Below, piece by piece: positions 1 through 64,000 of a stretch of DNA of 64,000 nucleotides (the first letter of the stretch is position 1; each line of letters opens with the position of its first letter). Origin of the DNA: Candidatus Anoxychlamydiales bacterium. GTDB lineage: Bacteria > Chlamydiota > Chlamydiia > Chlamydiales > SM23-39. The stretch is taken from positions 23 to 64,022 of the forward strand of contig JAAKFI010000002.1 of the NCBI GenBank assembly GCA_011065125.1, in the 5' to 3' direction. The notes under the pieces were generated by a model. The model ran no database searches and was not told the origin of the DNA. It saw only the letters and a list, made by a program, of their open reading frames with translations. The translations under genes and the position numbers were made by a program.

Positions 1-444
1 ATTAATTTCCTCAATTCTCAAAGATGCAACTGTTAGTCTTAGTTGACCAATTATTATTTCAGTTGCCATTGATTCTATTCCCTTATGATCAAGATCAAGT
101 AACCTTACAGCTGCATTATTCATAAGCTCTGAGACCAAACCTATAGCAACAGTAAAAGTACTAGGAACATTAACACGAATATTCTGATGAGAAAGAGCAC
201 CTTTTAAAGGGATATGTATTGTACGTGGAGTTAAATCTAAAAAAGAACAGCCTTGAATTACGGGCCAAACAAATGTTCCTCCACCATGGTAGCACTGAAC
301 AGCTTTTTTCTCTCCAACTTTTCCATAAACCACAAGCACTTTATTTGAAGGACATCTTCGATATAATTTAGATAAAAAAACCACAAGTGAAAAAATAAAA
401 ACTATAAATCCTATTACGGCTGTTGATAAAAATGAAATATTCAT
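1..444 (-). CDS. SPFH/flotillin-family protein (YqiK/FloT-like), N-terminal 148 codons; 3' end lies beyond the window edge
   Basis: Absent from the ORF track because it has no stop inside the window. Reverse translation from ATG at 442-444 gives MNISFLSTAVIGFIVFIFSLVVFLSKLYRRCPSNKVLVVYGKVGEKKAVQCYHGGGTFVWPVIQGCSFLDLTPRTIHIPLKGALSHQNIRVNVPSTFTVAIG... This is an N-terminal TM helix followed by the start of a band-7/SPFH domain. It shares an ATGA stop/start overlap with the upstream NfeD-like gene. Confidence 0.75.
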   Translation of the reverse strand, partial: MNISFLSTAVIGFIVFIFSLVVFLSKLYRRCPSNKVLVVYGKVGEKKAVQCYHGGGTFVWPVIQGCSFLDLTPRTIHIPLKGALSHQNIRVNVPSTFTVAIGLVSELMNNAAVRLLDLDHKGIESMATEIIIGQLRLTVASLRIEEIN

Positions 445-1034
445 AAATCACCTATTTTAATGGGGACGACACTTACAGTATTCTCGTCCACTTTATTAAT
501 AATTTTAACTTTTGTAAAAGAAGGAATTTCTTCTTCATTTAAAGCAATAGCATCAATTTCTCTTGTTAAATTATTTAAAGAAATTAATATCTTACCTTGA
601 TCTTTTTTTAATATTCGCTGATAAATCATAGCTTCCTGTCCTATTGCATCTTCAATCTTAAATACTGTTCCTGAATTATGAAGTTTTCTTGCCATTTTAA
701 AAATAAATCCTGAAACAAACATTGCTAAAACACCAGCTATAAATGCAATTGCTAAAGAGAGGAGTACATTAAATTCAAATTCTTTTAAACATGAAAGACC
801 GACCCAACCAAACATCATAAAAAAACCAGAAAGAGCTTGTTTAGATAGCCATTTAAAATTATTGGTATCCATTTCACCAGTATCTATATCAGTATCCCCA
901 ATATCGTGATGATCTGATAAACCAAATAAATTTAAAATCAATTGAATAAAAAGGGTAACTGATCCCGAAAGAGCAAAAAACCAAAAAAACGTCTCTTTAT
1001 TTAAAACAATCTTAGCAAACATAAAATCCCACAT
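441..1034 (-). CDS. NfeD/YqiJ-like membrane protein (flotillin partner)
   Basis: 197 aa with several TM helices, an acidic loop (DIGDTDIDTGEMD) and a C-terminal soluble beta-rich tail typical of the NfeD OB fold. It is translationally coupled to the downstream flotillin gene, the yqiJ-yqiK arrangement. Confidence 0.6.
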   Translation of the reverse strand: MWDFMFAKIVLNKETFFWFFALSGSVTLFIQLILNLFGLSDHHDIGDTDIDTGEMDTNNFKWLSKQALSGFFMMFGWVGLSCLKEFEFNVLLSLAIAFIAGVLAMFVSGFIFKMARKLHNSGTVFKIEDAIGQEAMIYQRILKKDQGKILISLNNLTREIDAIALNEEEIPSFTKVKIINKVDENTVSVVPIKIGDL

Positions 1035-1138
1035 ATGTCTAAATCAAACCATGATTCTCAATCGAAAAAAAATACTAACATTTCTCTTAGTATTTATAAA
1101 CTTAATAAGAAACATTATCGAATTTCAAATGAAAGAAA

Positions 1139-1214
<76 letters not shown>

Positions 1215-1278
1215 AAATAAATATAGATTAATAATATATGAAGTTTGAAATTAATGTAAATTGATTTTTAATATAAGA

Positions 1279-3234
1279 TTAAAAGCCTGAAGCTTTTCTA
1301 TTATTTTCCTTTAGATAAATCATATCTCTTAAGATATTTACAGCTTCTTTCATTTGAATATCAGTATTATCTTCAGTAAATTGTATATCTACTTCTTTTC
1401 CATCTAGCTTTTGTTTAATAATCTCTTGTTTTTTTAAAAAGTTTTGAAAAGATGAATCCTTAGATAGTCTATGCTCACTATTTTCTTTTAAAACAGGCAC
1501 CATATTTTGCCAATATGTAACCTTTTTTTGAAGGGTAGGTTTATAGTTTTCTTTAAACCAAAATCTTATTTTGGAATCTAGATCAGATAAATCATCATCA
1601 TACGCAGGGTTTACTTTGTCATTTTTAAGTGGGTAATCTAAATATTTTTCTCCTACTTTATAAACAGCATATTGAGTTGGTACTACAACGTCAGCTTCTA
1701 CTCCTTTAATTTGAGTAGTTTCTCCTGAAACAGTATAATATTTTCCAATAGTTACTTTATAAAATAAATCTGCATTTTTATCAGTTATAGTTTGATATTG
1801 AATTGATCCTTTACCAAATGTAGTTTTGTCTCCTACTACTAAAGCAACGCCATAATCTTGCAACGATTTTGCAACTATCTCTGATGCTGAAGCAGACAAC
1901 TTTGAGGTAAGAATTATGAGTGGACCATTATACTCCGTATTACCATCTATAGCTCTTAGATATCTAATTTCATTTTTATGATTTTTAGATATTACAACAA
2001 CTCCATTCGAAATAAATAAAGAGACAACTTTTATGGCTTGCGATAAAAAACCTCCTCCATTTTCTCTTAAATCTAAAACAAGTCCTTTAATAGGACCTTG
2101 TCTTTTAAGTTCTTTTAAAGCTTGTATAATATCTTTTTCAGAAGTAACACCACTTGAATTTTCATAAAAAGAGAGTAGATTTAATTTTCCAATTACCCCA
2201 TTATTTGTTTTTTCATATGAATATGTTAATCTTTGATCATCCAATGAAATTGGCTTTCTAATTAATTTGACTCTCCATTTAGCAATATCATCTTTATGTA
2301 GAATTCTTTTAAATCCTAAAATAATATTTTCATTTTCCTTTTTTTTCATAAGCTTCATAACTTCATCAAAAGATCTGTTTTCAACATTATTTCCATCAAT
2401 TTCAACAATGATATCATTTCTTTTAATAAGCCCTGACTCATCAGCTGGGCTATTTTTTATCAGATCTGTTACCATTACCCCTTCAACGCTCTCTGACAAT
2501 ATTAATCCAACCCCCTCAAATTCATTTTCTAATGAAAGTCTCATTTCATAAGCTTCGTCATCTGAAAAATAAGCTGTGTGAGAATCTAAACTTTTTGCCA
2601 TCGCTTTTAAAATATTCATGGAAAGCATATTTTCTTTTTGAAGATGATTTGCATTATCATTAAAATAGTTCTTTTCTTTTCTGATTAGTCTTCTTTCTAA
2701 AAGTGAGAAAATTTTTTGTTTTTTTTCATCCGTTAAATTAACAACTTGATTTTTGTGAGATTCATAGTATTTAACAAGACTTCTTGACTGCCTTGAATGT
2801 AGTTCATTTAAATTACTTGCAAAGTCATTATATTTAACATATTTAGAATCCGCATCAATATTTTGAGTAAATAAAATATTAGCAATTCTTTTTCTGTTAT
2901 TTTGAGCTCTTATAATAGATTGAATAATAAGTTTATTTAATTTATTAAAATCAGAGAAATCATCTCTATTTATATTTTCAAGAATTTTTTTACTATCGTT
3001 TTTAGATAAGTTAACGTATGGCAATACTTCACTTTCTAATAAATAAATTTTGGATGGATCAAACTGATCTATATATAATTTGAAAGATCTTTGTATTAAA
3101 TGAGGCTCAAATGATTTATGCTCTATATGGTAATTAAAAAAAAGATTCATTACGTCATTTATATCTGCAAGCCTAACAGGCTTTGCAAAAACAAAAATAG
3201 GAAGTAATATTATTAATATTATTTTTTTAATCAT
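1279..3234 (-). CDS. tsp: Tail-specific / C-terminal processing protease (peptidase S41, PDZ-containing)
   Basis: PDZ-like segment GVGLILSESVEGVMVTDLIKNSPADESGLIKRNDIIVEIDG. S41 core motifs LDLRENGGGFL, SASASEIVA and FGKGSIQ. The likely start is MIKKIILIILLPIFVFA (signal peptide) at 3234 rather than the upstream ATG at 3291. It sits next to rpsL, as tsp (CT441) does in Chlamydia. Confidence 0.9.
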   Translation of the reverse strand: MIKKIILIILLPIFVFAKPVRLADINDVMNLFFNYHIEHKSFEPHLIQRSFKLYIDQFDPSKIYLLESEVLPYVNLSKNDSKKILENINRDDFSDFNKLNKLIIQSIIRAQNNRKRIANILFTQNIDADSKYVKYNDFASNLNELHSRQSRSLVKYYESHKNQVVNLTDEKKQKIFSLLERRLIRKEKNYFNDNANHLQKENMLSMNILKAMAKSLDSHTAYFSDDEAYEMRLSLENEFEGVGLILSESVEGVMVTDLIKNSPADESGLIKRNDIIVEIDGNNVENRSFDEVMKLMKKKENENIILGFKRILHKDDIAKWRVKLIRKPISLDDQRLTYSYEKTNNGVIGKLNLLSFYENSSGVTSEKDIIQALKELKRQGPIKGLVLDLRENGGGFLSQAIKVVSLFISNGVVVISKNHKNEIRYLRAIDGNTEYNGPLIILTSKLSASASEIVAKSLQDYGVALVVGDKTTFGKGSIQYQTITDKNADLFYKVTIGKYYTVSGETTQIKGVEADVVVPTQYAVYKVGEKYLDYPLKNDKVNPAYDDDLSDLDSKIRFWFKENYKPTLQKKVTYWQNMVPVLKENSEHRLSKDSSFQNFLKKQEIIKQKLDGKEVDIQFTEDNTDIQMKEAVNILRDMIYLKENNRKASGF

Positions 3235-3476
3235 TTTTTCCTCTAAAAAAACAAGGGAGATTGACAGTTTAAAGAGCGAATTCAATTCCAACCTTAGCGT
3301 CGTAAGCTTGCTCTAATGCCTATCCCCCTATGATTTTATTATAGATTAATTTAATTTAATTTATCAAATTAATTTTTAATTATTAATTAATATTAATTTG
3401 AAATTAATTATAATTAAGGCTTTATAGTTAATAATAATTAATTTTATAAGTATTTTTTAGAAAACAAGAAAAAGAT

Positions 3477-3506
3477 TTGTAAAAAAATAATGGAATCATT
3501 TATATT
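3477..3506 (+). promoter_or_regulatory. Possible sigma-70-type promoter of the rpsL operon
   Basis: TTGTAA (3477-3482), 18-nt spacer, TATATT (3501-3506), about 40 nt upstream of the rpsL ATG. Such matches arise easily by chance in DNA this AT-rich. Confidence 0.25.
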
Positions 3507-3546
3507 TTTCCTAAATAATTGTAAGTTAGGAGATATAAACTAGATT

Positions 3547-3918
3547 ATGCCGACAATTAACCAATTAATTCGAAAAGAGAGAAAAAAAGGGATTAAAAGA
3601 AAAAAATCACCAGCTCTTCAAAAATGCCCTCAAAAAAGAGGCGTTTGTTTACAAGTAAAAACAAAAACTCCTAAAAAACCAAACTCAGCTCTAAGAAAAG
3701 TTGCATGGGTTAGGCTTTCAAATGGACAAGAAGTAATTGCCTATATTCCTGGGGAAGGACATAACTTACAAGAGCATAGCATTGTTTTGATAAGAGGCGG
3801 CAGAGTTAAAGACTTACCTGGCGTTAGATATCATATTGTAAGAGGCGCGTTAGATACTGCTGCTGTTAAAGATAGAAAACAAAGCAGATCTAAATACGGG
3901 GCTAAAAAACCTAAGTAA
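3547..3918 (+). CDS. rpsL: 30S ribosomal protein S12
   Basis: [13 protein letters not shown]...[11 protein letters not shown]...[17 protein letters not shown] is an unmistakable S12 sequence. Confidence 0.98.
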
Positions 3919-4017
3919 CTTTAAATAGCATCTAAATTGCTATTTTTCATTTGTTAGATGATGGACTCATAATAGAGCCAAGTGAAGATAAAATTATTTA
4001 TAAAGAGGAAAATTAAA

Positions 4018-4491
4018 ATGTCAAGAAGACACAAAGCTGAAAAGCGAAAAATTAGAGTTGATCCAAAATATAAAAACGCAATAATTGCAAAATTAATCAA
4101 TAAAATAATGTATAACGGTAAAAAATCTATTGCCCAAAAAATAGTATACGAAGCTTTAGAGGGCTTTGCAAAAAAAGTTAAAACTGATTCAGCTTTGGAT
4201 GCTTTTGAGAAAGCGCTTGAAAACGCAAAACCTTCTCTTGAGATTAAATCAAGAAGAATTGGAGGAGCTACTTACCAAGTACCTATAGAAATAGCGCCAG
4301 ATAGAAGAACAGCTCTTGCCATGAGATGGTTAATTTCAAATGCAAGATCAAAAGTTGGCAGAAATATGACAGAAGGACTTGTTACAGAACTCTATGATTG
4401 TTTTAACAATCAAGGATCAACAATTAAGAAAAAAGATGACACACATAAAATGGCAGAAGCTAATAAAGCATTTGCTCACTATAAATGGTAA
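4018..4491 (+). CDS. rpsG: 30S ribosomal protein S7
   Basis: MSRRHKAEKRKIRVDPKYKN...GGATYQVPIEI...AHYKW. The ATG at 4018 is preceded by AAGAGGA, so the upstream GTG extension (3982) is unlikely. Confidence 0.97.
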   Translation: MSRRHKAEKRKIRVDPKYKNAIIAKLINKIMYNGKKSIAQKIVYEALEGFAKKVKTDSALDAFEKALENAKPSLEIKSRRIGGATYQVPIEIAPDRRTALAMRWLISNARSKVGRNMTEGLVTELYDCFNNQGSTIKKKDDTHKMAEANKAFAHYKW

Positions 4492-4508
4492 AAAAAGGTT
4501 AATTAATA

Positions 4509-6605
4509 ATGTCTCAATATAAAAGAGCATCTACAGATGTATTACAAAACGTTAGAAATGTGGGAATTATGGCTCACATTGATGCTGGTAAAACTACTAC
4601 TACTGAAAGAATATTATATTATTCAGGACGTTCCCATAAAATTGGAGAAGTTCATGAAGGTGCTGCTACAATGGATTGGATGGAGCAAGAGCAGGAAAGA
4701 GGAATCACAATTACTTCTGCTGCTACAACAGTATATTGGAAAGATTGTAAGATAAATATTATCGATACACCTGGACACGTAGACTTTACAGTTGAAGTTG
4801 AAAGATCTTTAAGAGTATTGGACGGTTCAGTAGCTGTTTTTTGTGGAGTTGCTGGTGTTCAACCTCAATCAGAAACAGTTTGGAGACAAGCAGAAACATA
4901 TAGAGTTCCAAGAATTGCTTTTATTAATAAAATGGATAGAACTGGAGCTGACTTTTTTGCAGCAATAGATTCTATGATAGAAATGCTAGGTGCAAATGCA
5001 TTTGCAGTACAATGTCCTATCGGCGCTGAATCTGATTTCATTGGAATGGTAGATTTAGTAACTATGAAATCATATATTTTTAAAGATGAGACGCTTGGAG
5101 CTGAATATGCAGTTGAAGAAATTCCACAAGATTTAAAAGAAAAATGCGAAAAGATGAGAAGTGCTTTATTAGAAGAGTTAGCAACTATAGATGAAAGCGA
5201 CGAAGACTTTATGATGAAAGTCTTAGAAAGCCCTGAAACACTTACTGAACAAGAAATACATAAAGTTATAAGAAAGGGAGTTATTGAAAATAAATTTATT
5301 CCAGTACTTTGTGGTTCTGCTTTTAAAAATAAAGGTGTTCAACAAGTTTTAGATGGAATCGTTAATTGGATGCCATCTCCATTAGATAGAGGAACAATTA
5401 AAGGTATTAATATCGAAAATGATCAGGAAATGGAAATTCAACCTTCTGATGATTCCCCACTTTCAGCTTTAGCATTTAAAATTGTTACAGATCCATACGT
5501 TGGAAGGCTTACATTTGTAAGAGTTTATAGCGGAGTTTTGGAAAAAGGAGCTACTCTTTTAAATACAACGAAAGATAAAAAAGAAAGAATTTCTAGACTT
5601 TTAGAAATGCATGCAAATCAAAGAAAAGATAAAGACGCTTTCTTCACAGGTGATATTGCAGCATGTATAGGTCTTAAAAACACATCAACCGGTGACACCC
5701 TTTGCTCGAATGATAATCCTATTCTATTAGAAAAAATGGAATTCCCTGAACCCGTAATTTCTATGGCAATCGAACCTAAATCTAAACCTGATAGAGAAAA
5801 ATTATCGGTAGCTTTAAGATCACTTTCTGAAGAAGATCCAACATTTAGAGTAAAAACTGATCATGATACAGGACAAACAATTATTTCAGGAATGGGAGAA
5901 CTCCATCTTGAAATCTTAAGAGATAGAATGTTTAGAGAGTTTAAAGTTGAAGCAAATGTAGGCAAACCTCAAGTATCTTATAAAGAAACAATTACAAAAT
6001 CTGGAAAACAAGAAACAAAATTCATTAAACAATCTGGTGGGAGAGGACAATATGCACACGTTGTATTAGAAGTAGAGCCTAATAAACCAGGTGAAGGTAA
6101 TGAAGTTGTAAGTAAAATAGTTGGTGGTGTGATTCCAAAAGAATATATACCTGCTTGTATTAAAGGTGTTGAAGAAGGATTATCGACTGGAGTTCTTGCC
6201 GGATATAATTTAGTAGACATGAAAATTGCTATTGTTTTTGGATCATACCACGATGTCGATTCTTCTGAAATGGCCTTTAAAATTTGCTCTTCTATGGCGA
6301 TTAGAGAAGCGGCCAAAAAATGTGGTCCTATTTTACTAGAGCCTATTATGAAAGTAGTCGTAACAACACCTGAGAGTTATCTTGGAGATGTTATTGGCGA
6401 TTTAAATAGAAGAAGAGGAAAAATACTTGGTCAAGATATGAAAAAAGGAACATTATTGATAAATTCAGAAGTTCCACTATCAGAAATGTTTGGATATTCA
6501 ACACAACTTAGATCTCTTTCTTCAGGAAGAGCAACATATGTAATGGAACCTGCTCAATTTGAAAAAGTTCCTGTGAAAATACAAGAAGAAATTATTAAAA
6601 AATAG
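4509..6605 (+). CDS. fusA: Elongation factor G
   Basis: G-domain motifs [17 protein letters not shown] and NKMD. Full-length 698 aa. Confidence 0.98.
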
Positions 6606-6616
6606 GTAAGTAACTT

Positions 6617-6943
6617 ATGGCAAAAGAAGCTAAAAAAAGCAAAATTAGAATACGTTTAAAAGCTTATGATCCACGTCTTTTAGATAGGGCTACACTAGAT
6701 ATAGTAGAAACCGCTAAAAGAACAGGGGCTAGAGTAGTTGGACCAATTCCACTTCCAACAAAAAGAGAAATTTATACTGTACTTAGATCTCCCCATGTTG
6801 ACAAAAAATCAAGAGAACAGTTTGAATCTAGAACTCATATCAGACTTTTAGATATTATGAATCCAACTCCTGATACTATAGATAAATTAAAAGTTTTACC
6901 TATAGCTGCAGGCGTTGATATCAAAATTAAAGCTGCAACGTAA
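6617..6943 (+). CDS. rpsJ: 30S ribosomal protein S10
   Basis: [15 protein letters not shown]...GPIPLPT...[25 protein letters not shown]. It follows fusA directly with no tuf in between. Confidence 0.97.
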
Positions 6944-6952
6944 TTAAAAATG

Positions 6953-6978
6953 ATAGAAGCTTTATAAAAAGCTTCTAT
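6953..6978. terminator. Hairpin between convergent rpsJ and the BamE-like gene (possible bidirectional terminator)
   Basis: ATAGAAGCTTT (6953-6963) / loop ATAA / AAAGCTTCTAT (6968-6978), a perfect 11-bp stem. A U-run follows on the minus-strand reading (CAUUUUU); the U-run on the plus reading is weaker. Confidence 0.55.
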
Positions 6979-6996
6979 TGTTAAATCTTTAATATT

Positions 6997-7329
6997 TTAT
7001 TGTGTTTGCATTTCGTAACTATTTCTTTCCCAAGAAGGTCTATTTAAATCGATTATCTTTTTTGAAGTTACTTGGTCATTTTGTAAAATAAATAAATATT
7101 TTCTTTCTATTATAGTTCTTTTATTAGCAGTTATTCTTTCTATATATATATATTCTTCTTGATTATCCCCTAATTTTTTAATAGAAAAGGGCTTTCCCAT
7201 TTGTTGTATAAGCTCATCTTTTGACATACCTATGGTTATCATTGAAAAATCATCCATACTAGTCGCTTTAGATCCACTAGAACATGAAATAAAAAAACCA
7301 TATATAATAAACATTAATAAAAATCTCAT
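6997..7329 (-). CDS. Small lipoprotein, BamE/SmpA-OmlA-like
   Basis: Lipobox FFISC|SSG. ITIGMSKDELIQQMGKP resembles the BamE/SmpA_OmlA domain start. 110 aa. ATGA overlap with the upstream gene. Confidence 0.55.
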   Translation of the reverse strand: MRFLLMFIIYGFFISCSSGSKATSMDDFSMITIGMSKDELIQQMGKPFSIKKLGDNQEEYIYIERITANKRTIIERKYLFILQNDQVTSKKIIDLNRPSWERNSYEMQTQ

Positions 7330-7820
7330 AAATTATCTTCCTCATCTTCAATTTTATTATCTTCTTTTTCTAAATTAGGTGGAAGCCAAAGTTTTCCATC
7401 TATTTGGGTTCTAAATTGATCTGAGGTAACATATTCAGCATGCATTATATAAGTCCCATCTTTTTGAAGATGATAAGTTTCATAACCTTCAAAATTTAAA
7501 TCATTTTCTCTAAACTCCCAAGCTATCATATTATCATTATATACACCGGTTCCAACAACTCTTCCTATGTTTAAATTTTCCATTTCAATGCTAAATTTCC
7601 CTTCAGTGAAATCATAAAATGTAAATTCATTTCTCATATTTTCTGAAATTCCAGAAATTTGAATTTCTTGAACAGATTGTATTTTACCTGCAAAGTCTGC
7701 TTCATTAACGCTCCATTTGGTGAAGAAATTCAAATCTTCTTCAACCATATTTAAGGTTATTATACCCTCACCTATCCAAGATTTAGAATCAAATAAAAAT
7801 ATATGTTTATTATTTTTCAA
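7326..7820 (-). CDS. Hypothetical protein, predicted beta-rich, acidic C-terminal tail
   Basis: The track ORF (to 7943) overlaps the SEDS gene by 127 nt. More likely starts are TTG at 7818-7820, which overlaps the SEDS TGA as TTGA, or ATG at 7748. I recognise no family. Confidence 0.5.
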   Translation of the reverse strand: MKNNKHIFLFDSKSWIGEGIITLNMVEEDLNFFTKWSVNEADFAGKIQSVQEIQISGISENMRNEFTFYDFTEGKFSIEMENLNIGRVVGTGVYNDNMIAWEFRENDLNFEGYETYHLQKDGTYIMHAEYVTSDQFRTQIDGKLWLPPNLEKEDNKIEDEEDNL

Positions 7821-8953
7821 AACACAAATCTCCTTGTATAAATATTTTGTAGTATCCCAAGAGCACTCATTGTTGTCAAAACTGAGTTGCCTCCATATGT
7901 TATTAATATTAAAGGAACTCCAGAAATTGGCAAAAAACCACACATCATGGTTATATTTACTATAATATGCATTGCTAAATAAACTGCAATACCAGAAGCT
8001 AAAAGTCTGCCATAATAATCTTTTGCATAGTTAATAACCCCAAAGCTTATATGTACAAGTAAATAAAAAATAAATAATAAAAAAAGAACGCCTATTAACC
8101 CAAATTCTTCTGAATATGCAGGAAATACTGAGTCTGTATGAGCAGCAGGCAGCCATTTTTGCGAAGCAAACTCACTTTTTTTCCAACCTGATCCTGTAAT
8201 ACCACCAAGAGCAATTGATGTTTTAGCAGCATTTTGATGATAGGTTTTAGGGTTAAATCTGGCATATTGGTATTCTTTAATAACTTTAGTAAAATAAGGT
8301 TTTAATTTTTCATGTGATAAAACATTTGTAAAGATTAATACGACTAAAAAAATTAAACTAAGACCTATAAAGGACATTGAATAAATAATCTTTTTATTGA
8401 TATTTGCAAAATAACACATTATTAATGTTATTGGATATAAGACTAATGCAGTTCCAAGATCTGGTTGTTTTAAAATCAATATAAAAGGTATCCCCACGAT
8501 AAATAAAAGTTGAATAATTGTTAAAACTTTATCCTTTTCTCTTTCTTTTTTTTCTAAAAACCATCCCAAAGCCATTACAACAATTATTTTAGCAAATTCT
8601 GATGGCTGTACATTCATATTTATAAAAGGAATCCTATACCATCTATGAACACTTTGGATTGGTTTTGCAATATATAAACCTAAAAGTAAAACAATCATTA
8701 AAATATATAAAAAAAAAGATACTTGATAAAATCTTCTATAATCAAATCCTGCAAAAAAGAAAAAAACTATCCATCCTAAAATAAACCATTTTATTTGTGA
8801 TTTTACATATGGAGTAAAAAATAAATTTTTATCTACAGTAAAATCTGTCATAGATGAGATAACCATTAAACTTATTATCATAAGTGTAATAATTGCTACA
8901 ATCATCTTTAAATCTAGTTTTAATAATGGTCTATGATCCCACATAATTATCAA
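7817..8953 (-). CDS. SEDS-family peptidoglycan glycosyltransferase (FtsW/RodA/SpoVE)
   Basis: About 10 TM helices. Conserved C-terminal block LPAAHTDSVFPAYSEEFGLIG...GFLPISGVPLILITYGGNS. The start is TTG 8953 or ATG 8944. Confidence 0.9.
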   Translation of the reverse strand: MIIMWDHRPLLKLDLKMIVAIITLMIISLMVISSMTDFTVDKNLFFTPYVKSQIKWFILGWIVFFFFAGFDYRRFYQVSFFLYILMIVLLLGLYIAKPIQSVHRWYRIPFINMNVQPSEFAKIIVVMALGWFLEKKEREKDKVLTIIQLLFIVGIPFILILKQPDLGTALVLYPITLIMCYFANINKKIIYSMSFIGLSLIFLVVLIFTNVLSHEKLKPYFTKVIKEYQYARFNPKTYHQNAAKTSIALGGITGSGWKKSEFASQKWLPAAHTDSVFPAYSEEFGLIGVLFLLFIFYLLVHISFGVINYAKDYYGRLLASGIAVYLAMHIIVNITMMCGFLPISGVPLILITYGGNSVLTTMSALGILQNIYTRRFVF

Positions 8954-9027
8954 GCTATTTTATAATAGCAATATAAGCATGATTTAGTTTAGAATTCAAT
9001 ATAATTGAAATAACAAATTTTAAATTT

Positions 9028-9750
9028 ATGAAAATACAAGATATATTTTTAGATGAAGTAACATCAACTCAAGAGTATGCAAAAAAAAATATATCCTCTT
9101 TAAATGAAGATGATTTTATTTGTATAAGCGCTAAAAAACAAACAAATGGTAAAGGTCGATTTAAAAGAACCTGGCTTTCTAATGAAGGTAATTTATTTTT
9201 AACATACGTATTTAAATTAAAAAAAAACATTCTTCATTTAACTTCAATATCTCATATTTTAGCGCTAAGCTTAATAGAAGTATTAATAGATGAAAATATA
9301 AAGCCGTTTATTAAATGGCCAAATGATATTTTTTTAAATAATAAAAAATTATCTGGAATATTATGTGAGCTTAAGATGGAAGATGATTTTGTAAATGTCT
9401 ACATCGGAATTGGAATCAATGTAAACATGAACAAAGAAGAGTTAGAAAAAATAGATAAGCCCGCAACATCTTTATCTATTGAGATAAAAAAAGAATGGAA
9501 TTTAAAAGAACTTCAAAAAAAATTATCTTATAAATTTATAAAAAATTTAAAAATTTTTAAAAATAGTGGCTTTACTCAATTTCATGAAAAGTTTGAAAAT
9601 CTACTTTTATATAAAGGTGATAAAATTAAATTTTTTGATGGAGAAAAAGAGCATGTTGGAATACTTCATTCCATTACTTGTGATGGCAGATTAAACCTAT
9701 ATATGCCGAATAAGGAAATTAAAACATTTTCCTCAGGTGATATAAATTAA
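9028..9750 (+). CDS. birA: Biotin--[acetyl-CoA-carboxylase] ligase (group I, no HTH domain)
   Basis: Biotin-binding motif QTNGKGRFKRTWLSNEGN, followed by KWPNDIF.N.KKLSGILCE. 240 aa. Confidence 0.9.
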   Translation: MKIQDIFLDEVTSTQEYAKKNISSLNEDDFICISAKKQTNGKGRFKRTWLSNEGNLFLTYVFKLKKNILHLTSISHILALSLIEVLIDENIKPFIKWPNDIFLNNKKLSGILCELKMEDDFVNVYIGIGINVNMNKEELEKIDKPATSLSIEIKKEWNLKELQKKLSYKFIKNLKIFKNSGFTQFHEKFENLLLYKGDKIKFFDGEKEHVGILHSITCDGRLNLYMPNKEIKTFSSGDIN

Positions 9751-9752
9751 AA

Positions 9753-11075
9753 ATGTTTTTGTCTTTTAAAAATAAACATTTTTTAAACGCTTTAATTTAT
9801 ACTATCATTGCCTGCATGGGAGGCGTTTTATTTGGATATCACACCTCTGCAATATCTGCAGCTATGCTTTTTATTAATAAAAGTTTTCTTTTATCAAATA
9901 TACAAATTTCATTTTTAGTAAGTTTAATAATTTTAGGAGCTTTATTTGGCTCTATAATGGGTGGTGCTATAGCAGATAAATTTGGTAGAAAAAAAGCTTT
10001 TTTTATAGCTTTGATTTTAATGTTTTATGGAACTGTTTCATTTATTTTTTCTAAAACTATAAATAATTTATTTATTTATAGATTTATAGTTGGAATCTCA
10101 ATTGGTCTTTTTTCTTCTATCGTTCCAATATACATAGCTGAAATTTCAACTTCCAAATATCGAGGAAGATTAGTATCAATAAAATACATGGGCCTTGCAA
10201 CAGGTATTTTGTTTGCAAATTTTATCTCTTTTTTATTTACATCAACCTCAAATTGGCAAGCAATATTTCTAATTGGTTTAATTCCTGCTATTATAATGTT
10301 TATTGGTTTACTTATCATTCCTGAAACGCCAAGTTATTTATCTAGTATTAATAAAAAAGATAAAGCCTTAGAAATATTAAATGTATTAGATAATTCTAAT
10401 AATACTTTAGAAACATTAGAAAAAGGAAAAACAAAAGCATCTTTTAAAGACCTTTTTTCGAAATCAATAAAATCTGCTCTTTTTGTTGGAATCGGAATTA
10501 ATATATTTAGACAAATTTCTGGAATTAATATAGTTACATATTATGCTCCAAAAATATTCCTGCTTTCCGGGTTCGCATCTGAAAAATTGGCAATTAGCGC
10601 CAATTTATTTGTTACTATTATAAAAATCATATGTACTATTTTAGCTATATTTTTTATTGATAAAATTGGTAGAAGAATTTTACTTATGATCTCTTTTTTA
10701 GGAATGAGCGCTTCTATATTTCTTTTAAGTATTTATTTTTTATTAAAACTTAATTTATTAATAATTCCTATCATCGCTCTTGTTGGATTTTCATCTTTTT
10801 TTTCATTTGGAATAGGCGCTGTTACTTGGGTTATAAATTCAGAGATCTACCCAAATGGCATTCGAGGAAGAGCTGTAGGATTAGCTACTTTTTTTAACTG
10901 GATTTCCAATTATTTTGTCTCTATGAGCTTTTTATCATTAATTGGTTTTTTAGGTAATAGCACAACATTTATGATGTATTCAATTATTTGTTTTATTGGA
11001 TTTTTATTTGTATATTTTAAAGTGCCTGAAACTAAAAATAAAACCTTTGCTGAAATACAAAAGTTTTGGAAATAG
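9753..11075 (+). CDS. MFS sugar-porter family transporter
   Basis: 12-TM layout. Sugar-porter signatures GRKKAFF, PIYIAEIS....RGRL, PETPSYL, GRRILL and PETKNKTFAEIQ. Confidence 0.85.
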   Translation: MFLSFKNKHFLNALIYTIIACMGGVLFGYHTSAISAAMLFINKSFLLSNIQISFLVSLIILGALFGSIMGGAIADKFGRKKAFFIALILMFYGTVSFIFSKTINNLFIYRFIVGISIGLFSSIVPIYIAEISTSKYRGRLVSIKYMGLATGILFANFISFLFTSTSNWQAIFLIGLIPAIIMFIGLLIIPETPSYLSSINKKDKALEILNVLDNSNNTLETLEKGKTKASFKDLFSKSIKSALFVGIGINIFRQISGINIVTYYAPKIFLLSGFASEKLAISANLFVTIIKIICTILAIFFIDKIGRRILLMISFLGMSASIFLLSIYFLLKLNLLIIPIIALVGFSSFFSFGIGAVTWVINSEIYPNGIRGRAVGLATFFNWISNYFVSMSFLSLIGFLGNSTTFMMYSIICFIGFLFVYFKVPETKNKTFAEIQKFWK

Positions 11076-11756
11076 CTATATACTCTCTTTTACCCATCTT
11101 CCATCAATATATTCATATACAATTGGATCCCCTGTTGGGATTTCAAGTTTTACAACTTCATCTTTTGAAAGATTCTCCAAAAACATAATGATTGCACGCA
11201 ATGAATTTCCATGAGCTGATATAAATACATTTTTATTTTTTTCTATATACGGAAATATTTCTTTTTTAAAATATGGCAAAGCTCTTTTTGCTGTTTGTTT
11301 TAAACTCTCGCCATTAGGAGGCGCTGTGTCATAGCTTCTTCTCCAAATATGCACTTGCTCTTTCCCAAATTTTTCTCTTGCTTCATCTTTATTTTGTCCT
11401 TGTAAATCTCCATACATACGTTCATTTAAACGCCATGAGTGATACATTAAAATAGTTGCTTCTTTCGCTTTTTCACTATTAATATATCCCATTTTTTTTA
11501 GTTTTCTATTATTTGAATGATCAAAGACTAAAGTTTTTTTTGAAGAGTGATTTAACATTGCCAAAACAGCAGTTGTTTGAGCTCTAATAAGTTCTGAAGT
11601 GAATGCTATATCTATAGGAATATTTTTAATTTTTTTACCACCTTCAATCGCTTCAAATACTCCTTTTTCAGATAAAGGAACATCCACCCATCCTGTAAAT
11701 AGATTTTTTTGATTCCAAATTGACTCTCCATGTCTCATCAATATTAATTTAGCCAT
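11076..11756 (-). CDS. gpmA: 2,3-bisphosphoglycerate-dependent phosphoglycerate mutase
   Basis: LILMRHGESIWNQKNLFTGWVDVPLSEKG...ERMYG...SAHGNSLRA. ATG at 11756 with AGGGGA upstream; the 15-codon upstream extension is rejected. Confidence 0.95.
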   Translation of the reverse strand: MAKLILMRHGESIWNQKNLFTGWVDVPLSEKGVFEAIEGGKKIKNIPIDIAFTSELIRAQTTAVLAMLNHSSKKTLVFDHSNNRKLKKMGYINSEKAKEATILMYHSWRLNERMYGDLQGQNKDEAREKFGKEQVHIWRRSYDTAPPNGESLKQTAKRALPYFKKEIFPYIEKNKNVFISAHGNSLRAIIMFLENLSKDEVVKLEIPTGDPIVYEYIDGRWVKESI

Positions 11757-11864
11757 AAATATCCCCTTTTTAATAATAATAACAAATTTTTTGAAAAGCA
11801 CAATATAATTGAAACCTTAAAGATTTTTATCTATAATATACATAATTAAATCACATGATATTTT

Positions 11865-12560
11865 ATGAGCTTAAAAAGATTAAATAAATTTTTATCCCAT
11901 GCAGGCATAGCCTCTCGAAGAAAAGTCGAAGAGTTAATTTTAAATAACAAAGTTAAAGTAAATAATGTTATTACAAATGATCTATCTACTAAAATAGATT
12001 CTTCAAAAGATAAAGTCACAATAAATAACAAACTGATAAAAGAACAACAAAAACTATATTTTATTTTAAATAAACCAAAGGGATATCTTTGTTCTAATCA
12101 AAGAAAAGATGATGAAAAATTAGTAATTGATCTTTTTGAAAATTTTAATGAAAGATTATTTACAGTTGGAAGACTTGATAAAGATACTACTGGTCTTATT
12201 ATGGTTACCAATGATGGTGATGCTGCTAATAAAATAATCCACCCCTCTTCAAATATTGAAAAAGAATATCTTATAAAAATAAAAGAATCTATAAAAGACA
12301 CTGATCTAAAAAAAATATCAAAAGGATGTTTTGTAGAAAATCAATTCATAAAGCCTAAAAGTGTAAAAAAAATAAGAAACGGCACTTTAAAAATAATTAT
12401 TACTGAAGGAAAAAAAAGAGAGATTAGAATTATGATCAAAAAAGCAAATCTTTCTTTAATTAGCTTATCTAGAATAAGAGTTGGTAATTTAAAATTAGGT
12501 TCTTTAGAAATAGGTTTTTTCAAACAAGTCAAATTAAATGATCTTTTAAAAGTTTTTTGA
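11865..12560 (+). CDS. Pseudouridine synthase, RsuA/RluB family (S4 domain + catalytic domain)
   Basis: S4 motif RLNKFLSHAGIASRR. Catalytic GRLDKDTTGLIMVTNDGD. Confidence 0.9.
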   Translation: MSLKRLNKFLSHAGIASRRKVEELILNNKVKVNNVITNDLSTKIDSSKDKVTINNKLIKEQQKLYFILNKPKGYLCSNQRKDDEKLVIDLFENFNERLFTVGRLDKDTTGLIMVTNDGDAANKIIHPSSNIEKEYLIKIKESIKDTDLKKISKGCFVENQFIKPKSVKKIRNGTLKIIITEGKKREIRIMIKKANLSLISLSRIRVGNLKLGSLEIGFFKQVKLNDLLKVF

Positions 12561-12620
12561 ACTTCCTTCTTTTTAATAAATTTAAATAAATATATTATTT
12601 AATTTAAAGTAGGAATTTTG

Positions 12621-13292
12621 ATGAGAACAATTGCAAAACTTTTTGGTAAATCCCCATTTTCTCCTCTTCAAGCTCATATGGAGAAAGTATCTATTTGTGT
12701 TTTGTTATTAGAAGATTTATTCACATCTCTTTTAAAACAAGATTATAATAAAGTATTTGAGATATCTAAAAAGATATCTAAAAAAGAGCATGAAGCAGAT
12801 CTTACAAAAAACGATCTTAGAAATCATCTTCCTAAAAGTTTATTTATGCCCATTGATAGAGCTTCTTTTTTAGAAATTTTAAATTTTCAAGATTCTTTTG
12901 CAAATAAAGCTGAAGATATTGGCATTCTTTCTACATTAAAAGAATTAAAAGAATTAGATGAATTTGAAAAATTTGAGACCTTTTATAAAAAAAATATAGA
13001 AGCTTTTAAAAAAGCTCATTTAATTATTAAAGAATTTGATTCTTTATTAGAATCTTCATTTGGTGGTATTGAAGCTAGAAATGTAAAAGATATGATTGAT
13101 GAGCTTGCATTAATGGAGCATGATTTAGATATTATAGGTTATGATATTTTAAAAAAGTTATATGCTTTAACAGACAAATTATCTTATTCAACTTTTCATT
13201 TATTAAATACACTGCTTAAAGAAATATCCGAAATATCTAATATTGCTGAAAAGTTAGGAAACAAAATTAGGACAATCTTAGAGATTACATAA
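12621..13292 (+). CDS. DUF47 / PhoU-like phosphate transport regulator (TIGR00153 type)
   Basis: Helical 223-aa protein beginning MRTIAKLFGKSPFSPLQAHMEKV. It lies immediately upstream of a PiT gene with a start/stop overlap, which is the conserved pairing. Confidence 0.8.
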   Translation: MRTIAKLFGKSPFSPLQAHMEKVSICVLLLEDLFTSLLKQDYNKVFEISKKISKKEHEADLTKNDLRNHLPKSLFMPIDRASFLEILNFQDSFANKAEDIGILSTLKELKELDEFEKFETFYKKNIEAFKKAHLIIKEFDSLLESSFGGIEARNVKDMIDELALMEHDLDIIGYDILKKLYALTDKLSYSTFHLLNTLLKEISEISNIAEKLGNKIRTILEIT

Positions 13293-14704
13293 TGGAACTT
13301 AAAATTCTTGAATTTTTAACATTAATTGTCGGAATTTATATGGCTTGGAACATCGGAGCTAACGATGTTGCAAATGCTATTTCTACATCTGTTGGATCCA
13401 AAGCATTAACTTTAAAAAAAGCTGTAATAATTGCTGCCCTTTTAGAATTTTTCGGAGCTTACTTTCTAGGTGGTAATGTATCTCAAACTATTCAATCAGG
13501 AATTGTAAATCCTGATGTTTTTAAAAATGATTATTTGATTTTTATTTTGGGTATGATGTCTGCTCTATTAGCTACTGGTCTATGGCTTAATTTTGCATCT
13601 TACTTAAGAATGCCTGTTTCTACTACACATGCAATTATTGGAGCAGTTGTGGGATTCGGATCTGTTATTGGAGGAGTTCATGCTGTTAATTGGACTTTAG
13701 TGCTTCAAATAGCTCTTAGCTGGATTATAACACCCGCTATTAGCGGAGTTATTTCTTATTATATTTTTATTTTTCTACAAAGAAAAATTCTATATAGCCT
13801 CTCCCCTCTTAAAGCTACAAAAAAAATTGTCCCAATTTTAGTTTTTTTTACAATTTTTGTTTTTTTACAAAGCTTAATATTTAGTAAAATCACTAATTTA
13901 AAACTGCCTTTTTCAACTAGCTTTGCTTTTATAATTGTCCTAATATTAGCTCTTGCCATTGCAGTTATTTCGTATTTTTTAATAAATAAAATAAAAATAG
14001 ATTCATGCCATGTAGTACTGCATCACCCAAATCAAGTTCTCTCTTTAGAAAAAGCACATAAACATTTACTTAGATTGAAACTCAGTTCTAAAGGAGATAC
14101 TAAAGAAAAAGTTTCTAAAATAACTAATGAAGTAAATGAAATGCTCTCCGATATAAAAGAAAAAACAAAATTTTCTGAAATGTCTAAAGAATATTTAAAA
14201 GTTGAAAAAGTTTTTGGTTTTCTTCAAATAATAAGCCTTTCTTTAATTGCTTTTGCACATGGATCAAATGATGTAGCTAATGCAATAGGTCCTGTCTCTG
14301 CCATTATTCAAACTATAAATTTAAAAAATGTAAATATTAGTGGACTGGTTCCACCTTGGATTCTTTTAATTGGTGCTAGCGGAATAGTTCTCGGCCTTGC
14401 TACTTGGGGGTATAGAGTAGTGGAAACTATTGGCCATAAAATAACAACTCTTACTCCTACTAGAGGATTCTCTGCTGAATTTGGAGCTGCAACTACTATT
14501 TTAATAGCTTCTAAATTAGCCCTGCCTATTTCAACAACTCACGCTCTGGTTGGATCAGTACTTGGCGTTGGTCTTGCAAAAGGACTGACTTCTTTAAATT
14601 TAAAAATGCTAAAAGATATTGTTCTATCTTGGATAATTACTCTTCCAATCTGCGCAATTTTAAGTATTTTAGTTTTTTATTTATTAAAATTCTTTTTTTA
14701 TTAA
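13292..14704 (+). CDS. pit: Inorganic phosphate transporter, PiT family
   Basis: Duplicated PiT signature GANDVANAI (N-terminal half) and GSNDVANAIGP (C-terminal half). Multi-TM. Confidence 0.93.
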   Translation: MELKILEFLTLIVGIYMAWNIGANDVANAISTSVGSKALTLKKAVIIAALLEFFGAYFLGGNVSQTIQSGIVNPDVFKNDYLIFILGMMSALLATGLWLNFASYLRMPVSTTHAIIGAVVGFGSVIGGVHAVNWTLVLQIALSWIITPAISGVISYYIFIFLQRKILYSLSPLKATKKIVPILVFFTIFVFLQSLIFSKITNLKLPFSTSFAFIIVLILALAIAVISYFLINKIKIDSCHVVLHHPNQVLSLEKAHKHLLRLKLSSKGDTKEKVSKITNEVNEMLSDIKEKTKFSEMSKEYLKVEKVFGFLQIISLSLIAFAHGSNDVANAIGPVSAIIQTINLKNVNISGLVPPWILLIGASGIVLGLATWGYRVVETIGHKITTLTPTRGFSAEFGAATTILIASKLALPISTTHALVGSVLGVGLAKGLTSLNLKMLKDIVLSWIITLPICAILSILVFYLLKFFFY

Positions 14705-14737
14705 AATAGTTCTTTTTTTATAAAAAAAGGATTTTAT

Positions 14738-15280
14738 ATGTTTATCTCTAACTATTTACCCTCTTATGCAAATATAAAAAGGCATACTATTTTTACTCTT
14801 GGAATGTTTGGTTCCACTCTACCAGCTTTTGTAATGAGCGCTTCTATTACATCACTTGGTATCTTTGGAGGAAGTGATATGCAATCATTTGTAGATATTG
14901 CAAAAAAATCAAACATATTAAATGGAAAAGTAATTGATGTTATAACACCACTTTTAAGTCCTTTTGCAATTTCTTTATTAGTAAGAGTTTCAGGTTATGC
15001 TGCAGGCTTATATAAGGTGAGTAGTTTAACCTCTAATTACACTATTAAATCATATACTGCAACAAAACCACATATCTCTGAAAATCAAAAAAAAGCTTTG
15101 AAAATTTTAGTAATATCATCTTGCGCTTATGCTTATAGTTTCACACTTTATTCTCTTAAAGATTATTCAATTACTATGACTAGCGAAAAAAAATTATCAA
15201 ACCGATTAGGATTTGTTACAGGATCCATTACCGGATTTTTAAGTATTATACATTTAAGTTATAAACTTTTTAAAAGTTAA
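14738..15280 (+). CDS. Hypothetical membrane protein (about 4 hydrophobic segments)
   Basis: 180-codon stop-free frame in AT-rich DNA, with hydrophobic stretches such as HTIFTLGMFGSTLPAFVMSASITSLGIFGG. No family recognised. Confidence 0.5.
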   Translation: MFISNYLPSYANIKRHTIFTLGMFGSTLPAFVMSASITSLGIFGGSDMQSFVDIAKKSNILNGKVIDVITPLLSPFAISLLVRVSGYAAGLYKVSSLTSNYTIKSYTATKPHISENQKKALKILVISSCAYAYSFTLYSLKDYSITMTSEKKLSNRLGFVTGSITGFLSIIHLSYKLFKS

Positions 15281-15350
15281 TTAATTTTTATATTCTTTTT
15301 TAAGCTTAAATTTTTTATAAATAAAATTACCAATACAAATTGTTAATTTT

Positions 15351-17933
15351 ATGGAAAATGATAAAAATTCTGAAATTTTTGATTTCATGCAAAAAATAAA
15401 ACGTTATCTTATCACTAATCTTGGCAAAGTTGAAAGTGTTGCTTCTAATGAAGAATTTTATTTTGCTCTTTGCATGGCCCTTAGAGAAAAAATAATGATT
15501 AACTGGACGGCTACTGAACATTCTCATAATGAACTTGGTGCTAAAACTCTATATTATTTATGTATGGAATACCTTCCTGGTAAATTTTTAACTAATAATA
15601 TTACAAATCTAAAACAAAATGATTTAGTTTTAGAAGTAACAAAAAGAATGGGAAGAAACCTAAAAGACATTATTTCTTGTGATGCTGAACCTGGCCTTGG
15701 AAATGGTGGACTTGGAAGACTAGCTTCTTGTTTTTTAGATTCATTAGCTACACTATCTTATCCTGCCTGGGCATATGGGCTTAGATATCAATATGGTATT
15801 TTTGAACAAGAGCTTTGGAATGGAGTGCAAGTAGAGAGACCCGATTGTTGGCTGCTAAATCAAAATCCTTGGGAATTTAGAAAAGATAACCACTCTCAAA
15901 ATGTTAAATTTGCAGGAACAATGCACCCTGGAACAAATATCCATGGTGATGAAGTTTTTTATTTAGAAGATTATGAAGAAGTAAGAGCTCTTCCTTTTGA
16001 TACTCCAATTATTGGATATCCAAAAAATCATGATTTTAATATTGTAACCCTAAGACTTTGGTCAACAAAAGAATCTCCTAGAAACTTTGAGCTACAAAGA
16101 TTTAATGCTGGACAAATTAACGAAGCTGGTGAAAATACAGCTATTACAGATGTGTTATATCCAAATGATAATAATGAAATTGGAAAAAAAATCAGATTAA
16201 AACAAGAGTTTTTATTAGTCTGTGCATCTATACAAGATATTTTACATCAACATTTAAGAGTCTATGGTCAAATAGATAATTTAGATCAAAAAGTACAAAT
16301 ACAAATCAATGACACTCATCCTGCATTAGTAATAGCGGAACTTATGAGAAGACTTATAAAAAATCATAATATCTCATGGAAAAAAGCTTTTGAAATGACC
16401 CAAAACATTTGTAATTATACAAATCATACTATTATGAAAGAAGCATTAGAAGAATGGAATGAGTCAAGACTTCAAACTCTTCTTCCAAGACAATACAAAA
16501 TCATTCAAAAAATTAATCAAGAATTTTGTGATAAGATTAGAATTACCTTTCCAAATGACCCTGGCAGAATAGATAGAATGAGTATAATACATAATGGTCA
16601 AATAAAAATGGCGCATCTTGCAATTTTAGGATCTAAAAAAGTAAATGGTGTTGCTGAATTACATACTGAAATATTAAAAAATGATCTTTTTAAAGATTTC
16701 GTTGATATGTATCCTCAAAAATTTATTCCAATTACTAATGGTGTTACTCAAAGAAGATGGCTATTTCAATCGAATCCATGTCTTTGTGATTTAATTACAA
16801 AAAAAATTGGTGATAAGTGGAAATTAGATTTTCATGAAATTCAAAATATTAAAGCACATGCAGAAGATTCTCAAACAATAGAAGAATTTTTAAAGATTAA
16901 ACAAGAAAACAAAAAAAAATTATTTAATTTTATAAAACAAGAAAATCCAATTAGAGATTATAAAGGAAAAGTTATTGATCACTACCCTGTTTTTGAAGAC
17001 TATGATGTATTAGTAGAATCTCAAATAAAGCGTTATCATGAATATAAAAGACAACTAATGAATGTTTTACATGCTCTTATGCTTTATAATGATCTAAAAC
17101 AAGATCCTTTATCTAGAAAAGTTAAAAGAATGATAATACTAGCTGGAAAAGCAGCACCCGGATACGATCTTGCTAAAAAAATAATGCTTTTTGCATTTCT
17201 AGTAGCTAAAAAAATAAATACTGATAAAGACGTAAATGAAAAACTAAAATTTGTAGTTATTGAAAATTATAATGTTTCAAAAGCAGAACTTATTATTCCA
17301 GCATCAGATTTATCCGTTCAAATATCTACTGCCGGATATGAAGCCTCTGGTACTGGAAATATGAAACTTTCTATGAATGGCTCACTTACCATTGGAACAG
17401 AAGATGGCGCTAATATAGAAATGAGAAAAGCAGTCACAGATGAATACTGGCCCTTTAAATTTGGGCTTACTAAAAATGAAATTAATGAAATAGTTAAAAA
17501 TAAATCTTATAACCCAAATCAAGTGTATTTAGAAAATGAAAAAGTAAAAAATGCACTAGATATGTTAAAAAATGACTCTTTAGTAAATTCAGAATATGAA
17601 CATCAGGCGCTATTACAAATATATACAATTCTTTTAGAATATGGTGAAAATAGTGATAAGTATTTTGTATTAAAAGATCTAGTTTCTTACTACGAAACTC
17701 AAAAAAAAGTTGAAGACTTATATATTGATCGTCATATTTGGACGAAATTTGCAATTCATAACATTGGTGGAATGGGAAGGTTTTCATCTGATGAGGTTAT
17801 TAATAACTATGCAAAATCAGTTTGGGAATTAGATCCATGCCCACTAGAGCCACAGATACTAGAAAAAGTTAGAAATGAATATTTACAAAGCTCTGCTTGC
17901 TATGTTGGAGAAAAAAGTGATACTAACAAATAA
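15351..17933 (+). CDS. glgP: Glycogen phosphorylase
   Basis: 860 aa. GLGNGGLGRLASCFLDS. PLP-lysine block EASGTGNMKLSMNG. Confidence 0.97.
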   Translation: MENDKNSEIFDFMQKIKRYLITNLGKVESVASNEEFYFALCMALREKIMINWTATEHSHNELGAKTLYYLCMEYLPGKFLTNNITNLKQNDLVLEVTKRMGRNLKDIISCDAEPGLGNGGLGRLASCFLDSLATLSYPAWAYGLRYQYGIFEQELWNGVQVERPDCWLLNQNPWEFRKDNHSQNVKFAGTMHPGTNIHGDEVFYLEDYEEVRALPFDTPIIGYPKNHDFNIVTLRLWSTKESPRNFELQRFNAGQINEAGENTAITDVLYPNDNNEIGKKIRLKQEFLLVCASIQDILHQHLRVYGQIDNLDQKVQIQINDTHPALVIAELMRRLIKNHNISWKKAFEMTQNICNYTNHTIMKEALEEWNESRLQTLLPRQYKIIQKINQEFCDKIRITFPNDPGRIDRMSIIHNGQIKMAHLAILGSKKVNGVAELHTEILKNDLFKDFVDMYPQKFIPITNGVTQRRWLFQSNPCLCDLITKKIGDKWKLDFHEIQNIKAHAEDSQTIEEFLKIKQENKKKLFNFIKQENPIRDYKGKVIDHYPVFEDYDVLVESQIKRYHEYKRQLMNVLHALMLYNDLKQDPLSRKVKRMIILAGKAAPGYDLAKKIMLFAFLVAKKINTDKDVNEKLKFVVIENYNVSKAELIIPASDLSVQISTAGYEASGTGNMKLSMNGSLTIGTEDGANIEMRKAVTDEYWPFKFGLTKNEINEIVKNKSYNPNQVYLENEKVKNALDMLKNDSLVNSEYEHQALLQIYTILLEYGENSDKYFVLKDLVSYYETQKKVEDLYIDRHIWTKFAIHNIGGMGRFSSDEVINNYAKSVWELDPCPLEPQILEKVRNEYLQSSACYVGEKSDTNK

Positions 17934-17947
17934 GAGTTAGTATCACT
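17911..17947 (-). terminator. Rho-independent terminator of the 144-aa gene, embedded in the last codons of glgP
   Basis: The minus-strand RNA reads AGUGAUACUAAC-ucuuauuu-GUUAGUAUCACU (perfect 12-bp stem, plus 17916-17927 / 17936-17947) followed by a U-run (plus A-run 17911-17915). Confidence 0.65.
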
Positions 17948-17958
17948 AAAAAAATTAA

Positions 17959-18393
17959 TTACTGTACTTTTTTTTCTGTCGCTGTTGTATCTGGATTTGC
18001 ATCTGCAGCACCAGCTGTTTGAGTCGTCTCAAATAGTTCACCAGCTCTTTTAGCTTTTTCAGCTTCTGCTTCTTTTCCTAAAGCTTGAGCTACAGCAGCA
18101 GGTCTTTCTAATGCAGAATTACTTGCATAATTACAAACAACGCTATATAAGATAGATGCTTTTCTAGCATTTTTAATTTTTCTAGCTAAACCTTTTGAGC
18201 AAGAGAAATTAACAGTTGCATACATAACTGAATAACCTACTTTTTTAGCTCTTCCTAAAAATCCTAAAAAGCAAGTTTTATCCATATCATTTATTTTTTC
18301 AGCTGTAATATCTCTTAAACTTTTTTGTCCAACATTAAATTCACGAGCTTCATTTAAAAGTTGAGTTCTTTTTAAATTTATTTCAACTGCCAT
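17959..18393 (-). CDS. Hypothetical small protein, basic N-terminal two-thirds with an Ala/Glu/Thr-rich low-complexity tail
   Basis: 144 aa. Strong SD (GGAGGA 7 nt upstream of the ATG), its own promoter-like and terminator signals, and visibly higher GC than its neighbours. No family recognised. Confidence 0.7.
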   Translation of the reverse strand: MAVEINLKRTQLLNEAREFNVGQKSLRDITAEKINDMDKTCFLGFLGRAKKVGYSVMYATVNFSCSKGLARKIKNARKASILYSVVCNYASNSALERPAAVAQALGKEAEAEKAKRAGELFETTQTAGAADANPDTTATEKKVQ

Positions 18394-18437
18394 AATATTA
18401 TCCTCCGATATTTGGGTTAATTTATAAAAGTAAAAAG

Positions 18438-18466
18438 ATAATATTCAAATTGAAAATAGCTGACAA
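18438..18466 (-). promoter_or_regulatory. Near-consensus sigma-70-type promoter for the 144-aa gene
   Basis: The minus strand reads TTGTCA (plus 18461-18466), 17-nt spacer, TATTAT (plus 18438-18443). This lies about 45 nt upstream of the ATG at 18393. Confidence 0.4.
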
Positions 18467-18521
18467 TCATTAAAATAATTTCTTTACAAGATTGTTTTAA
18501 TATAAATTAAATTGCTATTAA

Positions 18522-18854
18522 TTATTTACGAAAATACACGTAATTTCTATGATGATTATCAAGCGCGCCTTTTAAAATTAATCTAGCTCCAATTCTTTCA
18601 ATGAAAGTTGATATAAAATGCAGTTCTTCCGGTAAAAATTTTGTAATTTTTCTATAAAATATAGCTCTTACTCTAGTCTTTAATCCTAAATAACAAAATT
18701 TATAAATCTCTTCTATTTTTCTTTGTTCTAAATATTGATTATTTCCATATAAATTTTTGTACACACACACTTGTAGTGCATATTTGTATGCTTTACTTCT
18801 TTGTATCGGATCATAATTTTTAAGAGAAAAATTTAATATTAATTTAATGACCAT
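18522..18854 (-). CDS. Hypothetical protein (Tyr/Lys-rich, 110 aa)
   Basis: 110-codon stop-free frame with a single ATG. It overlaps the 3' end of the upstream SBP gene by 16 nt. No motif recognised. Confidence 0.4.
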   Translation of the reverse strand: MVIKLILNFSLKNYDPIQRSKAYKYALQVCVYKNLYGNNQYLEQRKIEEIYKFCYLGLKTRVRAIFYRKITKFLPEELHFISTFIERIGARLILKGALDNHHRNYVYFRK

Positions 18855-19573
18855 TTATCTATAAGCTTTTTCAATTCACCATTTTTTTTATATTTTTCAA
18901 TATAAAAATCTATTATTTTAAGTATTTTGAGATTTTGATTTTTTAAAGTAATAATGCGAATAGCTTCATCACTAACAGGTGATTTTAAAATTTTTAAAGT
19001 ATTATAGTAATTATCTTCGATATATTTTCTAGCTATAATAATAGGTAGTAAAAAAGCATCTATTTGATTATCTTCCAAATCTTTAAAACCATTTGGTATA
19101 TTTGCATATTTTTCTGCAAAAACTTCATATTTTTGTAAAACATCATATAGAGCATCATCACTTATATAACCTATATGTTTTTGAAAAAGATCATCAATAG
19201 TTTTATAAGATGAATCTTTTTCAACTATCAATACATACCCTATATCTAAGATGTTTTTAGAAAAATCAAATTTTGCTAAGTTAAAATTATACATTTGCAT
19301 ATTTGATAAAACAGATCCATATTTATGGTTTTTTAAGCCATTTAATAAGTCATTATTGTTTGTATTGATAAGCGATATATTATGATTGGAGTCTCTTGCT
19401 ATTTTTATAAATAAATCTTGAAAAAACCCATTTAAATTGGCGCTTTGGCCATTTGTAACAATATTTTCCCACTCATTATTATAACCAATAGAAAAAGAAA
19501 TATTTTTTCTCTTAGTACAAGAAATACTAGATAACAATAATAATAAAATTAGTAAAACTTTCAATTTTTTCAT
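18839..19573 (-). CDS. Periplasmic amino-acid-binding lipoprotein (SBP family 3, ArtJ-like)
   Basis: Lipobox LSSISC. Overall SBP_bac_3-like pattern (...DLLNGLKNHKYGSVLSNM...IGYISDD...IDAFLLP...). 244 aa. Confidence 0.65.
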   Translation of the reverse strand: MKKLKVLLILLLLLSSISCTKRKNISFSIGYNNEWENIVTNGQSANLNGFFQDLFIKIARDSNHNISLINTNNNDLLNGLKNHKYGSVLSNMQMYNFNLAKFDFSKNILDIGYVLIVEKDSSYKTIDDLFQKHIGYISDDALYDVLQKYEVFAEKYANIPNGFKDLEDNQIDAFLLPIIIARKYIEDNYYNTLKILKSPVSDEAIRIITLKNQNLKILKIIDFYIEKYKKNGELKKLIDKWSLN

Positions 19574-19728
19574 AATTTTATCTTAATAAAAACTAATAAT
19601 TTTTACTACTAATTTTAAATGCTAATTAGTAATTATTTTTAAAAAAAAATTAAAATATTTACCTTTTGTAAATTAATATTTTTTTCTCTATACTAATTCG
19701 TCGAAGGCTACTAAAAAGTAATTTTAAT

Positions 19729-20607
19729 ATGATACAAAATAATAAAATCGGATACATTTTTCCTACTATAGAAAATGATATTTTAGAAATACAACCGAAA
19801 GAAAATTTTTTTTCAAGACTATTTAAAAAAAATAAAATTACAAAAAAAAATAAAAAATATAATTTTTTTGATGAAAAACTAGAAGAATTTCATAAAAAAA
19901 TAAAGCATCTCACTTTTCAAAAAACTCTTTTTTTTAATTTAAACGACACTTCTTTTTTTGAGAGTTTTTTTTCAAATATTGAAAATGAAATAATTGATAA
20001 ATGGTATGTATTTCCCCTTTTTTTTCAGTTTAGTGAAGCTACAACTTCAAAAATTGCTAATTTTTTTTTAGAAAACCTAAATGAAAAAACTTTAAATAAA
20101 CTGTTTTGGATAAAATCTATTTCAAGCCATACAAAGTATATATCTTTTTTACAAAAAAAAATAATTAGTCTATTGAGAACTAATCATTTAGATGAAAAAG
20201 ATTGCGTTTTTATTTTTTTTACTAATACTTTTGATGAACTCTCCCTGCACTGTAACTTATTTAATTTAGAAATTAATACAACTTTTCAAAAAGTTATAAA
20301 AAAATTCCCCTATGCCTTTTGTGAAATAAACTTTTTTGATGATATTGAGAAATCTTTAAAAAATTTAGATGATACAATAAATAAAACAAAAAAAAGAAAA
20401 AATTATATATTTATTCCATTAAATATTTTTGATGAAGTTAGATTAAAAAATAATTTAAGCTTAATTTTTGAAAAACTGCAAAAAAATAATAAAAATTATT
20501 TTTTATTATCTAATATTTTTACAGAAAAAGAATTTTTATTGGATATTTTTGAGATAATAAATGAAAAAAACTTTGTGACCAACCAAATGCTCAGTAATAA
20601 TATATGA
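19729..20607 (+). CDS. Hypothetical protein (292 aa, Phe/Asn/Lys-rich)
   Basis: Long stop-free frame with an ATGA overlap onto the downstream GT9 gene. No family recognised. Confidence 0.5.
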   Translation: MIQNNKIGYIFPTIENDILEIQPKENFFSRLFKKNKITKKNKKYNFFDEKLEEFHKKIKHLTFQKTLFFNLNDTSFFESFFSNIENEIIDKWYVFPLFFQFSEATTSKIANFFLENLNEKTLNKLFWIKSISSHTKYISFLQKKIISLLRTNHLDEKDCVFIFFTNTFDELSLHCNLFNLEINTTFQKVIKKFPYAFCEINFFDDIEKSLKNLDDTINKTKKRKNYIFIPLNIFDEVRLKNNLSLIFEKLQKNNKNYFLLSNIFTEKEFLLDIFEIINEKNFVTNQMLSNNI

Positions 20608-21704
20608 TCTCAAAAAAAAGTAACTTGAAAAATTTTTTAATTAAGACAATATTTTTTCTTTCTACTTTTTCATTAAAAAAGAAAAATAAATTTAATGAAA
20701 AAAATCCTAGAATTTTAATAGTAACAACAACTGCAATTGGGGATACTCTTTGGGCTACTCCTTTTATTAAAAGCATAAAAGAAAAATATTCTAAAAGTTA
20801 TTTATCCGTCTTAACTAGCAAAATTGGATTTGAAATACTAAAAAACAACCCTTATTTAGATGAGCTTTTTTTTATAAAAGAGCCTGTATATAAATCTTTT
20901 TTTTCTACTTTAAAAAAAATAAGAAAAAATAAATTTGAAGCAATTTTGATTTTTCATGCCTCTCAAAGATTAATTCTTCCAATGATAGCTCTAACAAATG
21001 CTTCAATTATTGCAAGCTCTCATGGACTTAATAAAGATTTAGATTTTTTATTAACTCATAAAACTAAATCAAAAAATTTGCATGAAATTCTAAGAAGAGA
21101 TGAAATAACTAAAGTAATAAATATTAAAACTTTAGATTTTTCTTTAAAATATTATTTAGAAAAAGAAAAAAAATATCCTATTACCTTTACTCAAGAAAAA
21201 AAATATCTATTTGTAATTCATCCGGGAGCTTCTAAAAAAGAAAAATGTTATCCCCCAAAATATTTTATTGAGCTTGGCAGACTTTTAAAAAATAATTTTG
21301 ATTGTAATATTATAATTACAGGATCTATGAAAGAAAAAAAATTAATAAAGTTTATTTCATCACAAATTGAGGCTTCTTTTAATTATGTAAGCACTAGTTT
21401 AAATGAGTTTGCTTGCATTCTAAATAAGATGGATCTTTTAATTACCAATGATACAGGACCAATGCATCTAGCTAGCGCTTTAAATAAAAATGTTGCTGCT
21501 TTTTTTGGACCTACAAATCCAAAAATTTCAGCTCCATATAATTATAAAAAAGTCTTAGTTTTTGAAAGTAGAAATGCATGTAAGATATGCATATATAAAA
21601 AATGTACGAATGCTATTTGTTTTTATAGTATAAATCCTAATATAGTGTTTAATAAAATAAAAAATTATTTTAATTCAAAAAAACAAAATTTTATCTCAAT
21701 TTAA
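20604..21704 (+). CDS. Glycosyltransferase family 9 (LPS heptosyltransferase-like)
   Basis: N-terminal ILIVTTTAIGDTLWATPFIKSIK. C-terminal LITNDTGPMHLASALNKNVAAFFGPTNP. Both are typical GT9 signatures. Confidence 0.8.
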   Translation: MISKKSNLKNFLIKTIFFLSTFSLKKKNKFNEKNPRILIVTTTAIGDTLWATPFIKSIKEKYSKSYLSVLTSKIGFEILKNNPYLDELFFIKEPVYKSFFSTLKKIRKNKFEAILIFHASQRLILPMIALTNASIIASSHGLNKDLDFLLTHKTKSKNLHEILRRDEITKVINIKTLDFSLKYYLEKEKKYPITFTQEKKYLFVIHPGASKKEKCYPPKYFIELGRLLKNNFDCNIIITGSMKEKKLIKFISSQIEASFNYVSTSLNEFACILNKMDLLITNDTGPMHLASALNKNVAAFFGPTNPKISAPYNYKKVLVFESRNACKICIYKKCTNAICFYSINPNIVFNKIKNYFNSKKQNFISI

Positions 21705-21754
21705 ATATTAAAGATGTTATAAATAAATTAAATGATAAGGAATTTTAGAGGATT

Positions 21755-22594
21755 ATGAAAAAAATAATTTCTTTTATTTTACTAGCTCTAATCTTAGTTA
21801 GCTGTGAATCTAGTAAAACAATTGTAAACAATCTTGATGAGAGAAGCGCCAATGAAATCGTTGTGTATTTAGCTTCTAAAGGAATAGCTGCCCAAAAAAT
21901 TCAAGCAGGATCAACAGGACCAGGTACTGGTGCTACAAATCTTTGGAATATTTTCGTTGATGAAAAAAAACAAGTAGATGCTATGACTCTATTAAATCAA
22001 GTAGGTCTTCCACGAATTAAAGGTACAAATTTACTTACTTTATTTGATGGAAAAAGTCTTATGAAATCAGATAAAGAAGAAAATATTCGCTATCAAGCTG
22101 GAATCGAAGAAGAACTTAAAAATATAATTAGAAAAATTGATGGTGTTTTAGATGCAGATGTAAGAATTTCTTTTCCACAAGCTCAAGAGGTTGGTTTTAC
22201 TGCAACACAAACTCCTAAAATAAAAGCTGCAGTTTATATAAAACATCAAGGAATATTTGATGATCCCAATCAACATTTAGATAGTAAAATTAAAAGATTA
22301 GTTGCTGGGAGTATAGATAATTTAAGCTTTGATGATGTCACTGTAATTTCCGATAAATCTAGAATTGCTGATATTCAAATGATACCCGATGTCAAAACGC
22401 TAGGACCTAGAGCTTTAGATAAAGAGTATGTGAAAATATGGTCAATTATAATGACTAAAAATTCTGCAAGTAAATTTAGAACTATCTTTTTTACTATGAT
22501 ATTTTTAATTTTAATCTTTGCAGGACTTATGGGATATTTGATTTATAAATTTTATCCGGAAATTCAAAAAAAAATAAAAGCATCAAAAAAATAA
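21755..22594 (+). CDS. sctJ: Type III secretion inner-membrane ring lipoprotein SctJ (CdsJ/YscJ)
   Basis: Lipobox ILVSC. LDERSANEIVVYLASKGIAAQK, and later DGVLDADVRISFP. C-terminal TM anchor. Confidence 0.9.
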   Translation: MKKIISFILLALILVSCESSKTIVNNLDERSANEIVVYLASKGIAAQKIQAGSTGPGTGATNLWNIFVDEKKQVDAMTLLNQVGLPRIKGTNLLTLFDGKSLMKSDKEENIRYQAGIEEELKNIIRKIDGVLDADVRISFPQAQEVGFTATQTPKIKAAVYIKHQGIFDDPNQHLDSKIKRLVAGSIDNLSFDDVTVISDKSRIADIQMIPDVKTLGPRALDKEYVKIWSIIMTKNSASKFRTIFFTMIFLILIFAGLMGYLIYKFYPEIQKKIKASKK

Positions 22595-22835
22595 AAAGAA
22601 TAAATCAATAGATATCATTTTAAATGTTTTATTAAATAAAGAACCTCAAGATGAAAAAAACAAGCTTCTTTTATTTTTAGATAGTAATACTGTAGATTCA
22701 GTTACTAAAAAAAAATATGATGCTATTGATATTGATACTTCCGTAATATTAAAAAAAACATTAATTGATAATATCCACTATTCTTGGTTTATTCCTCTTT
22801 TAAAAAGTTTTAAAAAAGAAGAAATTGATTTTTTC

Positions 22836-23459
22836 TTGTTATCAATGAGCTCAGATAAAAAAAAATCATTAGAAAAAATATTAAGTCATAAAACTAAAAA
22901 TATCACTTTATCCGATGTAGTGAAAAAATATTTTAATGAACTTTTATTTGAAAATTTGATATCTAAAGATTCATCTCTTTTACCTATAACCTACCTTTTA
23001 AAATCAAATCTATCCTCTCTTTTATCATTAAATAAGTATCAGCTTGTAAAATTAATAAATTATTTATCTCTCTACGATTTAGTAAAAGAAATGAAATACT
23101 TAGTCGATACAAAGTATTTAAAAAAAATATATTCTTTTTTAACCTCTGATGAAAAAAAATTTTTAAATAAAATTCTTAAGTATAATGAGCCTTTTTCTAC
23201 TAAAAGATTAAATTTAGAAAAATTTAACTTAGAGAAAAAAACAATTAGAAATATACTACATAAAAGAGGTCTCGAAAGACTTGCATATGCTATTTCTTCA
23301 CAAAATGAAGATTTTATATGGTATATTATGCATTTTTTAGATATCGGTAGAGCTATGATATTAGAAAAATTAATAAGAAAGAATAAAAACTTAGGTATAT
23401 CAGATATTATAATATCACAAATATTTTATGTTTTAGAAAATAATATGAGCAATTTATGA
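22836..23459 (+). CDS. T3SS protein at the SctK position (between sctJ and sctL; chlamydial CT560-like); 5' end uncertain
   Basis: The assignment is positional only. The track start is TTG 22836, but the same frame is stop-free back to 22578 (see findings). Confidence 0.55.
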   Translation: MLSMSSDKKKSLEKILSHKTKNITLSDVVKKYFNELLFENLISKDSSLLPITYLLKSNLSSLLSLNKYQLVKLINYLSLYDLVKEMKYLVDTKYLKKIYSFLTSDEKKFLNKILKYNEPFSTKRLNLEKFNLEKKTIRNILHKRGLERLAYAISSQNEDFIWYIMHFLDIGRAMILEKLIRKNKNLGISDIIISQIFYVLENNMSNL

Positions 23460-24076
23460 AATTTTTTAGTTTTTCAAATAAAGAAATACATCCCCAAATT
23501 AATGAAAAAATAATTGATTCAAAAGATTTCGCACAACTTTTAGAAATTGATGATTTATTAAAAGAAGCTAAAGAAGACATTAAAAAACAAAAACTACTTT
23601 GTGATAAAGACTGTGAAACCTTAAAAAAAGAAGCTAAAAAAGAAGGTTTTAATCAAGGATTAGATAAATTTAACAAACACATTTTAAAGATAGATAAGAA
23701 TTTAAAAGAAATTTCTAAAACTATAGAAAAAAAGATTTTTACTATAGCCTTAAGTGCTGTTAAAAAAATTGTTGGTCAAGAATTAGAAATTCATCCAGAT
23801 AGAATCATAGATATTGTAAAACAAGCCCTAAAACCTGTTCTCCAACATAAAAAAATTAAAATTTATGTAAATAAATTAGATTTAGAAATTTTAGAAAAAG
23901 AAAAACAAAAAATTAAAGATATATTAGATTCAATTGAATATTTTTTAATTCAAGAAAGAGATGATATTCAAAGAGGTGGATGTATTATAGAAACTGAAGC
24001 TGGAATTATAAATGCTCAACTTGAAAATCAATTTAGAGCAATTGAAGCTGCCTTTGAATCTTTTAAAAAAAAATAG
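23456..24076 (+). CDS. sctL: Type III secretion stator protein SctL (CdsL; FliH/YscL family)
   Basis: Position upstream of sctR. Coiled-coil N-terminal half and C-terminal ...GGCIIETEAGIINAQLENQFRAIE..., typical of FliH/SctL. ATGA overlap with the upstream gene. Confidence 0.8.
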   Translation: MKFFSFSNKEIHPQINEKIIDSKDFAQLLEIDDLLKEAKEDIKKQKLLCDKDCETLKKEAKKEGFNQGLDKFNKHILKIDKNLKEISKTIEKKIFTIALSAVKKIVGQELEIHPDRIIDIVKQALKPVLQHKKIKIYVNKLDLEILEKEKQKIKDILDSIEYFLIQERDDIQRGGCIIETEAGIINAQLENQFRAIEAAFESFKKK

Positions 24077-24086
24077 TGAATAAATT

Positions 24087-24854
24087 ATGAAAATATTAAA
24101 TAAAAACTACTTTAAAATTTTTCTTATGCTTTTTATATTTTCAACTATTTCTATTTTTGCCCAAGAAATTCCAGGTGATTATAATGTAAATCCTCCTCTT
24201 GTTACTAGACTTGCAGTCTTAGCTGGACTTGCTCTTTTACCATTTGCTGTTATGCTACTTACATCTTTTGTAAAAATTATCATTGTGTTACAACTTCTTC
24301 GAAGTGCTCTTGGAGTGCAACAAACTCCACCGAATCAAGTGTTAAATGGAATAGCTTTAATGCTTACAATTTATGTTATGTTTCCAACTGGCGTTAAAAT
24401 GTATGAAGCTTCTAAAGAAATTATCGAACAAGCAAGACCTAAAGAGATGTTTTCAAATCAAAGCGCTCAATATATTATTGATATAGTAGATAAATCTAAA
24501 CAGCCTTTAAAAGAATTTTTACAAAAAAACTGTGTTACTAAACATATAAAAAGTTTTTATGCTATGGCATATAAACTTTTTCCATCTCCTTATAAAGAAA
24601 GTTTAAAACCAAATGATTTTATTGTATTAGTCCCATCATTTATTACATCGCAAATAAAAGCTGCTTTTGAAATTGGAGTACTCATATATTTGCCATTTTT
24701 CGTAATAGATATTGTAACTTCAAATATATTACTTGCTATGGGAATGATGATGTTATCACCTTTAACTATTGCTCTTCCAATTAAACTTTTGCTTTTAGTT
24801 ATGATTGATGGTTGGACAATATTAGTTCAAGGTCTAGTAATGACATTTAGGTAA
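24087..24854 (+). CDS. sctR: Type III secretion export-gate protein SctR (CdsR; FliP family)
   Basis: LLPFAVMLLTSFVKIIIVLQLLRSALGVQQTPPNQVLNGIAL...AFEIG.LIYLPF..IDIV..NILLAMGMMMLSP is the FliP/YscR signature. Confidence 0.95.
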   Translation: MKILNKNYFKIFLMLFIFSTISIFAQEIPGDYNVNPPLVTRLAVLAGLALLPFAVMLLTSFVKIIIVLQLLRSALGVQQTPPNQVLNGIALMLTIYVMFPTGVKMYEASKEIIEQARPKEMFSNQSAQYIIDIVDKSKQPLKEFLQKNCVTKHIKSFYAMAYKLFPSPYKESLKPNDFIVLVPSFITSQIKAAFEIGVLIYLPFFVIDIVTSNILLAMGMMMLSPLTIALPIKLLLLVMIDGWTILVQGLVMTFR

Positions 24855-24864
24855 AAGGTGAATT

Positions 24865-25134
24865 ATGTTTCAAAATGAAATTTATCAATTAACATATCAA
24901 GCTTTATTTTTGATTTTGTTATTATCGGGACCTCCAATTCTAATCAGTATGATTTTGGGATTAATGGTAGCTATTTTCCAGGCTGCCACTCAAATTCAGG
25001 AGCAAACACTTTCCTTTACTGTAAAACTTTTTGCAACAATTTTAACTCTTATGATGTTAGGTGGATGGCTTGGAGCTCAAATAGTGAATTTTGCAAATAC
25101 AATATTTAAAAATTTTCCATCGTGGAATATGTAA
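24865..25134 (+). CDS. sctS: Type III secretion export-gate protein SctS (CdsS; FliQ family)
   Basis: 89 aa, two TM helices, and AIFQAATQIQEQTLSF, the FliQ/YscS motif. Confidence 0.93.
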   Translation: MFQNEIYQLTYQALFLILLLSGPPILISMILGLMVAIFQAATQIQEQTLSFTVKLFATILTLMMLGGWLGAQIVNFANTIFKNFPSWNM

Positions 25135-25137
25135 AAA

Positions 25138-25989
25138 ATGCCAACTTTAGTTGAAACAGATACCTATTTAAATCTACTTTTGTCAATTCCCGGATTGAAC
25201 CCCAATACTATTTTATCTGCTCTTTTTTTAAGTTTAGCTAGAATTTTTCCAATAACAATGCTCGCTCCTTTTTTTGGCGCAAAAAATGTACCCGCTCCTG
25301 TTAGAATAATGTTTAGCTTATCCCTGCTAGCAATTTTGCTGCCTTCCATATTATTAAACTTAAAAGTAAATATTCCATTTGATTTAAATTACATAGGCTA
25401 TCTTTTAAAAGAGTTATTTATTGGTTTTATTTTAGGGTTTTTGGTAGCTATCCCCTTTTTTATAGCTCAATCCGCAGGATCTTTAACAGATCATATGAGA
25501 GGAGCTCAATCCTTGCAAGTTACCGATCCTACAACAAATTCTCAAACAGGACCTATTGGAATTTTTTATAACTATGTTTTAATTACTATATTTTATTTTA
25601 TTGGAGGACCATTTATTTTTTTAGAAGCTCTTTCAAAATCTTATATTATAATTCCAATTAATAAATTTATAAACCCTCTTTTTTTCTCTTTAAAATTACC
25701 AATTTGGAAATTAATAATTGGCCTTTCTAATTATATTTTAAGTATGGCTATACAACTAGCCGCTCCTTCTTTAATTGGTGTTTTAATGGCGGAGATGTTT
25801 TTAGGGATCGCTAATAGATTAGCGCCTCAAGTTCAAATAGTTTTTCTTGGGATATCCTTAAAATCTTGGGTGGGATTAGCACTTTTAGCTGCTGGCTGGT
25901 ATTTTATTATGATACAACTTGGAAAAGAATCGGAAAATTGGCTTAAGGTTATTCAAACAACATTAGATCATACAAAAAAATTCATGTAG
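25138..25989 (+). CDS. sctT: Type III secretion export-gate protein SctT (CdsT; FliR family)
   Basis: 283 aa, about 6 TM. FliR-like pattern with the gene order R-S-T. Confidence 0.9.
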   Translation: MPTLVETDTYLNLLLSIPGLNPNTILSALFLSLARIFPITMLAPFFGAKNVPAPVRIMFSLSLLAILLPSILLNLKVNIPFDLNYIGYLLKELFIGFILGFLVAIPFFIAQSAGSLTDHMRGAQSLQVTDPTTNSQTGPIGIFYNYVLITIFYFIGGPFIFLEALSKSYIIIPINKFINPLFFSLKLPIWKLIIGLSNYILSMAIQLAAPSLIGVLMAEMFLGIANRLAPQVQIVFLGISLKSWVGLALLAAGWYFIMIQLGKESENWLKVIQTTLDHTKKFM

Positions 25990-27199
25990 ATAATTTAGCT
26001 ATTACTTCTTTTAAAGAATTAATAAAATAATCTATATCTTCAAATGTTGTATATATTCCAAAAGAAATTCTAAGAGTTGATTCAACATTAAACCTTTGCA
26101 TTGTAGGTTGTGCACAGTGATGACCTGTTCTAATTGCAATTTTTTTCATATCTAAAAATGTTGCTACATCCATTGGATGAAGATCTTTTATTATAAAACT
26201 AATAACAGATCCTTTGTTTTTGCTATCACCTATTATTTTTAAATTTTTTATCTCTTTTAATTTAGAAGTTGCGTAATTTAAAAGCTCTTTCTCTCTTTTG
26301 TAAATATTATCCATGCCAATTGTTTCTAAATAATCCATAGCATCTTTAAAAGCTATTATAGCTGCAATATTAGGAGTTCCCGCTTCAAACTTTAAAGGAG
26401 CTTTTTGATATGTAGTTTCTTGATTAAAACTAACCGTCTCTATCATATCCCCTCCTCCTTGAATAGGAGGCATCATTTCTAAAATATCTTCTTTAGCATA
26501 TAAAACTCCAACACCAGTTGGTCCATACATCTTATGAGAAGAAAAAACATAAAAATCTGAGTCTAAATCTTGAACATCAACTTTTTGATGTGCTATAGCT
26601 TGAGCCCCATCTACCAAAACTAATGCAGAGGTTTTACTTCTAACTTCTTTAATAATTTCTTTTACTGGATGAATAATACCTGTGGAATTTGCCATATGAG
26701 CAATACATACTAGTTTTGTTTTATCTGATAAAAGTGTTTTAAAATAATCAATATCAATTTCAGCATTTTCATTTACTTTAGCTACTTTTAAAATTGCATT
26801 TTTTTCTTTGCAAAGCATTTGCCATGGAACAATATTTGAATGATGCTCTGTTTCTATAATTATAATTTCATCTGATTGCGATATATTTTTTTTACCAAAG
26901 CTTAAAGCTACTAAATTAATACTATCAGTTGCACCTTTTGTAAAAACTATCTCATTTGAACTTTTAGCATTTATAAAAGACTTTAATTTATTCCTTGTCT
27001 CATCATATCTAATAGTTGCTTTTTTAGAAGGAGCATATATGCCTCTATGTACTGTTGCATATTCATTTTTATAAAAATGATTTAATGAATCAATTACGCT
27101 CTTAGGTTTTAAAGAGGTTGCTGCCGTATCTAAATATACATAAGCATTTTCTTGCAGCAAATAAGGGAAATCTTTTTTTATTTTATCAATATCAAACAT
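25982..27199 (-). CDS. sufS: Cysteine desulfurase SufS (class V aminotransferase)
   Basis: YLDTAATSLKP...HHSNIVPWQ...FSSHKMYGPTGVGVLY...RTGHHCAQP. Last gene of a sufBCDS block. Confidence 0.95.
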   Translation of the reverse strand: MFDIDKIKKDFPYLLQENAYVYLDTAATSLKPKSVIDSLNHFYKNEYATVHRGIYAPSKKATIRYDETRNKLKSFINAKSSNEIVFTKGATDSINLVALSFGKKNISQSDEIIIIETEHHSNIVPWQMLCKEKNAILKVAKVNENAEIDIDYFKTLLSDKTKLVCIAHMANSTGIIHPVKEIIKEVRSKTSALVLVDGAQAIAHQKVDVQDLDSDFYVFSSHKMYGPTGVGVLYAKEDILEMMPPIQGGGDMIETVSFNQETTYQKAPLKFEAGTPNIAAIIAFKDAMDYLETIGMDNIYKREKELLNYATSKLKEIKNLKIIGDSKNKGSVISFIIKDLHPMDVATFLDMKKIAIRTGHHCAQPTMQRFNVESTLRISFGIYTTFEDIDYFINSLKEVIAKLST

Positions 27200-27206
27200 A
27201 ATTTTT

Positions 27207-28433
27207 TTATAAGTAATTTTTTGTTTTTTCTTCTTTTATATTTTTGTCTTCAATTTGCTCTAAAATTTCTTTTATGAAAGAAAATATTAAAATATTTTGA
27301 GCTTTTTTTTCATTAAAGCCTCTTGTTTTTAAATAAAACATATCTTCTCCATCTAAATTAGAAGTAGTAGCGCCATGCGTTGCTATAACATCATCTGTAA
27401 AGACTTCTAAATTAGGTTTTGTTGTAACAGTGGATAAATCATCTAAAATAATATTTTTATTTATTTGATTACTCTTAGATAATTTGGCAATTGAATTCAT
27501 ATATACATTAGATTCTAAATAGAATTTAGAATTCTCATTTAAAATGCTTTTATAAATAAATAAAGAATTAGTTTCTTTATTTAAATGATTGATTTTTACA
27601 TTAGCAGAGATTTGATTTTCATTTATTAAATGAGATAAAAAATATAAGCTAACGCCAGCATTTTGCTCTAATAAATCAATGTTATAGTCTTGCTTTAAGT
27701 TTTTAATATTTTTTGTGAGATTCACTATTTTTAAATTAGATTTTTTTTCAACTTTTGCTCTTATAGAATCAAAATAAAATGCATTTTCACAAGCATTAGA
27801 GTCTTGAAAAATTGATAGATTACTGTCATTATTTAAATTTATATCTATTAATTGATTAAAAAATGATGGCTTTAAATTTTTTTCAATCTTAATTGTATTA
27901 ACTGAAGCATTTACATTTTTTTCAACATTGATAAATATTCTACTAGCTTTATGAGAGCTATCTTTAGTGATTATATTATAAATATTTATAGGATTTGAAA
28001 TAGTTGTGTTTTCTTTTATATTTATATATATACCATTTAAAAAGGCTGTATTTAAAAGACAAAAAATATTTTTTTCTACTTCTAGAGATTGTAAAAAGTG
28101 CTTTTGCAAAAATAAAGGATATTTTTGCATAGCTTTATTTAAATCTAATATTTCGATGTTTTTATCAAATATATTATTTTTTAAATAACTTCCATTTAAA
28201 AAAATAATAGAATTTTCTCTATTGCTAATAGACTCTTTATCTTCTTGATTAGCCGTATCGTTTATAAATGAATAATCAAATAATCTATTTAAAAAATTAT
28301 TTTTTAAAATATCTTTTTTATTAAAAATTTCAAAGTCTTTATTTCTTAAAACAGATAAGAAATCATCTTTTGGATTTTTTTCAAATTGCTCATTTATATT
28401 AAATAAAAAATTGTCTATTAGATTTTTAGTCAT
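27207..28433 (-). CDS. sufD: Fe-S cluster assembly protein SufD
   Basis: C-terminal HGATTSNLDGEDMFYLKTRGFNEKKAQNILI. Sits between sufC and sufS. Confidence 0.88.
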   Translation of the reverse strand: MTKNLIDNFLFNINEQFEKNPKDDFLSVLRNKDFEIFNKKDILKNNFLNRLFDYSFINDTANQEDKESISNRENSIIFLNGSYLKNNIFDKNIEILDLNKAMQKYPLFLQKHFLQSLEVEKNIFCLLNTAFLNGIYINIKENTTISNPINIYNIITKDSSHKASRIFINVEKNVNASVNTIKIEKNLKPSFFNQLIDINLNNDSNLSIFQDSNACENAFYFDSIRAKVEKKSNLKIVNLTKNIKNLKQDYNIDLLEQNAGVSLYFLSHLINENQISANVKINHLNKETNSLFIYKSILNENSKFYLESNVYMNSIAKLSKSNQINKNIILDDLSTVTTKPNLEVFTDDVIATHGATTSNLDGEDMFYLKTRGFNEKKAQNILIFSFIKEILEQIEDKNIKEEKTKNYL

Positions 28434-29166
28434 TTAAAAAATCATACCCTTTTTCTTCTAAAATTTTAGCAAAATTATGATCTGCGGATTTAATTATTTT
28501 ACCATCTTTTAAAACATGTACAAAATCTGCATTGATATAATTTAAAAGCCTGTCATAGTGAGTTATAATGATTAAAGAGTTATTTTCATTTTTGAAATGA
28601 TTGATTGCATTAGCAGCATCTTTAATCGCATCAATATCAAGACCTGAGTCTATCTCATCTAAAATTGCTATTTTAGGATTTAATAAAAGCATTTGAAGAA
28701 GCTCATATTTTTTCTTCTCTCCCCCTGAAAAACCTTCATTTATTCCTCTATCTAAAAAAAATTTATTGAAATTTACAATTGTTATTTTTTCTTCTAAAAG
28801 ATCGTCAAACTCTTTTTTAGATAAAATTGGCATGTTGTTTGCTTTTCTATTTATGTTAACCATACTTTTTAAAAAGTTATAGTTAGATACATTTGGTATT
28901 TCTATTGGATATTGAAACCCTATAAATACTTTTTTATGAACTCTTTTTTCAATCTCTAAAGAAAGTAAATTTTCATTATCTAAAAGCACTTCACCTTTAT
29001 GTGGGATGAAATCCACATGCCCTGCTATAGCTTTCACTAAAGAAGATTTACCCATACCATTTGGACCCATAATAATATGCAGTTCATTTTTATTTACTTT
29101 AAGATTAAGTCCGTTAAGTATGTTTTTTTCATCTATTTTTACATGTAAATCTTTAATTTCAAACAT
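28426..29166 (-). CDS. sufC: Fe-S cluster assembly ATPase SufC
   Basis: Walker A GPNGMGKSS, ABC signature FSGGEKKK, Walker B ILDEIDSGLD. Confidence 0.96.
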   Translation of the reverse strand: MFEIKDLHVKIDEKNILNGLNLKVNKNELHIIMGPNGMGKSSLVKAIAGHVDFIPHKGEVLLDNENLLSLEIEKRVHKKVFIGFQYPIEIPNVSNYNFLKSMVNINRKANNMPILSKKEFDDLLEEKITIVNFNKFFLDRGINEGFSGGEKKKYELLQMLLLNPKIAILDEIDSGLDIDAIKDAANAINHFKNENNSLIIITHYDRLLNYINADFVHVLKDGKIIKSADHNFAKILEEKGYDFLND

Positions 29167-29170
29167 TTTA

Positions 29171-30601
29171 TTATCCCACCGAATTTTCTAATTTTATGGA
29201 AAGTAATTTTTGTGCTTCTATAGCAAATTCAAAAGGTAGGTTTTTTATTACCTCTTGACAAAAGCCTTTTATTAATATTTCTATTGCTTCTTCCTTTGAA
29301 AATCCTTTTGTTTGAAGATAAAATATTTGATCTTCACTTAACTTTGAAGTTGAAGCTTCATGTTCAATTTTAGAGGTTTTGTTTCTTGATATAATAGTTG
29401 GGAATGTACTTACAGAACAATTATTGCCAACTATCATAGAATCGCACTGTGTATAATTTTTTGCATTTGTTGCAATTGGCGTCATTTTAACAAGACCTCT
29501 ATAACTACTTTTAGAAAAGTCTGCTGATATGCTTTTTGAAATAATTTTAGATTTTGTGTTTTTACCTATATGTATCATTTTAGTTCCTGTATCAGCTTGC
29601 ATATTGTTATTTGTTAAAGCTATAGAATAAAATTCTCCTATTGAATTATCTCCTTTTAAAATACATGATGGATATTTCCAAGTAATAGCCGATCCTATCT
29701 CTACTTGAGTCCATGAGATTTTAGAGTTTTTTCCTTTGCAAAGACCTCTTTTTGTAACAAAATTATAAATACCAGTATCTTTTTTATCTTTATCTCCCGG
29801 ATACCAGTTCTGAACAGTTGAATATTTAATCTCAGCTGAATCCAAAGCTATTATTTCAACTATTGCTACATGCAATTGTGATTTTAAATGAGCAGGGGCG
29901 CTGCACCCTTCTAAATAACTTACATATGAATTTTCATCGGCTATAATCAAAGTTCTTTCAAATTGACCAATTCTTTGATCATTAATCCTAAAATAAGTAG
30001 ATAGTTCTATCGGACACTTTACATTTTTGGGTATATATATAAATGACCCTTCAGAAAAAACACAACTATTTAAAGAAGCAAAAAAATTATCATCTATTGG
30101 AACAACACTTCCTAAATATTTCTTTATTAAATCAGGATATTTTTCAATAGCTTCAGATATAGGACAAAAAATTATCCCCATTTTTTCTAATTTTTTTTTA
30201 TGAGTAGTACCAATAGACACCGAATCAAAAACTATATCGGTTGCTACATTATTTAATTTTTTTTGCTCTTCTATAGATATCCCTAGTCTATCTAATGTTT
30301 TTAAAATCTCTTTATCAACTTCTTCTAAATTATCTAATTTTTGTTTCTTCTTGGGTTCTGAAAAATATGAGATGTCTTGATAGTTTATATTTGGATAATC
30401 AAGATTAGCCCATTTAGGTTCTTTTTTGTTTTTAAAAATAGAAAATGCTTTAAGTCTAAAATCTAAAATAAAATCCGGTTCATTTTTTTTTAAAGAAATT
30501 TTTTTTATAACATCTTCATTTAATCCCTTGTCAAAAGCAATAGATTCAATGTTGGTTGTAAAACCATATTTATAATTTGAATTTAAAATATCTTCTTTCA
30601 T
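29171..30601 (-). CDS. sufB: Fe-S cluster assembly scaffold SufB
   Basis: 476 aa. [26 protein letters not shown] and other SufB core blocks. Confidence 0.95.
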
Positions 30602-30788
30602 TTAAAACAGCTTATTTTTTTTAAATAACACCATATTTTATAGTATTATTCACAAGCTGTCAATTGAGATATATTTTAATTAAAATAAAAATTTATAAAT
30701 ATTTTAATAAAAATTAATTAAAAAAATCACTCTTCATATTTAAAAATTATTAGCTTATAATTTCTACTAAAACTAACTATTTATTATT

Positions 30789-31736
30789 GTGATTCTATTA
30801 AAAGCGGCTAATTCATTTGATTTTTTTCAAAGAAAAATAATATTTAATCTTGGGTTATCAAAAGTAAAATCAATAATTCAAGAATGTGCATCTATTTTAC
30901 TGTCTCCTATAGCTAAAGCTTTTAAAATTTTAAATAATAATATTGTTTATCCTTCTTTAGAACATCTTGATAATTTAATTTTAAAAATAAGACTACTATC
31001 TAAAAACGATCCCCTAAGTAATCAAGCTTCTAAAATAAAAAAAGTAGCTTCTAAGGTCTTTGAACTAATGACTAAAAAAAAGATTTTTTGGACTCCTCAT
31101 CCTTATTTTGTATATGAAAATGATAAATTTCAATTTGATCAAGTAAATCTTGCAGATCCAAGATTATATGGTATTACAGGATTAGCTAAAGTTTTTCATG
31201 ATGAGTCTAATGAAAATATACCTTTTAAAAATTTAAATATTAACAGCTTTTTAAAATGGCTTAACGAATTTTCAAATATAAGAAAATATCTTTTAATGCA
31301 AAAAAATCCAATCGACGATCTAAATACTCAAAATGAACAGTTTTTTATGAATTGCGTGGATTTTATATACTATACACTACATAGCTTAAATTTAATTTCA
31401 AAAAAAGAGATACTAAATATTTATAAGAAATATTCTTCTTTTGAAGTAAAAGATAGATATTATGGTTTTAAATTAGATGCCTTCCAAGATATAGATAAAA
31501 ATATAAAAGAAAATGATATTATTTTGTGTTTTGATAAAAAGAATCACCCACTTCACATCTTATTTTACACCAAAAATAATAAAACAATTAGCTTGTGGAA
31601 TAGTATTACTGATTTTTCTATTAAAGAGATTTCCTTTGAGGAAATCGAAAAACATTCTTCTTTAAGAGGCGAAAAAGTTCATTTTAAATATTGCCCTATT
31701 GAAAAAGCATTATCTGATATTAAAAGCTCTATTTAA
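30789..31736 (+). CDS. Hypothetical protein (315 aa), GTG start
   Basis: Long stop-free frame. No family recognised. A possible Cys...His pair is discussed in findings. Confidence 0.5.
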   Translation: MILLKAANSFDFFQRKIIFNLGLSKVKSIIQECASILLSPIAKAFKILNNNIVYPSLEHLDNLILKIRLLSKNDPLSNQASKIKKVASKVFELMTKKKIFWTPHPYFVYENDKFQFDQVNLADPRLYGITGLAKVFHDESNENIPFKNLNINSFLKWLNEFSNIRKYLLMQKNPIDDLNTQNEQFFMNCVDFIYYTLHSLNLISKKEILNIYKKYSSFEVKDRYYGFKLDAFQDIDKNIKENDIILCFDKKNHPLHILFYTKNNKTISLWNSITDFSIKEISFEEIEKHSSLRGEKVHFKYCPIEKALSDIKSSI

Positions 31737-32482
31737 TTTTTAAGCATTATTATCGTAGCATTCCTACCTGTTTTATTATTTCTTCTATAAGAAAAGTATT
31801 CATCCTCTTTGCAATAAGTGCAAATATCTGCAACTTCAATATTTTTTTCTAAAATTTTTGCATCTTTTAATTGATCAATTGCTATTTGCAAAAGGTCAAA
31901 ATGTTTTTCTTCTTTTTCATAACTCCAAAAACTTTCTGGAAGCTCTTTTTTGAAATTTCTAAATTCGCTATGACAACTTTTTAAAGAAGGAGAAATGCAT
32001 ACTATAATATTTTCTGGTTTTGATCCTTTATCAATTAAAAAGTTAACTGTTTTTGCATATATATTTTTAGTAAGGCCTTTCCAACCAGCGTGGATAGCAG
32101 CAATTATTTGATTTTCCCTGTCATATAATAAACAAGCCTGACAATCAGCATGGGTAATAACAAGGGCAATATCTTTCAATTTAGTAACTAAAGCATCGCA
32201 GCTGGGCAGCTTTTCTAAATTAGCTTGTGTTATTTCAATAATATCATCTTGATGTACCTGATTTGAAAAAACTAATTTTTTAGCCTTTATGAAGTCTTGT
32301 ACGATTTTTCTATTCTCATTTACACTTTGTGGGTGATCTCCAACATTATTTGATAAATTTAAAGATTCAAATTCATTTTCACCGACTCCACCTTTTCTTG
32401 TAAAAGTATAAGCAAGCAGCTTATCTTCTTCATTTAAAATATCATATGTCAAATATTCTATGTTCCTTTTATCAAAACTCAT
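31733..32482 (-). CDS. pgeF: YfiH/PgeF-family (DUF152, Cu-oxidase_4) protein
   Basis: THADCQACLLYD, IHAGWKG and CTYC...FSYRR are the characteristic YfiH motifs. Confidence 0.9.
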   Translation of the reverse strand: MSFDKRNIEYLTYDILNEEDKLLAYTFTRKGGVGENEFESLNLSNNVGDHPQSVNENRKIVQDFIKAKKLVFSNQVHQDDIIEITQANLEKLPSCDALVTKLKDIALVITHADCQACLLYDRENQIIAAIHAGWKGLTKNIYAKTVNFLIDKGSKPENIIVCISPSLKSCHSEFRNFKKELPESFWSYEKEEKHFDLLQIAIDQLKDAKILEKNIEVADICTYCKEDEYFSYRRNNKTGRNATIIMLKN

Positions 32483-32619
32483 ATAAAGCCTCTTTTTTAT
32501 TACTTTATTAATTAACTTATATGATTTTTAAATTAAAATGACATTATTTTTTTATTTTTATTTTTTTATCTTTAAAAAATTTATTTTTTTTACTAGGTTG
32601 AGCATTAGAGGGGTTAGAA

Positions 32620-33618
32620 ATGAATTTAATGCAAAAAGAGCCAAACTTAAAATTTGGCATTACTATTACTATTTTAGCTTATTTTTGTTTTTCTATTTGT
32701 TCCACATTAGTTAAAATTTTAAGTCCCAATTTCTCAATTATGCAAATTCTATTTATTCAAAATAGCATCGCACTTTCTATTATTTTTCCTTATTTTTATA
32801 AAAATAGAAAAAAAAATCCTAAATTAAAAATATTTCGCCTACATCTAATTAGAGATTTAACAGGAATTTTTAGTTTTTTTTGTTATTACTTTGCTATAAA
32901 AAAAATAAATTTAGTAGATGCTACACTTCTTGCGTATACAGCTCCTTTTTTTACTCCTATTATATGGACAATATGGACAAAAGAAAAAATGGAAAAAGGT
33001 ATTTGGTGGACCATAATTCTTGGATTTATTGGCATCGGTTTTTTGTTAGAACCTAAAGAACATATGTTTCAGACTAGTTCTTTTATTGGCATAGGTGCTG
33101 GCGTATTATCTTCGATAGCTTTAGTTTCTATAAAAAGATTAAATCAAAAATTAGAATCCTTAACCAAAACTACCTTTTATTATTTTTTAGTAAGTTCCAT
33201 TGTCACTTTGCCTTTTGCCATATATCAATGGAAAACTCCTGATATTTATCAAATTTCTCTTCTTTTAACAATGGGGATTTTAATGGCAATAGGACAGCTT
33301 TTTTTAACAATAGCTTATAAACATGGAACCGCTTCATTTTTATCTCCACTATGTTATTCAACAATAATATTTATAGGAATCATAAGTATTATATTTTTTA
33401 ATCAAATTCCTTCTTACCTATCTTTAATTGGAGCTATTTTAATTATTTTAGGGGGAACTATATCGTATATTTTAAAAATCAAGCCTTCTCATTTCATGAA
33501 GTTATTTGAACATTCAAAAGAAGATAAAAAACATTGGTGGCGAAAATTAAAACTTCATCGCAAAAATCTTATAGATCAAGAAAAAGAAAAAGAAAAAGAA
33601 AAAAATATTAATCCTTAA
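32620..33618 (+). CDS. EamA/DMT-superfamily transporter
   Basis: 10-TM layout with two EamA-like halves. The C-terminal tail carries an EKEKEKEK repeat. Confidence 0.8.
   Translation: MNLMQKEPNLKFGITITILAYFCFSICSTLVKILSPNFSIMQILFIQNSIALSIIFPYFYKNRKKNPKLKIFRLHLIRDLTGIFSFFCYYFAIKKINLVDATLLAYTAPFFTPIIWTIWTKEKMEKGIWWTIILGFIGIGFLLEPKEHMFQTSSFIGIGAGVLSSIALVSIKRLNQKLESLTKTTFYYFLVSSIVTLPFAIYQWKTPDIYQISLLLTMGILMAIGQLFLTIAYKHGTASFLSPLCYSTIIFIGIISIIFFNQIPSYLSLIGAILIILGGTISYILKIKPSHFMKLFEHSKEDKKHWWRKLKLHRKNLIDQEKEKEKEKNINP
33580..33603. repeat. (GAAAAA)x4 hexanucleotide tandem repeat in the 3' end of the EamA gene
   Basis: Read directly: gaaaaa gaaaaa gaaaaa gaaaaa. The unit length is a multiple of 3, so copy-number change would stay in frame. 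Confidence 0.9.
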
Positions 33619-35209
33619 ACTCTTTATGGTAATCATTTAATACTTCTTTTATGGCTTTACCAATCTTCATATAATCATCCACTATTAGATTTGCAAGAGA
33701 TACCCTAAGCGAATAATTTGGTCCTTTAAACCCTTCTCCAGGTAAACATACAACAAATTTTTCTTCTGCTAACTTAAATAAAAACTCTAAAATATCTACA
33801 TTTTTAGTTAAGTGCTCAGCAAATTCTAATGAGTATTCTTGTTTAGCAAGTTCCTTAATATCAATTAAGGCATAATAATAAGTATTATCTTTTTCATTTG
33901 GTATTTTCAAATGTAAATTTTCATATAAATTAGTTATTCTTTTTACTAAAATCCCATGAATTTCTTTTTTGTAATCTTTTTTCACATCTATAATGTCATA
34001 TAATGAAAAAAGAGCCATAATCACTTGAAGAGGGCATGAAAGTCCTCCAGTGTGAGCTAAAGCTGAATCTCTACTATCCATTTCTAATCTATCTATAAAT
34101 TTTATTTTTCTAGGCTCTGTTGTAATACTTAAATATCTCTTATCTATTTCTTCTTGAATTTCTTCAGGTAAATCTTTTATCAATTTATCTATTATACAAT
34201 CTTCATGAAGCATAATAACGCCAAGTCTATAGCCTGTAACGCCAAAGTATTTTGAATATGAATATACACATATTGTGTTTTTAGGAATTTCTTTGATAAC
34301 TGAATGAAACCCATCAATAAAATTAGAATAAACAGTATCCGTTATAACTATTAAATCTTTTCTATCTTTTTCGACAATATCTGTTATTTTCTTTAATGTT
34401 TTGTCATTTATAGCAATTGAAGTTGGATTTGTTGGATTTACCATATATAATGCTTTAATAGATGGATCTTTTAATTTTTCAATTTCACTATCTGGTATTT
34501 GCCATTCATTAAATTCATCCCCTTCAATAAATATTTCTTCTAATTGAAACTCATGAAGTTTTGGGATTTCTAAATATGGAGAAAAAATAGGTGTTATAAT
34601 TGCTATTTTATCTTTAGGAGTTACTAAATTATTATATTTAAGTGAATTAAATATATAAATCATTGCAGCGGTAGCCCCTTCAGTAGCAAAAACGTCATAT
34701 TCCCCTTTTACAAGTTTTTTATCTGGGCAAAGTATTTGCTCCAAGTATTTTGTTACTATAGTTTCTACATGAGGAAAAATTCTAGGGGGCATAGGATAAA
34801 AATCGCCTAGTGCTGCATCAGCAAATTCAAATACAAACTCATCTTCTTCAAATTTATATTCTTTAATTGCAAAATCAATCGCATTTTTTAAAAAATCTGC
34901 TGCTTTATTATCTTTAATTTCATTTATGTAATCTTGAAATTCCTTGTAAATATTTTCTTTATCCAATCTAAATGCAACATCTGCAAACTCAGACTTAGAA
35001 GCTGCTAGATGAACTGCAAAGTTAGAAAAAATAACAAAGGCCTCTCTTACAATTGTATTAAAAAAATTGGGATTACCTCTTCCTGCATTTAAATATTTAT
35101 CATATTTTTTACCTTTTTTACTAAAACTTGTTTGAGCTGTTTTAATAAGTAAATCTTTTACCTCAAAAGGAGATAATTCATGTAATTTTTTAAAATCCAC
35201 TTTTTTCAT
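33608..35209 (-). CDS. asdA: Aspartate 4-decarboxylase (L-aspartate beta-decarboxylase, PLP-dependent, AsdA/AspD type)
   Basis: 533 aa, about 130 aa longer than ordinary class-I aminotransferases. The N-terminus LSPFEVKDLLIK...YLNAGRGNPNFFNTIVREAF matches the AsdA N-terminal signature as I recall it. PLP-lysine block YSYSKYFGVTGYRLG. Confidence 0.75.
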   Translation of the reverse strand: MKKVDFKKLHELSPFEVKDLLIKTAQTSFSKKGKKYDKYLNAGRGNPNFFNTIVREAFVIFSNFAVHLAASKSEFADVAFRLDKENIYKEFQDYINEIKDNKAADFLKNAIDFAIKEYKFEEDEFVFEFADAALGDFYPMPPRIFPHVETIVTKYLEQILCPDKKLVKGEYDVFATEGATAAMIYIFNSLKYNNLVTPKDKIAIITPIFSPYLEIPKLHEFQLEEIFIEGDEFNEWQIPDSEIEKLKDPSIKALYMVNPTNPTSIAINDKTLKKITDIVEKDRKDLIVITDTVYSNFIDGFHSVIKEIPKNTICVYSYSKYFGVTGYRLGVIMLHEDCIIDKLIKDLPEEIQEEIDKRYLSITTEPRKIKFIDRLEMDSRDSALAHTGGLSCPLQVIMALFSLYDIIDVKKDYKKEIHGILVKRITNLYENLHLKIPNEKDNTYYYALIDIKELAKQEYSLEFAEHLTKNVDILEFLFKLAEEKFVVCLPGEGFKGPNYSLRVSLANLIVDDYMKIGKAIKEVLNDYHKEFKD

Positions 35210-35210
35210 A

Positions 35211-36626
35211 CTATTCTACCTTTTCATTTTTTTTTGGTTTCCAGGATTCTTTTTTAGTTTTAATTATTAAAATTGGTAAAAGAATCAAAACAACTATGAA
35301 AATCGCAAGGGTTAACATATATATTTTGGGGTCTTTATCAGATAATTCTTTCGGAGGGAAAAAAGAGATAAAGATGCAAAATAAAGATGTTATTATTCCA
35401 ATGCTTGCAACTATCCACATACCAATATTTTTAAATGGTACTTTATATTTACGGTTAACTTTTGGCTGGGAATATCTTAAATGTATTCCCGCTATAAACA
35501 TCAATACATACATAGTTAAATAAAGCATAATACTAAGTGCTACTGAATAGAAAAATGCTATGTTTAATTGAGAGAATAATAAAAGAGATGCTAAAATAAT
35601 AGAAACTGAAATAGCTTGAATGATTAGCAAGTTAATCGGAGCTTTTGCTTTATTTGTTTTTCTAAAAAATTTTGGTAGATCACCATTTAATGCAGATTCA
35701 TAAACTCCTTTAACAGGTCCCATTAACCAAGTAACAATACTTCCCGTTTGGCCAATAGCTACTAAAATAGCCATTACAGGCACAAACCATTTTAAATTAA
35801 AGTCTGTTAGAAATAGATCGATTGCTTGTAAAATTCCAGCAATCAAACTTAAATCTTTAACAGGCACTATACTTCCAACTGAAAAAGATCCTAATATAAA
35901 TAATATAAACCCAATTAAAACAACTGCAAATATCGCAATCGGATAGTTTTTTTTAGGATTTTCAACGTTATTAGCATGAACAGCCGATGCTTCCAATCCA
36001 GCATAAGATCTTATAAATCCTATTAATAGAACTAAACTAGAAAGTTGTGAAAAATCGGGAATTAAAGATTTTTTTGTAAAGCTTAAATCTATTTGAATTG
36101 GTTTATTAGAAAACCAATAAATTATTCCTAAAGTTATTATTACAACTCCAGGAAACGCAACTCCTGATAAAAAACCAATTTTACTAATTTTAGCTGAGAG
36201 AGTAATTCCTTTAGAATTTAAATAAGTGCTTCCCCATAAAATAATTAAAGAAACTATAAGTAAAAACAATCTGCTTTTAGCTAAGTTTGGATCGATTACA
36301 TAAGCAAGTGAACCTGCAACAAAATAAAGCATTGCTATTTGTGAAATCATCATATAACTCCACTGCATCCATATCGCAAAAAAACCTGCTTTCTCTCCGA
36401 ATGCTTCCCTAACCCATATGTATATACCACCTCTTTTAGGCCAACCTGTTGCAAGCTCTGCTGACACAAAAGCTGCAGGGAGAGCAAACAAGATAGCAGC
36501 TAAAAGCCCAAAGAAAAACATTTTCATGCCAGTATCTGCTATCATCGGTAAGTTTCTAACACTTACCACAAAAGCAAGTGATACAAACATAATTGATGTT
36601 AAACTTAATTTTTTAAATTTCTTCAT
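35211..36626 (-). CDS. APC-superfamily amino-acid antiporter, GadC (glutamate:GABA antiporter) family, copy 1
   Basis: 471 aa. IPDFSQLSSLVLLIGFIRSYAGLEASAVHANNVENPKKNYPIA aligns by eye with E. coli GadC [44 protein letters not shown]. The C-terminal ...KVPFKNIGMWIV...FISFFPP block also aligns with GadC. Confidence 0.8.
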   Translation of the reverse strand: MKKFKKLSLTSIMFVSLAFVVSVRNLPMIADTGMKMFFFGLLAAILFALPAAFVSAELATGWPKRGGIYIWVREAFGEKAGFFAIWMQWSYMMISQIAMLYFVAGSLAYVIDPNLAKSRLFLLIVSLIILWGSTYLNSKGITLSAKISKIGFLSGVAFPGVVIITLGIIYWFSNKPIQIDLSFTKKSLIPDFSQLSSLVLLIGFIRSYAGLEASAVHANNVENPKKNYPIAIFAVVLIGFILFILGSFSVGSIVPVKDLSLIAGILQAIDLFLTDFNLKWFVPVMAILVAIGQTGSIVTWLMGPVKGVYESALNGDLPKFFRKTNKAKAPINLLIIQAISVSIILASLLLFSQLNIAFFYSVALSIMLYLTMYVLMFIAGIHLRYSQPKVNRKYKVPFKNIGMWIVASIGIITSLFCIFISFFPPKELSDKDPKIYMLTLAIFIVVLILLPILIIKTKKESWKPKKNEKVE

Positions 36627-36711
36627 AAGGAATTCTCTTTTTTTTCGTTCTTAATTTATGAAATATAAAAAAAAAGAATTAATGTCATATATAATCTTAT
36701 AAAAAGAGAAT

Positions 36712-38127
36712 TTATTTTTTGTAATTAGGGTTCCAAGAAGGTTTTTTTAATTTATGAATAATAAAAGGAATTGCAAATATTACTAAAACAAATATCAAAA
36801 TAGTTAATAAAAATTTAATATAATTTGTAACTTCTAATTGAGATGGCGGGAATACAGCCATAAGAAATCCTATAGTTACAGATGTCATTCCAAGAATGCA
36901 AACAATCCACATACCTATATTTTTAAAAGGGATTTTAAAAGATCTTTTTACATCCTTTCTTGTATACCTCAAACGAATAGCAGATAAAAACATTAAAAAA
37001 TACATTGAAAAATAAACCATCATGGCAACTACTAGGGCTATCCAAAAAGCAATATTTATATTTGCACCTAGTAACAAAAATAAAGATGAAGTAATCGATA
37101 TTATAAACGCTTGAATTATCATTAAATTAATAGGAGCATTTTTTTTGTTTACTTTTTGAAAAAATTTAGGAAGCTCTCCTTCTTGGGCTATTTCTAATAT
37201 GCCTTTTATAGGACCCATAAGCCATGTGCTAAAACCTCCGATTTGACCAATCGCAACAATAGTGCCAATAATTGGAAGTAAGTAAAGAAGATTGTTTTGA
37301 GATAAAAAATATCTGAAAATATTAATAATCCCTGCTACCAAATTTATATTTTCTTTTTTTTCAATTAATGCAATAGAAAAACCCCCGAAAACATTTATTG
37401 AAAAACATAAAAAAACTACAAATAAAATAGCGATGGGATAGTTTTTTTTAGGTTTTTTTACACTATTAGCATGAACAGCACTAGCTTCAATTCCTCCAAA
37501 TGCCCTCATAAATCCAATTAAAATTATTAAAGTTGATAAATTATTAAAATCAGGAAGTAAATTTTTAAAAGTAAAAGAGATATCTAAAATATTAGAACCT
37601 TGTAAAAAAAATTTTGTAAAGCTAATGGTTATTAATAAAATTGCTGGGAAAAAAATTCCTATAATAAAAAAAAACATTGAAATTTTAGTAGATACTTTTA
37701 ATCCTTTAGAGTTTAAATAAGTAAAAAGCCAAATAATAATTAGATTGCTACAAAGCAAAAAAAGTTTTTGGTTTGCTAAGTTTTCTGATATTGTAGAAGC
37801 AATAGTCCCCGATATAAAAAAAAGCATGGATATTACTCCAATGTTCATATAAGACCACTGAAGAAAAATTGCAACAAAACCCCACTTTTTTCCAAAAGCC
37901 TCCGTTACCCATACAGCTATACCTCCCATTTTAGGAAAAGCTGTTGCAAGTTCTGCTGAAACTAAAGCTATTGGTATATAAAAAAATATTATAGCAATCG
38001 TTGCAAAAAAGAACATTTGCATGCCTGTTGTTGCAATAAGAGGTAAATTTCTAATAGATATCCCAAAGGCTGATGCAACCATCATTAAGGTAAAAAGATT
38101 CATTACTTTTATAGGAGCTTTTTTCAT
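36712..38127 (-). CDS. APC-superfamily amino-acid antiporter, GadC family, copy 2 (tandem paralog)
   Basis: 471 aa, colinear with copy 1 and roughly half the positions identical by eye. It has the same GadC-type blocks (LPDFNNLSTLIILIGFMRAFGGIEASAVHANSVKKPKKNYPIA). Confidence 0.8.
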   Translation of the reverse strand: MKKAPIKVMNLFTLMMVASAFGISIRNLPLIATTGMQMFFFATIAIIFFYIPIALVSAELATAFPKMGGIAVWVTEAFGKKWGFVAIFLQWSYMNIGVISMLFFISGTIASTISENLANQKLFLLCSNLIIIWLFTYLNSKGLKVSTKISMFFFIIGIFFPAILLITISFTKFFLQGSNILDISFTFKNLLPDFNNLSTLIILIGFMRAFGGIEASAVHANSVKKPKKNYPIAILFVVFLCFSINVFGGFSIALIEKKENINLVAGIINIFRYFLSQNNLLYLLPIIGTIVAIGQIGGFSTWLMGPIKGILEIAQEGELPKFFQKVNKKNAPINLMIIQAFIISITSSLFLLLGANINIAFWIALVVAMMVYFSMYFLMFLSAIRLRYTRKDVKRSFKIPFKNIGMWIVCILGMTSVTIGFLMAVFPPSQLEVTNYIKFLLTILIFVLVIFAIPFIIHKLKKPSWNPNYKK

Positions 38128-38129
38128 GT

Positions 38130-39647
38130 TTATTCTTCTATGTATGCATTTTTAAAATCCATGAATCCAGATGAATGTAAATGAATATTTTTTAGTTTTG
38201 GATTTTTTAAATAATTTTGTGTCATATGATATAATGGCACTACACAAGATTCATCTAATAAATGATTTTCTGCTTGCATAAGAAGATTGTTTCTTTCATC
38301 TTCATCAAAGGTAATATCAGATTTGTCTAATAGAGAAATATATTTTTCACTCTCCCATAGAGTATTATTAGTTGAACTATTTTTATATTTAAAAACTTCT
38401 AAATAATTTATTGGATCATTGAAATCTACAATCCATGAACTAAGTGCTATTTCATAGTCTTGTTTTGAAATTTTTTCAAAATATGTTTTATTTTCTAAAG
38501 CATTTAATAAAACCTTAATTTTTAAATTCTTTTCAATATCTCTTTGAAGAGCTTGTGCTAAGATATGGTTTCTATTAGAAGTGGCATAAGTAATAGTTAC
38601 AGTTTCATTTTCAAAATTTAAATCCTCAAAATTAAATTTTTCCACATTTTGATCATTAAATATAAGTCTACTTGTATCTTTTTGATTTCCTTGTAAAATA
38701 TGATCTACTATCTTTTTTCTATTAATCGAAAAAGAAATTGCCTTTCTTAAGTTTTTATCAGTTATTTTTTCTATATTCATTCTCAAAAAAGCAATCCCAG
38801 AATATGGTTCTATATTAACTAATTTTTTTTCTTTTAATTTTTTCATACTATCTACTGGAAGTGCTGAAAAAGGAGAGCCTGCCCAGTCTAACTTTTTTTT
38901 CTCAAACATGAAAAGCTCGCTATCAATAGTTAAAATTAAAAAAGATATCTCATTTAATTTAACTTTATCACTATCATAATAATTTTCATTTTTAGAAAAT
39001 AATAATTGATCCTCACGAACCCATTTACTTAATTTAAAAGGCCCAGATGACACAAAATCTTTAGATGATATTGCCCAAGAAGGATTTTTTTTATCTAACT
39101 TACTATTTATAGCAAAAAAAGATGGATGTGTTAAAAGTTTTAAAAAATAAAATTTTGGAATTTCTAGTTCAATTTGCAACGTATTTTCATCTATTGCTTT
39201 AATACCTATATCATCTATTGAAATTTCATTATTTTTTGCTTTTTTAGCATTTTTTATTACAAATAAATTATATGCAGAAGATGTAATAAAATCTTTTGAT
39301 AGAATCTTTTTATATGTGTATTCGAAATCATATGCTGTAATTTTTTCTTTATTTGACCAAAGAGCATCTTTTAATTTGAACGTATAAACTTTATTATCTT
39401 TTGAAATTTGATAGCTTTCAGCAAGGGCTAAGGATATAGATCCATCCTTTTCTTCTTTAACCAATCCTTCGAAAAGACTTTTTACTAAATTGATTGAATT
39501 TAATGACCTAACCTTTCTTGGATCTAATGTATTCGGTTCAGATTCAATATTTAATGTGATTTTTTGTTTTTTTAAATCTTTTTTATTATTTGTACAAGAA
39601 GTGAAAATTATAAAAAAACTAAAAACAATAAATAATATACGTTTCAT
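38130..39647 (-). CDS. oppA: Oligopeptide-binding lipoprotein (SBP family 5, OppA-like)
   Basis: Lipobox IFTSC. ITLNIESEPNTLDPRK...LFEGLV...YTFKLKDALWSN... are typical SBP_bac_5 blocks. 505 aa. Confidence 0.85.
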   Translation of the reverse strand: MKRILFIVFSFFIIFTSCTNNKKDLKKQKITLNIESEPNTLDPRKVRSLNSINLVKSLFEGLVKEEKDGSISLALAESYQISKDNKVYTFKLKDALWSNKEKITAYDFEYTYKKILSKDFITSSAYNLFVIKNAKKAKNNEISIDDIGIKAIDENTLQIELEIPKFYFLKLLTHPSFFAINSKLDKKNPSWAISSKDFVSSGPFKLSKWVREDQLLFSKNENYYDSDKVKLNEISFLILTIDSELFMFEKKKLDWAGSPFSALPVDSMKKLKEKKLVNIEPYSGIAFLRMNIEKITDKNLRKAISFSINRKKIVDHILQGNQKDTSRLIFNDQNVEKFNFEDLNFENETVTITYATSNRNHILAQALQRDIEKNLKIKVLLNALENKTYFEKISKQDYEIALSSWIVDFNDPINYLEVFKYKNSSTNNTLWESEKYISLLDKSDITFDEDERNNLLMQAENHLLDESCVVPLYHMTQNYLKNPKLKNIHLHSSGFMDFKNAYIEE

Positions 39648-39820
39648 AAAATATTCCCTTATTTTCGTATTACATATTATCTTAAAGTAAAATTTTTTTA
39701 AACTTTTTAAATATAAAAGTATTTGTTATTTTTTTTAGTTTAATATCTTTCAAACTTCTTCCATTTTAAAATAAAAACTTATATATACATATTTAATAAA
39801 AGATAATTTAGGGTTTTTAA

Positions 39821-42046
39821 ATGAAGAAAATTGAAATTTCAATAGAAAATATGCATTGCTCATCTTGCGTAAAAAAAATTGAAGATGATGTAAAAAAAAT
39901 TGATGGCATAAAAAAAATAAATGTCTCCTTTGCAAACAACAAAGCATATATCGAATATGATGAATCTAAAATAAATCTAAATCAAATTTTCGAAGAAATA
40001 AAAAAAATTGGATACAAAGCAATTGAAAAAAATAATGATGAAAATTTACAAAATAAAGAAATAAAGTCTTATAAAATAAAATTTTTATTTTCTTTAATAT
40101 TTTCTATTCCTTTGATGTATCTAGCAATGAGCTATAATTATTATAAGATAGTTAATTTAAAAAGTTTATCTATCCTTCAATTTATACTAGCTAGCTTTGT
40201 AATAGCTTTTGGCTATAAGTTTTTTTACTATGGAATATTTTCATTAATTAAAACTAAAGCTGCAAATATGGATACTTTGATCTCTTTAGGAGTTGGATCT
40301 GCTTATATTTACTCAGTTTTTGCAAGTGTTAATATTTTATTAAATAATAAAAATTATGATCACAATAATTTATATTTCGAAATTGCAGCTTTTTTAATCA
40401 CTTTTATCTTACTTGGTAGATATTTAGAAACCCTTGCTAAAGGAAAAACATCTTTAGCAATTAAAAAATTAATGCATCTAAGCCCTAAACAAGCTAGGGT
40501 GATTAGAGATAATAAAGAAATTGAAATCCCAATAGATCAGGTAGTAATAAATGATATCATCGTTGTTAAGCCAGGAGATAAAATACCCGTTGATGGAGTT
40601 GTTATAGAAGGAGCCTCCTCAGTAGATGAATCCATGATATCTGGAGAAAGTCTGCCTGTCGAAAAAAAAGAAGGGACAAATGTAACTGGCGCTACTATTA
40701 ATAAAACTGGCAGCTTTAAATTTAAAGCCACAAAAGTTGGAAAAGATACAGTTTTATCTCAAATAATACACCTTGTAAAAGAAGCGCAAATGTCAAAAGC
40801 ACCTATCCAACAATTAGCTGATTTAATCGCTAAGTATTTTGTGCCAGTCGTTTTAATTATCGCAATAATTGCATTTTTAATATGGCAATTTACTTTGAAT
40901 GATTTTATGTTTTCTTTAACTATTTTTATTTCAGTGTTAATTATTGCATGTCCTTGCGCGCTTGGCCTTGCTACTCCTACTGCTATTATGGTCGCAACAG
41001 GAATGGGAGCAGAACTTGGCATTCTTATAAAAAATGCTACAGCTCTTCAAAAAATGAGCAAAATAAACTGTTTTGTTTTTGATAAAACAGGAACTTTAAC
41101 TGAAGGCAAGCCACAAGTTACTAATATCTATCCAATTGATATTAGTGAACAAGAAGCTTTAATTTATGCAGCCTCTTTAGAAAAAAAATCATCCCATCCT
41201 TTAGCTAACGCAATTATTGAAAAAGCCGATTTAGAAAAAATTAATATTAAAGAAATCAGTGATTTTTTAGAAGAAGCAGGCAAAGGCGCTAACGCTAGCA
41301 TTGGTAACAAAAAAGTTGCTATTGGAAATCAAAAACTAATGGATAAATTTAATATCGATTATAGTAAGCACTTAAGTACAATAGAGCATTTTATGGGAGA
41401 AGGAAAATCTATTTTACTTTTATCTATTGATAACAATTTAAAAGCAATTTTTGCAATTACAGATATGATAAAACCTCATGTTAAAAATGTTATCATTAAG
41501 TTAAATCAAATTGCATATGTTTTAATGATGAGTGGTGATAATAAAAAAACAGCTCATATAATAGCTACAAAAGCTAGAATTGAATATAACAATATCTTAG
41601 CTGAAATTTTACCTCAAGATAAAGCAAAAGAAGTAAAAAAACTTCAAGAAAAACACTTTGTTGCATTTATTGGAGACGGAATCAATGATGCTCCAGCTCT
41701 TAGCCAAGCAGATGTTGGAATCGCTCTATCTCATGGAACTGATGTAGCAATAGAATCAGGTGATATAGTTCTTATGAAAGATGATATTAGAGATGTGTAT
41801 AAATCTTTAAAATTATCTCAATATGCTTATAAAAAAATTAAACAAAATCTTTTCTGGGCATTTTTCTATAATGTTTTAGCTATACCAGTAGCTGCTGGCA
41901 TTTTGTATCCTTTTACTAATTTTTTATTAAACCCAATGATCGCTGGAGTTGCTATGGCTTTTAGTTCCGTGTCTGTTGTAACAAATTCCCTTTTAATGAA
42001 AAGGCATTTAAAAACTTTAAAAAGACCTTACTTTAAAAAAAATTAA
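39821..42046 (+). CDS. copA: Copper-translocating P1B-type ATPase
   Basis: N-terminal HMA domain with MHCSSC. TM6 CPC ([13 protein letters not shown]), phosphorylation site DKTGTLT, hinge [10 protein letters not shown]. Confidence 0.95.
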
Positions 42047-42486
42047 ACTTCTCTATTTTGAATTTTTTTATTAATTTTAAATAACTTAATGCTATAGGTA
42101 TAAAAAAAAGCAAAAATAAGATAAGAGAAAAACATTAAAACATATTGATATGCTTGAAGATATACATGAGATTTAAAGGCCATATATAAAGCTGCTATCA
42201 AAGTTAATGGTTTAGCAATTAAATAAAAAAGTAAAAATTTAACCCCCATTTTTTTATATGAGAAATGATAAAATAATACAAAAGCACCCACAACCCATAA
42301 CACTAGAAAAAAATAGCCTATAAACATTGATAACTTTGGTATAGCTTGATTATTTTTCAAATAAACATTTGTTAAATCAATTACTCCATTTATAAAGTTA
42401 TAACATGAAGATATAATCAAAATATAAAACCAATTTTTTCTAATTTTTTCATCTTTATCAGTTAATAAATCATCCATATTTTTCAC
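42043..42486 (-). CDS. Hypothetical membrane protein (4 predicted TM)
   Basis: 147-codon stop-free frame with hydrophobic helices. No family recognised. Confidence 0.5.
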
Positions 42487-42597
42487 CTTTAATTTAAATA
42501 TTTAATTTAATTTGAATATTATCAAATAAATTGATTTTTATTCTACCTTAAGATTATAGCTATTAGTTATAATCAGTTAAAAAATTTTATATTAAAT

Positions 42598-43926
42598 ATG
42601 TACAAAAATAAGAAAATAGCTCTTATTTTACTTATGGGAGGAGTTGGAAATAGATTCAGCTCAGACATCCCCAAACAATTTTATAATTTATCTGGAAAAA
42701 AAATTTATATAAGAACTTTAGATGCTTTTTATAAATTGAATATCTTTGATGAAATTGTTTTACCATGCAAAAAAGAATATATCCCCCAAGTAAAGGAAGA
42801 TTTAAAAGCTTACAAAAACATCAAAGTAATAGAAGGTGGAAGTACTAGACAAAAATCTTCTTACCAAGCACTAAAAAGCTTAAACAATCCAAATATTGTA
42901 GTAATTCACGATTCAGTAAGACCTTTTGTTAGTAAAAAAATAATTATTGAAAACATTTTAGCTGCTATTAAATATAAAGCGGTGGACACATGCATTAATT
43001 CTACTGACACCCTTGTAATAACACATGAAAATTTCATTAAAAATATCCCTAATAGAAATATTTTTTTAAGAGGTCAAACACCTCAAAGTTTTGAGTATAA
43101 ATTAATTTTATCAGCTCACGAAAAAGCTATAAAAAATAATATTTTAAATAAAACTGATGACTGCCAATTAGTTTTAGAAAATAACAAAGTTTTCATTGTA
43201 AATGGGGATGAAAATAATATTAAAATAACAACAAAATTAGATCTTTTTTTAGCAGAACAACTACTTAGATTGAAATTAGAAAAAGTCACTTTTAATATAA
43301 AAAATAAATTAGATAATAAAATATTTGCAATAATTGGAGCGAGTGGTGATATAGGCTCTGAAATTAGAAAAGAACTAGAAAAACAAAATGCTAAAGCTCT
43401 ATTAATTTCTAGAAATTCATACTATAAAACAGATATTACAAAATATAGTGATGTGAAAAGGACTTTTAATCTTATTTATAAAAAATATGGCAAAATTGAT
43501 GGGCTCATAAATGCATCTGGTCTTTTAGTCGTAAAAACTGTAGATAAAATCAAAGAAAAAGAAATCGATGAAATCATAAAAGTAAATTTACTAGGCTTAA
43601 TATATGTATGTAAATATGCAAAAATAAAAGATGGTGGTCATATAATAAACATTTCATCTTCCTCTTATACCTATGGAAGAAAAAATTATGGTGTTTACTC
43701 TTCTACAAAAGCAGCAGTTGTAAATTTCACTCAAAGTTTATCTCAAGAACTTGAAAAATTAAAAGTAAATGTAATTGTGCCTCAAAGATGTAATACTAAA
43801 ATGAGGAAAAAATACTTCCAAAATGAAGATCCTAAAACTTTATTAGATAAAAATAAAGTAGCTAAGGGAATAATTGATACATTAAAAAGTGACTTTACAG
43901 GATTAACTATTGAAATAAAGAAATGA
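42598..43926 (+). CDS. Bifunctional IspD/TarI-type cytidylyltransferase + short-chain dehydrogenase/reductase (Bcs1-like candidate CDP-ribitol synthase)
   Basis: The N-terminal half carries the IspD-family motifs MGGVGNRF...PKQFYNL, GGSTRQKSS, IHDSVRPF, GQTPQSF, TDDCQL and NIKITTKLDL.LAE. The C-terminal half is an SDR: IIGASGDIGSEI (Gly-rich NAD(P) loop), NASG, and SSSS...YSSTKAAV (catalytic YxxxK). Confidence 0.8.
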   Translation: MYKNKKIALILLMGGVGNRFSSDIPKQFYNLSGKKIYIRTLDAFYKLNIFDEIVLPCKKEYIPQVKEDLKAYKNIKVIEGGSTRQKSSYQALKSLNNPNIVVIHDSVRPFVSKKIIIENILAAIKYKAVDTCINSTDTLVITHENFIKNIPNRNIFLRGQTPQSFEYKLILSAHEKAIKNNILNKTDDCQLVLENNKVFIVNGDENNIKITTKLDLFLAEQLLRLKLEKVTFNIKNKLDNKIFAIIGASGDIGSEIRKELEKQNAKALLISRNSYYKTDITKYSDVKRTFNLIYKKYGKIDGLINASGLLVVKTVDKIKEKEIDEIIKVNLLGLIYVCKYAKIKDGGHIINISSSSYTYGRKNYGVYSSTKAAVVNFTQSLSQELEKLKVNVIVPQRCNTKMRKKYFQNEDPKTLLDKNKVAKGIIDTLKSDFTGLTIEIKK

Positions 43927-43996
43927 GGCATGATGGGTTCGAACCATCGACCCTATCCTTAAAAGGGATATGCTCTACCAACTGAGCTAATGCCTC
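43924..43996 (-). tRNA. tRNA-Lys (anticodon UUU), no encoded CCA
   Basis: The reverse complement folds as GAGGCAT TA GCTC AGTTGGTA GAGC A TATCC CTTTTAA GGATA GGGTC GATGG TTCGAAC CCATC ATGCCTC A. Its 3' end overlaps the TGA stop of the convergent CDS. Confidence 0.95.
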
Positions 43997-44003
43997 ATTT
44001 GTT

Positions 44004-44078
44004 TGACCCCAAGGGGATTCGAACCCCTGTCGCCAGGATGAAAACCTGGTGTCCTAGGCCGAGCTAGACGATGGGGCC
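44004..44078 (-). tRNA. tRNA-Glu (anticodon UUC), no encoded CCA
   Basis: Reverse complement: GGCCCCA TC GTCTAGCTCGGCCTAGGAC A CCAGG TTTTCAT CCTGG CGAC AGGGG TTCGAAT CCCCT TGGGGTC A. Confidence 0.93.
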
Positions 44079-44133
44079 AAATTTTCAATTATATGTAATA
44101 AATTTTAACGTCTAGCTAATTTTTTAACAAGTA

Positions 44134-44685
44134 TTAAACTTCTAAAACTTCTTTTTCTTTTTCTGTGCAAATACAATCTATGTCTTTGCAAAAACGATCG
44201 GTCTGTTCTTGTACCAGTTTTTCTTCTTTTTTAGAAATATCTTCAGGTATTTCACCTGATTGTTTTTGTTTTTTTAAGATTTCGTTATATTTTCTTCTAA
44301 CTTCTCTAATTCTTATTTTAGCATTTTCTGCTCTTTCTTTGCATTTTTTAACCATATCCTTTCTGATAGACTCGTCCATTTGAGGAGTATTAATTCGAAC
44401 TACTTTTCCATCTGCAACTGGTTGTACATTTAAGTTAGCAGCATCTATAGCTTTTGCGATAGCATTTGTATTACTAGAGTCGTAAGGAGTAATTAATAGT
44501 TGTCTAGATTCTGGAACTGTTATATTAGCTAAATCTCTAATTCTCATTTTAGATCCATACACTTCAACAAATACTGAATCTAACATCGATGGATTAGCTC
44601 TTGATGTTCTGATATTTTTTAAATCTTCTTTGTAATGCTCAAGAGATTCTCTCATCTCTTTTTTTACATCATTTTCTACGCTCAT
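44134..44685 (-). CDS. frr: Ribosome recycling factor
   Basis: 183 aa. LKNIRTSRANPSMLD...V.VYG....L..LA.I.VPE.R.L.I.P.D is the classic RRF pattern. Confidence 0.96.
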   Translation of the reverse strand: MSVENDVKKEMRESLEHYKEDLKNIRTSRANPSMLDSVFVEVYGSKMRIRDLANITVPESRQLLITPYDSSNTNAIAKAIDAANLNVQPVADGKVVRINTPQMDESIRKDMVKKCKERAENAKIRIREVRRKYNEILKKQKQSGEIPEDISKKEEKLVQEQTDRFCKDIDCICTEKEKEVLEV

Positions 44686-44728
44686 AGTTTACTCCAAACA
44701 ATTATCTATGTTTAAAAAAAGCTTTTTT

Positions 44729-45583
44729 TTATTTAGATGATCCTATCATCCATCTCCAAAAGCAAGAAATTTTTAATTTAGCATCAATCTCTTTTTCTCT
44801 GTTTTCAACAAATTTTTGTACAGTAATTGATGGGTCTTTTACAAACTTTTGTCCAACTAAACATACTGAGTCTTCAAAAGCTTTTAATTTACCTGTTATA
44901 ATTTTTTCGATTACAAATTCAGGTTTTCCTTGAACTTGTGATCTTGCTATCTCTTCTTCTTTTTTTCTTATGTCTGCTGGAATTTGCTCTGGCGTTAAAT
45001 ATTCAGGTGAATCTGCTGCAACATGCATTGCTATGTCTTTAGCAATTTTTTGCTCATCACTAGATCCTGAAATTTCAACAACACAAAGAATTTTTCCACC
45101 CATATGTGAATAGATTCCATATGATGCGTTTTTTTCTTTTTTTATTATCTCAACTCTAGCTATTTGAATGTTTTCACCAATAGATTGAATAAGTAAATTT
45201 CTGTATTCTTCGATCGTAAGAGATGGATCTATATCATAATTTTCTTTTAAGAAAGCATCTAAAGAAGCTGGTTTACTCTTAGCTGCTTGAGCTGAGAGTT
45301 CTTTCACAAATTTTTGGAATTTTTCATTTTTTGCAACAAAATCAGTTTCAGTATTCACTTCTAATAAGGCTATCTCATTTTCAGTTTCACTAAAACCAAT
45401 AGTCCCTTCTTTTGTGTCCCTACCTTCTTTTTTAATAGCTGAAGCAAGTCCTTTTTTTCTTAAGAATTCAATTGCTTTTTGCATATCCCCATCTGATTCT
45501 ACTAAAGCTTCTTTACATTTAGTCATTCCAACGCCTGATCTTTCACGAAGCTCTTTTATCATTTGTGGTGTAATATTTCCCAT
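44729..45583 (-). CDS. tsf: Elongation factor Ts
   Basis: N-terminal UBA-like ITPQMIKELRERSGVGMTKCKEALVESDGDMQKAIEFLRKKG and TETDFVAKNEKF. Confidence 0.96.
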   Translation of the reverse strand: MGNITPQMIKELRERSGVGMTKCKEALVESDGDMQKAIEFLRKKGLASAIKKEGRDTKEGTIGFSETENEIALLEVNTETDFVAKNEKFQKFVKELSAQAAKSKPASLDAFLKENYDIDPSLTIEEYRNLLIQSIGENIQIARVEIIKKEKNASYGIYSHMGGKILCVVEISGSSDEQKIAKDIAMHVAADSPEYLTPEQIPADIRKKEEEIARSQVQGKPEFVIEKIITGKLKAFEDSVCLVGQKFVKDPSITVQKFVENREKEIDAKLKISCFWRWMIGSSK

Positions 45584-45586
45584 TTT

Positions 45587-46384
45587 TTACACTTCCTCCT
45601 CATTTTCCTTATCTGACACTTCTATTTCTTTATCATCTTCTACTGTGCCCTTCATCGGTTTTTTATCTTTTTTAGAAAAAGGTATTTTCATTTCCTTTTT
45701 CTTTTCAATAATAGCATCAGTAATAGCTGCTAAAATTAATTTTATGCTTTTTAATGCATCATCATTACAAGCAATTATATGATCTATTGGATCTGGATTG
45801 CAATTTGTATCAACTAATGCCATCACAGGGATATTTAATTTTTTAGCCTCTGCTACAGCAATATGTTCCATATGTGGATCTACTACAACGATTAACCCTG
45901 GAGGTTTTCTCATTGTACGAATTCCTGATAAATTTTTATTTAATTTTTGTTGTTCTTTTGTTAGAACTGACATTTCTTTTTTTGTAAGACCATCACCACC
46001 AGAAGCTATTTTCTTTTCGGTTCTTTCTAACGTTTTGATTGATTTTCTAATTGTGGCTAAGTTCGTTAACATTCCACCAAGCCATCTTTCGCATACGTAG
46101 AATTCATTAGCATTTTCTGCAGATTCTTTAATAGCAGCTTTAGCTTGTTTTTTTGTTCCAACAAAAAGAATGGATTTATGTTGAGTTACTATATCTTTGA
46201 CAAATGATATTGAATTTCTAATTTGTTGCAATGTCTTTGCAAGATCGATAATATAAATACCGCTTCTTTCTTCAAATATAAATCTTTTCATTTTTGGGTT
46301 CCATTTAGAGCTTTGATGCCCAAAATGAGCTCCTGCTTCTAATAATTCTTTGATTGTTACCCCTGCATCTTTTTGAGTTGCCAA
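45587..46384 (-). CDS. rpsB: 30S ribosomal protein S2
   Basis: LLEAGAHFGHQSSKWNPKM..FIF.ER.GIYIIDL..T and VVDP..E..AV.EA.KL.IPV.ALVDTN. The C-terminal tail is acidic. Confidence 0.97.
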   Translation of the reverse strand: MATQKDAGVTIKELLEAGAHFGHQSSKWNPKMKRFIFEERSGIYIIDLAKTLQQIRNSISFVKDIVTQHKSILFVGTKKQAKAAIKESAENANEFYVCERWLGGMLTNLATIRKSIKTLERTEKKIASGGDGLTKKEMSVLTKEQQKLNKNLSGIRTMRKPPGLIVVVDPHMEHIAVAEAKKLNIPVMALVDTNCNPDPIDHIIACNDDALKSIKLILAAITDAIIEKKKEMKIPFSKKDKKPMKGTVEDDKEIEVSDKENEEEV

Positions 46385-46417
46385 GCTATCTCCTTTTGTT
46401 ATAAAAAAATTAATTTA

Positions 46418-46488
46418 AGCGCCTGATCAGAATCGAACTGACACAAGTAGCTTGGAAGGCTACTGTTCTACCATTGAACTACAGGCGC
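46418..46488 (-). tRNA. tRNA-Gly (anticodon UCC), no encoded CCA
   Basis: Reverse complement: GCGCCTG TA GTTC AATGGTA GAAC A GTAGC CTTCCAA GCTAC TTGT GTCAG TTCGATT CTGAT CAGGCGC T. Confidence 0.93.
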
Positions 46489-46611
46489 ACTTTAGTTTTT
46501 CCAACTTTATTTAAAAAAACAAATATATTTTTACCTTAATTTGCCTTTTTTTCCAAGTAAAAATATAGTAATAGTATAAAAATACCTTAAAGTTATATTT
46601 TTATTATTAGT

Positions 46612-49600
46612 ATGAATAAGGTGAACATTACAAAAAAGATAACAATAGTATTAAATATAATTCTTATAATTTTTTTAATGATTATATTTAAGACTTGGCA
46701 TTTATCTGTCATACAAAGAGAGGATAAGAAAAAATTATCCGATGCTCCCAGAAAAAGATCTATTATAATAAAGCCAAACAGAGGGACTATATATGACAGA
46801 GCTTCAGTGCCTCTTGCTATCAATAGGATAAAATATAATGCAACTATATACTATTCTCATTTAAAACAGATTCCCTCTTTTGCTTATAAAAAAGTTGATG
46901 GGAAAACCATAAAATTACATCCTAGAAATGAGCATATAAAAAAAATATCTTTAATTTTAGCAAAAGAACTTGATCTAGATTCTTTAGAAATAGAAGATTT
47001 AATTCATTCTAAAGCTTCAATTTTTCCAAATGCTCCTTTTATAATAAAAGAAAATATTTCAGAAAAAACTTATTATCGTCTTAGATTTTTACAAAAAGAT
47101 CTTTTAGGAGTAAATGCTGAAATTACAACTCAAAGATTTTATCCCCAACTAGATGCATCATCATCTTTAATTGGGTATATGGGTAAAATCAACACAAATG
47201 AATATTATAAGATCGCTAGTGAAATTAAAACTTTAAAAAGTTTTTTAGAAAAATATGAAAATTTTGAAGAAGTAAGTTTAGAAGCATATAATACAATTGA
47301 AGAGGTTGAAAATAGATTAAAACATTTAACAGATCTCTCATATTCAATTAATGATTATATCGGAAAAACCGGCTTGGAGAAGTCTTTTGAAGAAACTTTA
47401 AAAGGGTTTCATTCAAAAAAGAATTATATAGTTGATATTCAAGGAAATTTTTTAAAGGAACTACCAGGATATGAAAAGCCCAAACCTGGCAAACAAATAA
47501 ATTTAACAATCTCCTCTGAACTTCAAAAATATGCAGAACAGCTGCTTGCTGAAGATGAAAAAATAAGAGATGACGCTTCCAAAAAATATGATATTAAAAA
47601 TAAAAAGTTAGTTGAACTCAAAACATCTTGGATTAAGGGCGGATCAATAATTGCAATAGATCCAAATACTTTCGAAGTTATTGCAATGGCGACTTTTCCA
47701 ATTTTCAATCCAAATGATTTCATATTAGATATGAATAATATCGATAAAAATAAAAAAGATAATATAAACAAATATTTAGAAACTAATTTACATATCAAAA
47801 ATATTTTTGATGGCAAAAAAAAATTAGAGCGAAAAATTTATTTTAAGGAATACATAACTGAAGAAAAAGAACTTAGTTTAGATGTTTTTTTAAATACTAT
47901 TTTAGAAAAAAACAGTCCAATATTGCCAGCTATTGATAAAATTAATACGATAAAAAATGCAATTGAAATTCAAGAAGCCATAGATTTTCTACTATATATA
48001 ACAAAATCTAATGCTTCAAATTTGATAGATTTTATCTTTGATAGTAGTTCAAATATTTTAATAAATAAAAATCAAGACCTTGTACAAAACGATGAAATTA
48101 AATCTTTATTAAATTTAGATAAGGATTATGTAAATTCATTAATTTATATCCTAAAAAAACATCTTTCTTCTATCCCTGATAACAGAGATAAGCTTTTTAC
48201 AATTGATATTTTAAAAGTTTTAGTTTTTAGCCCCGCTTTTTCTAATGAATTGATTGATGAATTTAAATTTCTAAATCTATCAACATATTTAAAACTTTCA
48301 AAAGCCTCATTGAAAGTAACTAATTATTTGAAAAATAAAATAAAACCTATTTTCCATGAGCTTACTTTCTTGCCTTTTAGAGAAAAAAAATTAAAAGACT
48401 TCTTAAAAGAAAAAAGAAAGATTGAAAAAGAAAAGAAAATGTTTCCAAGACCTTACATTGATTATTTAAAAAAAGAAGAAAATAAACAATTTGATGAGTT
48501 TTGGCAAAAGCATCATTTGCTTTTTTTAACCTGTTTTTTAAAAAATGATAAATTATTTGCTTTTGATGATTTAGAACCTTATTTAGATAAAATACTTCAA
48601 GAAAAAGAAAATATCGATGAAATCTTACTAGATGATTATCAACTTTTATCTTTTCATTTAAAAAATTTAAATTTTGATTTAACTTGTAATTTTTTTAAAA
48701 CTATTAGATCTTTTGATGATCTAGATAGACCTTTACTTTATAATTATCCAAGGCTTAGAAAAAGTAAAAACATTAAACTTGAAAAAGATTTAGCTGCATC
48801 TTTTTACCCCATAAATGGGTATGGTTTTTCAAAATCTTACGCTCTCTTTTCAAATGCTGCTATTGGATCGATTTTTAAACTTGTACCTTCATATTGCGCT
48901 TTAAAAGAGAGATATATGTATTTAAAAGAAAACAATCTTTCTTTGAATTATTTAAATCCTTTAACAATTATCGATGATATTTACTATGATTCTAATAAAA
49001 AATCTAAAGGGCTCGCTGTCGCTAAAAGTTTATCGAATATTCCTTATTATAGAAGATATAAAGGCGGTAGGCTACCTAAAAGCGCCCATCCTCAAATTGG
49101 CAAAATTGATTTAATACATGCTTTAGAAAAATCATCAAACCCTTATTTTTCAATACTTAGCTCAGATCATATTACTGATACAAGAGACTTACTTAAAGCA
49201 GCGAAAGATTTTTCAATAGGAAAAAAAACAAATATTGACCTTCCCTATGAATCTGCTGGGAATCTACCTGAAGATATTTTATTTGATAAAACATCACTTT
49301 ATTCATTTGCTATAGGACAGCACTCATTAATTATATCCCCCCTTCAAACAGCTGTTATGTTATCTTCTATTGCAAATGGTGGATATGTTTATAAACCAAA
49401 ATTAATAAAAGATGAAAAATCTCTTTTAATAAATAAGATATTTATGCCTTCTGAAATTAGAAATATTATCCTTGAAGGAATGGATCTTGTAGTATCATCT
49501 GACAAAGGAAGCGCAAGACCAAACGCTATTAAAAAATTTATCTCAAAACCTAAAGAAATTAGTGAATATAAAGCTATGTTTCATCAATTTGTTGGAAAAA

Positions 49601-49860
49601 CATCAACCGCTGAATTTATGAGTAATTTAAGTTTTAATCCCTCTTCTAAAGCAATAAAATATAAAAATATTTGGTTTGGAGCTATATCCTTTGAAGATCC
49701 TGGATATGAAGTTACAGACTATAATAAAAAATCGGTTTGGAAAAAACCTGAACTTGTAGTAGTAGTTGTCTTAAATTATGGAGATAATGGTAAAGAAGCT
49801 GCACCTTTAGCATATAAAATTGTAAAAAAATATAGAGAACTAAAAGAAAAATTAAATTAA
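46612..49860 (+). CDS. pbp2: Penicillin-binding protein 2-type transpeptidase with a large internal insertion (chlamydial PBP2-like, 1082 aa)
   Basis: N-terminal TM plus PBP dimerisation-domain start (RGTIYDRASVPLAIN). GGSIIAIDPNTFEVIAMATFPIFNPNDF at residues ~343-370. The active-site SxxK (SIFK) appears only at ~753-756, SxN (SSN) at ~841-843 and K(T/S)G-like KTS at ~995-997. Confidence 0.9.
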   Translation: MNKVNITKKITIVLNIILIIFLMIIFKTWHLSVIQREDKKKLSDAPRKRSIIIKPNRGTIYDRASVPLAINRIKYNATIYYSHLKQIPSFAYKKVDGKTIKLHPRNEHIKKISLILAKELDLDSLEIEDLIHSKASIFPNAPFIIKENISEKTYYRLRFLQKDLLGVNAEITTQRFYPQLDASSSLIGYMGKINTNEYYKIASEIKTLKSFLEKYENFEEVSLEAYNTIEEVENRLKHLTDLSYSINDYIGKTGLEKSFEETLKGFHSKKNYIVDIQGNFLKELPGYEKPKPGKQINLTISSELQKYAEQLLAEDEKIRDDASKKYDIKNKKLVELKTSWIKGGSIIAIDPNTFEVIAMATFPIFNPNDFILDMNNIDKNKKDNINKYLETNLHIKNIFDGKKKLERKIYFKEYITEEKELSLDVFLNTILEKNSPILPAIDKINTIKNAIEIQEAIDFLLYITKSNASNLIDFIFDSSSNILINKNQDLVQNDEIKSLLNLDKDYVNSLIYILKKHLSSIPDNRDKLFTIDILKVLVFSPAFSNELIDEFKFLNLSTYLKLSKASLKVTNYLKNKIKPIFHELTFLPFREKKLKDFLKEKRKIEKEKKMFPRPYIDYLKKEENKQFDEFWQKHHLLFLTCFLKNDKLFAFDDLEPYLDKILQEKENIDEILLDDYQLLSFHLKNLNFDLTCNFFKTIRSFDDLDRPLLYNYPRLRKSKNIKLEKDLAASFYPINGYGFSKSYALFSNAAIGSIFKLVPSYCALKERYMYLKENNLSLNYLNPLTIIDDIYYDSNKKSKGLAVAKSLSNIPYYRRYKGGRLPKSAHPQIGKIDLIHALEKSSNPYFSILSSDHITDTRDLLKAAKDFSIGKKTNIDLPYESAGNLPEDILFDKTSLYSFAIGQHSLIISPLQTAVMLSSIANGGYVYKPKLIKDEKSLLINKIFMPSEIRNIILEGMDLVVSSDKGSARPNAIKKFISKPKEISEYKAMFHQFVGKTSTAEFMSNLSFNPSSKAIKYKNIWFGAISFEDPGYEVTDYNKKSVWKKPELVVVVVLNYGDNGKEAAPLAYKIVKKYRELKEKLN

Positions 49861-49879
49861 AAATTTATTGTCCTTTTTA

Positions 49880-50080
49880 TTATAGAAATCTATAGCCTGC
49901 ACATTTTTCTAATTTTTTATAGTATTTTATTCTTAAATTATCCCCACTAGATTTATTTCGCTCTTCTAAAGTCTTTCGGCCAACTTGATCGATTTTATCC
50001 TTCACCATACCTGAATCACCTAAACGTTCCTTTTCTTTTGATCTTAACTTTGGTGAAATTGCTAAAATACTTAATGCCAT
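49880..50080 (-). CDS. Possible small hypothetical protein (66 aa, basic)
   Basis: The only ORF in a 330-bp gap, locally GC-richer than its flanks, with a weak purine-rich stretch upstream. No family recognised; it could be spurious. Confidence 0.3.
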   Translation of the reverse strand: MALSILAISPKLRSKEKERLGDSGMVKDKIDQVGRKTLEERNKSSGDNLRIKYYKKLEKCAGYRFL

Positions 50081-50189
50081 AAAAAACTCTTCTTCTTTGT
50101 TTTAATTGAATTAATTAAATCACAAGACAATAATAAAAATAAACTAATAAATAAAACAATCTAATTATAAAATAATTAAAATTTTAATT

Positions 50190-51179
50190 TTACAGATTTA
50201 CTTTCAAATCATTTTCTTTAGATAATAAAGAATCAAAATACTCTATAGTCTTAAAAAGACCTTCTTCAAGATGAACTTTAGGTTCCCAGTTTAATAATTT
50301 TTTAGCTTTAGATATATCCGGCTTTCTTTGTTTAGGATCATCTTGAGGTAAATCTTTAAAAATTATTTTTGATTTAGAAGAAGTTAACTTCATAATTAGA
50401 TTTGCAAGTTCAATAATTGTAAATTCTATAGGATTTCCAAGATTAATTGGTCCTGTAATAGAATCGTTTGAATCCATTAACTTTCTAAAACCATCTATTA
50501 AATCATCCACATAGCAAAATGATCTTGTTTGCTTGCCTTGACCATATACGGTAATATCTTCGTTTTTTAAAGCTTGGACTATAAAATTAGATACTACCCT
50601 TCCATCTTGTGGGTGCATTCTAGGTCCATACGTATTGAATATCCTACATACTTTTATAAAAACGTTATATTGCCTGTGATAATCAAAGAAAAGAGTTTCT
50701 GCGCATCTTTTAGATTCATCATAACATGCTCTTATTCCAATTGGGTTTACATTACCAAAATACTCTTCTTTTTGTGGATGAACAAATGGATCTCCATATA
50801 CTTCTGATGTTGATGCTTGAAATATTTTAGCATTTAATCTTTTTGCAAGCCCTAACACATTAATAGCTCCATGAACTGATGTCTTAACTGTTTGAACTGG
50901 ATCTTCTTGATAATGTATAGGAGATGCTGGACATGCTAAATTATAAATCTCATCTACTTCTAAATACATTGGAAAACATACATCGTGCCTTAAAACTTCA
51001 AAATATGGATTTTTGGTTAAATGGAAAATATTTTGTTTACTTCCTGTATAAAAATTATCTAAACAAATAACTTCGCAGTTTTCATTTAAAAGTTTCTCAC
51101 ATAAATGAGATCCTAAAAAACCACCTCCGCCTGTAACTAGAACTTTTTTTCTCTCGTTTTCAAATTTATTTTTTCTCAT
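50190..51179 (-). CDS. uxs: UDP-glucuronate decarboxylase (UDP-xylose synthase type extended SDR)
   Basis: [50 protein letters not shown] (YxxxK), [10 protein letters not shown]....[11 protein letters not shown] and [10 protein letters not shown] are highly characteristic of UXS/ArnA-decarboxylase-like enzymes. Confidence 0.88.
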
Positions 51180-51957
51180 AATCTAAAAAACCAACATTTT
51201 CAAAGTTTTTAATCTCAATCCTTTTCAAATCTTCATATGTTTCATTTTTATAAGAAATAATTACTTTATTTGAAAATTTAAAAAAAGCTTTAGCTTCACT
51301 TTTATTTATGTCTAAATTTGTATAAAAAATGATGTTATCATATTTTTCTTTTAAATGATTAATAATCTCCATGAAAGTTTTAGAATATAGAATTTCAAAA
51401 CAATCCTCTACTTTTTTTCCAAGATATAAATAATCAAAATAATCTAACTTTTTAATAGCTGTTTTTTTTATGCTTTTATCTATCATATGTAACAGAGAAA
51501 TATCAGAGGATTTTGTTGTGTCTATTAAAAGCACTTTTCTTTGAGAAAATGAAAGCAATTTTGATAAAGCAAATGAATAATTTTTAGAATATGAAGATAT
51601 TAATGAAGTTACTTTAGAATCTTTCATAAAAGAAATTACATTTCTTAGAGAATTTTTTGTGTTTTTAGAAATGTTATCCATTTCTTCAATATCTTTTTCT
51701 ATTATTCCTAGATATTTTAAATTTTGAGATAAAAGAGTATTTTTAGAAATTGGAAATCCTATTAAAATAGTTTTATATAAAAAAACTACAAAAGAGAGGA
51801 AAAAAACTAATATAAAAGCAATAAAACTATATAAGAAAAGTTTTGGTTTATCTGGAGCTAATGAAACATATGATCTATCTATTATTTTTGAATCTATAAT
51901 AGATAAATTATGATCTACTATTTTAGATTCTATCAAGCTTGATATAGAATCTAACAT
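51166..51957 (-). CDS. C-terminal fragment of a Wzc-like polysaccharide co-polymerase (TM2 + degenerate BY-kinase-like domain); same frame as 52396..53892, so possibly a pseudogene
   Basis: [26 protein letters not shown] is the Pro-rich motif plus TM2 of the Wzz/PCP fold. It is followed by a P-loop-ATPase-like domain in which Walker A (SSYSKNYS vs GxxxxGKT), Walker A' (VLLIDTTKS) and Walker B (NIIFYTNL) are all degenerate. There is no C-terminal Tyr cluster. Confidence 0.7.
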
Positions 51958-52395
51958 TTTAAGAGTAAGATCTTTTTTAATTATTAATTTTTTATCTAAG
52001 CTAATTTTTTTAGTAACATCTAAAGTATGCTTTTTTAAAATATCTAACTTATTTAAAACTTTTAGTTTTTCTTCTTTTAAAATATTTAGATTATTTTTAA
52101 TAAATTCTTTTTTATCTTTTTCTAAAAAAACTATGTTTTTGTTAATAGCATCAATTTTTAAATTATTTATTTCGTTGAGTTTAGATTTTGTAATGCTAAG
52201 TTCAATTTGCTTTATTTCAAATAAATCATTTAAGTGATTAAAAAAATATTTCTTTTCTATTCCAAGCTCAATTTCAGATTTTTTTCTCTCCGATATCAGA
52301 TAGTTTTTTTCATCAAAAATAATTGAATCTAAATTTTTTATTTTTTTTATAAATGATAAACTAATTTCATCCTTTAACTTTGAGAAAAATATACT

Positions 52396-53892
52396 TTAAG
52401 TTTTTCCATTAGCTAAATTTTTTATTATGAAATTTAAATGTTCTAAATCTAAATTTATCTTATCTTTTTTAGAACTCAAATCTAAATATTTTTTTTGTAA
52501 AATATCTAAATCTAACACCTCTATGTTTTTAATAGAATTTAGGTTATTTAAAATGCCTTTAAAAAGGTGTAAATCTTTTTGTCTTTGAATTAGATGTTTT
52601 TCAAATTCTTTTTTTTGAGGGTTTGTGTCTATTAAAACATTGTATTTAGAAAAAATTGAATTTTTAAAAATTGAATTTTTAAAATTTTTTAAAATAAATT
52701 CATTTTGATCTAATTCGTCTTGAATATTTTTTAATTTTTTAATTTTTTTGTTTATTGATTTTTGATCTAACATATTTAAATTAAAAAATGAAATTTGATC
52801 TTTTCGGTTATTAAGATCACAAATTTTTTGAGTTATTTCTTTAATCTTTGGATGAATCCTATCATTTGTAAATTTAGAATCTATTTGATCTTCTAAACAA
52901 ATAATATTTTTATCAATTTCTTCTAACTCTTTAAAAAATATTTTTTTTGTATTTAATAAAGCACTAATTTCAGTATCAAGGCCTGTTTCATAACTGTTTT
53001 TTGTAAGTTCTATTAAATAATCTTCATATTCTTTTAATGCTAAATTCAACTCCGTTAATAAATTTTCTTTTTTTTCTTTTAAAAAATTTAATTGCTCATT
53101 ATTAATTTCATCGTTTTCTTTTTTTAAAATATCAATATATGTTTGCATTAAAGTATCTAGCAATAGTAAAGATATTTTTTTATCCCTGCTTGGATAAGAA
53201 AGATTTAACAAATTAGTATTGTCTTTAGAAGAAATGATCTTTAATTTAGAAATTACATGTTTTGTAATATCAATCCATGGACTTATTTTTATTTTATATT
53301 CTTGATTAAGTTTTAAATTTTTTACAGGTTCTACTAGAGAAAATTCTAAATCTTTTATTTTTATTTTTTCTTGAATATTAGATTTTGTTAAAAAAAAATG
53401 ATTTTCATCTAAAACTTCAAAGCAATCCTTTGATAAAAACCTTAGATAGATAAAAGTAGGTTTTGTCTTTTCATATTTAGCATCTTGAAAATAAAAAAAC
53501 CTTGGAGTTTTTAATTCTTTATTAAGCTCTGCTCTGTAATTTAAAATAAAATTCTTTTTGTATTTATCTATAAATTTATCTTCTTTTACCTCTTCTATTT
53601 GCAAAGCTAATTTTTCAACTACTTGTTTAATTATTTTTTGTGTTTTAAAAAAAGAAGCAGCCTTATTAGATGAATTGGAAGAATTATTAAAAATAATACT
53701 CTCAAGGCCTTTTGAAACTCCTTTTTTTAAACTCCCATCTTGAAAAAGAGCATATGATGTATATTTTAGATCAAATTTTGCAAAAAATAAAAATACAAAT
53801 ATAAAAGCTATAAATGAACTAAAAAAAATAATATTTTTTTTTCTTTTAAAAAGATCCACCATATCTGATAGGCAAAAAAAACTTTCATTCAT
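52396..53892 (-). CDS. N-terminal fragment of a Wzc-like polysaccharide co-polymerase (TM1 + Wzz-type periplasmic coiled-coil domain)
   Basis: The N-terminal DLFKRKKNIIFFSSFIAFIFVFLFFAKF (TM1) is followed by a long helical/coiled-coil region. It is coupled (8-nt overlap) to the upstream wza-like gene and ends at a TAA that is in frame with the next ORF. Confidence 0.7.
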   Translation of the reverse strand: MNESFFCLSDMVDLFKRKKNIIFFSSFIAFIFVFLFFAKFDLKYTSYALFQDGSLKKGVSKGLESIIFNNSSNSSNKAASFFKTQKIIKQVVEKLALQIEEVKEDKFIDKYKKNFILNYRAELNKELKTPRFFYFQDAKYEKTKPTFIYLRFLSKDCFEVLDENHFFLTKSNIQEKIKIKDLEFSLVEPVKNLKLNQEYKIKISPWIDITKHVISKLKIISSKDNTNLLNLSYPSRDKKISLLLLDTLMQTYIDILKKENDEINNEQLNFLKEKKENLLTELNLALKEYEDYLIELTKNSYETGLDTEISALLNTKKIFFKELEEIDKNIICLEDQIDSKFTNDRIHPKIKEITQKICDLNNRKDQISFFNLNMLDQKSINKKIKKLKNIQDELDQNEFILKNFKNSIFKNSIFSKYNVLIDTNPQKKEFEKHLIQRQKDLHLFKGILNNLNSIKNIEVLDLDILQKKYLDLSSKKDKINLDLEHLNFIIKNLANGKT

Positions 53893-54949
53893 TGATAAAA
53901 AGACCTAAATTTTTAAAACCTTGAACAGCAGAATTTACTATTCCTACAGTTGGCAACATTTGAGATACAAATTTATTCCAGTTTGCAATTGGATTTGTTG
54001 ATACATAAACAATATCACCTGGCATTAAAAGAAGTGCGTCATCTCTTAAATATAAAATATGCTTAAATGAAATAAGATATATCTTTGGGTTTACTATGCT
54101 TCCTCTAATTACTTGAATATTTAAACTATCCGCATTAGAGGTTATCCCTCCAGCTTTGGCTATTGCTTCTTTTATTGGCATAAATCCATTTGTAGCATTT
54201 ATCACATTAGGATTTTTTACCTCGCCTAATATAGCTATATTTGAAGTGTCAGATGCAATGTATACTTTATCTCCACTTTTCAAAACTATATTGTAAGACA
54301 TATCCCCCTCTTTCAAGAGTTTGTAAAAATCCACGTTTAAAAATTTTTTATCTCTTATAATATAACTTTTAAAAAGGTTGGCATGTATAGGCAGTTTTGC
54401 ATCAGATAAAAGATCGAATAATCTTTTTTTCCCATCTACGTCATATGTTGAAATAGAACTGAGTCCTGCTATTTTAACAATTTGTGTATTCCTCGTTTTA
54501 TAGGAAGTAAAAACTTTAACATCTTCAAGCTCTTGTTTTATTCTGTTTTCTATTTTTTTATTTGCTTGATCTAAAGTTAAATTTTTAACATCAATAGAAT
54601 CTATATTGGGAATATCAATTTTATAACCTTTTACTATAAAGCCATTTAAATTTGATATTTTTAAAAAAAAGTCTTCTAAATCTTTTCTTTTTGGATGATA
54701 GATAAATATATTTAATACATCCAGATTTTCTATATAATTTTCTCTTGTTTTTAGCAGCGTAGGATCTAAACTTGCGATTTCAAATCCTTGCATTTCTAAA
54801 ATTGCACTTTTCCCTTCTTTGATCTTGTAAGAATCCATCACAAGTTCATCACAACCAACTTTATCTGGACAAGATACTTTGCTTGCACAACTTGCAAAAA
54901 TTAATAATAATAAAATTAAAATATTTTTTTTAATTTTTAGGAAAAACAT
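53885..54949 (-). CDS. wza: Outer-membrane polysaccharide export lipoprotein (Wza/OPX family: Poly_export + SLBB domains)
   Basis: Lipobox IFASC. DVLNIFIYHP..., KGYKIDIPNIDSIDVKNLTLDQANKKIE, VKIAGLSSISTYDV, GDKVYI, ILGEVKNPNV...PIKEAIAKAGGITSNAD...IRG and PGDIVYV follow the OPX domain pattern. Confidence 0.8.
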   Translation of the reverse strand: MFFLKIKKNILILLLLIFASCASKVSCPDKVGCDELVMDSYKIKEGKSAILEMQGFEIASLDPTLLKTRENYIENLDVLNIFIYHPKRKDLEDFFLKISNLNGFIVKGYKIDIPNIDSIDVKNLTLDQANKKIENRIKQELEDVKVFTSYKTRNTQIVKIAGLSSISTYDVDGKKRLFDLLSDAKLPIHANLFKSYIIRDKKFLNVDFYKLLKEGDMSYNIVLKSGDKVYIASDTSNIAILGEVKNPNVINATNGFMPIKEAIAKAGGITSNADSLNIQVIRGSIVNPKIYLISFKHILYLRDDALLLMPGDIVYVSTNPIANWNKFVSQMLPTVGIVNSAVQGFKNLGLFINE

Positions 54950-55020
54950 ATAATTTTAAACTTAATTATTTTAAAATAGATAAAATCTTATAACATATAA
55001 TTTTAAAAAACAAAAAAAAT

Positions 55021-55968
55021 ATGAAAAGAATATTTATTACCGGAATAGCAGGCTTTATTGGTTTTCATTTAGCAAAATATTTAAAAAGCAAAAATATTGA
55101 AGTAATAGGAATTGATAATTTTAATGACTACTATGATGTGAATTTAAAAAAATTAAGAAAAAATATTTTAGAAAAAGAAAATATCAAAGTAATTAAATTA
55201 GACATAAATGAAAAAAATGAATTAGAAAAACTCCTTAAAGAAAATAAAATTACCCATTTTGTAAATTTAGCCGCTCAAGCAGGTGTTAGATATTCAATAG
55301 AAAATCCCTATGCTTATTTAAGATCAAATATTGATGGCTTCGTTAGCGTTCTTGAAGTATTAAAAGACAAAGATATTAAACTTATTTTCGCTTCTTCTTC
55401 TTCTGTGTATGGAGATAATAAAAAAACTCCTTTTTCTACCCTTGATAGAACAGATACTCCAACTAATTTATATGGCGCTACAAAAAAAGCAAATGAATCC
55501 TTAGCCTACGCTTATAATTCAATGTATAACACTCCTATGATAGGACTTAGATTTTTTACAGTTTATGGTCCTTATGGCAGACCTGATATGGCATATTATA
55601 GCTTTACTAAAGATATATTAGAGAAAAAACCAATTAAGATATTTAACAACGGGAATATGCAAAGAGATTTTACATATATTGATGATATTATATCTGGAAT
55701 ATATTCATCTCTAGATTATGAAACCTCTTTTGAAATTTTCAATTTAGGAAATAATAAACCTATAAATTTACTTACTTTCATATCTATTATTGAAAAAAGA
55801 TTAAATATAAAAGCTATAAAAGAGTTTATGCCCTTTCAAAAAGGAGAGATGTTAACTACCTTTGCAGATATTGAAAATTCTAAAAATAAGCTTAACTTTA
55901 ATCCTAAAACCTCAATTGAAAAGGGAATAGATACTTTTATTTCTTGGTATGAACAAGAAATGGTTTGA
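55021..55968 (+). CDS. UDP-glucuronate 4-epimerase (extended SDR, GAE/Cap1J-like)
   Basis: IFITGIAGFIGFHLAKYL, LAAQAGVRYSIENPYAY..SNI.GF, SSSSVYG, YGATKKANE (YxxxK) and GLRFFTVYGPYGRPDMAYY, the GAE signature. Confidence 0.85.
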   Translation: MKRIFITGIAGFIGFHLAKYLKSKNIEVIGIDNFNDYYDVNLKKLRKNILEKENIKVIKLDINEKNELEKLLKENKITHFVNLAAQAGVRYSIENPYAYLRSNIDGFVSVLEVLKDKDIKLIFASSSSVYGDNKKTPFSTLDRTDTPTNLYGATKKANESLAYAYNSMYNTPMIGLRFFTVYGPYGRPDMAYYSFTKDILEKKPIKIFNNGNMQRDFTYIDDIISGIYSSLDYETSFEIFNLGNNKPINLLTFISIIEKRLNIKAIKEFMPFQKGEMLTTFADIENSKNKLNFNPKTSIEKGIDTFISWYEQEMV

Positions 55969-55972
55969 TCTT

Positions 55973-57136
55973 CTAGCCAAACATCAATAGAGATGGTTTA
56001 AAAATTAATAAAATTCCTAATATCAATAAAATGCTTCCTCCTATTAAATGAGTAAACCTTGAAAATTTACCACTAATATTAAGTAAGTTTAAAGTATATA
56101 CGGCAATTACAAAAATTATTAAGTCATCTAACATAAAAATTAAAATATATAAAAGAATATAAGAGTAATAACTAAAAGAACTCAAATTAGAAAGAGAGAG
56201 TATCTGTAAATATACGACTGGAAGTCCAGCAGAGCATATAAGCTCTATTAAATTTACAAAAAAAGCTAATAATATTATCCCAATAGATGCAAAAAAAAGA
56301 TTTTTTTTATTTGTTAAAAAAGTGATTTTTTCTTTTGTTTTTTCTTTGAATTTAGAAGACGTCACGTTACAAGTAATATTTTTTTTAAAAAACTCTTTTA
56401 AATAATATACTCCACCAATGATAGCAATGGATCCTATTACAAACTTTATCCATTTTACATAAGAGAAAAACATTAAAAAATTAAGCCAAGCTATCATAAA
56501 CATCAAATAGACTAAAGATGATGTTAAAATAAATAAAAATCCTAAAAAAAATAGTTTTTTTCTATTATTTATAGTAATTAAAAAAGAAAGCAACATAACA
56601 AGCGCCCACATAGCGCATGGATTAAATCCATCAACTAAAGCAATTAGTATAGTAATAAGTGGCAGTGATAAATTTTTTAAATTTATCTCTTTTAAAAAAG
56701 GAAGTTTGATTTTTTCAATAACGTTATGCTTGCCATTTTTTAAATCTACCTCTTCTTTTTTTTTTATACTTTCGATTAGATCTATAGATTGATTTTCATA
56801 TGCATATAAAATTGCATTTTCTATATTTTTTCCAGTAGTTTCCTCTGATAAAAACCCAGCAAAATATCTATCTCCTACAACTGTTAGTGGAACTCTTGGA
56901 TTTTTAATATTAAATTTTTGTGCAACTTTTTTATATAAAATTTGATTTTCTTTTTTTAAGTAAATATCAAAGTTTTGAACGTTTATATAAGAATATTTTT
57001 TTTGTAATTTTTCTAAAAAAACTTTCTCTTTTTTACAGTGAGGACACTCTTTAGATGAAAAAAGATATATATTAACTTTTTCATTAGAAAATAAAAAAGA
57101 GCTTAAAAATATAAAAATTATTAAAAATTTTTTCAT
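55973..57136 (-). CDS. Thioredoxin-fold (CPHC) domain fused to a DsbD/CcdA-superfamily membrane domain
   Basis: Signal peptide, then IYLFSSKECPHCKKEKVFL (glutaredoxin/thioredoxin-like CxxC). The membrane domain has conserved Cys in DGFNPCAMWAL and LICSAGLPV, i.e. one Cys per half as in CcdA/DsbD-beta. Confidence 0.7.
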   Translation of the reverse strand: MKKFLIIFIFLSSFLFSNEKVNIYLFSSKECPHCKKEKVFLEKLQKKYSYINVQNFDIYLKKENQILYKKVAQKFNIKNPRVPLTVVGDRYFAGFLSEETTGKNIENAILYAYENQSIDLIESIKKKEEVDLKNGKHNVIEKIKLPFLKEINLKNLSLPLITILIALVDGFNPCAMWALVMLLSFLITINNRKKLFFLGFLFILTSSLVYLMFMIAWLNFLMFFSYVKWIKFVIGSIAIIGGVYYLKEFFKKNITCNVTSSKFKEKTKEKITFLTNKKNLFFASIGIILLAFFVNLIELICSAGLPVVYLQILSLSNLSSFSYYSYILLYILIFMLDDLIIFVIAVYTLNLLNISGKFSRFTHLIGGSILLILGILLIFKPSLLMFG

Positions 57137-57201
57137 GGTTATTTAAAATTAACTTTTAATTTTTAAATAACATTAAATTTATTTATTTGAAAATAGGTTT
57201 T

Positions 57202-57933
57202 TTAAAAAAAATCTTCTTTTTTTAAAATTCGAAAGGTTCCTTCTTTTAGATTGGATAGTTTTATATTTCCAACTCTTACTCTTTTTAAGTTAGTCACTTT
57301 TAAATCTACTAGCTCCAGCATTCTTCTAATCTGTCTTTTTTTTCCTTCTTTTAGGATAATATTTAAACAATTTTTATTTTGTTGTTTAACTATTGCTTTT
57401 TTTAATGAATTTCCATCTAGATTTAAACCTAGGGTTAGCTTATCAATTTTTTCTTTTGTAAGAATCCCTTCAAAATATACCAAATACTCCTTTTCCATAT
57501 TGGAATTGGGGCCAATTAGTTTTTTAGCAATTGTTCCATCTTGAGTAAAAATAAGTAATCCTTTGGAATCTATATCTAATCTTCCAACAACTGATAATCT
57601 CTTTAGCATAGAAGATAAAAATTTCATGTCATCAAACTTTGATTGATTCTTTTTTAATATAAGCTCTTTTGCATCTTTATAACCCTTTTCAGCTTGGGTA
57701 GATACATAACCAATTGGCTTATTTAAAATAATTGTAACTTTTTCTTTTTGAGCATTTAAAGCTTTTGAAAGTAATTTGATATTACAATCCGGAAATACTT
57801 TTACACCTTGCTTGTCTATTATTGTGCCGTCTATTTCAATTAGCCTTTTTTCAATATAGTATTCAGCCTCTCTTCTAGAGCATATTCCTTTTAAAGATAA
57901 AAGCTTTGAAATTCTAATTTTTTCTTTTGTCAT
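57202..57933 (-). CDS. Pseudouridine synthase, RsuA/RluF family (second paralog in the window)
   Basis: S4 motif RISKLLSLKGICSRREAE. Catalytic GRLDIDSKGLLIFTQDG. Confidence 0.9.
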   Translation of the reverse strand: MTKEKIRISKLLSLKGICSRREAEYYIEKRLIEIDGTIIDKQGVKVFPDCNIKLLSKALNAQKEKVTIILNKPIGYVSTQAEKGYKDAKELILKKNQSKFDDMKFLSSMLKRLSVVGRLDIDSKGLLIFTQDGTIAKKLIGPNSNMEKEYLVYFEGILTKEKIDKLTLGLNLDGNSLKKAIVKQQNKNCLNIILKEGKKRQIRRMLELVDLKVTNLKRVRVGNIKLSNLKEGTFRILKKEDFF

Positions 57934-58085
57934 TTTTAAAATAATTTTTATTTTTTAACATTATGATTTTATCAAAAAATAGTAATTTATTGGGTATAAA
58001 TAAATTTTATAATTATATTATATTAATATTTTTGATACTCAAACTCTTGATTTATAATAACTTTATTAAATAAATAAGAAAAAAA

Positions 58086-58637
58086 TTAATGAGAAGTCTC
58101 ATAATTAAATCTTTTACATAATCCTAATTCTATTCTAAAATTATTTTCTACATTCCAAGCTGCTTGTTCCAATTTATTTGGAAATCTAGGATCTAGAGGA
58201 ATGTCCTCATAACTTAAATTTTCTAAAAATTGTACAATATGTACAAGCTCATGAAATAGTCCTGCAGCTATTACTCGGATATCTTCAGCTCTATTATTAG
58301 CAGCATATTCCCTCTCCTCTTCTCCAAATCTATTTTCTATAATGCAAAACTCTCTTATTGAAAGTATATTTGTAAAGTCTGGAAAATGAATTACCCCTAA
58401 TTTATCTTTAAAAATTTCAACTGTTCTTGCTTCCCAAAATTTCCCCTCTTCAATAAAAATCCTATTAACCTCTGTTGCCATAAGGATGGCTAACATAAGC
58501 TTGCCAGTATTAGTCTGCTTAATCATTCCTAAAGCACTTTTAATAACTTCAGTATTTGATTTTTTACAATCAATGAAATAAAAAAGATCCTCAATAGTAG
58601 GTTCTATTCCTGTGGGATTATATATTAAAAGACTCAT
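58086..58637 (-). CDS. Small zincin-like metalloprotease candidate (HExxH), possibly M91/NleD-HopH1-like effector fold
   Basis: HELVH at codons 129-133 (plus 58239-58253, read as CAT GAG CTT GTA CAT on the minus strand). No signal peptide. The layout ...ALGMIKQTNTGKLMLAIL...NRIFIEEG...GVIHFP...AAGLFHELVHI resembles the M91 effector-protease pattern from memory. ATGA overlap with the upstream gene. Confidence 0.55.
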   Translation of the reverse strand: MSLLIYNPTGIEPTIEDLFYFIDCKKSNTEVIKSALGMIKQTNTGKLMLAILMATEVNRIFIEEGKFWEARTVEIFKDKLGVIHFPDFTNILSIREFCIIENRFGEEEREYAANNRAEDIRVIAAGLFHELVHIVQFLENLSYEDIPLDPRFPNKLEQAAWNVENNFRIELGLCKRFNYETSH

Positions 58638-60670
58638 GCGGTTTTCATTTTTTGTTTGCTTGTTTTTAAAAGATCTTTATTTAAATCTACATCTTGAGAT
58701 TCTGTTTGAGGAGAAACATTTCTGTTATTAGGATTAGCATTCACAAAGGCATCTAAAAAGCTAGTTCCCCCCATTCCAAGGTTATAAGAGCATAACACTC
58801 TACTTGCTATATTTTTACCAACTAGAGCTTTATTTCCAGCAGATAGAATTAAAGCAGGTGCAGCAAATTGAGAAGCATATAACCCTGTTAAAAAACCTTT
58901 AATAACCATTTTCTTAAATAATTCTTTTTTAACTTCATTAAAAAGATCATCTACTTTGACTGCTTCTTCATTAGATAAATGCTTGAGTGCTTTTAAAACT
59001 AATTGAGGATTTAATAAAGATCCAAAATTAACAATTTTTTGAATCGAAGCTAAATAAATTTCTTCTATATAAATTTGCAGTTTAATCTCTTCTAATTTTT
59101 TATCTGCTATTTCTATTTTCTGAATAGCTGCTAATTGACTTATCCAATGCTTTTTTTTGTCTTCATTTGTCGATGTTTTGATTCTTTTTTCAATCCATTT
59201 TTCAACATCGATTTTTTTCATTTTTTTAATTTCTTTATATTTTTTATCTACTTCTTCTTTTGTTAATATGAATTTTTCACGTAAATATTTTTCTTTGTCT
59301 TTAGAGTCTATTTCTTTATATCTTTTTATAATGTCTATCAACATTTTTATAGAAAATGCTGTCGCACAGATAAAACAAATAAAATTAATTCCATACATCC
59401 CAGGGGAATTTATTAAATTAATTATAGTTAAAATCCCTGCTAATAATGTCGTAACACTATAAACAATATTAAGAATTGCTTTTACTTGAGCTTTTTTATC
59501 ATTAGATTTGATAGCATTTTTAAACTCTGTTACTGAAGCTGTTGATTGTGTATATCCAGATAAAACTAATAAAACACCAGCTGGATATCCAATGCAACTT
59601 TCTATAGTATGGATAGCAGATAATGTAGATAATGGTATATGAAGATTATTATGTGATAATATTAGTGTTGTAATGAATATAGTTCCTAGTATTGACAGTA
59701 AAATTCCGTTTAAAATTGCATTTGAAGTCCCCGATAATAAATAAGTATCTTCTAATCTCTTAATCTCGTTTAAATAACTTTCAATAACTTGTAGCGTTGG
59801 TATAATCTTTTTGTTTGTTTTCCTTATGATTTTATCTAAATTTTTTAAATGAGGATTCTTAGAATCAAAAGTTTTGAATCCTTTTTTGAAAAAATCTGTT
59901 TTATTTTTTAATCTAAAAAGTAAAATTGTTAAAGCAATAACTGGTATACCTAAACCTAACAAATAAGGCGTTGCCATATTAAGATTTTGAATTCCTAAAT
60001 GCAAAGAACTAGATCCACAAAGTAAATACAGAGCAGGTGAATGAGGTAAAACAACTGTAGGTAAAAATGTCCCAATTCCAATAGTTAATGCAAAAAACCC
60101 TAAAAATAATGTGGATACCAAAACAGCTGTAATTATTGGGTTTACTTTGCTTTCTTTTTCTTTTCTTATTTCAGCATCTAAAGCGCCTGTTACATGTTTA
60201 AGCGTTTTATCTATTAAACTTTTATTGAAGATTTCAATAGTTTTGGATTTTAAAAAATCTTGGTTAATTTGATCTAATTCAAAAGTATCTTCAAAATTAT
60301 CTGATTTTTTTCTTGTATCGTCTATCCACAATAGTGGAGTTTTATTTTCTTTAAAAATCACTCTATAAGAAGCCGTGGATAGTCTTTCTGCACCCTGCTG
60401 TTCATATGATTTTTTTAATACTTTTTCGAAAAAAGTCTTTGTTTTTGTAAGACCGTACTTAGTATTTTCATGTCCTAATTTTTTAATATCTTCTTTTGAT
60501 AGATCATATGTTATAATTTCTTCTTGAGTTCCTTTTTTGAATATTTTTAAAGCAACTTTATATGTTTTTTCGTCAGTCTTTTTAGAAACAACTAATTCAA
60601 CATCACACTGTTCACTTATTAGAACACTTAAATCTCTGTCTTTAGCTGTTTTTTCTACTTTCGTACACAT
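58634..60670 (-). CDS. Large membrane protein with three paired hydrophobic lobes and coiled-coil regions (Inc-like or translocator-like candidate T3SS substrate)
   Basis: 678 aa. Soluble N-terminal ~175 aa, hydrophobic clusters at ~180-255, ~325-385 and ~405-450, a Lys/Glu-rich coiled-coil at ~450-540, and a further amphipathic/hydrophobic C-terminal segment. No family recognised. Confidence 0.6.
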   Translation of the reverse strand: MCTKVEKTAKDRDLSVLISEQCDVELVVSKKTDEKTYKVALKIFKKGTQEEIITYDLSKEDIKKLGHENTKYGLTKTKTFFEKVLKKSYEQQGAERLSTASYRVIFKENKTPLLWIDDTRKKSDNFEDTFELDQINQDFLKSKTIEIFNKSLIDKTLKHVTGALDAEIRKEKESKVNPIITAVLVSTLFLGFFALTIGIGTFLPTVVLPHSPALYLLCGSSSLHLGIQNLNMATPYLLGLGIPVIALTILLFRLKNKTDFFKKGFKTFDSKNPHLKNLDKIIRKTNKKIIPTLQVIESYLNEIKRLEDTYLLSGTSNAILNGILLSILGTIFITTLILSHNNLHIPLSTLSAIHTIESCIGYPAGVLLVLSGYTQSTASVTEFKNAIKSNDKKAQVKAILNIVYSVTTLLAGILTIINLINSPGMYGINFICFICATAFSIKMLIDIIKRYKEIDSKDKEKYLREKFILTKEEVDKKYKEIKKMKKIDVEKWIEKRIKTSTNEDKKKHWISQLAAIQKIEIADKKLEEIKLQIYIEEIYLASIQKIVNFGSLLNPQLVLKALKHLSNEEAVKVDDLFNEVKKELFKKMVIKGFLTGLYASQFAAPALILSAGNKALVGKNIASRVLCSYNLGMGGTSFLDAFVNANPNNRNVSPQTESQDVDLNKDLLKTSKQKMKTA

Positions 60671-60759
60671 AATTATTATTAATTATAGTTTTATTGTTAT
60701 TTATACTAATTATTATAACACAAATTAAACTTAAATTAAATATAATTATATGTAATTAA

Positions 60760-60834
60760 ATAATTACAATCGTTTGATTATTACATAATTACAATAAATA
60801 ACCAAATGATTGTTTTAAAAATTTAAATGATTGT
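60760..60834. repeat. Two pairs of short direct repeats upstream of the membrane-protein/zincin operon
   Basis: ATAATTACAAT occurs at 60760-60770 and 60785-60795. AAATGATTGT occurs at 60804-60813 and 60825-60834 (21-nt period). Confidence 0.5.
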
Positions 60835-60845
60835 ATATAAGGAAC

Positions 60846-61661
60846 TTAATTATTTAAAATTTGAAGGAAGACTTTTGGTAAGTATTTAATAACGTCTGAC
60901 GCCATCAAGTTATAGGAGCTTAGATCTTTAGCAGCTAACTTTGAAGCCATAAAATGCATATTTACAGCTAGCATGCTAGCATCATATAAATCCATTTTTT
61001 GAGCTGCAAATGATGCTATCATTCCTGTTAAAACATCTCCAGTTCCAGCACTTGCTAAGCCCGGATCCCCATTCATAATAATTGAAGATTTTTTATCTGG
61101 AGCAAAGATGATGGTTGGGTTTCCTTTTAAAACTATGATTACTTCATGTTCTTTTGAAAATTTTTCTGTTTTTTCTATTAACTCCTCTCCTATTACTTTT
61201 TCATTTAACAATCTTTGCATTTCATATAAATGAGGAGTAAATACAATTTCTTTGGGAAGAGAACAATTTAGATTTTTTGATAAAAAATATAGCGCATCAG
61301 CATCTAAAATTGTCTTAACTTTTATTTTAGGTAAAATTTTTAGAAGTAATTTACTAACTTTTTTATCTCTACCAAGACCAGGACCAATAAAACAACAATC
61401 AGAGCTATTTATATTTTTTAAAATTTCACCTGTCTTAGAATAATCAATTATTAAATTTACAAGCTCATAAAAAGCAGAGGGTATTTCTCTATTTGTTATT
61501 ACTTTAACAATACCAGATCCTGTTTTCAAAGCAGCGAGCGCTGATAATTTGCAAGCTCCATACATCCCTAAAGAACCAGATAAGCCAACTACAAACCCAG
61601 CTTCATATTTATTTCTTGTAGGAATTATTTTTGGAAGAAGATTTTTTAAATTTATATCCAT
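60846..61661 (-). CDS. nnrD: ADP-dependent NAD(P)H-hydrate dehydratase (YjeF C-terminal / NnrD domain only)
   Basis: KYEAGFVVGLSGSLGMYGACKLSALAALKTGSGIV...DADAL...TPH..E...L and GDPGLASAGTGDVLTGMIASF are carbohydrate-kinase YjeF_C signatures. Confidence 0.88.
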   Translation of the reverse strand: MDINLKNLLPKIIPTRNKYEAGFVVGLSGSLGMYGACKLSALAALKTGSGIVKVITNREIPSAFYELVNLIIDYSKTGEILKNINSSDCCFIGPGLGRDKKVSKLLLKILPKIKVKTILDADALYFLSKNLNCSLPKEIVFTPHLYEMQRLLNEKVIGEELIEKTEKFSKEHEVIIVLKGNPTIIFAPDKKSSIIMNGDPGLASAGTGDVLTGMIASFAAQKMDLYDASMLAVNMHFMASKLAAKDLSSYNLMASDVIKYLPKVFLQILNN

Positions 61662-61759
61662 AAAAAAATTAGTTTTGCATCTAATTTATTTATATAACTT
61701 TTATTAACTGCAAAATCAATAGTAAAAAATATTAAACTAAATTTTGTGAAATTAAAAAA

Positions 61760-62758
61760 TTACTTACTCTCTTCTTTGATCTCTCTTTGAAGAAGAAGTT
61801 TTACAACATTTTTTGCTTCTAATTTTTCATATAAAATAGCATTTACTGCTTGAGTGATAGGAACTGGTATATTATGTTTTTTTGCAAGCTCTAGCGCTGC
61901 TATGCATGTATAAGCCCCTTCTACTACCATACCTATTTTTTCTTTAGCTTCATCTAAAGATAAATTTTTAGCTATCAATCTACCAAATCTATAGTTTCTA
62001 GAAAAAGTTGAAAGACATGTAACACATAAATCACCTAAACCAGAAAGACCATTTAGGGTTTCTGAGTCTGCATTTTTAGTAATAGAGAGTTTCTTCATTT
62101 CATGAAGCCCTCTTGTCATTAGTGCAGCTTTTGTATTATCGCCAAAACCAAGACCGTCTGAAATACCACAAGCTATTGCCATGATATTTTTTAAAGCTCC
62201 ACCAAATGACACTCCTAAAATATCACTATTCGGATACACTCTAAAATAAGGCCCATTAAATGCATTTGCTATTTTCATCATAGTATCTTCATTATATGAA
62301 GAGCATACTACTGATGTAGGAAGTTTTTTTATTACCTCTTCCGCATGAGAAGGCCCTGACAAACATCCTATGTATTTTTTATTTTCTTCGCCTAATATTT
62401 CAAGTAAAACTTCTGGAAATAAAAGATCTGTTTTTTGTTCTATTCCTTTTGATGTAATTACAATTGGACAATTTATTTTTGTTATTTTCATTAATCTTGA
62501 AAAAACATCTCTAAGTCCAAGCGATGTTACACTTTCTACTATCATATCAACATCTAACACTGCCTCTTCAAACTTATCAGTGTAAATAATTTCATTTGGA
62601 ACTTTAAAATTATTCAGTTTTGGATGAACTCTTGTTTCCTTTAAAGTTTTAATCAGTTTTGAATCTCTATCCCAAACTATTACAGTGTGATTGTTTTGTG
62701 ATAAAAGTGCTGCAAGAGCTGTTCCCCAAGTTCCTGCACCTAAATAACCTATTTTCAT
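61760..62758 (-). CDS. gpsA: NAD(P)H-dependent glycerol-3-phosphate dehydrogenase
   Basis: MKIGYLGAGTWGTALAALL, GPSHAEEV, GALKNIMAIACGISDGLGFGDNTKAALMTRGL.EM and RNYRFG. Confidence 0.95.
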   Translation of the reverse strand: MKIGYLGAGTWGTALAALLSQNNHTVIVWDRDSKLIKTLKETRVHPKLNNFKVPNEIIYTDKFEEAVLDVDMIVESVTSLGLRDVFSRLMKITKINCPIVITSKGIEQKTDLLFPEVLLEILGEENKKYIGCLSGPSHAEEVIKKLPTSVVCSSYNEDTMMKIANAFNGPYFRVYPNSDILGVSFGGALKNIMAIACGISDGLGFGDNTKAALMTRGLHEMKKLSITKNADSETLNGLSGLGDLCVTCLSTFSRNYRFGRLIAKNLSLDEAKEKIGMVVEGAYTCIAALELAKKHNIPVPITQAVNAILYEKLEAKNVVKLLLQREIKEESK

Positions 62759-62780
62759 TTTTTAATCCTTTTAAGGTATT

Positions 62781-64000
62781 TTAACAATTAATAGTGGGTT
62801 TTTCAAGTAATAGATATTTTTCTATATCTTTTAAAGAATTTATATCCTTTAACGGAGCAAAAATATCTTCTCTTTTCCCAAGAAGAGCTGATACTTTATT
62901 TGCATATTTAAAATTATCAAAAATAAATTTTTCTAATTTATAGCCATATGCATCATTGACAACTCTTTTTTTAGCTAAATGGTATTTTAATTTTTTATCA
63001 TGTGCTTTTTTGATAAAATCAAAAGTTACTGTATATAATCCTGCATTTAAAAATTTATATTCTAAAAAATTATTTATATAGATGTATTCACAGATATTTA
63101 TCTTTCCATCTACTTCGCATAAAACTCCCATTTTTTTATTATTATTTTCTTTTAAAATAGATCTTAATAAAACATCTGAAAAAGTTCTTTTGATATTCCC
63201 TAAAGCATTTTCATCAAAGGGGTTTGCAAGTGGATTATCAATTGGGGTAATATTTAAATACTTAATATTTTTATCTTTATATTTTAAATAAATAGAAGAG
63301 TTATAAAAACTTTTAAAAATAGAGCCGTTTCCATCTGGACCTAACTGAATTTTATCATCTACTAAAATCCATTGGAAATTTTCATCTAAAAAAGCTGCTG
63401 AATCTTGCATGAAAAAATCTATTTGATCAAAACTTAAATCAAAATATTTTTTTTCTTTTAAAAAACTTTTTATCTCTCGATCATTATTAAAAGAAGTCAT
63501 AATTGAAATATATAATTTTACGTTATATTTTTTTTGTATTTTTTTTACTTTATCAAAAAAGATTTCAAATAGAGATTTATTATTTATTTCAAAAAGTCCT
63601 TTTGATTTATGAAAGTTTAATCTACTTCCCATTCCAGCTGACATAACAATACAAGCAGCTTCATTTTTTTTAATAATTTCTTTTCCAACTTTAAAATCTT
63701 CTATTGTAGGATATTCGCAATCTAATAGAGGCTCATATGTTGGTTTTATCTCTTCTTCATCAATTGAAAAATCATATGTGATTGAAAAAGTGTCTTTTAA
63801 TAAATTAATTTTTTTTGAGATAGACAGATTACCTATAGAATTGATTAATTTAGTTTGGTTATATTTAATAAGTTTATGTTTTAAATCTTGAGGATATATA
63901 TATCTTAATAAATCTAGAGTTTTTAATTGATGAAGTTTATGTCCTTCATAAATTTTAGGAATATGAACTAATTTTTTATTTGGAGATTTTACTCTTTGTT
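62781..64000 (-). CDS. Eukaryote-type UDP-sugar pyrophosphorylase (UAP/AGX family); 5' end beyond the window
   Basis: The track starts at MSAGMGSRLNF (63644), but I read the frame stop-free up to position 64000. The upstream translation ...KKNEAACIVMSAGMGSRLNF corresponds to the L(A/S)GGxGTRLG nucleotide-binding loop, which sits about 100 aa into UAP-family proteins. It lies next to gpsA, as in Chlamydia (CT714/CT715). Confidence 0.75.
   Translation of the reverse strand, partial: QRVKSPNKKLVHIPKIYEGHKLHQLKTLDLLRYIYPQDLKHKLIKYNQTKLINSIGNLSISKKINLLKDTFSITYDFSIDEEEIKPTYEPLLDCEYPTIEDFKVGKEIIKKNEAACIVMSAGMGSRLNFHKSKGLFEINNKSLFEIFFDKVKKIQKKYNVKLYISIMTSFNNDREIKSFLKEKKYFDLSFDQIDFFMQDSAAFLDENFQWILVDDKIQLGPDGNGSIFKSFYNSSIYLKYKDKNIKYLNITPIDNPLANPFDENALGNIKRTFSDVLLRSILKENNNKKMGVLCEVDGKINICEYIYINNFLEYKFLNAGLYTVTFDFIKKAHDKKLKYHLAKKRVVNDAYGYKLEKFIFDNFKYANKVSALLGKREDIFAPLKDINSLKDIEKYLLLEKPTINC

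Follow-up and report, generated by a model that had tools for sequence, protein, structure and literature searches.

A GadC-family carrier encoded beside aspartate 4-decarboxylase in Anoxychlamydiales: a candidate aspartate:alanine exchange pair

In a 64,000-nucleotide stretch of a Candidatus Anoxychlamydiales genome, which we call the window, the gene for an APC-type carrier (carrier 1) lies directly upstream of asdA. We consider it reasonably probable that the two products form a precursor/product exchange-decarboxylation pair, in which aspartate would enter and alanine would leave the cell. Judged by their sequences, carrier 1 and its neighbor, carrier 2, belong to a previously unrecognised branch of predicted GadC-family amino-acid exchangers, and the literature searched holds no description of an asdA/GadC-like pairing, in line with the original prediction for this locus. 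That prediction had described four genes as one module led by oppA. The identity of AsdA, the family of the carriers, and the co-occurrence of the two stand, but the leading role of oppA, a recent duplication of the carriers, and a restriction to Chlamydiota are not supported.

The four-gene locus and its decarboxylase

Four co-directional genes occupy positions 33608-39647 of the minus strand in the order OppA-like, carrier 2, carrier 1, asdA, and the list of open reading frames bears out their head-to-tail packing. The intergenic gaps are 2 nt between the OppA-like gene and carrier 2, 85 nt (not 84, as first given) between the carriers, and 1 nt between carrier 1 and asdA. The entire order is found again in two other loci, L001 and L004. 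The features are as follows.

38130..39647, minus strand: OppA-like family-5 solute-binding lipoprotein, 505 aa; N-terminus MKRILFIVFSFFIIFTSC; SBP_bac_5 (PF00496)
36712..38127, minus strand: carrier 2 (APC2), APC transporter, 471 aa; AA_permease_2; Arg208 codon at 37504-37506
36627..36711, no strand: AT-rich spacer between carrier 2 and carrier 1, 85 nt
35211..36626, minus strand: carrier 1 (APC1), GadC-fold, Arg206 clade, proposed aspartate:alanine exchanger, 471 aa
36354..36356, minus strand: codon of APC1 Tyr91 (TM3), second clade-specific pocket residue
36009..36011, minus strand: codon of APC1 Arg206, clade-defining, end of TM6a (codon checked)
33608..35209, minus strand: asdA, aspartate 4-decarboxylase (bifunctional aspartate transaminase/beta-decarboxylase), 533 aa; NF006755, TIGR03801
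34250..34252, minus strand: codon of AsdA Lys320, PLP-binding lysine, YSYSKYFG motif (codon checked)
32620..33618, plus strand: EamA/DMT-family membrane protein, convergent with asdA, with an 11-nt overlap at the asdA 3' end

The 1-nt and 2-nt gaps, together with the lack of a terminator-like site between genes, fit co-transcription. A scan of the 85-nt spacer returned neither terminator-like nor promoter-like sites, a result to which the 26% GC content of this DNA lends little meaning, as it makes such scans uninformative.

By family, the fourth gene product is a bona fide aspartate 4-decarboxylase, with the corresponding activity predicted. It scores 687.1 bits against NF006755 (cut-off 321) and 629 bits against TIGR03801 (cut-off 435), whereas ordinary aminotransferase models reach at most 97 bits, far under their cut-offs; the choice between AsdA and a generic aminotransferase thus falls to AsdA. 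Its 533 residues match the full-length architecture (expected ~530 aa), and it aligns with P. dacunhae ASD (2ZY3/2ZY4) at 402 bits over residues 5-531. Lys320 falls on the PLP lysine of that enzyme, Lys315, and Arg44, the arginine of the GRGNP motif, on Arg37, whose functional role is known from the literature; both are invariant in 15 diverse AsdAs.

Carrier family and partner decarboxylases

Both carriers belong to the AA_permease_2 family (carrier 1 at 217 bits in Pfam), and their best NCBIfam matches are GadC and TyrP equivalogs, every one of them below cut-off. Against the GadC models TIGR03813, NF053662, and TIGR00910, carrier 1 scores 409, 389, and 349 bits (cut-offs 650, 640, and 673), and carrier 2 scores 353, 310, and 288 bits. 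The TyrP model, among the three best matches for both, gives 328 and 313 bits (cut-off 630), and AdiC-type models give only 44-78 bits. GadC is also the nearest solved structure to carrier 1 (260 bits), and the AlphaFold model of carrier 1 (pLDDT 83.6) aligns with GadC 4DJI_A in Foldseek at a TM score of 0.88, an rmsd of 2.4, and 32% identity. Carrier 1 is without the C-terminal plug, which gates GadC by pH and which we take to comprise residues about 477-511 of the E. coli protein; the alignment of its 471 residues stops at GadC residue 465. Neither carrier matches PF06826, the AspT/AAEx domain (as a control, AspT from locus L038 scores 207 bits), and the window contains no AspT homolog.

Taken at face value, the GadC matches could mean that the annotation is correct for both carriers, with glutamate (or glutamine)/GABA antiport as their function, and that the proximity of asdA is incidental. 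GadC equivalogs are the top NCBIfam matches, GadC is the nearest structure, and relatives are named "glutamate/GABA antiporter" in public records. We nevertheless regard this as very improbable. The GadC models are missed by a wide margin, the plug is absent, Arg and Tyr stand where GadC has Leu212 and Gln98 (see below), and no glutamate decarboxylase is encoded in the window. Moreover, a glutamate decarboxylase gene adjoins none of the 39 carriers in the clade that contains carriers 1 and 2 (clade A) but does adjoin members of a separate sister clade.

This last point emerges from a reverse survey of 80 carrier loci from metagenomes, for which the trees are neighbor-joining only. As anticipated, the carriers group with GadC-family proteins, but they form a clade of their own. 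All 19 AsdA-adjacent carriers fall within clade A (bootstrap 80/100), where no carrier is linked to a glutamate decarboxylase or TyrDC-like gene. In the sister group of 59 carriers, the next gene downstream encodes glutamate decarboxylase (TIGR01788, 659 bits) for 14, a TyrDC-like decarboxylase (TIGR03811, 781 bits) for 15, and AsdA for none. The clade structure of the carriers thus tracks the partner decarboxylase. In 18 further loci, asdA directly follows an ortholog of carrier 1, and the 19 non-redundant pairs, all adjacent and co-directional, come from Chlamydiota, Dependentiae, Woesearchaeota, and unclassified lineages, so the pairing extends beyond Chlamydiota. Most pairs are spaced by <25 nt, with a short overlap and about 230 nt as the extremes.

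Gene order could, in principle, be a historical accident without functional meaning, as unrelated genes are packed tightly in compact genomes and sister loci lack asdA. This idea is already disfavoured, and we give it very little credence. Carrier-then-asdA adjacency is seen for 19 of the 36 clade-A carriers with room downstream and for 0 of 53 outside the clade (Fisher p = 7.6e-10), a recurrence that makes the arrangement more than chance. Moreover, although protein identity is about 50% and the flanking genes differ, it is kept in Chlamydiota, Dependentiae, an archaeon, and unclassified lineages.

A forward survey of 80 AsdA loci, drawn from 185,579 species genomes, shows what otherwise stands upstream of asdA. 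In 31 of the 80, the gene directly upstream, in the same direction, encodes AspT (PF06826 plus TrkA_C); an APC carrier of the window type takes this position in six, as it does in four earlier loci (L001-L004). No locus in this survey has both. The APC-carrier/asdA loci belong to Chlamydiota (L001-L005, L011, and L017), Dependentiae (L006), an unclassified bacterium (L007), and Woesearchaeota (L008), and for the AsdAs nearest that of the window (Chlamydiota, Dependentiae, and Woesearchaeota), the upstream gene is of the APC type. Co-occurrence of asdA and the carrier, which the original prediction had proposed to survey, thus recurs across phyla at the AspT position. A secreted-type asparaginase gene is next downstream of asdA in the Woesearchaeota locus, and asparaginase adjoins asdA in several further loci, AspT-type ones included.

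A close analogy is to the asp operon of Tetragenococcus halophilus (AspT/AspD), which has a decarboxylase of the same family and a carrier gene directly upstream and co-directional. The analogy is not exact. The carrier here is of the APC/LeuT fold, whereas AspT is an elevator-type AAEx protein with TrkA_C domains; its two Asp-Al_Ex domains with TrkA_C between them are absent from both of our carriers. Further, the window AsdA belongs to a subclade distinct from the AspT-linked AsdAs (AsdA clade bootstrap 49/100 in a neighbor-joining tree). The APC-linked AsdAs cluster with those AsdAs of Desulfobacterota that lack a carrier gene beside them, and of 155 strongly conserved columns, 53 set the APC-linked enzymes apart from the AspT-linked ones. 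We know of no characterised member of the APC-linked subclade.

Pocket residues and the proposed cycle

An unbiased search for specificity-determining positions in the carriers yielded four columns. At position 206, Arg is present in 39/39 members of clade A and in 0/60 others, all 60 of which have Leu, Phe, or Ile; E. coli GadC and most glutamate decarboxylase-linked carriers have Leu, and every TyrDC-linked carrier has Phe. At position 91, 36 of the 39 clade-A members have Tyr, and carriers outside the clade have Gln, His, or Glu. In the AlphaFold model, Arg206 sits at the end of helix 201-207, immediately ahead of an unwound stretch. It aligns with GadC Leu212 and AdiC Trp202, and Tyr91 aligns with GadC Gln98 and AdiC Ala96; the two AdiC residues both touch the substrate side chain (PMC4970712). 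We propose that Arg206 is a ligand of the aspartate beta-carboxylate.

A pocket Arg would suit any anionic side chain, however, and a second reaction of AsdA-family enzymes is the desulfination of cysteine sulfinate, which likewise yields alanine. The amino acid exchanged for alanine might thus be cysteine sulfinate or a different anionic one, and the grouping of APC-linked AsdAs apart from the AspT-linked ones, noted above, would accord with such a change. We think this scarcely likely, as AsdA passes both aspartate 4-decarboxylase equivalog cut-offs and the recurrent asparaginase neighbor points to aspartate.

For the aspartate:alanine pair, we infer the substrates, antiport mode, electrogenicity, and physiological role as follows. 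Carrier 1 would take up L-aspartate, its beta-carboxylate held by Arg206 and Tyr91 in the side-chain pocket. AsdA would convert the aspartate to L-alanine and CO2, consuming one cytoplasmic proton, and the alanine would leave through the same carrier. The classical AspT/AspD system produces a proton-motive force by exchanging Asp(1-) against Ala(0) and consuming protons (PMC13631041). By analogy, the same two steps here would need neither ATP nor respiration to generate a membrane potential and a pH gradient, and a GadC-family (APC) carrier would have replaced the unrelated AspT (AAEx) in role as well as in gene position. If so, the pair could provide ATP-independent membrane energisation in an anaerobic-type environmental chlamydia.

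Several other systems offer partial parallels. As in GadC/GadB (E. coli GadC 4DJI/4DJK; TCDB 2.A.3.7), the carrier gene adjoins its decarboxylase. But in addition to the differences in scores, plug, and pocket given above, AsdA is a fold-type-I aminotransferase-like beta-decarboxylase, whereas GadB is a group II alpha-decarboxylase, and the product here would be a neutral amino acid instead of an amine. TyrP/TyrDC of lactic acid bacteria resembles the sister carriers that precede a TyrDC-like decarboxylase and have Phe at 206, but the score under the TyrP cut-off, the pocket residue, and the partner enzyme all set our carriers apart. Finally, Chlamydia AaxB/AaxC (arginine:agmatine), to our knowledge the only decarboxylase-antiporter pair known in Chlamydiota, shares the general principle; however, AaxC is AdiC-like, unlike the carriers here, and AaxB is a pyruvoyl enzyme.

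Carrier 2, the OppA-like gene, and loci without asdA

Only carrier 1 is tied directly to asdA; carrier 2 is coupled to the OppA-like gene instead. The two carriers are old paralogs (49% identity) rather than products of a recent duplication. Carrier 2 is nested within clade A, with Arg208 as its Arg, and this shared membership of the Arg-bearing clade makes aspartate, or an anionic amino acid resembling it, its probable substrate as well. Its gene always comes after the OppA-like gene, an adjacency found in L001, L004, L091, L093, L094, L096, L103, and L167. This conserved pair is retained in the syntenic loci L091, L093, L094, L096, and L167, which lack asdA, and one functional module led by oppA is therefore conjectural. 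The OppA-like protein matches PF00496 at 199 bits, and among solved structures it is closest to B. subtilis OppA 8ARE (315 bits). It scores 204 bits against the OppA equivalog, far under the cut-off of 947, and no oppBCDF, ABC permease, or Opp-type ATPase gene is present among the 34 window ORFs scanned.

In syntenic Anoxychlamydiales loci (L091, L093, L094, L096, L101, L107, and L167), OppA and both carriers are present with Arg206 kept, and neither asdA nor a remnant of it was found. The carriers can therefore persist without an adjacent decarboxylase. This raises the possibility that Arg206-clade carriers are importers or general exchangers of aspartate (acidic amino acids) in an auxotrophic intracellular bacterium. 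AsdA would then be an optional addition that turns imported aspartate into L-alanine for protein and peptidoglycan; an Asp/Ala cycle would not be obligatory, and proton-motive force would not be involved. The annotation of AsdA as bifunctional would allow for alanine supply rather than energetics, and PgeF is among the neighbors; in L002, the two carriers are separated by an insertion that encodes an Asp/Glu racemase and an M15 peptidase. We hold scavenging of this kind to be unlikely, though credible. The carrier occupies the exact AspT position of classical asp operons, and its sister clades pair with glutamate decarboxylase and TyrDC-like decarboxylases, a hallmark of precursor/product antiport. 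Further, the characterised relatives GadC, TyrP, and AdiC are obligate exchangers.

The remaining neighbors bear on context. The EamA/DMT-family gene is kept beside the carriers with or without asdA (L002, L094, L096, L101, L107, and L167) and would count as a conserved neighbor rather than an established part of the system. PgeF in the window is a peptidoglycan editing factor. The host belongs to Chlamydiota: proteins of Parachlamydiales and Anoxychlamydiales share 82-85% identity with the window EF-G, and the type III secretion genes of the window are syntenic with Anoxychlamydiales contigs.

The locus and its gene products

The locus consists of four open reading frames packed head-to-tail on the minus strand.

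Genes of the locus, with window positions, strand, product and length
38130-39647, minus strand, OppA-like binding protein, 505 aa
36712-38127, minus strand, APC carrier 2, 471 aa
35211-36626, minus strand, APC carrier 1, 471 aa
33608-35209, minus strand, AsdA (aspartate 4-decarboxylase), 533 aa

The intergenic gaps are, in order, 2, 85, and 1 nt; the outer two agree with the original prediction, which put the middle one at 84 nt. The gaps of 1-2 nt suggest co-transcription. A scan of 33300-40000 detected no promoter-like or terminator-like site in the intergenic spacers, and promoter-like sites there were rarer than in shuffled sequence, in both cases at a GC content of 26%, at which the scan is uninformative. 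An Rfam scan of the window found no leader or riboswitch, its sole matches being four tRNAs. Convergent with asdA, and overlapping it by 11 nt, is a gene for an EamA/DMT-family transporter (32620-33618, plus strand) with weak matches to amino-acid exporter models (YddG, E = 1.5e-8); this gene adjoins the carriers in relatives with or without asdA.

The identification of the enzyme as AsdA rather than a generic aminotransferase withstood profile comparison. It passes the cut-offs of both aspartate 4-decarboxylase models (NF006755, 687 bits against 321; TIGR03801, 629 bits against 435) and scores below 100 bits with generic aminotransferase models. It aligns end-to-end with the L-aspartate beta-decarboxylase of P. 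dacunhae (2ZY3/2ZY4, 402 bits), and it retains the PLP lysine (Lys320, equivalent to P. dacunhae Lys315) and the arginine of the GRGNP motif (Arg44, equivalent to Arg37), neither of which varies across 15 diverse homologs. Among 155 strongly conserved columns, 53 separate AsdAs linked to APC carriers from those linked to AspT, the unrelated AAEx-family aspartate:alanine carrier of the classical asp operon. In a neighbor-joining tree, the APC-linked AsdAs join AsdAs of Desulfobacterota that lack a neighboring carrier gene, with support of only 49/100, and we therefore claim no single origin for them. To our knowledge, no member of this subclade has been characterized biochemically.

Both middle reading frames encode APC-superfamily permeases. 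Their nearest NCBIfam models are the GadC and TyrP equivalogs, all far under cut-off (best scores 409 bits for carrier 1 and 353 for carrier 2, against 650). The closest solved structure is Escherichia coli GadC (260 bits over GadC residues 9-465), and an AlphaFold model (pLDDT 83.6, pTM 0.86) superimposes on 4DJI with a TM score of 0.88 at 32% identity. The window carriers stop where the C-terminal plug of GadC would start. They share 49% identity, and carrier 2 belongs to a separate subclade, which together rule out a recent tandem duplication. No homolog of AspT, glutamate decarboxylase (GAD), tyrosine decarboxylase (TyrDC), or RarA was found in the 64-kb window.

Genomic linkage of carriers and decarboxylases

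Genes adjoining asdA were surveyed with an AsdA profile across 185,579 species, each represented by a single genome, and the best 80 AsdA loci were kept. In 31 of these 80, AspT (about 570 aa, two Asp-Al_Ex domains plus TrkA_C) lies directly upstream of and co-directional with asdA. Where AsdA most resembles that of the window, the AspT position is held instead by an ortholog of the window carriers; at no asdA locus of this survey do AspT and an APC carrier occur together. The APC-type loci come from Parachlamydiales (L005), Dependentiae (L006), an unclassified bacterium (L007), Woesearchaeota (L008), Chlamydiae SM23_39 (L011), and a groundwater chlamydia (L017), so that the co-occurrence of asdA and gadC-like genes looked for elsewhere is indeed found as adjacency in Chlamydiota, Dependentiae, and Woesearchaeota. 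As a rough proxy, superseded by the locus surveys, 30 contigs, matched by length, are common to the AsdA and carrier match lists. The closest AsdA homologs (83%, 68%, and 65% identity) share the gene context of the window. The complete order OppA, carrier 2, carrier 1, AsdA recurs in L001 and L004, and in the Anoxychlamydiales contig L002 an insertion of about 7-8 kb separates OppA and carrier 2 from carrier 1 and AsdA. Encoded in this insert (2196-8253) are an SSF-family transporter, an Asp/Glu racemase, and an M15 (VanX-like) peptidase, along with several unknown reading frames, a set that may point to a connection with the metabolism of D-amino acids or cell-wall peptides.

In the reverse direction, a profile of 20 carriers was run against metagenome contigs, yielding 80 loci whose neighbors were clustered and representatives scanned. 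Three genes recur downstream of the carriers: asdA (10 loci), a glutamate decarboxylase gene (14 loci; TIGR01788, 659 bits, cut-off 380), and a gene for a tyrosine-decarboxylase-like enzyme of 620 aa (15-16 loci). The last scores 781 bits with TIGR03811, under the cut-off of 905, and may therefore differ in substrate. Examples of the latter two kinds, among L098-L164, are L102 (3578-6914) and L151 (1559-4376), and several such loci share sediment metagenome assemblies (SDBU/SDBV) with Anoxychlamydiales contigs. A fourth group of carriers adjoins rarA and includes those of Rhabdochlamydia (L165) and Simkaniaceae (L166). These two represent another chlamydial clade of the carrier family, with His91 and Leu206 (carrier 1 numbering), in which the gene immediately downstream is consistently rarA and not a decarboxylase gene.

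A neighbor-joining tree built from 99 non-redundant carriers with E. coli GadC as the root unites all 19 carriers adjacent to AsdA in a single clade of 39 members (bootstrap 80/100), which contains no GAD- or TyrDC-linked carrier. The sister group of 59 holds every carrier linked to either of those enzymes and none linked to AsdA. AsdA adjacency is 19/36 within the clade versus 0/53 outside it (Fisher p = 7.6e-10). Thus, the carrier family is partitioned by partner decarboxylase, the pattern expected of precursor/product exchangers.

Four alignment positions emerged from a search for columns that each of the three decarboxylase-linked groups conserves and at which the AsdA-linked group stands apart. 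Position 206 is Arg in 39/39 carriers of the AsdA-linked clade; outside the clade it is Leu (41), Phe (18), or Ile (1). Leu is the residue of E. coli GadC (Leu212) and of most GAD-linked carriers, and Phe that of all TyrDC-linked ones. At position 91, 36/39 carriers of the clade have Tyr, and the residue outside the clade is Gln, His, or Glu. A HMMER profile alignment to AdiC (3L1L) matches 206 with Trp202 (in LWSFIGVES) and 91 with Ala96, both of which touch the arginine side chain in AdiC (PMC4970712). In the AlphaFold model, Arg206 ends helix 201-207, just ahead of the unwound stretch of TM6. A basic residue found here only in the AsdA-partnered clade would fit recognition of the beta-carboxylate, and the same rule appears to cover the tyrosine-type clade, with its aromatic residue, and the glutamate clade, with its aliphatic one. 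That position 206 tracks the decarboxylase (Arg with AsdA, Leu with GAD, Phe with TyrDC-like) offers a testable specificity rule for SLC7/APC, a medically relevant transporter superfamily.

A candidate aspartate/alanine cycle

As judged from sequence, carrier 1 and AsdA probably form a coupled aspartate/alanine cycle, the reading that we favor with some reserve. Carrier 1 would import L-aspartate, AsdA would decarboxylate it to L-alanine with consumption of a proton, and carrier 1 would export the alanine. With aspartate at a charge of 1- and alanine at 0, the cycle would be electrogenic and would alkalinize the cytoplasm, as is established for AspT/AspD of Tetragenococcus (summarized in PMC13631041). 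A carrier with a pocket arginine and no GadC-type plug could accept an anionic substrate at near-neutral pH, and operation in that range would suit membrane energization more than acid resistance. Unlike other chlamydiae, Anoxychlamydiales reportedly have no Na+-translocating respiratory complex I and depend instead on fermentation, together with a V-type ATPase and a Na+/H+ antiporter (PMC7449678); this lack of complex I and fermentative habit, taken from that report and not from the window, make an extra source of ion gradient plausible.

Other genes also adjoin asdA. In Woesearchaeota L008, an asparaginase gene (7560-8651) whose product has an N-terminal signal/lipoprotein-like sequence overlaps the asdA 3' end; asparaginase is likewise a neighbor in L040, L048, L071, L072, and L077, AspT-type loci among them, and an M20 peptidase gene lies 3' of asdA in Chlamydiae SM23_39 (L011, 7662-8822). 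Aspartate scavenging, with AsdA serving as alanine supplier, is a rival account that we regard as possible but rather unlikely. What probability remains is divided among coincidence, another anionic substrate, and the annotated Glu/GABA function, relatives of the carriers being entered in public records as "glutamate/GABA antiporter" or "amino acid permease."

Decarboxylase-antiporter modules as such are already known, the one for aspartate being AsdA with AspT. Neither the pairing of AsdA with a GadC-family APC carrier nor the Arg206 clade as such is represented in NCBIfam, where no carrier model reaches cut-off. Both are also absent from the literature searched, which took in papers on Anoxychlamydiales and on the chlamydial pangenome, a weak negative given that most subscription journals lay outside the coverage. 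Decarboxylation-driven antiport is among the simplest means to energize a membrane. Were the coupled cycle real, aspartate/alanine antiport would have evolved twice, on the unrelated AAEx and APC folds, and the label "glutamate/GABA antiporter" would have to be corrected in hundreds of annotations. The APC version is found mainly in small-genome lineages that are host-dependent or anaerobic, namely Anoxychlamydiales-like chlamydiae, Dependentiae, and Woesearchaeota.

The OppA-like protein, loci without asdA, and the host

The OppA-like protein belongs to the family-5 solute-binding lipoproteins (its N-terminus reads ...FTSC) and best matches Bacillus subtilis OppA (8ARE, 315 bits) and scores 204 bits with the OppA equivalog (cut-off 947). 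The window contains no oppBCDF near its gene. The idea that oppA leads the AsdA module is not supported, as the gene is tied to carrier 2 and not to asdA: it precedes carrier 2 by 1-30 nt in eight loci (L001, L004, L091, L093, L094, L096, L103, and L167). No ABC permease or ATPase gene lies near the pair in these eight loci or in the window (38128-38129 junction). Carrier 2 forms its own subclade inside the Arg206 clade, confined to Anoxychlamydiales-like contigs. A binding protein kept beside a secondary carrier is unusual, and the two could be functionally coupled. At its most ambitious, this thinking would make the OppA-like protein and carrier 2 an APC secondary transporter assisted by a binding protein, a third class beside TRAP and TTT, feeding aspartate or an aspartyl peptide product to the Arg206-clade exchanger, with carrier 1 and AsdA running an electrogenic, ATP-independent energy cycle common to anaerobic chlamydiae, Dependentiae, and DPANN archaea; we consider this full scheme very improbable.

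Seven contigs (L091, L093, L094, L096, L101, L107, and L167) share synteny with the window over the stretch that runs from copA to the type III secretion genes and carry the OppA-like gene, carrier 2, a carrier 1-type gene, EamA, and PgeF, as in L167 (SDBV01003730.1, 6989-13332), without asdA. A tblastn search for asdA remnants in nine asdA-less loci gave nothing above noise, which rules out pseudogenes there. Thus, asdA is a presence/absence polymorphism at exactly this site. The carriers of these loci keep Arg206 and nest among AsdA-linked carriers in the neighbor-joining tree; it follows that asdA was lost or relocated and that the carriers have a use even with no decarboxylase gene next to them.

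The assignment of the window to Chlamydiota made in the original prediction is sound. EF-G (4509-6605) is 82-85% identical to Parachlamydiales and Candidatus Anoxychlamydiales proteins, all named matches being from Chlamydiota; type III secretion genes (sctJ, sctL, sctR, and sctT) are present; and with respect to glycogen phosphorylase, PgeF, EamA, and copA they are arranged as on the Anoxychlamydiales contigs L002 and L167. These features together place the source within Chlamydiota, close to the anaerobic Anoxychlamydiales. GC content over 1-64000 ranges from 20 to 33% (mean about 26%), very low for Chlamydiota, and GC skew is negative over nearly all of the window. A sufBCDS Fe-S assembly operon (25982-30601, minus strand) lies between sctT and PgeF, a position from which it is missing in L002, L004, and L167. 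Finally, a 442-aa fusion of an IspD-like cytidylyltransferase and a short-chain dehydrogenase (42598-43926, plus strand), also present in L001, scores above the cut-off of NF001183, the model for D-ribitol-5-phosphate cytidylyltransferase (184.6 bits against 166), and may belong to a CDP-ribitol-type pathway, which would be unexpected in a chlamydia.

Follow-up and report, generated by a model that had tools for sequence, protein, structure and literature searches.

The window, a stretch of 64,000 nucleotides of Candidatus Anoxychlamydiales DNA, carries on its minus strand a Wzc-like gene that is interrupted by one in-frame stop codon and overlaps both of its immediate neighbours. The following features are relevant for the reading frame and its surroundings:

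50190..51179, minus strand: NAD-dependent sugar epimerase/dehydratase gene; overlaps the stop of the Wzc-like gene, syntenic, product 85-86% identical to the orthologues
51166..53892, minus strand: Wzc-like gene (PCP-2a type by prediction), 908 sense codons plus the internal TAA; orthologue of P0001 and P0002
51955..51957, minus strand: ATG of the 263-aa 'downstream ORF', apparently an internal Met (M646), with no Shine-Dalgarno sequence upstream (aagatcttactcttaaaATG)
51958..52395, minus strand: stop-free stretch of 146 codons that continues the periplasmic helical domain; dN/dS against the orthologues 0.25-0.32
52396..52398, minus strand: internal stop in frame (TAA, codon 499); where the window has T at 52398, the other assembly has A (AAA, Lys)
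53885..54949, minus strand: gene for a Wza-like outer-membrane polysaccharide export protein of 354 aa (SLBB_2 2e-17, Poly_export, Wza_C; PRK15078 5e-24)
55021..55968, plus strand: second NAD-dependent epimerase/dehydratase gene, pointing away from the Wza gene and with its synteny kept in relatives

Translation of 53892..51166 on the minus strand gives one frame of 909 codons with a single internal TAA at codon 499 (52398..52396) in addition to the terminal TAA. The 146 codons from the internal TAA to the ATG at 51957 contain no stops. The local base frequencies (A 0.50, T 0.33) imply 0.115 as the chance that any one codon is a stop, and an open run of this length would arise by chance with a probability of about 1.8e-8; the remaining five frames contain 33-123 stops each over the same span. 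Despite this random-codon stop probability, the gene has one lesion in 908 codons. The earlier note had described a Wzc-like frame of ~908 codons with a single in-frame TAA and an improbably long open stretch behind it, and the translation confirms this description. Neither ATG nor GTG nor TTG occurs within the 146 codons 3' of the TAA (51958..52395), and no Shine-Dalgarno-like sequence was found after it; ATA and ATT codons are located 2 and 12 codons past the stop. The column of M646 holds Met in 82 of 150 family sequences, and as judged from this alignment the ATG at 51957 encodes a conserved internal Met and is no true start.

Comparison with orthologues in related genomes, a check that the earlier note had proposed, showed that the gene is unbroken elsewhere. 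The proteins P0001 and P0002 are intact orthologues of 905 and 904 amino acids with 55-56% identity, which are colinear over 100% of the length and have no gap at the stop; the codon count across the stop junction is exactly the same in the window and in these orthologues. Synteny around the gene is the same in the related loci L001 and L002, and the neighbouring genes are intact. The Wzc-like family comprises 795 cluster representatives in Chlamydiota, with proteins of 850-1000 amino acids that are annotated merely as 'hypothetical protein'. Of the best 149 of these 795 representatives, 141 are single chains that include TM1, the region of the stop and the C-terminal domain; no stop or break occurs at the column of codon 499, which all 149 read through. 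This column, which is 99% occupied and has Leu as the consensus residue (Ser, encoded by AGC, in the close orthologues), lies inside a conserved periplasmic motif, P.FE.SSLS..L.D. Scans for further orthologues in genome contigs (2) and metagenome contigs (2) returned chance matches only. Because the intact orthologues, with the same gene order around them, align colinearly through the stop position and the family has the protein in one chain, 53892..51166 is one gene, not two. A naturally split gene was also considered and rejected, since there is no usual start codon for 146 codons and 0/149 relatives are split at the stop column.

The Wzc-like identity claimed in the earlier note is supported by profile and structure searches. 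A family profile run against the PDB matched E. coli K30 Wzc with E=3e-38, covering both halves of the protein (7nhr/9r62 3e-38 to 3e-35), and the kinase domains of Wzc, Etk, VpsO, BceF and CapAB with 5e-11 to 8e-6 (3la6 4.6e-11, 3cio 8.6e-11). Searched by itself, the window protein stays below the thresholds of Pfam and NCBIfam (GNVR E=0.004; PRK11519 E=2.6e-4). An AF2 model of an orthologue, obtained with a 100-sequence alignment, has a pLDDT of 83; a run with 4 sequences (pLDDT 37) was discarded. Foldseek comparison of the model with known structures gave full-length Wzc at E ~1e-26 (9r68_I 8e-27) and the kinase domains 3la6, 6z0p and 4jmp at ~1e-7. Two transmembrane helices, both aligned to their counterparts in Wzc, flank the helical hairpins, and TM2 lies past the stop, as the earlier note had stated:

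53779..53835, minus strand: TM1, residues ~20-38, hydrophobic (IIFFSSFIAFIFVFLFFA); AF2 helix 8-38 in the orthologue
51844-51930, minus strand: GNVR-like/Pro-rich motif before TM2
51775..51840, minus strand: TM2, residues ~685-706; AF2 helix 682-708, aligned to Wzc 403-452
51169..51759, minus strand: predicted cytoplasmic pseudokinase domain with BY-kinase fold, from the family profile, Foldseek and motif columns
51574-51597, minus strand: remnant P-loop SSYSKNYS, residues 766-773
51508-51534, minus strand: Walker A'-like VLLIDTTKS, residues 787-795
51313-51336, minus strand: Walker B-like NIIFYTNL, residues 853-860

The BY-kinase-fold domain is fused to the PCP part in 141 of the 149 best relatives, and in the window this fusion is interrupted by the TAA. 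With two transmembrane helices and periplasmic helices between them, homology to Wzc, a fused BY-kinase fold and an adjacent OPX gene, the predicted product is a PCP-2a protein.

Multiple sequence alignment of the family revealed that the kinase motifs are degenerate throughout. The three motifs listed above and the lack of a C-terminal tyrosine cluster had been read correctly in the earlier note, and the degeneracy is shared by ~140 chlamydial members. The Walker A pattern G....GK[ST] is found in 0/142 family members, which have GGKGPDYS as the consensus at this position. Alignment to BY-kinases, likewise proposed earlier, matched the fold to the Wzc-type kinases and placed in the P-loop of the family a deletion of five residues that corresponds to 'AGMTF' of the K540M Wzc PDB chain, the position of the Walker A Lys (HMM alignment). 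The Walker A' motif (hhhhDxDxR) is missing, the columns after 'VLLI' being unconserved in the family, and so is Walker B (hhhhDTPP), with Y, F, V or L in the Asp column. Among the last 25 residues of the window protein there are 2 Tyr, and 114 of the 142 family members have at most one in this segment. As the degeneracy is common to the whole family it is not specific to the window copy, and by alignment it is a family-wide trait, not decay of one copy. Both sequence and model indicate that the domain is a natural pseudokinase across the Chlamydiota family.

The origin of the stop codon was examined by comparing the window over 52.8 kb with a second assembly that represents the same organism (ENA scaffold_1040/12246, BioSample SAMN10404973). 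The two differ by 15 bases in four clusters and by two 10-N gaps in the ENA scaffold. One gap, at 52395, directly adjoins the TAA, and the 66 nt beside this gap contain 9 of the 15 differences, the first base of the stop among them, as compared with 6 in the other 52.7 kb:

52395..52461, minus strand: assembly-disagreement patch with 9 substitutions, 8/9 at codon positions 1 or 2, their density climbing toward the gap

The ENA assembly has AAA in place of the window TAA and a TAA of its own 16 codons upstream, so that the plus-strand A at 52398, which creates the stop, is contested between the assemblies. By our estimate, from two gaps in 52.8 kb, a stop that had nothing to do with the assembly would land so near a gap with a probability below ~0.5%. 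The organism is present at ~2-3x per run (runs X1-X6, 80-95% likeness), and 19-39% of the 31-mers occur in the best runs. None of the Logan contigs of the listed runs covers 52150-52650, and the 31-mers of 52300-52520 occur in no run; a look for RNA runs turned up none. Since the stop abuts a gap and its base differs between the assemblies, an assembly error is likelier than a biological cause. We consider, with a probability of roughly 0.65, that the internal TAA is a low-coverage base-calling or assembly error in the window and that the gene is probably intact; any such error must be a clean substitution, since the codon count is kept across the junction. Of the three readings offered in the earlier note, sequencing or assembly error is thus the one now best supported, whereas neither decay nor ochre readthrough found support. 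A 'recoding or pseudogene' signal at an assembly junction in a low-coverage MAG should be given no biological reading without read support.

Some observations weigh against such an error. At the only other ENA gap, in fusA (4722-4732), the bridging sequence of the window encodes a conserved motif and is hence correct, so that the assembler of the window cannot be called unreliable in general at holes of this kind. The ENA reading is in turn no standard of truth, because the ENA contig end looks error-laden, with its own TAA and a mismatch density that climbs toward the end. Two synonymous differences lie beside the fusA gap and suggest that the sample contains a second strain; a search of the Logan contigs for two fusA haplotypes found only fusA fragments of unrelated organisms.

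The main alternative, which we regard as possible but distinctly less probable than an assembly error, is a genuine and very recent nonsense mutation that makes the gene a young pseudogene and that is either fixed or segregates, carried by one of two co-occurring strains. The TAA is indeed present in the window with the codon count kept, in an assembly that is right at the fusA gap, and if the fusA differences do reflect a second strain, real polymorphism can break assemblies. Moreover, TTA, AAA, GAA and TCA are all one step from TAA and the family consensus at the column is Leu, and a second public contig seems to carry the proteins of the neighbours without a 498-aa or 263-aa product, which fits a pseudogene annotation. 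However, a nonsense mutation would have to coincide with one of only two gaps and with a contested first base, all 149 best relatives are intact at the column, and the differences in the patch are non-synonymous in 8 of 9 cases, including a second stop, which is more like error than standing variation. There is also no second lesion, relaxed dN/dS or accelerated divergence: dN/dS is 0.23-0.32 downstream of the stop versus 0.32-0.35 upstream, and the divergence ratio of the Wzc-like gene against the L001-L002 pair is ~2.2, within the range of its neighbours (1.5-2.8). Decay of a capsule locus, as the earlier note had suggested, is rejected by these values, and also by motifs that are conserved in intact orthologues and by intact synteny. 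If the nonsense mutation were real, the co-polymerase would be truncated after 498 residues and the Wza/Wzc-like exporter disabled in this lineage.

It is very unlikely that a real TAA goes together with continued synthesis of the co-polymerase, by low-level ochre readthrough or as two pieces split in the periplasmic domain, or that two strains carry different nonsense codons within 16 codons; the latter would mean a population-level switching-off of the exopolysaccharide exporter. Expression in spite of the stop, giving either the full-length protein by ochre readthrough or suppression or a second polypeptide by re-initiation, is by itself still more improbable. The 409 downstream codons look fully functional (dN/dS 0.23-0.27), and the ATA and ATT codons shortly past the stop might serve re-initiation, but 0/149 best relatives have a stop or split at the column and the stop is followed by neither a usual start codon for 146 codons nor a Shine-Dalgarno-like sequence. 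Most ORFs in the window, 40 of 58, end in TAA, and among the bacterial stop codons UAA is read through least readily. An ochre suppressor tRNA, for which the earlier note had proposed to search, is rejected within the window, as none of its four tRNAs (Phe, Lys, Glu, Gly) has a TTA anticodon. A change of the genetic code is rejected as well, because TAA, TGA and TAG all end ORFs. Programmed readthrough of the internal TAA thus finds no support. A two-piece product would be split within P.FE.SSLS..L.D and its second piece would have no N-terminal membrane anchor or signal; if true, such a split point in the periplasmic domain would be new for PCP proteins. Least probable of all is that the disputed 66-nt patch is a hypervariable site (DGR-like mutagenesis or phase variation) with alleles that include stops, as could be suspected from its 9 differences against 6 elsewhere and from the A in one allele at 8 of these 9, since no template-like repeat of the patch exists anywhere in the window, no reverse transcriptase is found among the annotated neighbours, a strand with 50% A will by chance yield differences that involve A, and the patch ends exactly at the scaffold gap with the climbing mismatch density of a low-quality tip.

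Taking the gene as probably intact, its function can be considered together with that of the neighbouring Wza-like gene, whose last 8 nt, including the stop, are shared with the start of the Wzc-like gene; in L001 and L002 the two genes are paired in the same way. We propose that the Wzc-like protein and the translationally coupled Wza-like channel would form a phosphorylation-independent scaffold for trans-envelope polysaccharide export, in which the inactive kinase-fold domain may act as an oligomerisation ring rather than as an enzyme. The Wza/Wzc-like pair is widely conserved in Chlamydiota, mostly in environmental lineages, and the sequences suggest that intracellular chlamydiae may export surface polysaccharide via a long trans-envelope scaffold.

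Similar to E. coli K30/K-12 Wzc (7nhr, 9r62, 3la6), the chlamydial protein has the order TM1, periplasmic helices, TM2 and a cytoplasmic P-loop-type domain, and its gene sits beside a Wza-like OPX gene. Unlike E. coli Wzc, the chlamydial family has ~265-270 extra periplasmic helical residues, within which the TAA is located, its P-loop is deleted, and the Walker A' and B motifs and the Tyr-rich tail are missing. No Wzb-type phosphatase (LMW-PTP) occurs in the Pfam annotations of genes covering 1076-19380 and 29821-64000 of the window. With S. aureus CapA/CapB (PCP-2b) the family shares the fold of the kinase domain (4jmp, 2ved, 4jlv). Whereas the natural split of CapA/CapB is after TM2, the window gene is interrupted 186 residues ahead of TM2, within the periplasmic domain, at a point where 0/149 relatives are split; the claim of the earlier note that the break is off the CapA/CapB-type boundary is therefore correct.

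Also similar by description are the BY pseudokinases, which have a BY-kinase fold without Walker A, A' and B motifs and without a Tyr-rich tail (PMC12004946). Phosphorylation-independent PCP-2 systems of this kind are EcpK/EpsV of M. xanthus and HfsB/HfsA of C. crescentus, and fused forms include SMc01795 of S. meliloti and VV1_2305 of V. vulnificus; the pseudokinases are proposed to act as scaffolds that are needed for polysaccharide synthesis but show no ATP binding or autophosphorylation (PMC12004946). The chlamydial protein resembles the EcpK/HfsB type in its fold without Walker motifs or Tyr tail and the SMc01795 type in the fusion of pseudokinase and PCP. It differs from the described proteins in its phylum, in a much longer periplasmic domain and in a characteristic remnant motif, G-G-K-G-P-D/N-Y-S. 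By its fold and missing motifs the family fits the established class of BY-pseudokinase co-polymerases. Chlamydiota would then have a Wzc in which a BY pseudokinase is fused to the PCP part, the P-loop is deleted and the periplasmic domain exceeds that of E. coli Wzc by ~270 residues, and the phosphorylation-independent PCP-2 subfamily, which was defined recently, would reach into another phylum.

The Wzc-like gene occupies a single frame of 909 codons (window 53892..51166, minus strand) with two stops, an internal TAA (codon 499, 52398..52396) and the TAA that ends it. The ORF listing cuts it into two pieces in the same frame, of 498 aa (52396..53892) and 263 aa (51166..51957). The earlier note described one frame broken by a single TAA and followed by 146 open codons; retranslation agrees, and the description is correct as stated. 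At the base composition found locally (A 0.50, T 0.33), stops would make up 0.115 of random codons, so that the 146 open codons between the internal TAA and the ATG at 51957 would arise by chance with a probability of about 1.8e-8; read in its five remaining frames, the span has 33-123 stops. These codons include no canonical start, and the ATG at 51957 lacks a Shine-Dalgarno sequence and corresponds to an internal Met conserved across the family. The interruption is present in the window sequence as given.

A protein search identified two intact orthologues, P0001 (905 aa) and P0002 (904 aa), with 55-56% identity over 100% of the read-through translation. Their loci have the same gene order as the window:

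Epimerase, divergent
Wza-like gene, 354 aa
Wzc-like gene (window 53892..51166, minus strand)
Epimerase, 326 aa

Across the internal TAA the window aligns to both orthologues colinearly and ungapped, with AGC (Ser) at the stop column; both are unbroken there, which answers the earlier note's question of intact or broken relatives. Searching 1.84 billion cluster representatives with a profile gave 795 relatives, of which 453 at E<=1e-30, nearly all 850-1000 aa long. Among the best 149 of the 795, TM1, the stop region and the C-terminal domain lie on one chain in 141, and the stop column is read through in all 149; the eight exceptions are shortened at a terminus, never at this column. The only fragments among the listed relatives, P0003 (482 aa) and P0004 (263 aa), are both from the window's own organism. 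Named family members are annotated as 'hypothetical protein' in Chlamydiae, Chlamydiota or Parachlamydiales MAGs; the window itself is a marine-sediment chlamydial contig of 26% GC. On these sequence comparisons, the locus is a single Wzc-like gene.

A second assembly of the same organism (ENA ERZ23486238, BioSample SAMN10404973, scaffolds 1040 and 12246) overlaps the window over 52.8 kb. At window position ~19380 scaffold_12246 ends and scaffold_1040 begins; the window contig spans both and therefore stems from a more contiguous assembly. Within the overlap the ENA assembly has two scaffold gaps of 10 N each, and only 15 bases, in four clusters, differ:

fusA, beside a gap: 2 substitutions
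pbp2: 3 C/A substitutions
59869: 1 substitution
52398-52461, ending in the 10-N gap at 52395: 9 substitutions

The second gap thus abuts the internal TAA, whose first base is contested (ACT TAA in the window, ATA AAA in ENA). In the ENA version a different premature TAA (TTA to TAA) stands 16 codons upstream of that of the window, which is why the ENA gene call has only 482 aa. Counted from the gap, the nine differences fall at 3, 4, 5, 11, 12, 17, 50, 59 and 66 nt, their density climbing toward the contig end, and eight of them hit codon positions 1 or 2; the patch has the look of a low-quality tip where coverage fails rather than of standing variation. Nowhere in the window is AT content higher than in the stop region (19.9% GC). 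The best sequencing runs contained 19-39% of the 31-mers from a 10-kb stretch, no run contained any of the 31-mers sampled from 52300-52520, and no Logan contig at >=90% identity covered 52150-52650. Read coverage at the locus is evidently very low.

The EF-G gene fusA (4509-6605, plus strand) is split in scaffold_12246 by the 10-N gap at 4722-4732, and the differences at 4703 and 4706 are synonymous third-position changes (GGA/GGT, ATC/ATT), a hint that the sample contains another, closely related strain. The C/A differences in pbp2 (46612-49860, plus strand) at 46969, 47015 and 47033, within 65 nt, are all non-synonymous (L/I, A/D, A/D); one of the two assemblies is wrong here, which shows that errors at single bases do occur in this low-coverage genome. 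The encoded PBP2 (1082 aa) has a very long insert between its dimerisation (residues 53-283) and transpeptidase (830-1007) domains.

The internal TAA sits at a junction where two assemblies of one sample disagree; it is unverified and probably artefactual, and we put the probability of an assembly artefact at about 0.65. With two gaps in 52.8 kb, we estimate the probability that a stop unrelated to assembly would fall within a few bases of either at well below 1%, so a causal link between the TAA and the coverage hole is much more likely. The codon count across the junction is identical in the window and the orthologues, therefore any error in the window would be a clean substitution. The retained count also fits a genuine, very recent nonsense allele, as does the fusA gap, the other ENA hole, where the bridging sequence of the window encodes a conserved 12-residue motif and is therefore correct. 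Against such an allele stand the position of the TAA at the gap, its contested first base and the low odds of this placement, and we consider it unlikely; if the TAA is real, the allele would be very young. Of the three readings in the earlier note, sequencing or assembly error is thus favoured over recent nonsense mutation, and ochre readthrough finds no support: TAA is the window's normal terminator and the 149 relatives are unbroken at this column. No suppressor tRNA occurs among the four tRNAs of the window (Phe-GAA, Lys-TTT, Glu-TTC, Gly-TCC). An altered genetic code is ruled out, since TAA ends 40 of 58 window ORFs and TGA and TAG are used too, so the code is standard. The proposed decay of the locus finds no support in the dN/dS values against the orthologues, rough because dS (~1.0-1.35) is near saturation, of 0.32-0.35 upstream of the TAA, 0.25-0.32 for the 146 codons 3' of it and 0.23-0.27 for everything downstream. 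The divergence from the orthologues relative to that between their syntenic loci, L001 and L002, is ~2.2, inside the range of five syntenic neighbours (1.5-2.8). A DGR-like origin of the variable patch 52398-52461 was rejected, as no template repeat was found.

As a single sequence the protein gave sub-threshold matches only (GNVR, E=0.004; Wzc PRK11519, E=2.6e-4). A family profile built from 100 sequences matched E. coli K30 Wzc (E=3e-38) in two colinear blocks, TM1 with the periplasmic domain and TM2 with the kinase domain, and the isolated kinase domains of Wzc, Etk, VpsO, BceF and CapAB (5e-11 to 8e-6). The AlphaFold2 model of P0001 (100-sequence alignment, mean pLDDT 83) found 28 full-length Wzc chains as best PDB matches (E down to 8e-27); BY-kinase domains came next, at ~1e-7. 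The periplasmic part is ~265-270 residues longer than in E. coli Wzc, and this extension is predicted to form additional long helices, one modelled at ~130 residues. The internal TAA lies within it, in the family-conserved motif P.FE.SSLS..L.D, at a column that is 99% occupied with consensus Leu.

The upstream gene, whose stop overlaps the start of the Wzc-like gene by 8 nt, encodes a Wza-type OPX protein (SLBB, Poly_export and Wza_C domains). The only genes flanking the pair are two NAD-dependent sugar epimerase/dehydratases (50190-55968 for all four genes), and housekeeping genes lie around them; no gene for Wzx, Wzy or a glycosyltransferase is close by, and this minimal arrangement is kept in L001 and L002. 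A 442-aa fusion (42598-43926, plus strand) of an IspD-type cytidylyltransferase (residues 8-224) and a short-chain dehydrogenase (244-410) has an architecture that presumably recalls bifunctional CDP-ribitol synthases, and may be relevant to the exported polysaccharide. Also syntenic in L001 and L002 are a 387-aa protein (55973-57136, minus strand; 76-80% identity; weak N-terminal glutaredoxin/thioredoxin-like match) and a 678-aa protein (58634-60670, minus strand; 40-42% identity; no Pfam matches), the fastest-evolving of the block. The latter and an adjoining 183-aa ORF (58086-58637, minus strand; weak match to the effector family Peptidase_M91) are possible host-interaction proteins.

The degenerate kinase motifs reported in the earlier note were called correctly; they do not indicate decay, since the degeneracy is family-wide and includes the intact P0001 and P0002, which share the variant motifs (SAKSSNYT, VLIVDTTKE, NIIFLTDL). 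When aligned to BY-kinases, as the earlier note had suggested, the profile matches the kinase domains with a P-loop five residues shorter than in Wzc; the absent residues align to 'AGMTF' of the K540M structure, the position of the Walker A Lys. The family consensus here is G-G-K-G-P-D/N-Y-S, and G....GK[ST] occurs in none of 142 members. Neither the Asp of Walker A' nor that of Walker B is conserved across the family, and 114 of the 142 have at most one Tyr within the last 25 residues. Judged from sequence, a chlamydial family of BY-pseudokinase co-polymerases has this degeneracy as an ancestral and conserved trait, and the Wzc-like protein would act with Wza as a structural co-polymerase and export scaffold with no kinase role. 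As a by-product, the analysis brings to light a widespread and unannotated pair of Wza and Wzc pseudokinase in Chlamydiota. BY pseudokinases, whose BY-kinase fold has neither the Walker A, A' and B motifs nor a Tyr-rich tail, have been described as a class for EcpK of M. xanthus and HfsB of C. crescentus (PMC12004946), and the profile of the chlamydial family is that of a BY pseudokinase, as in these two proteins.
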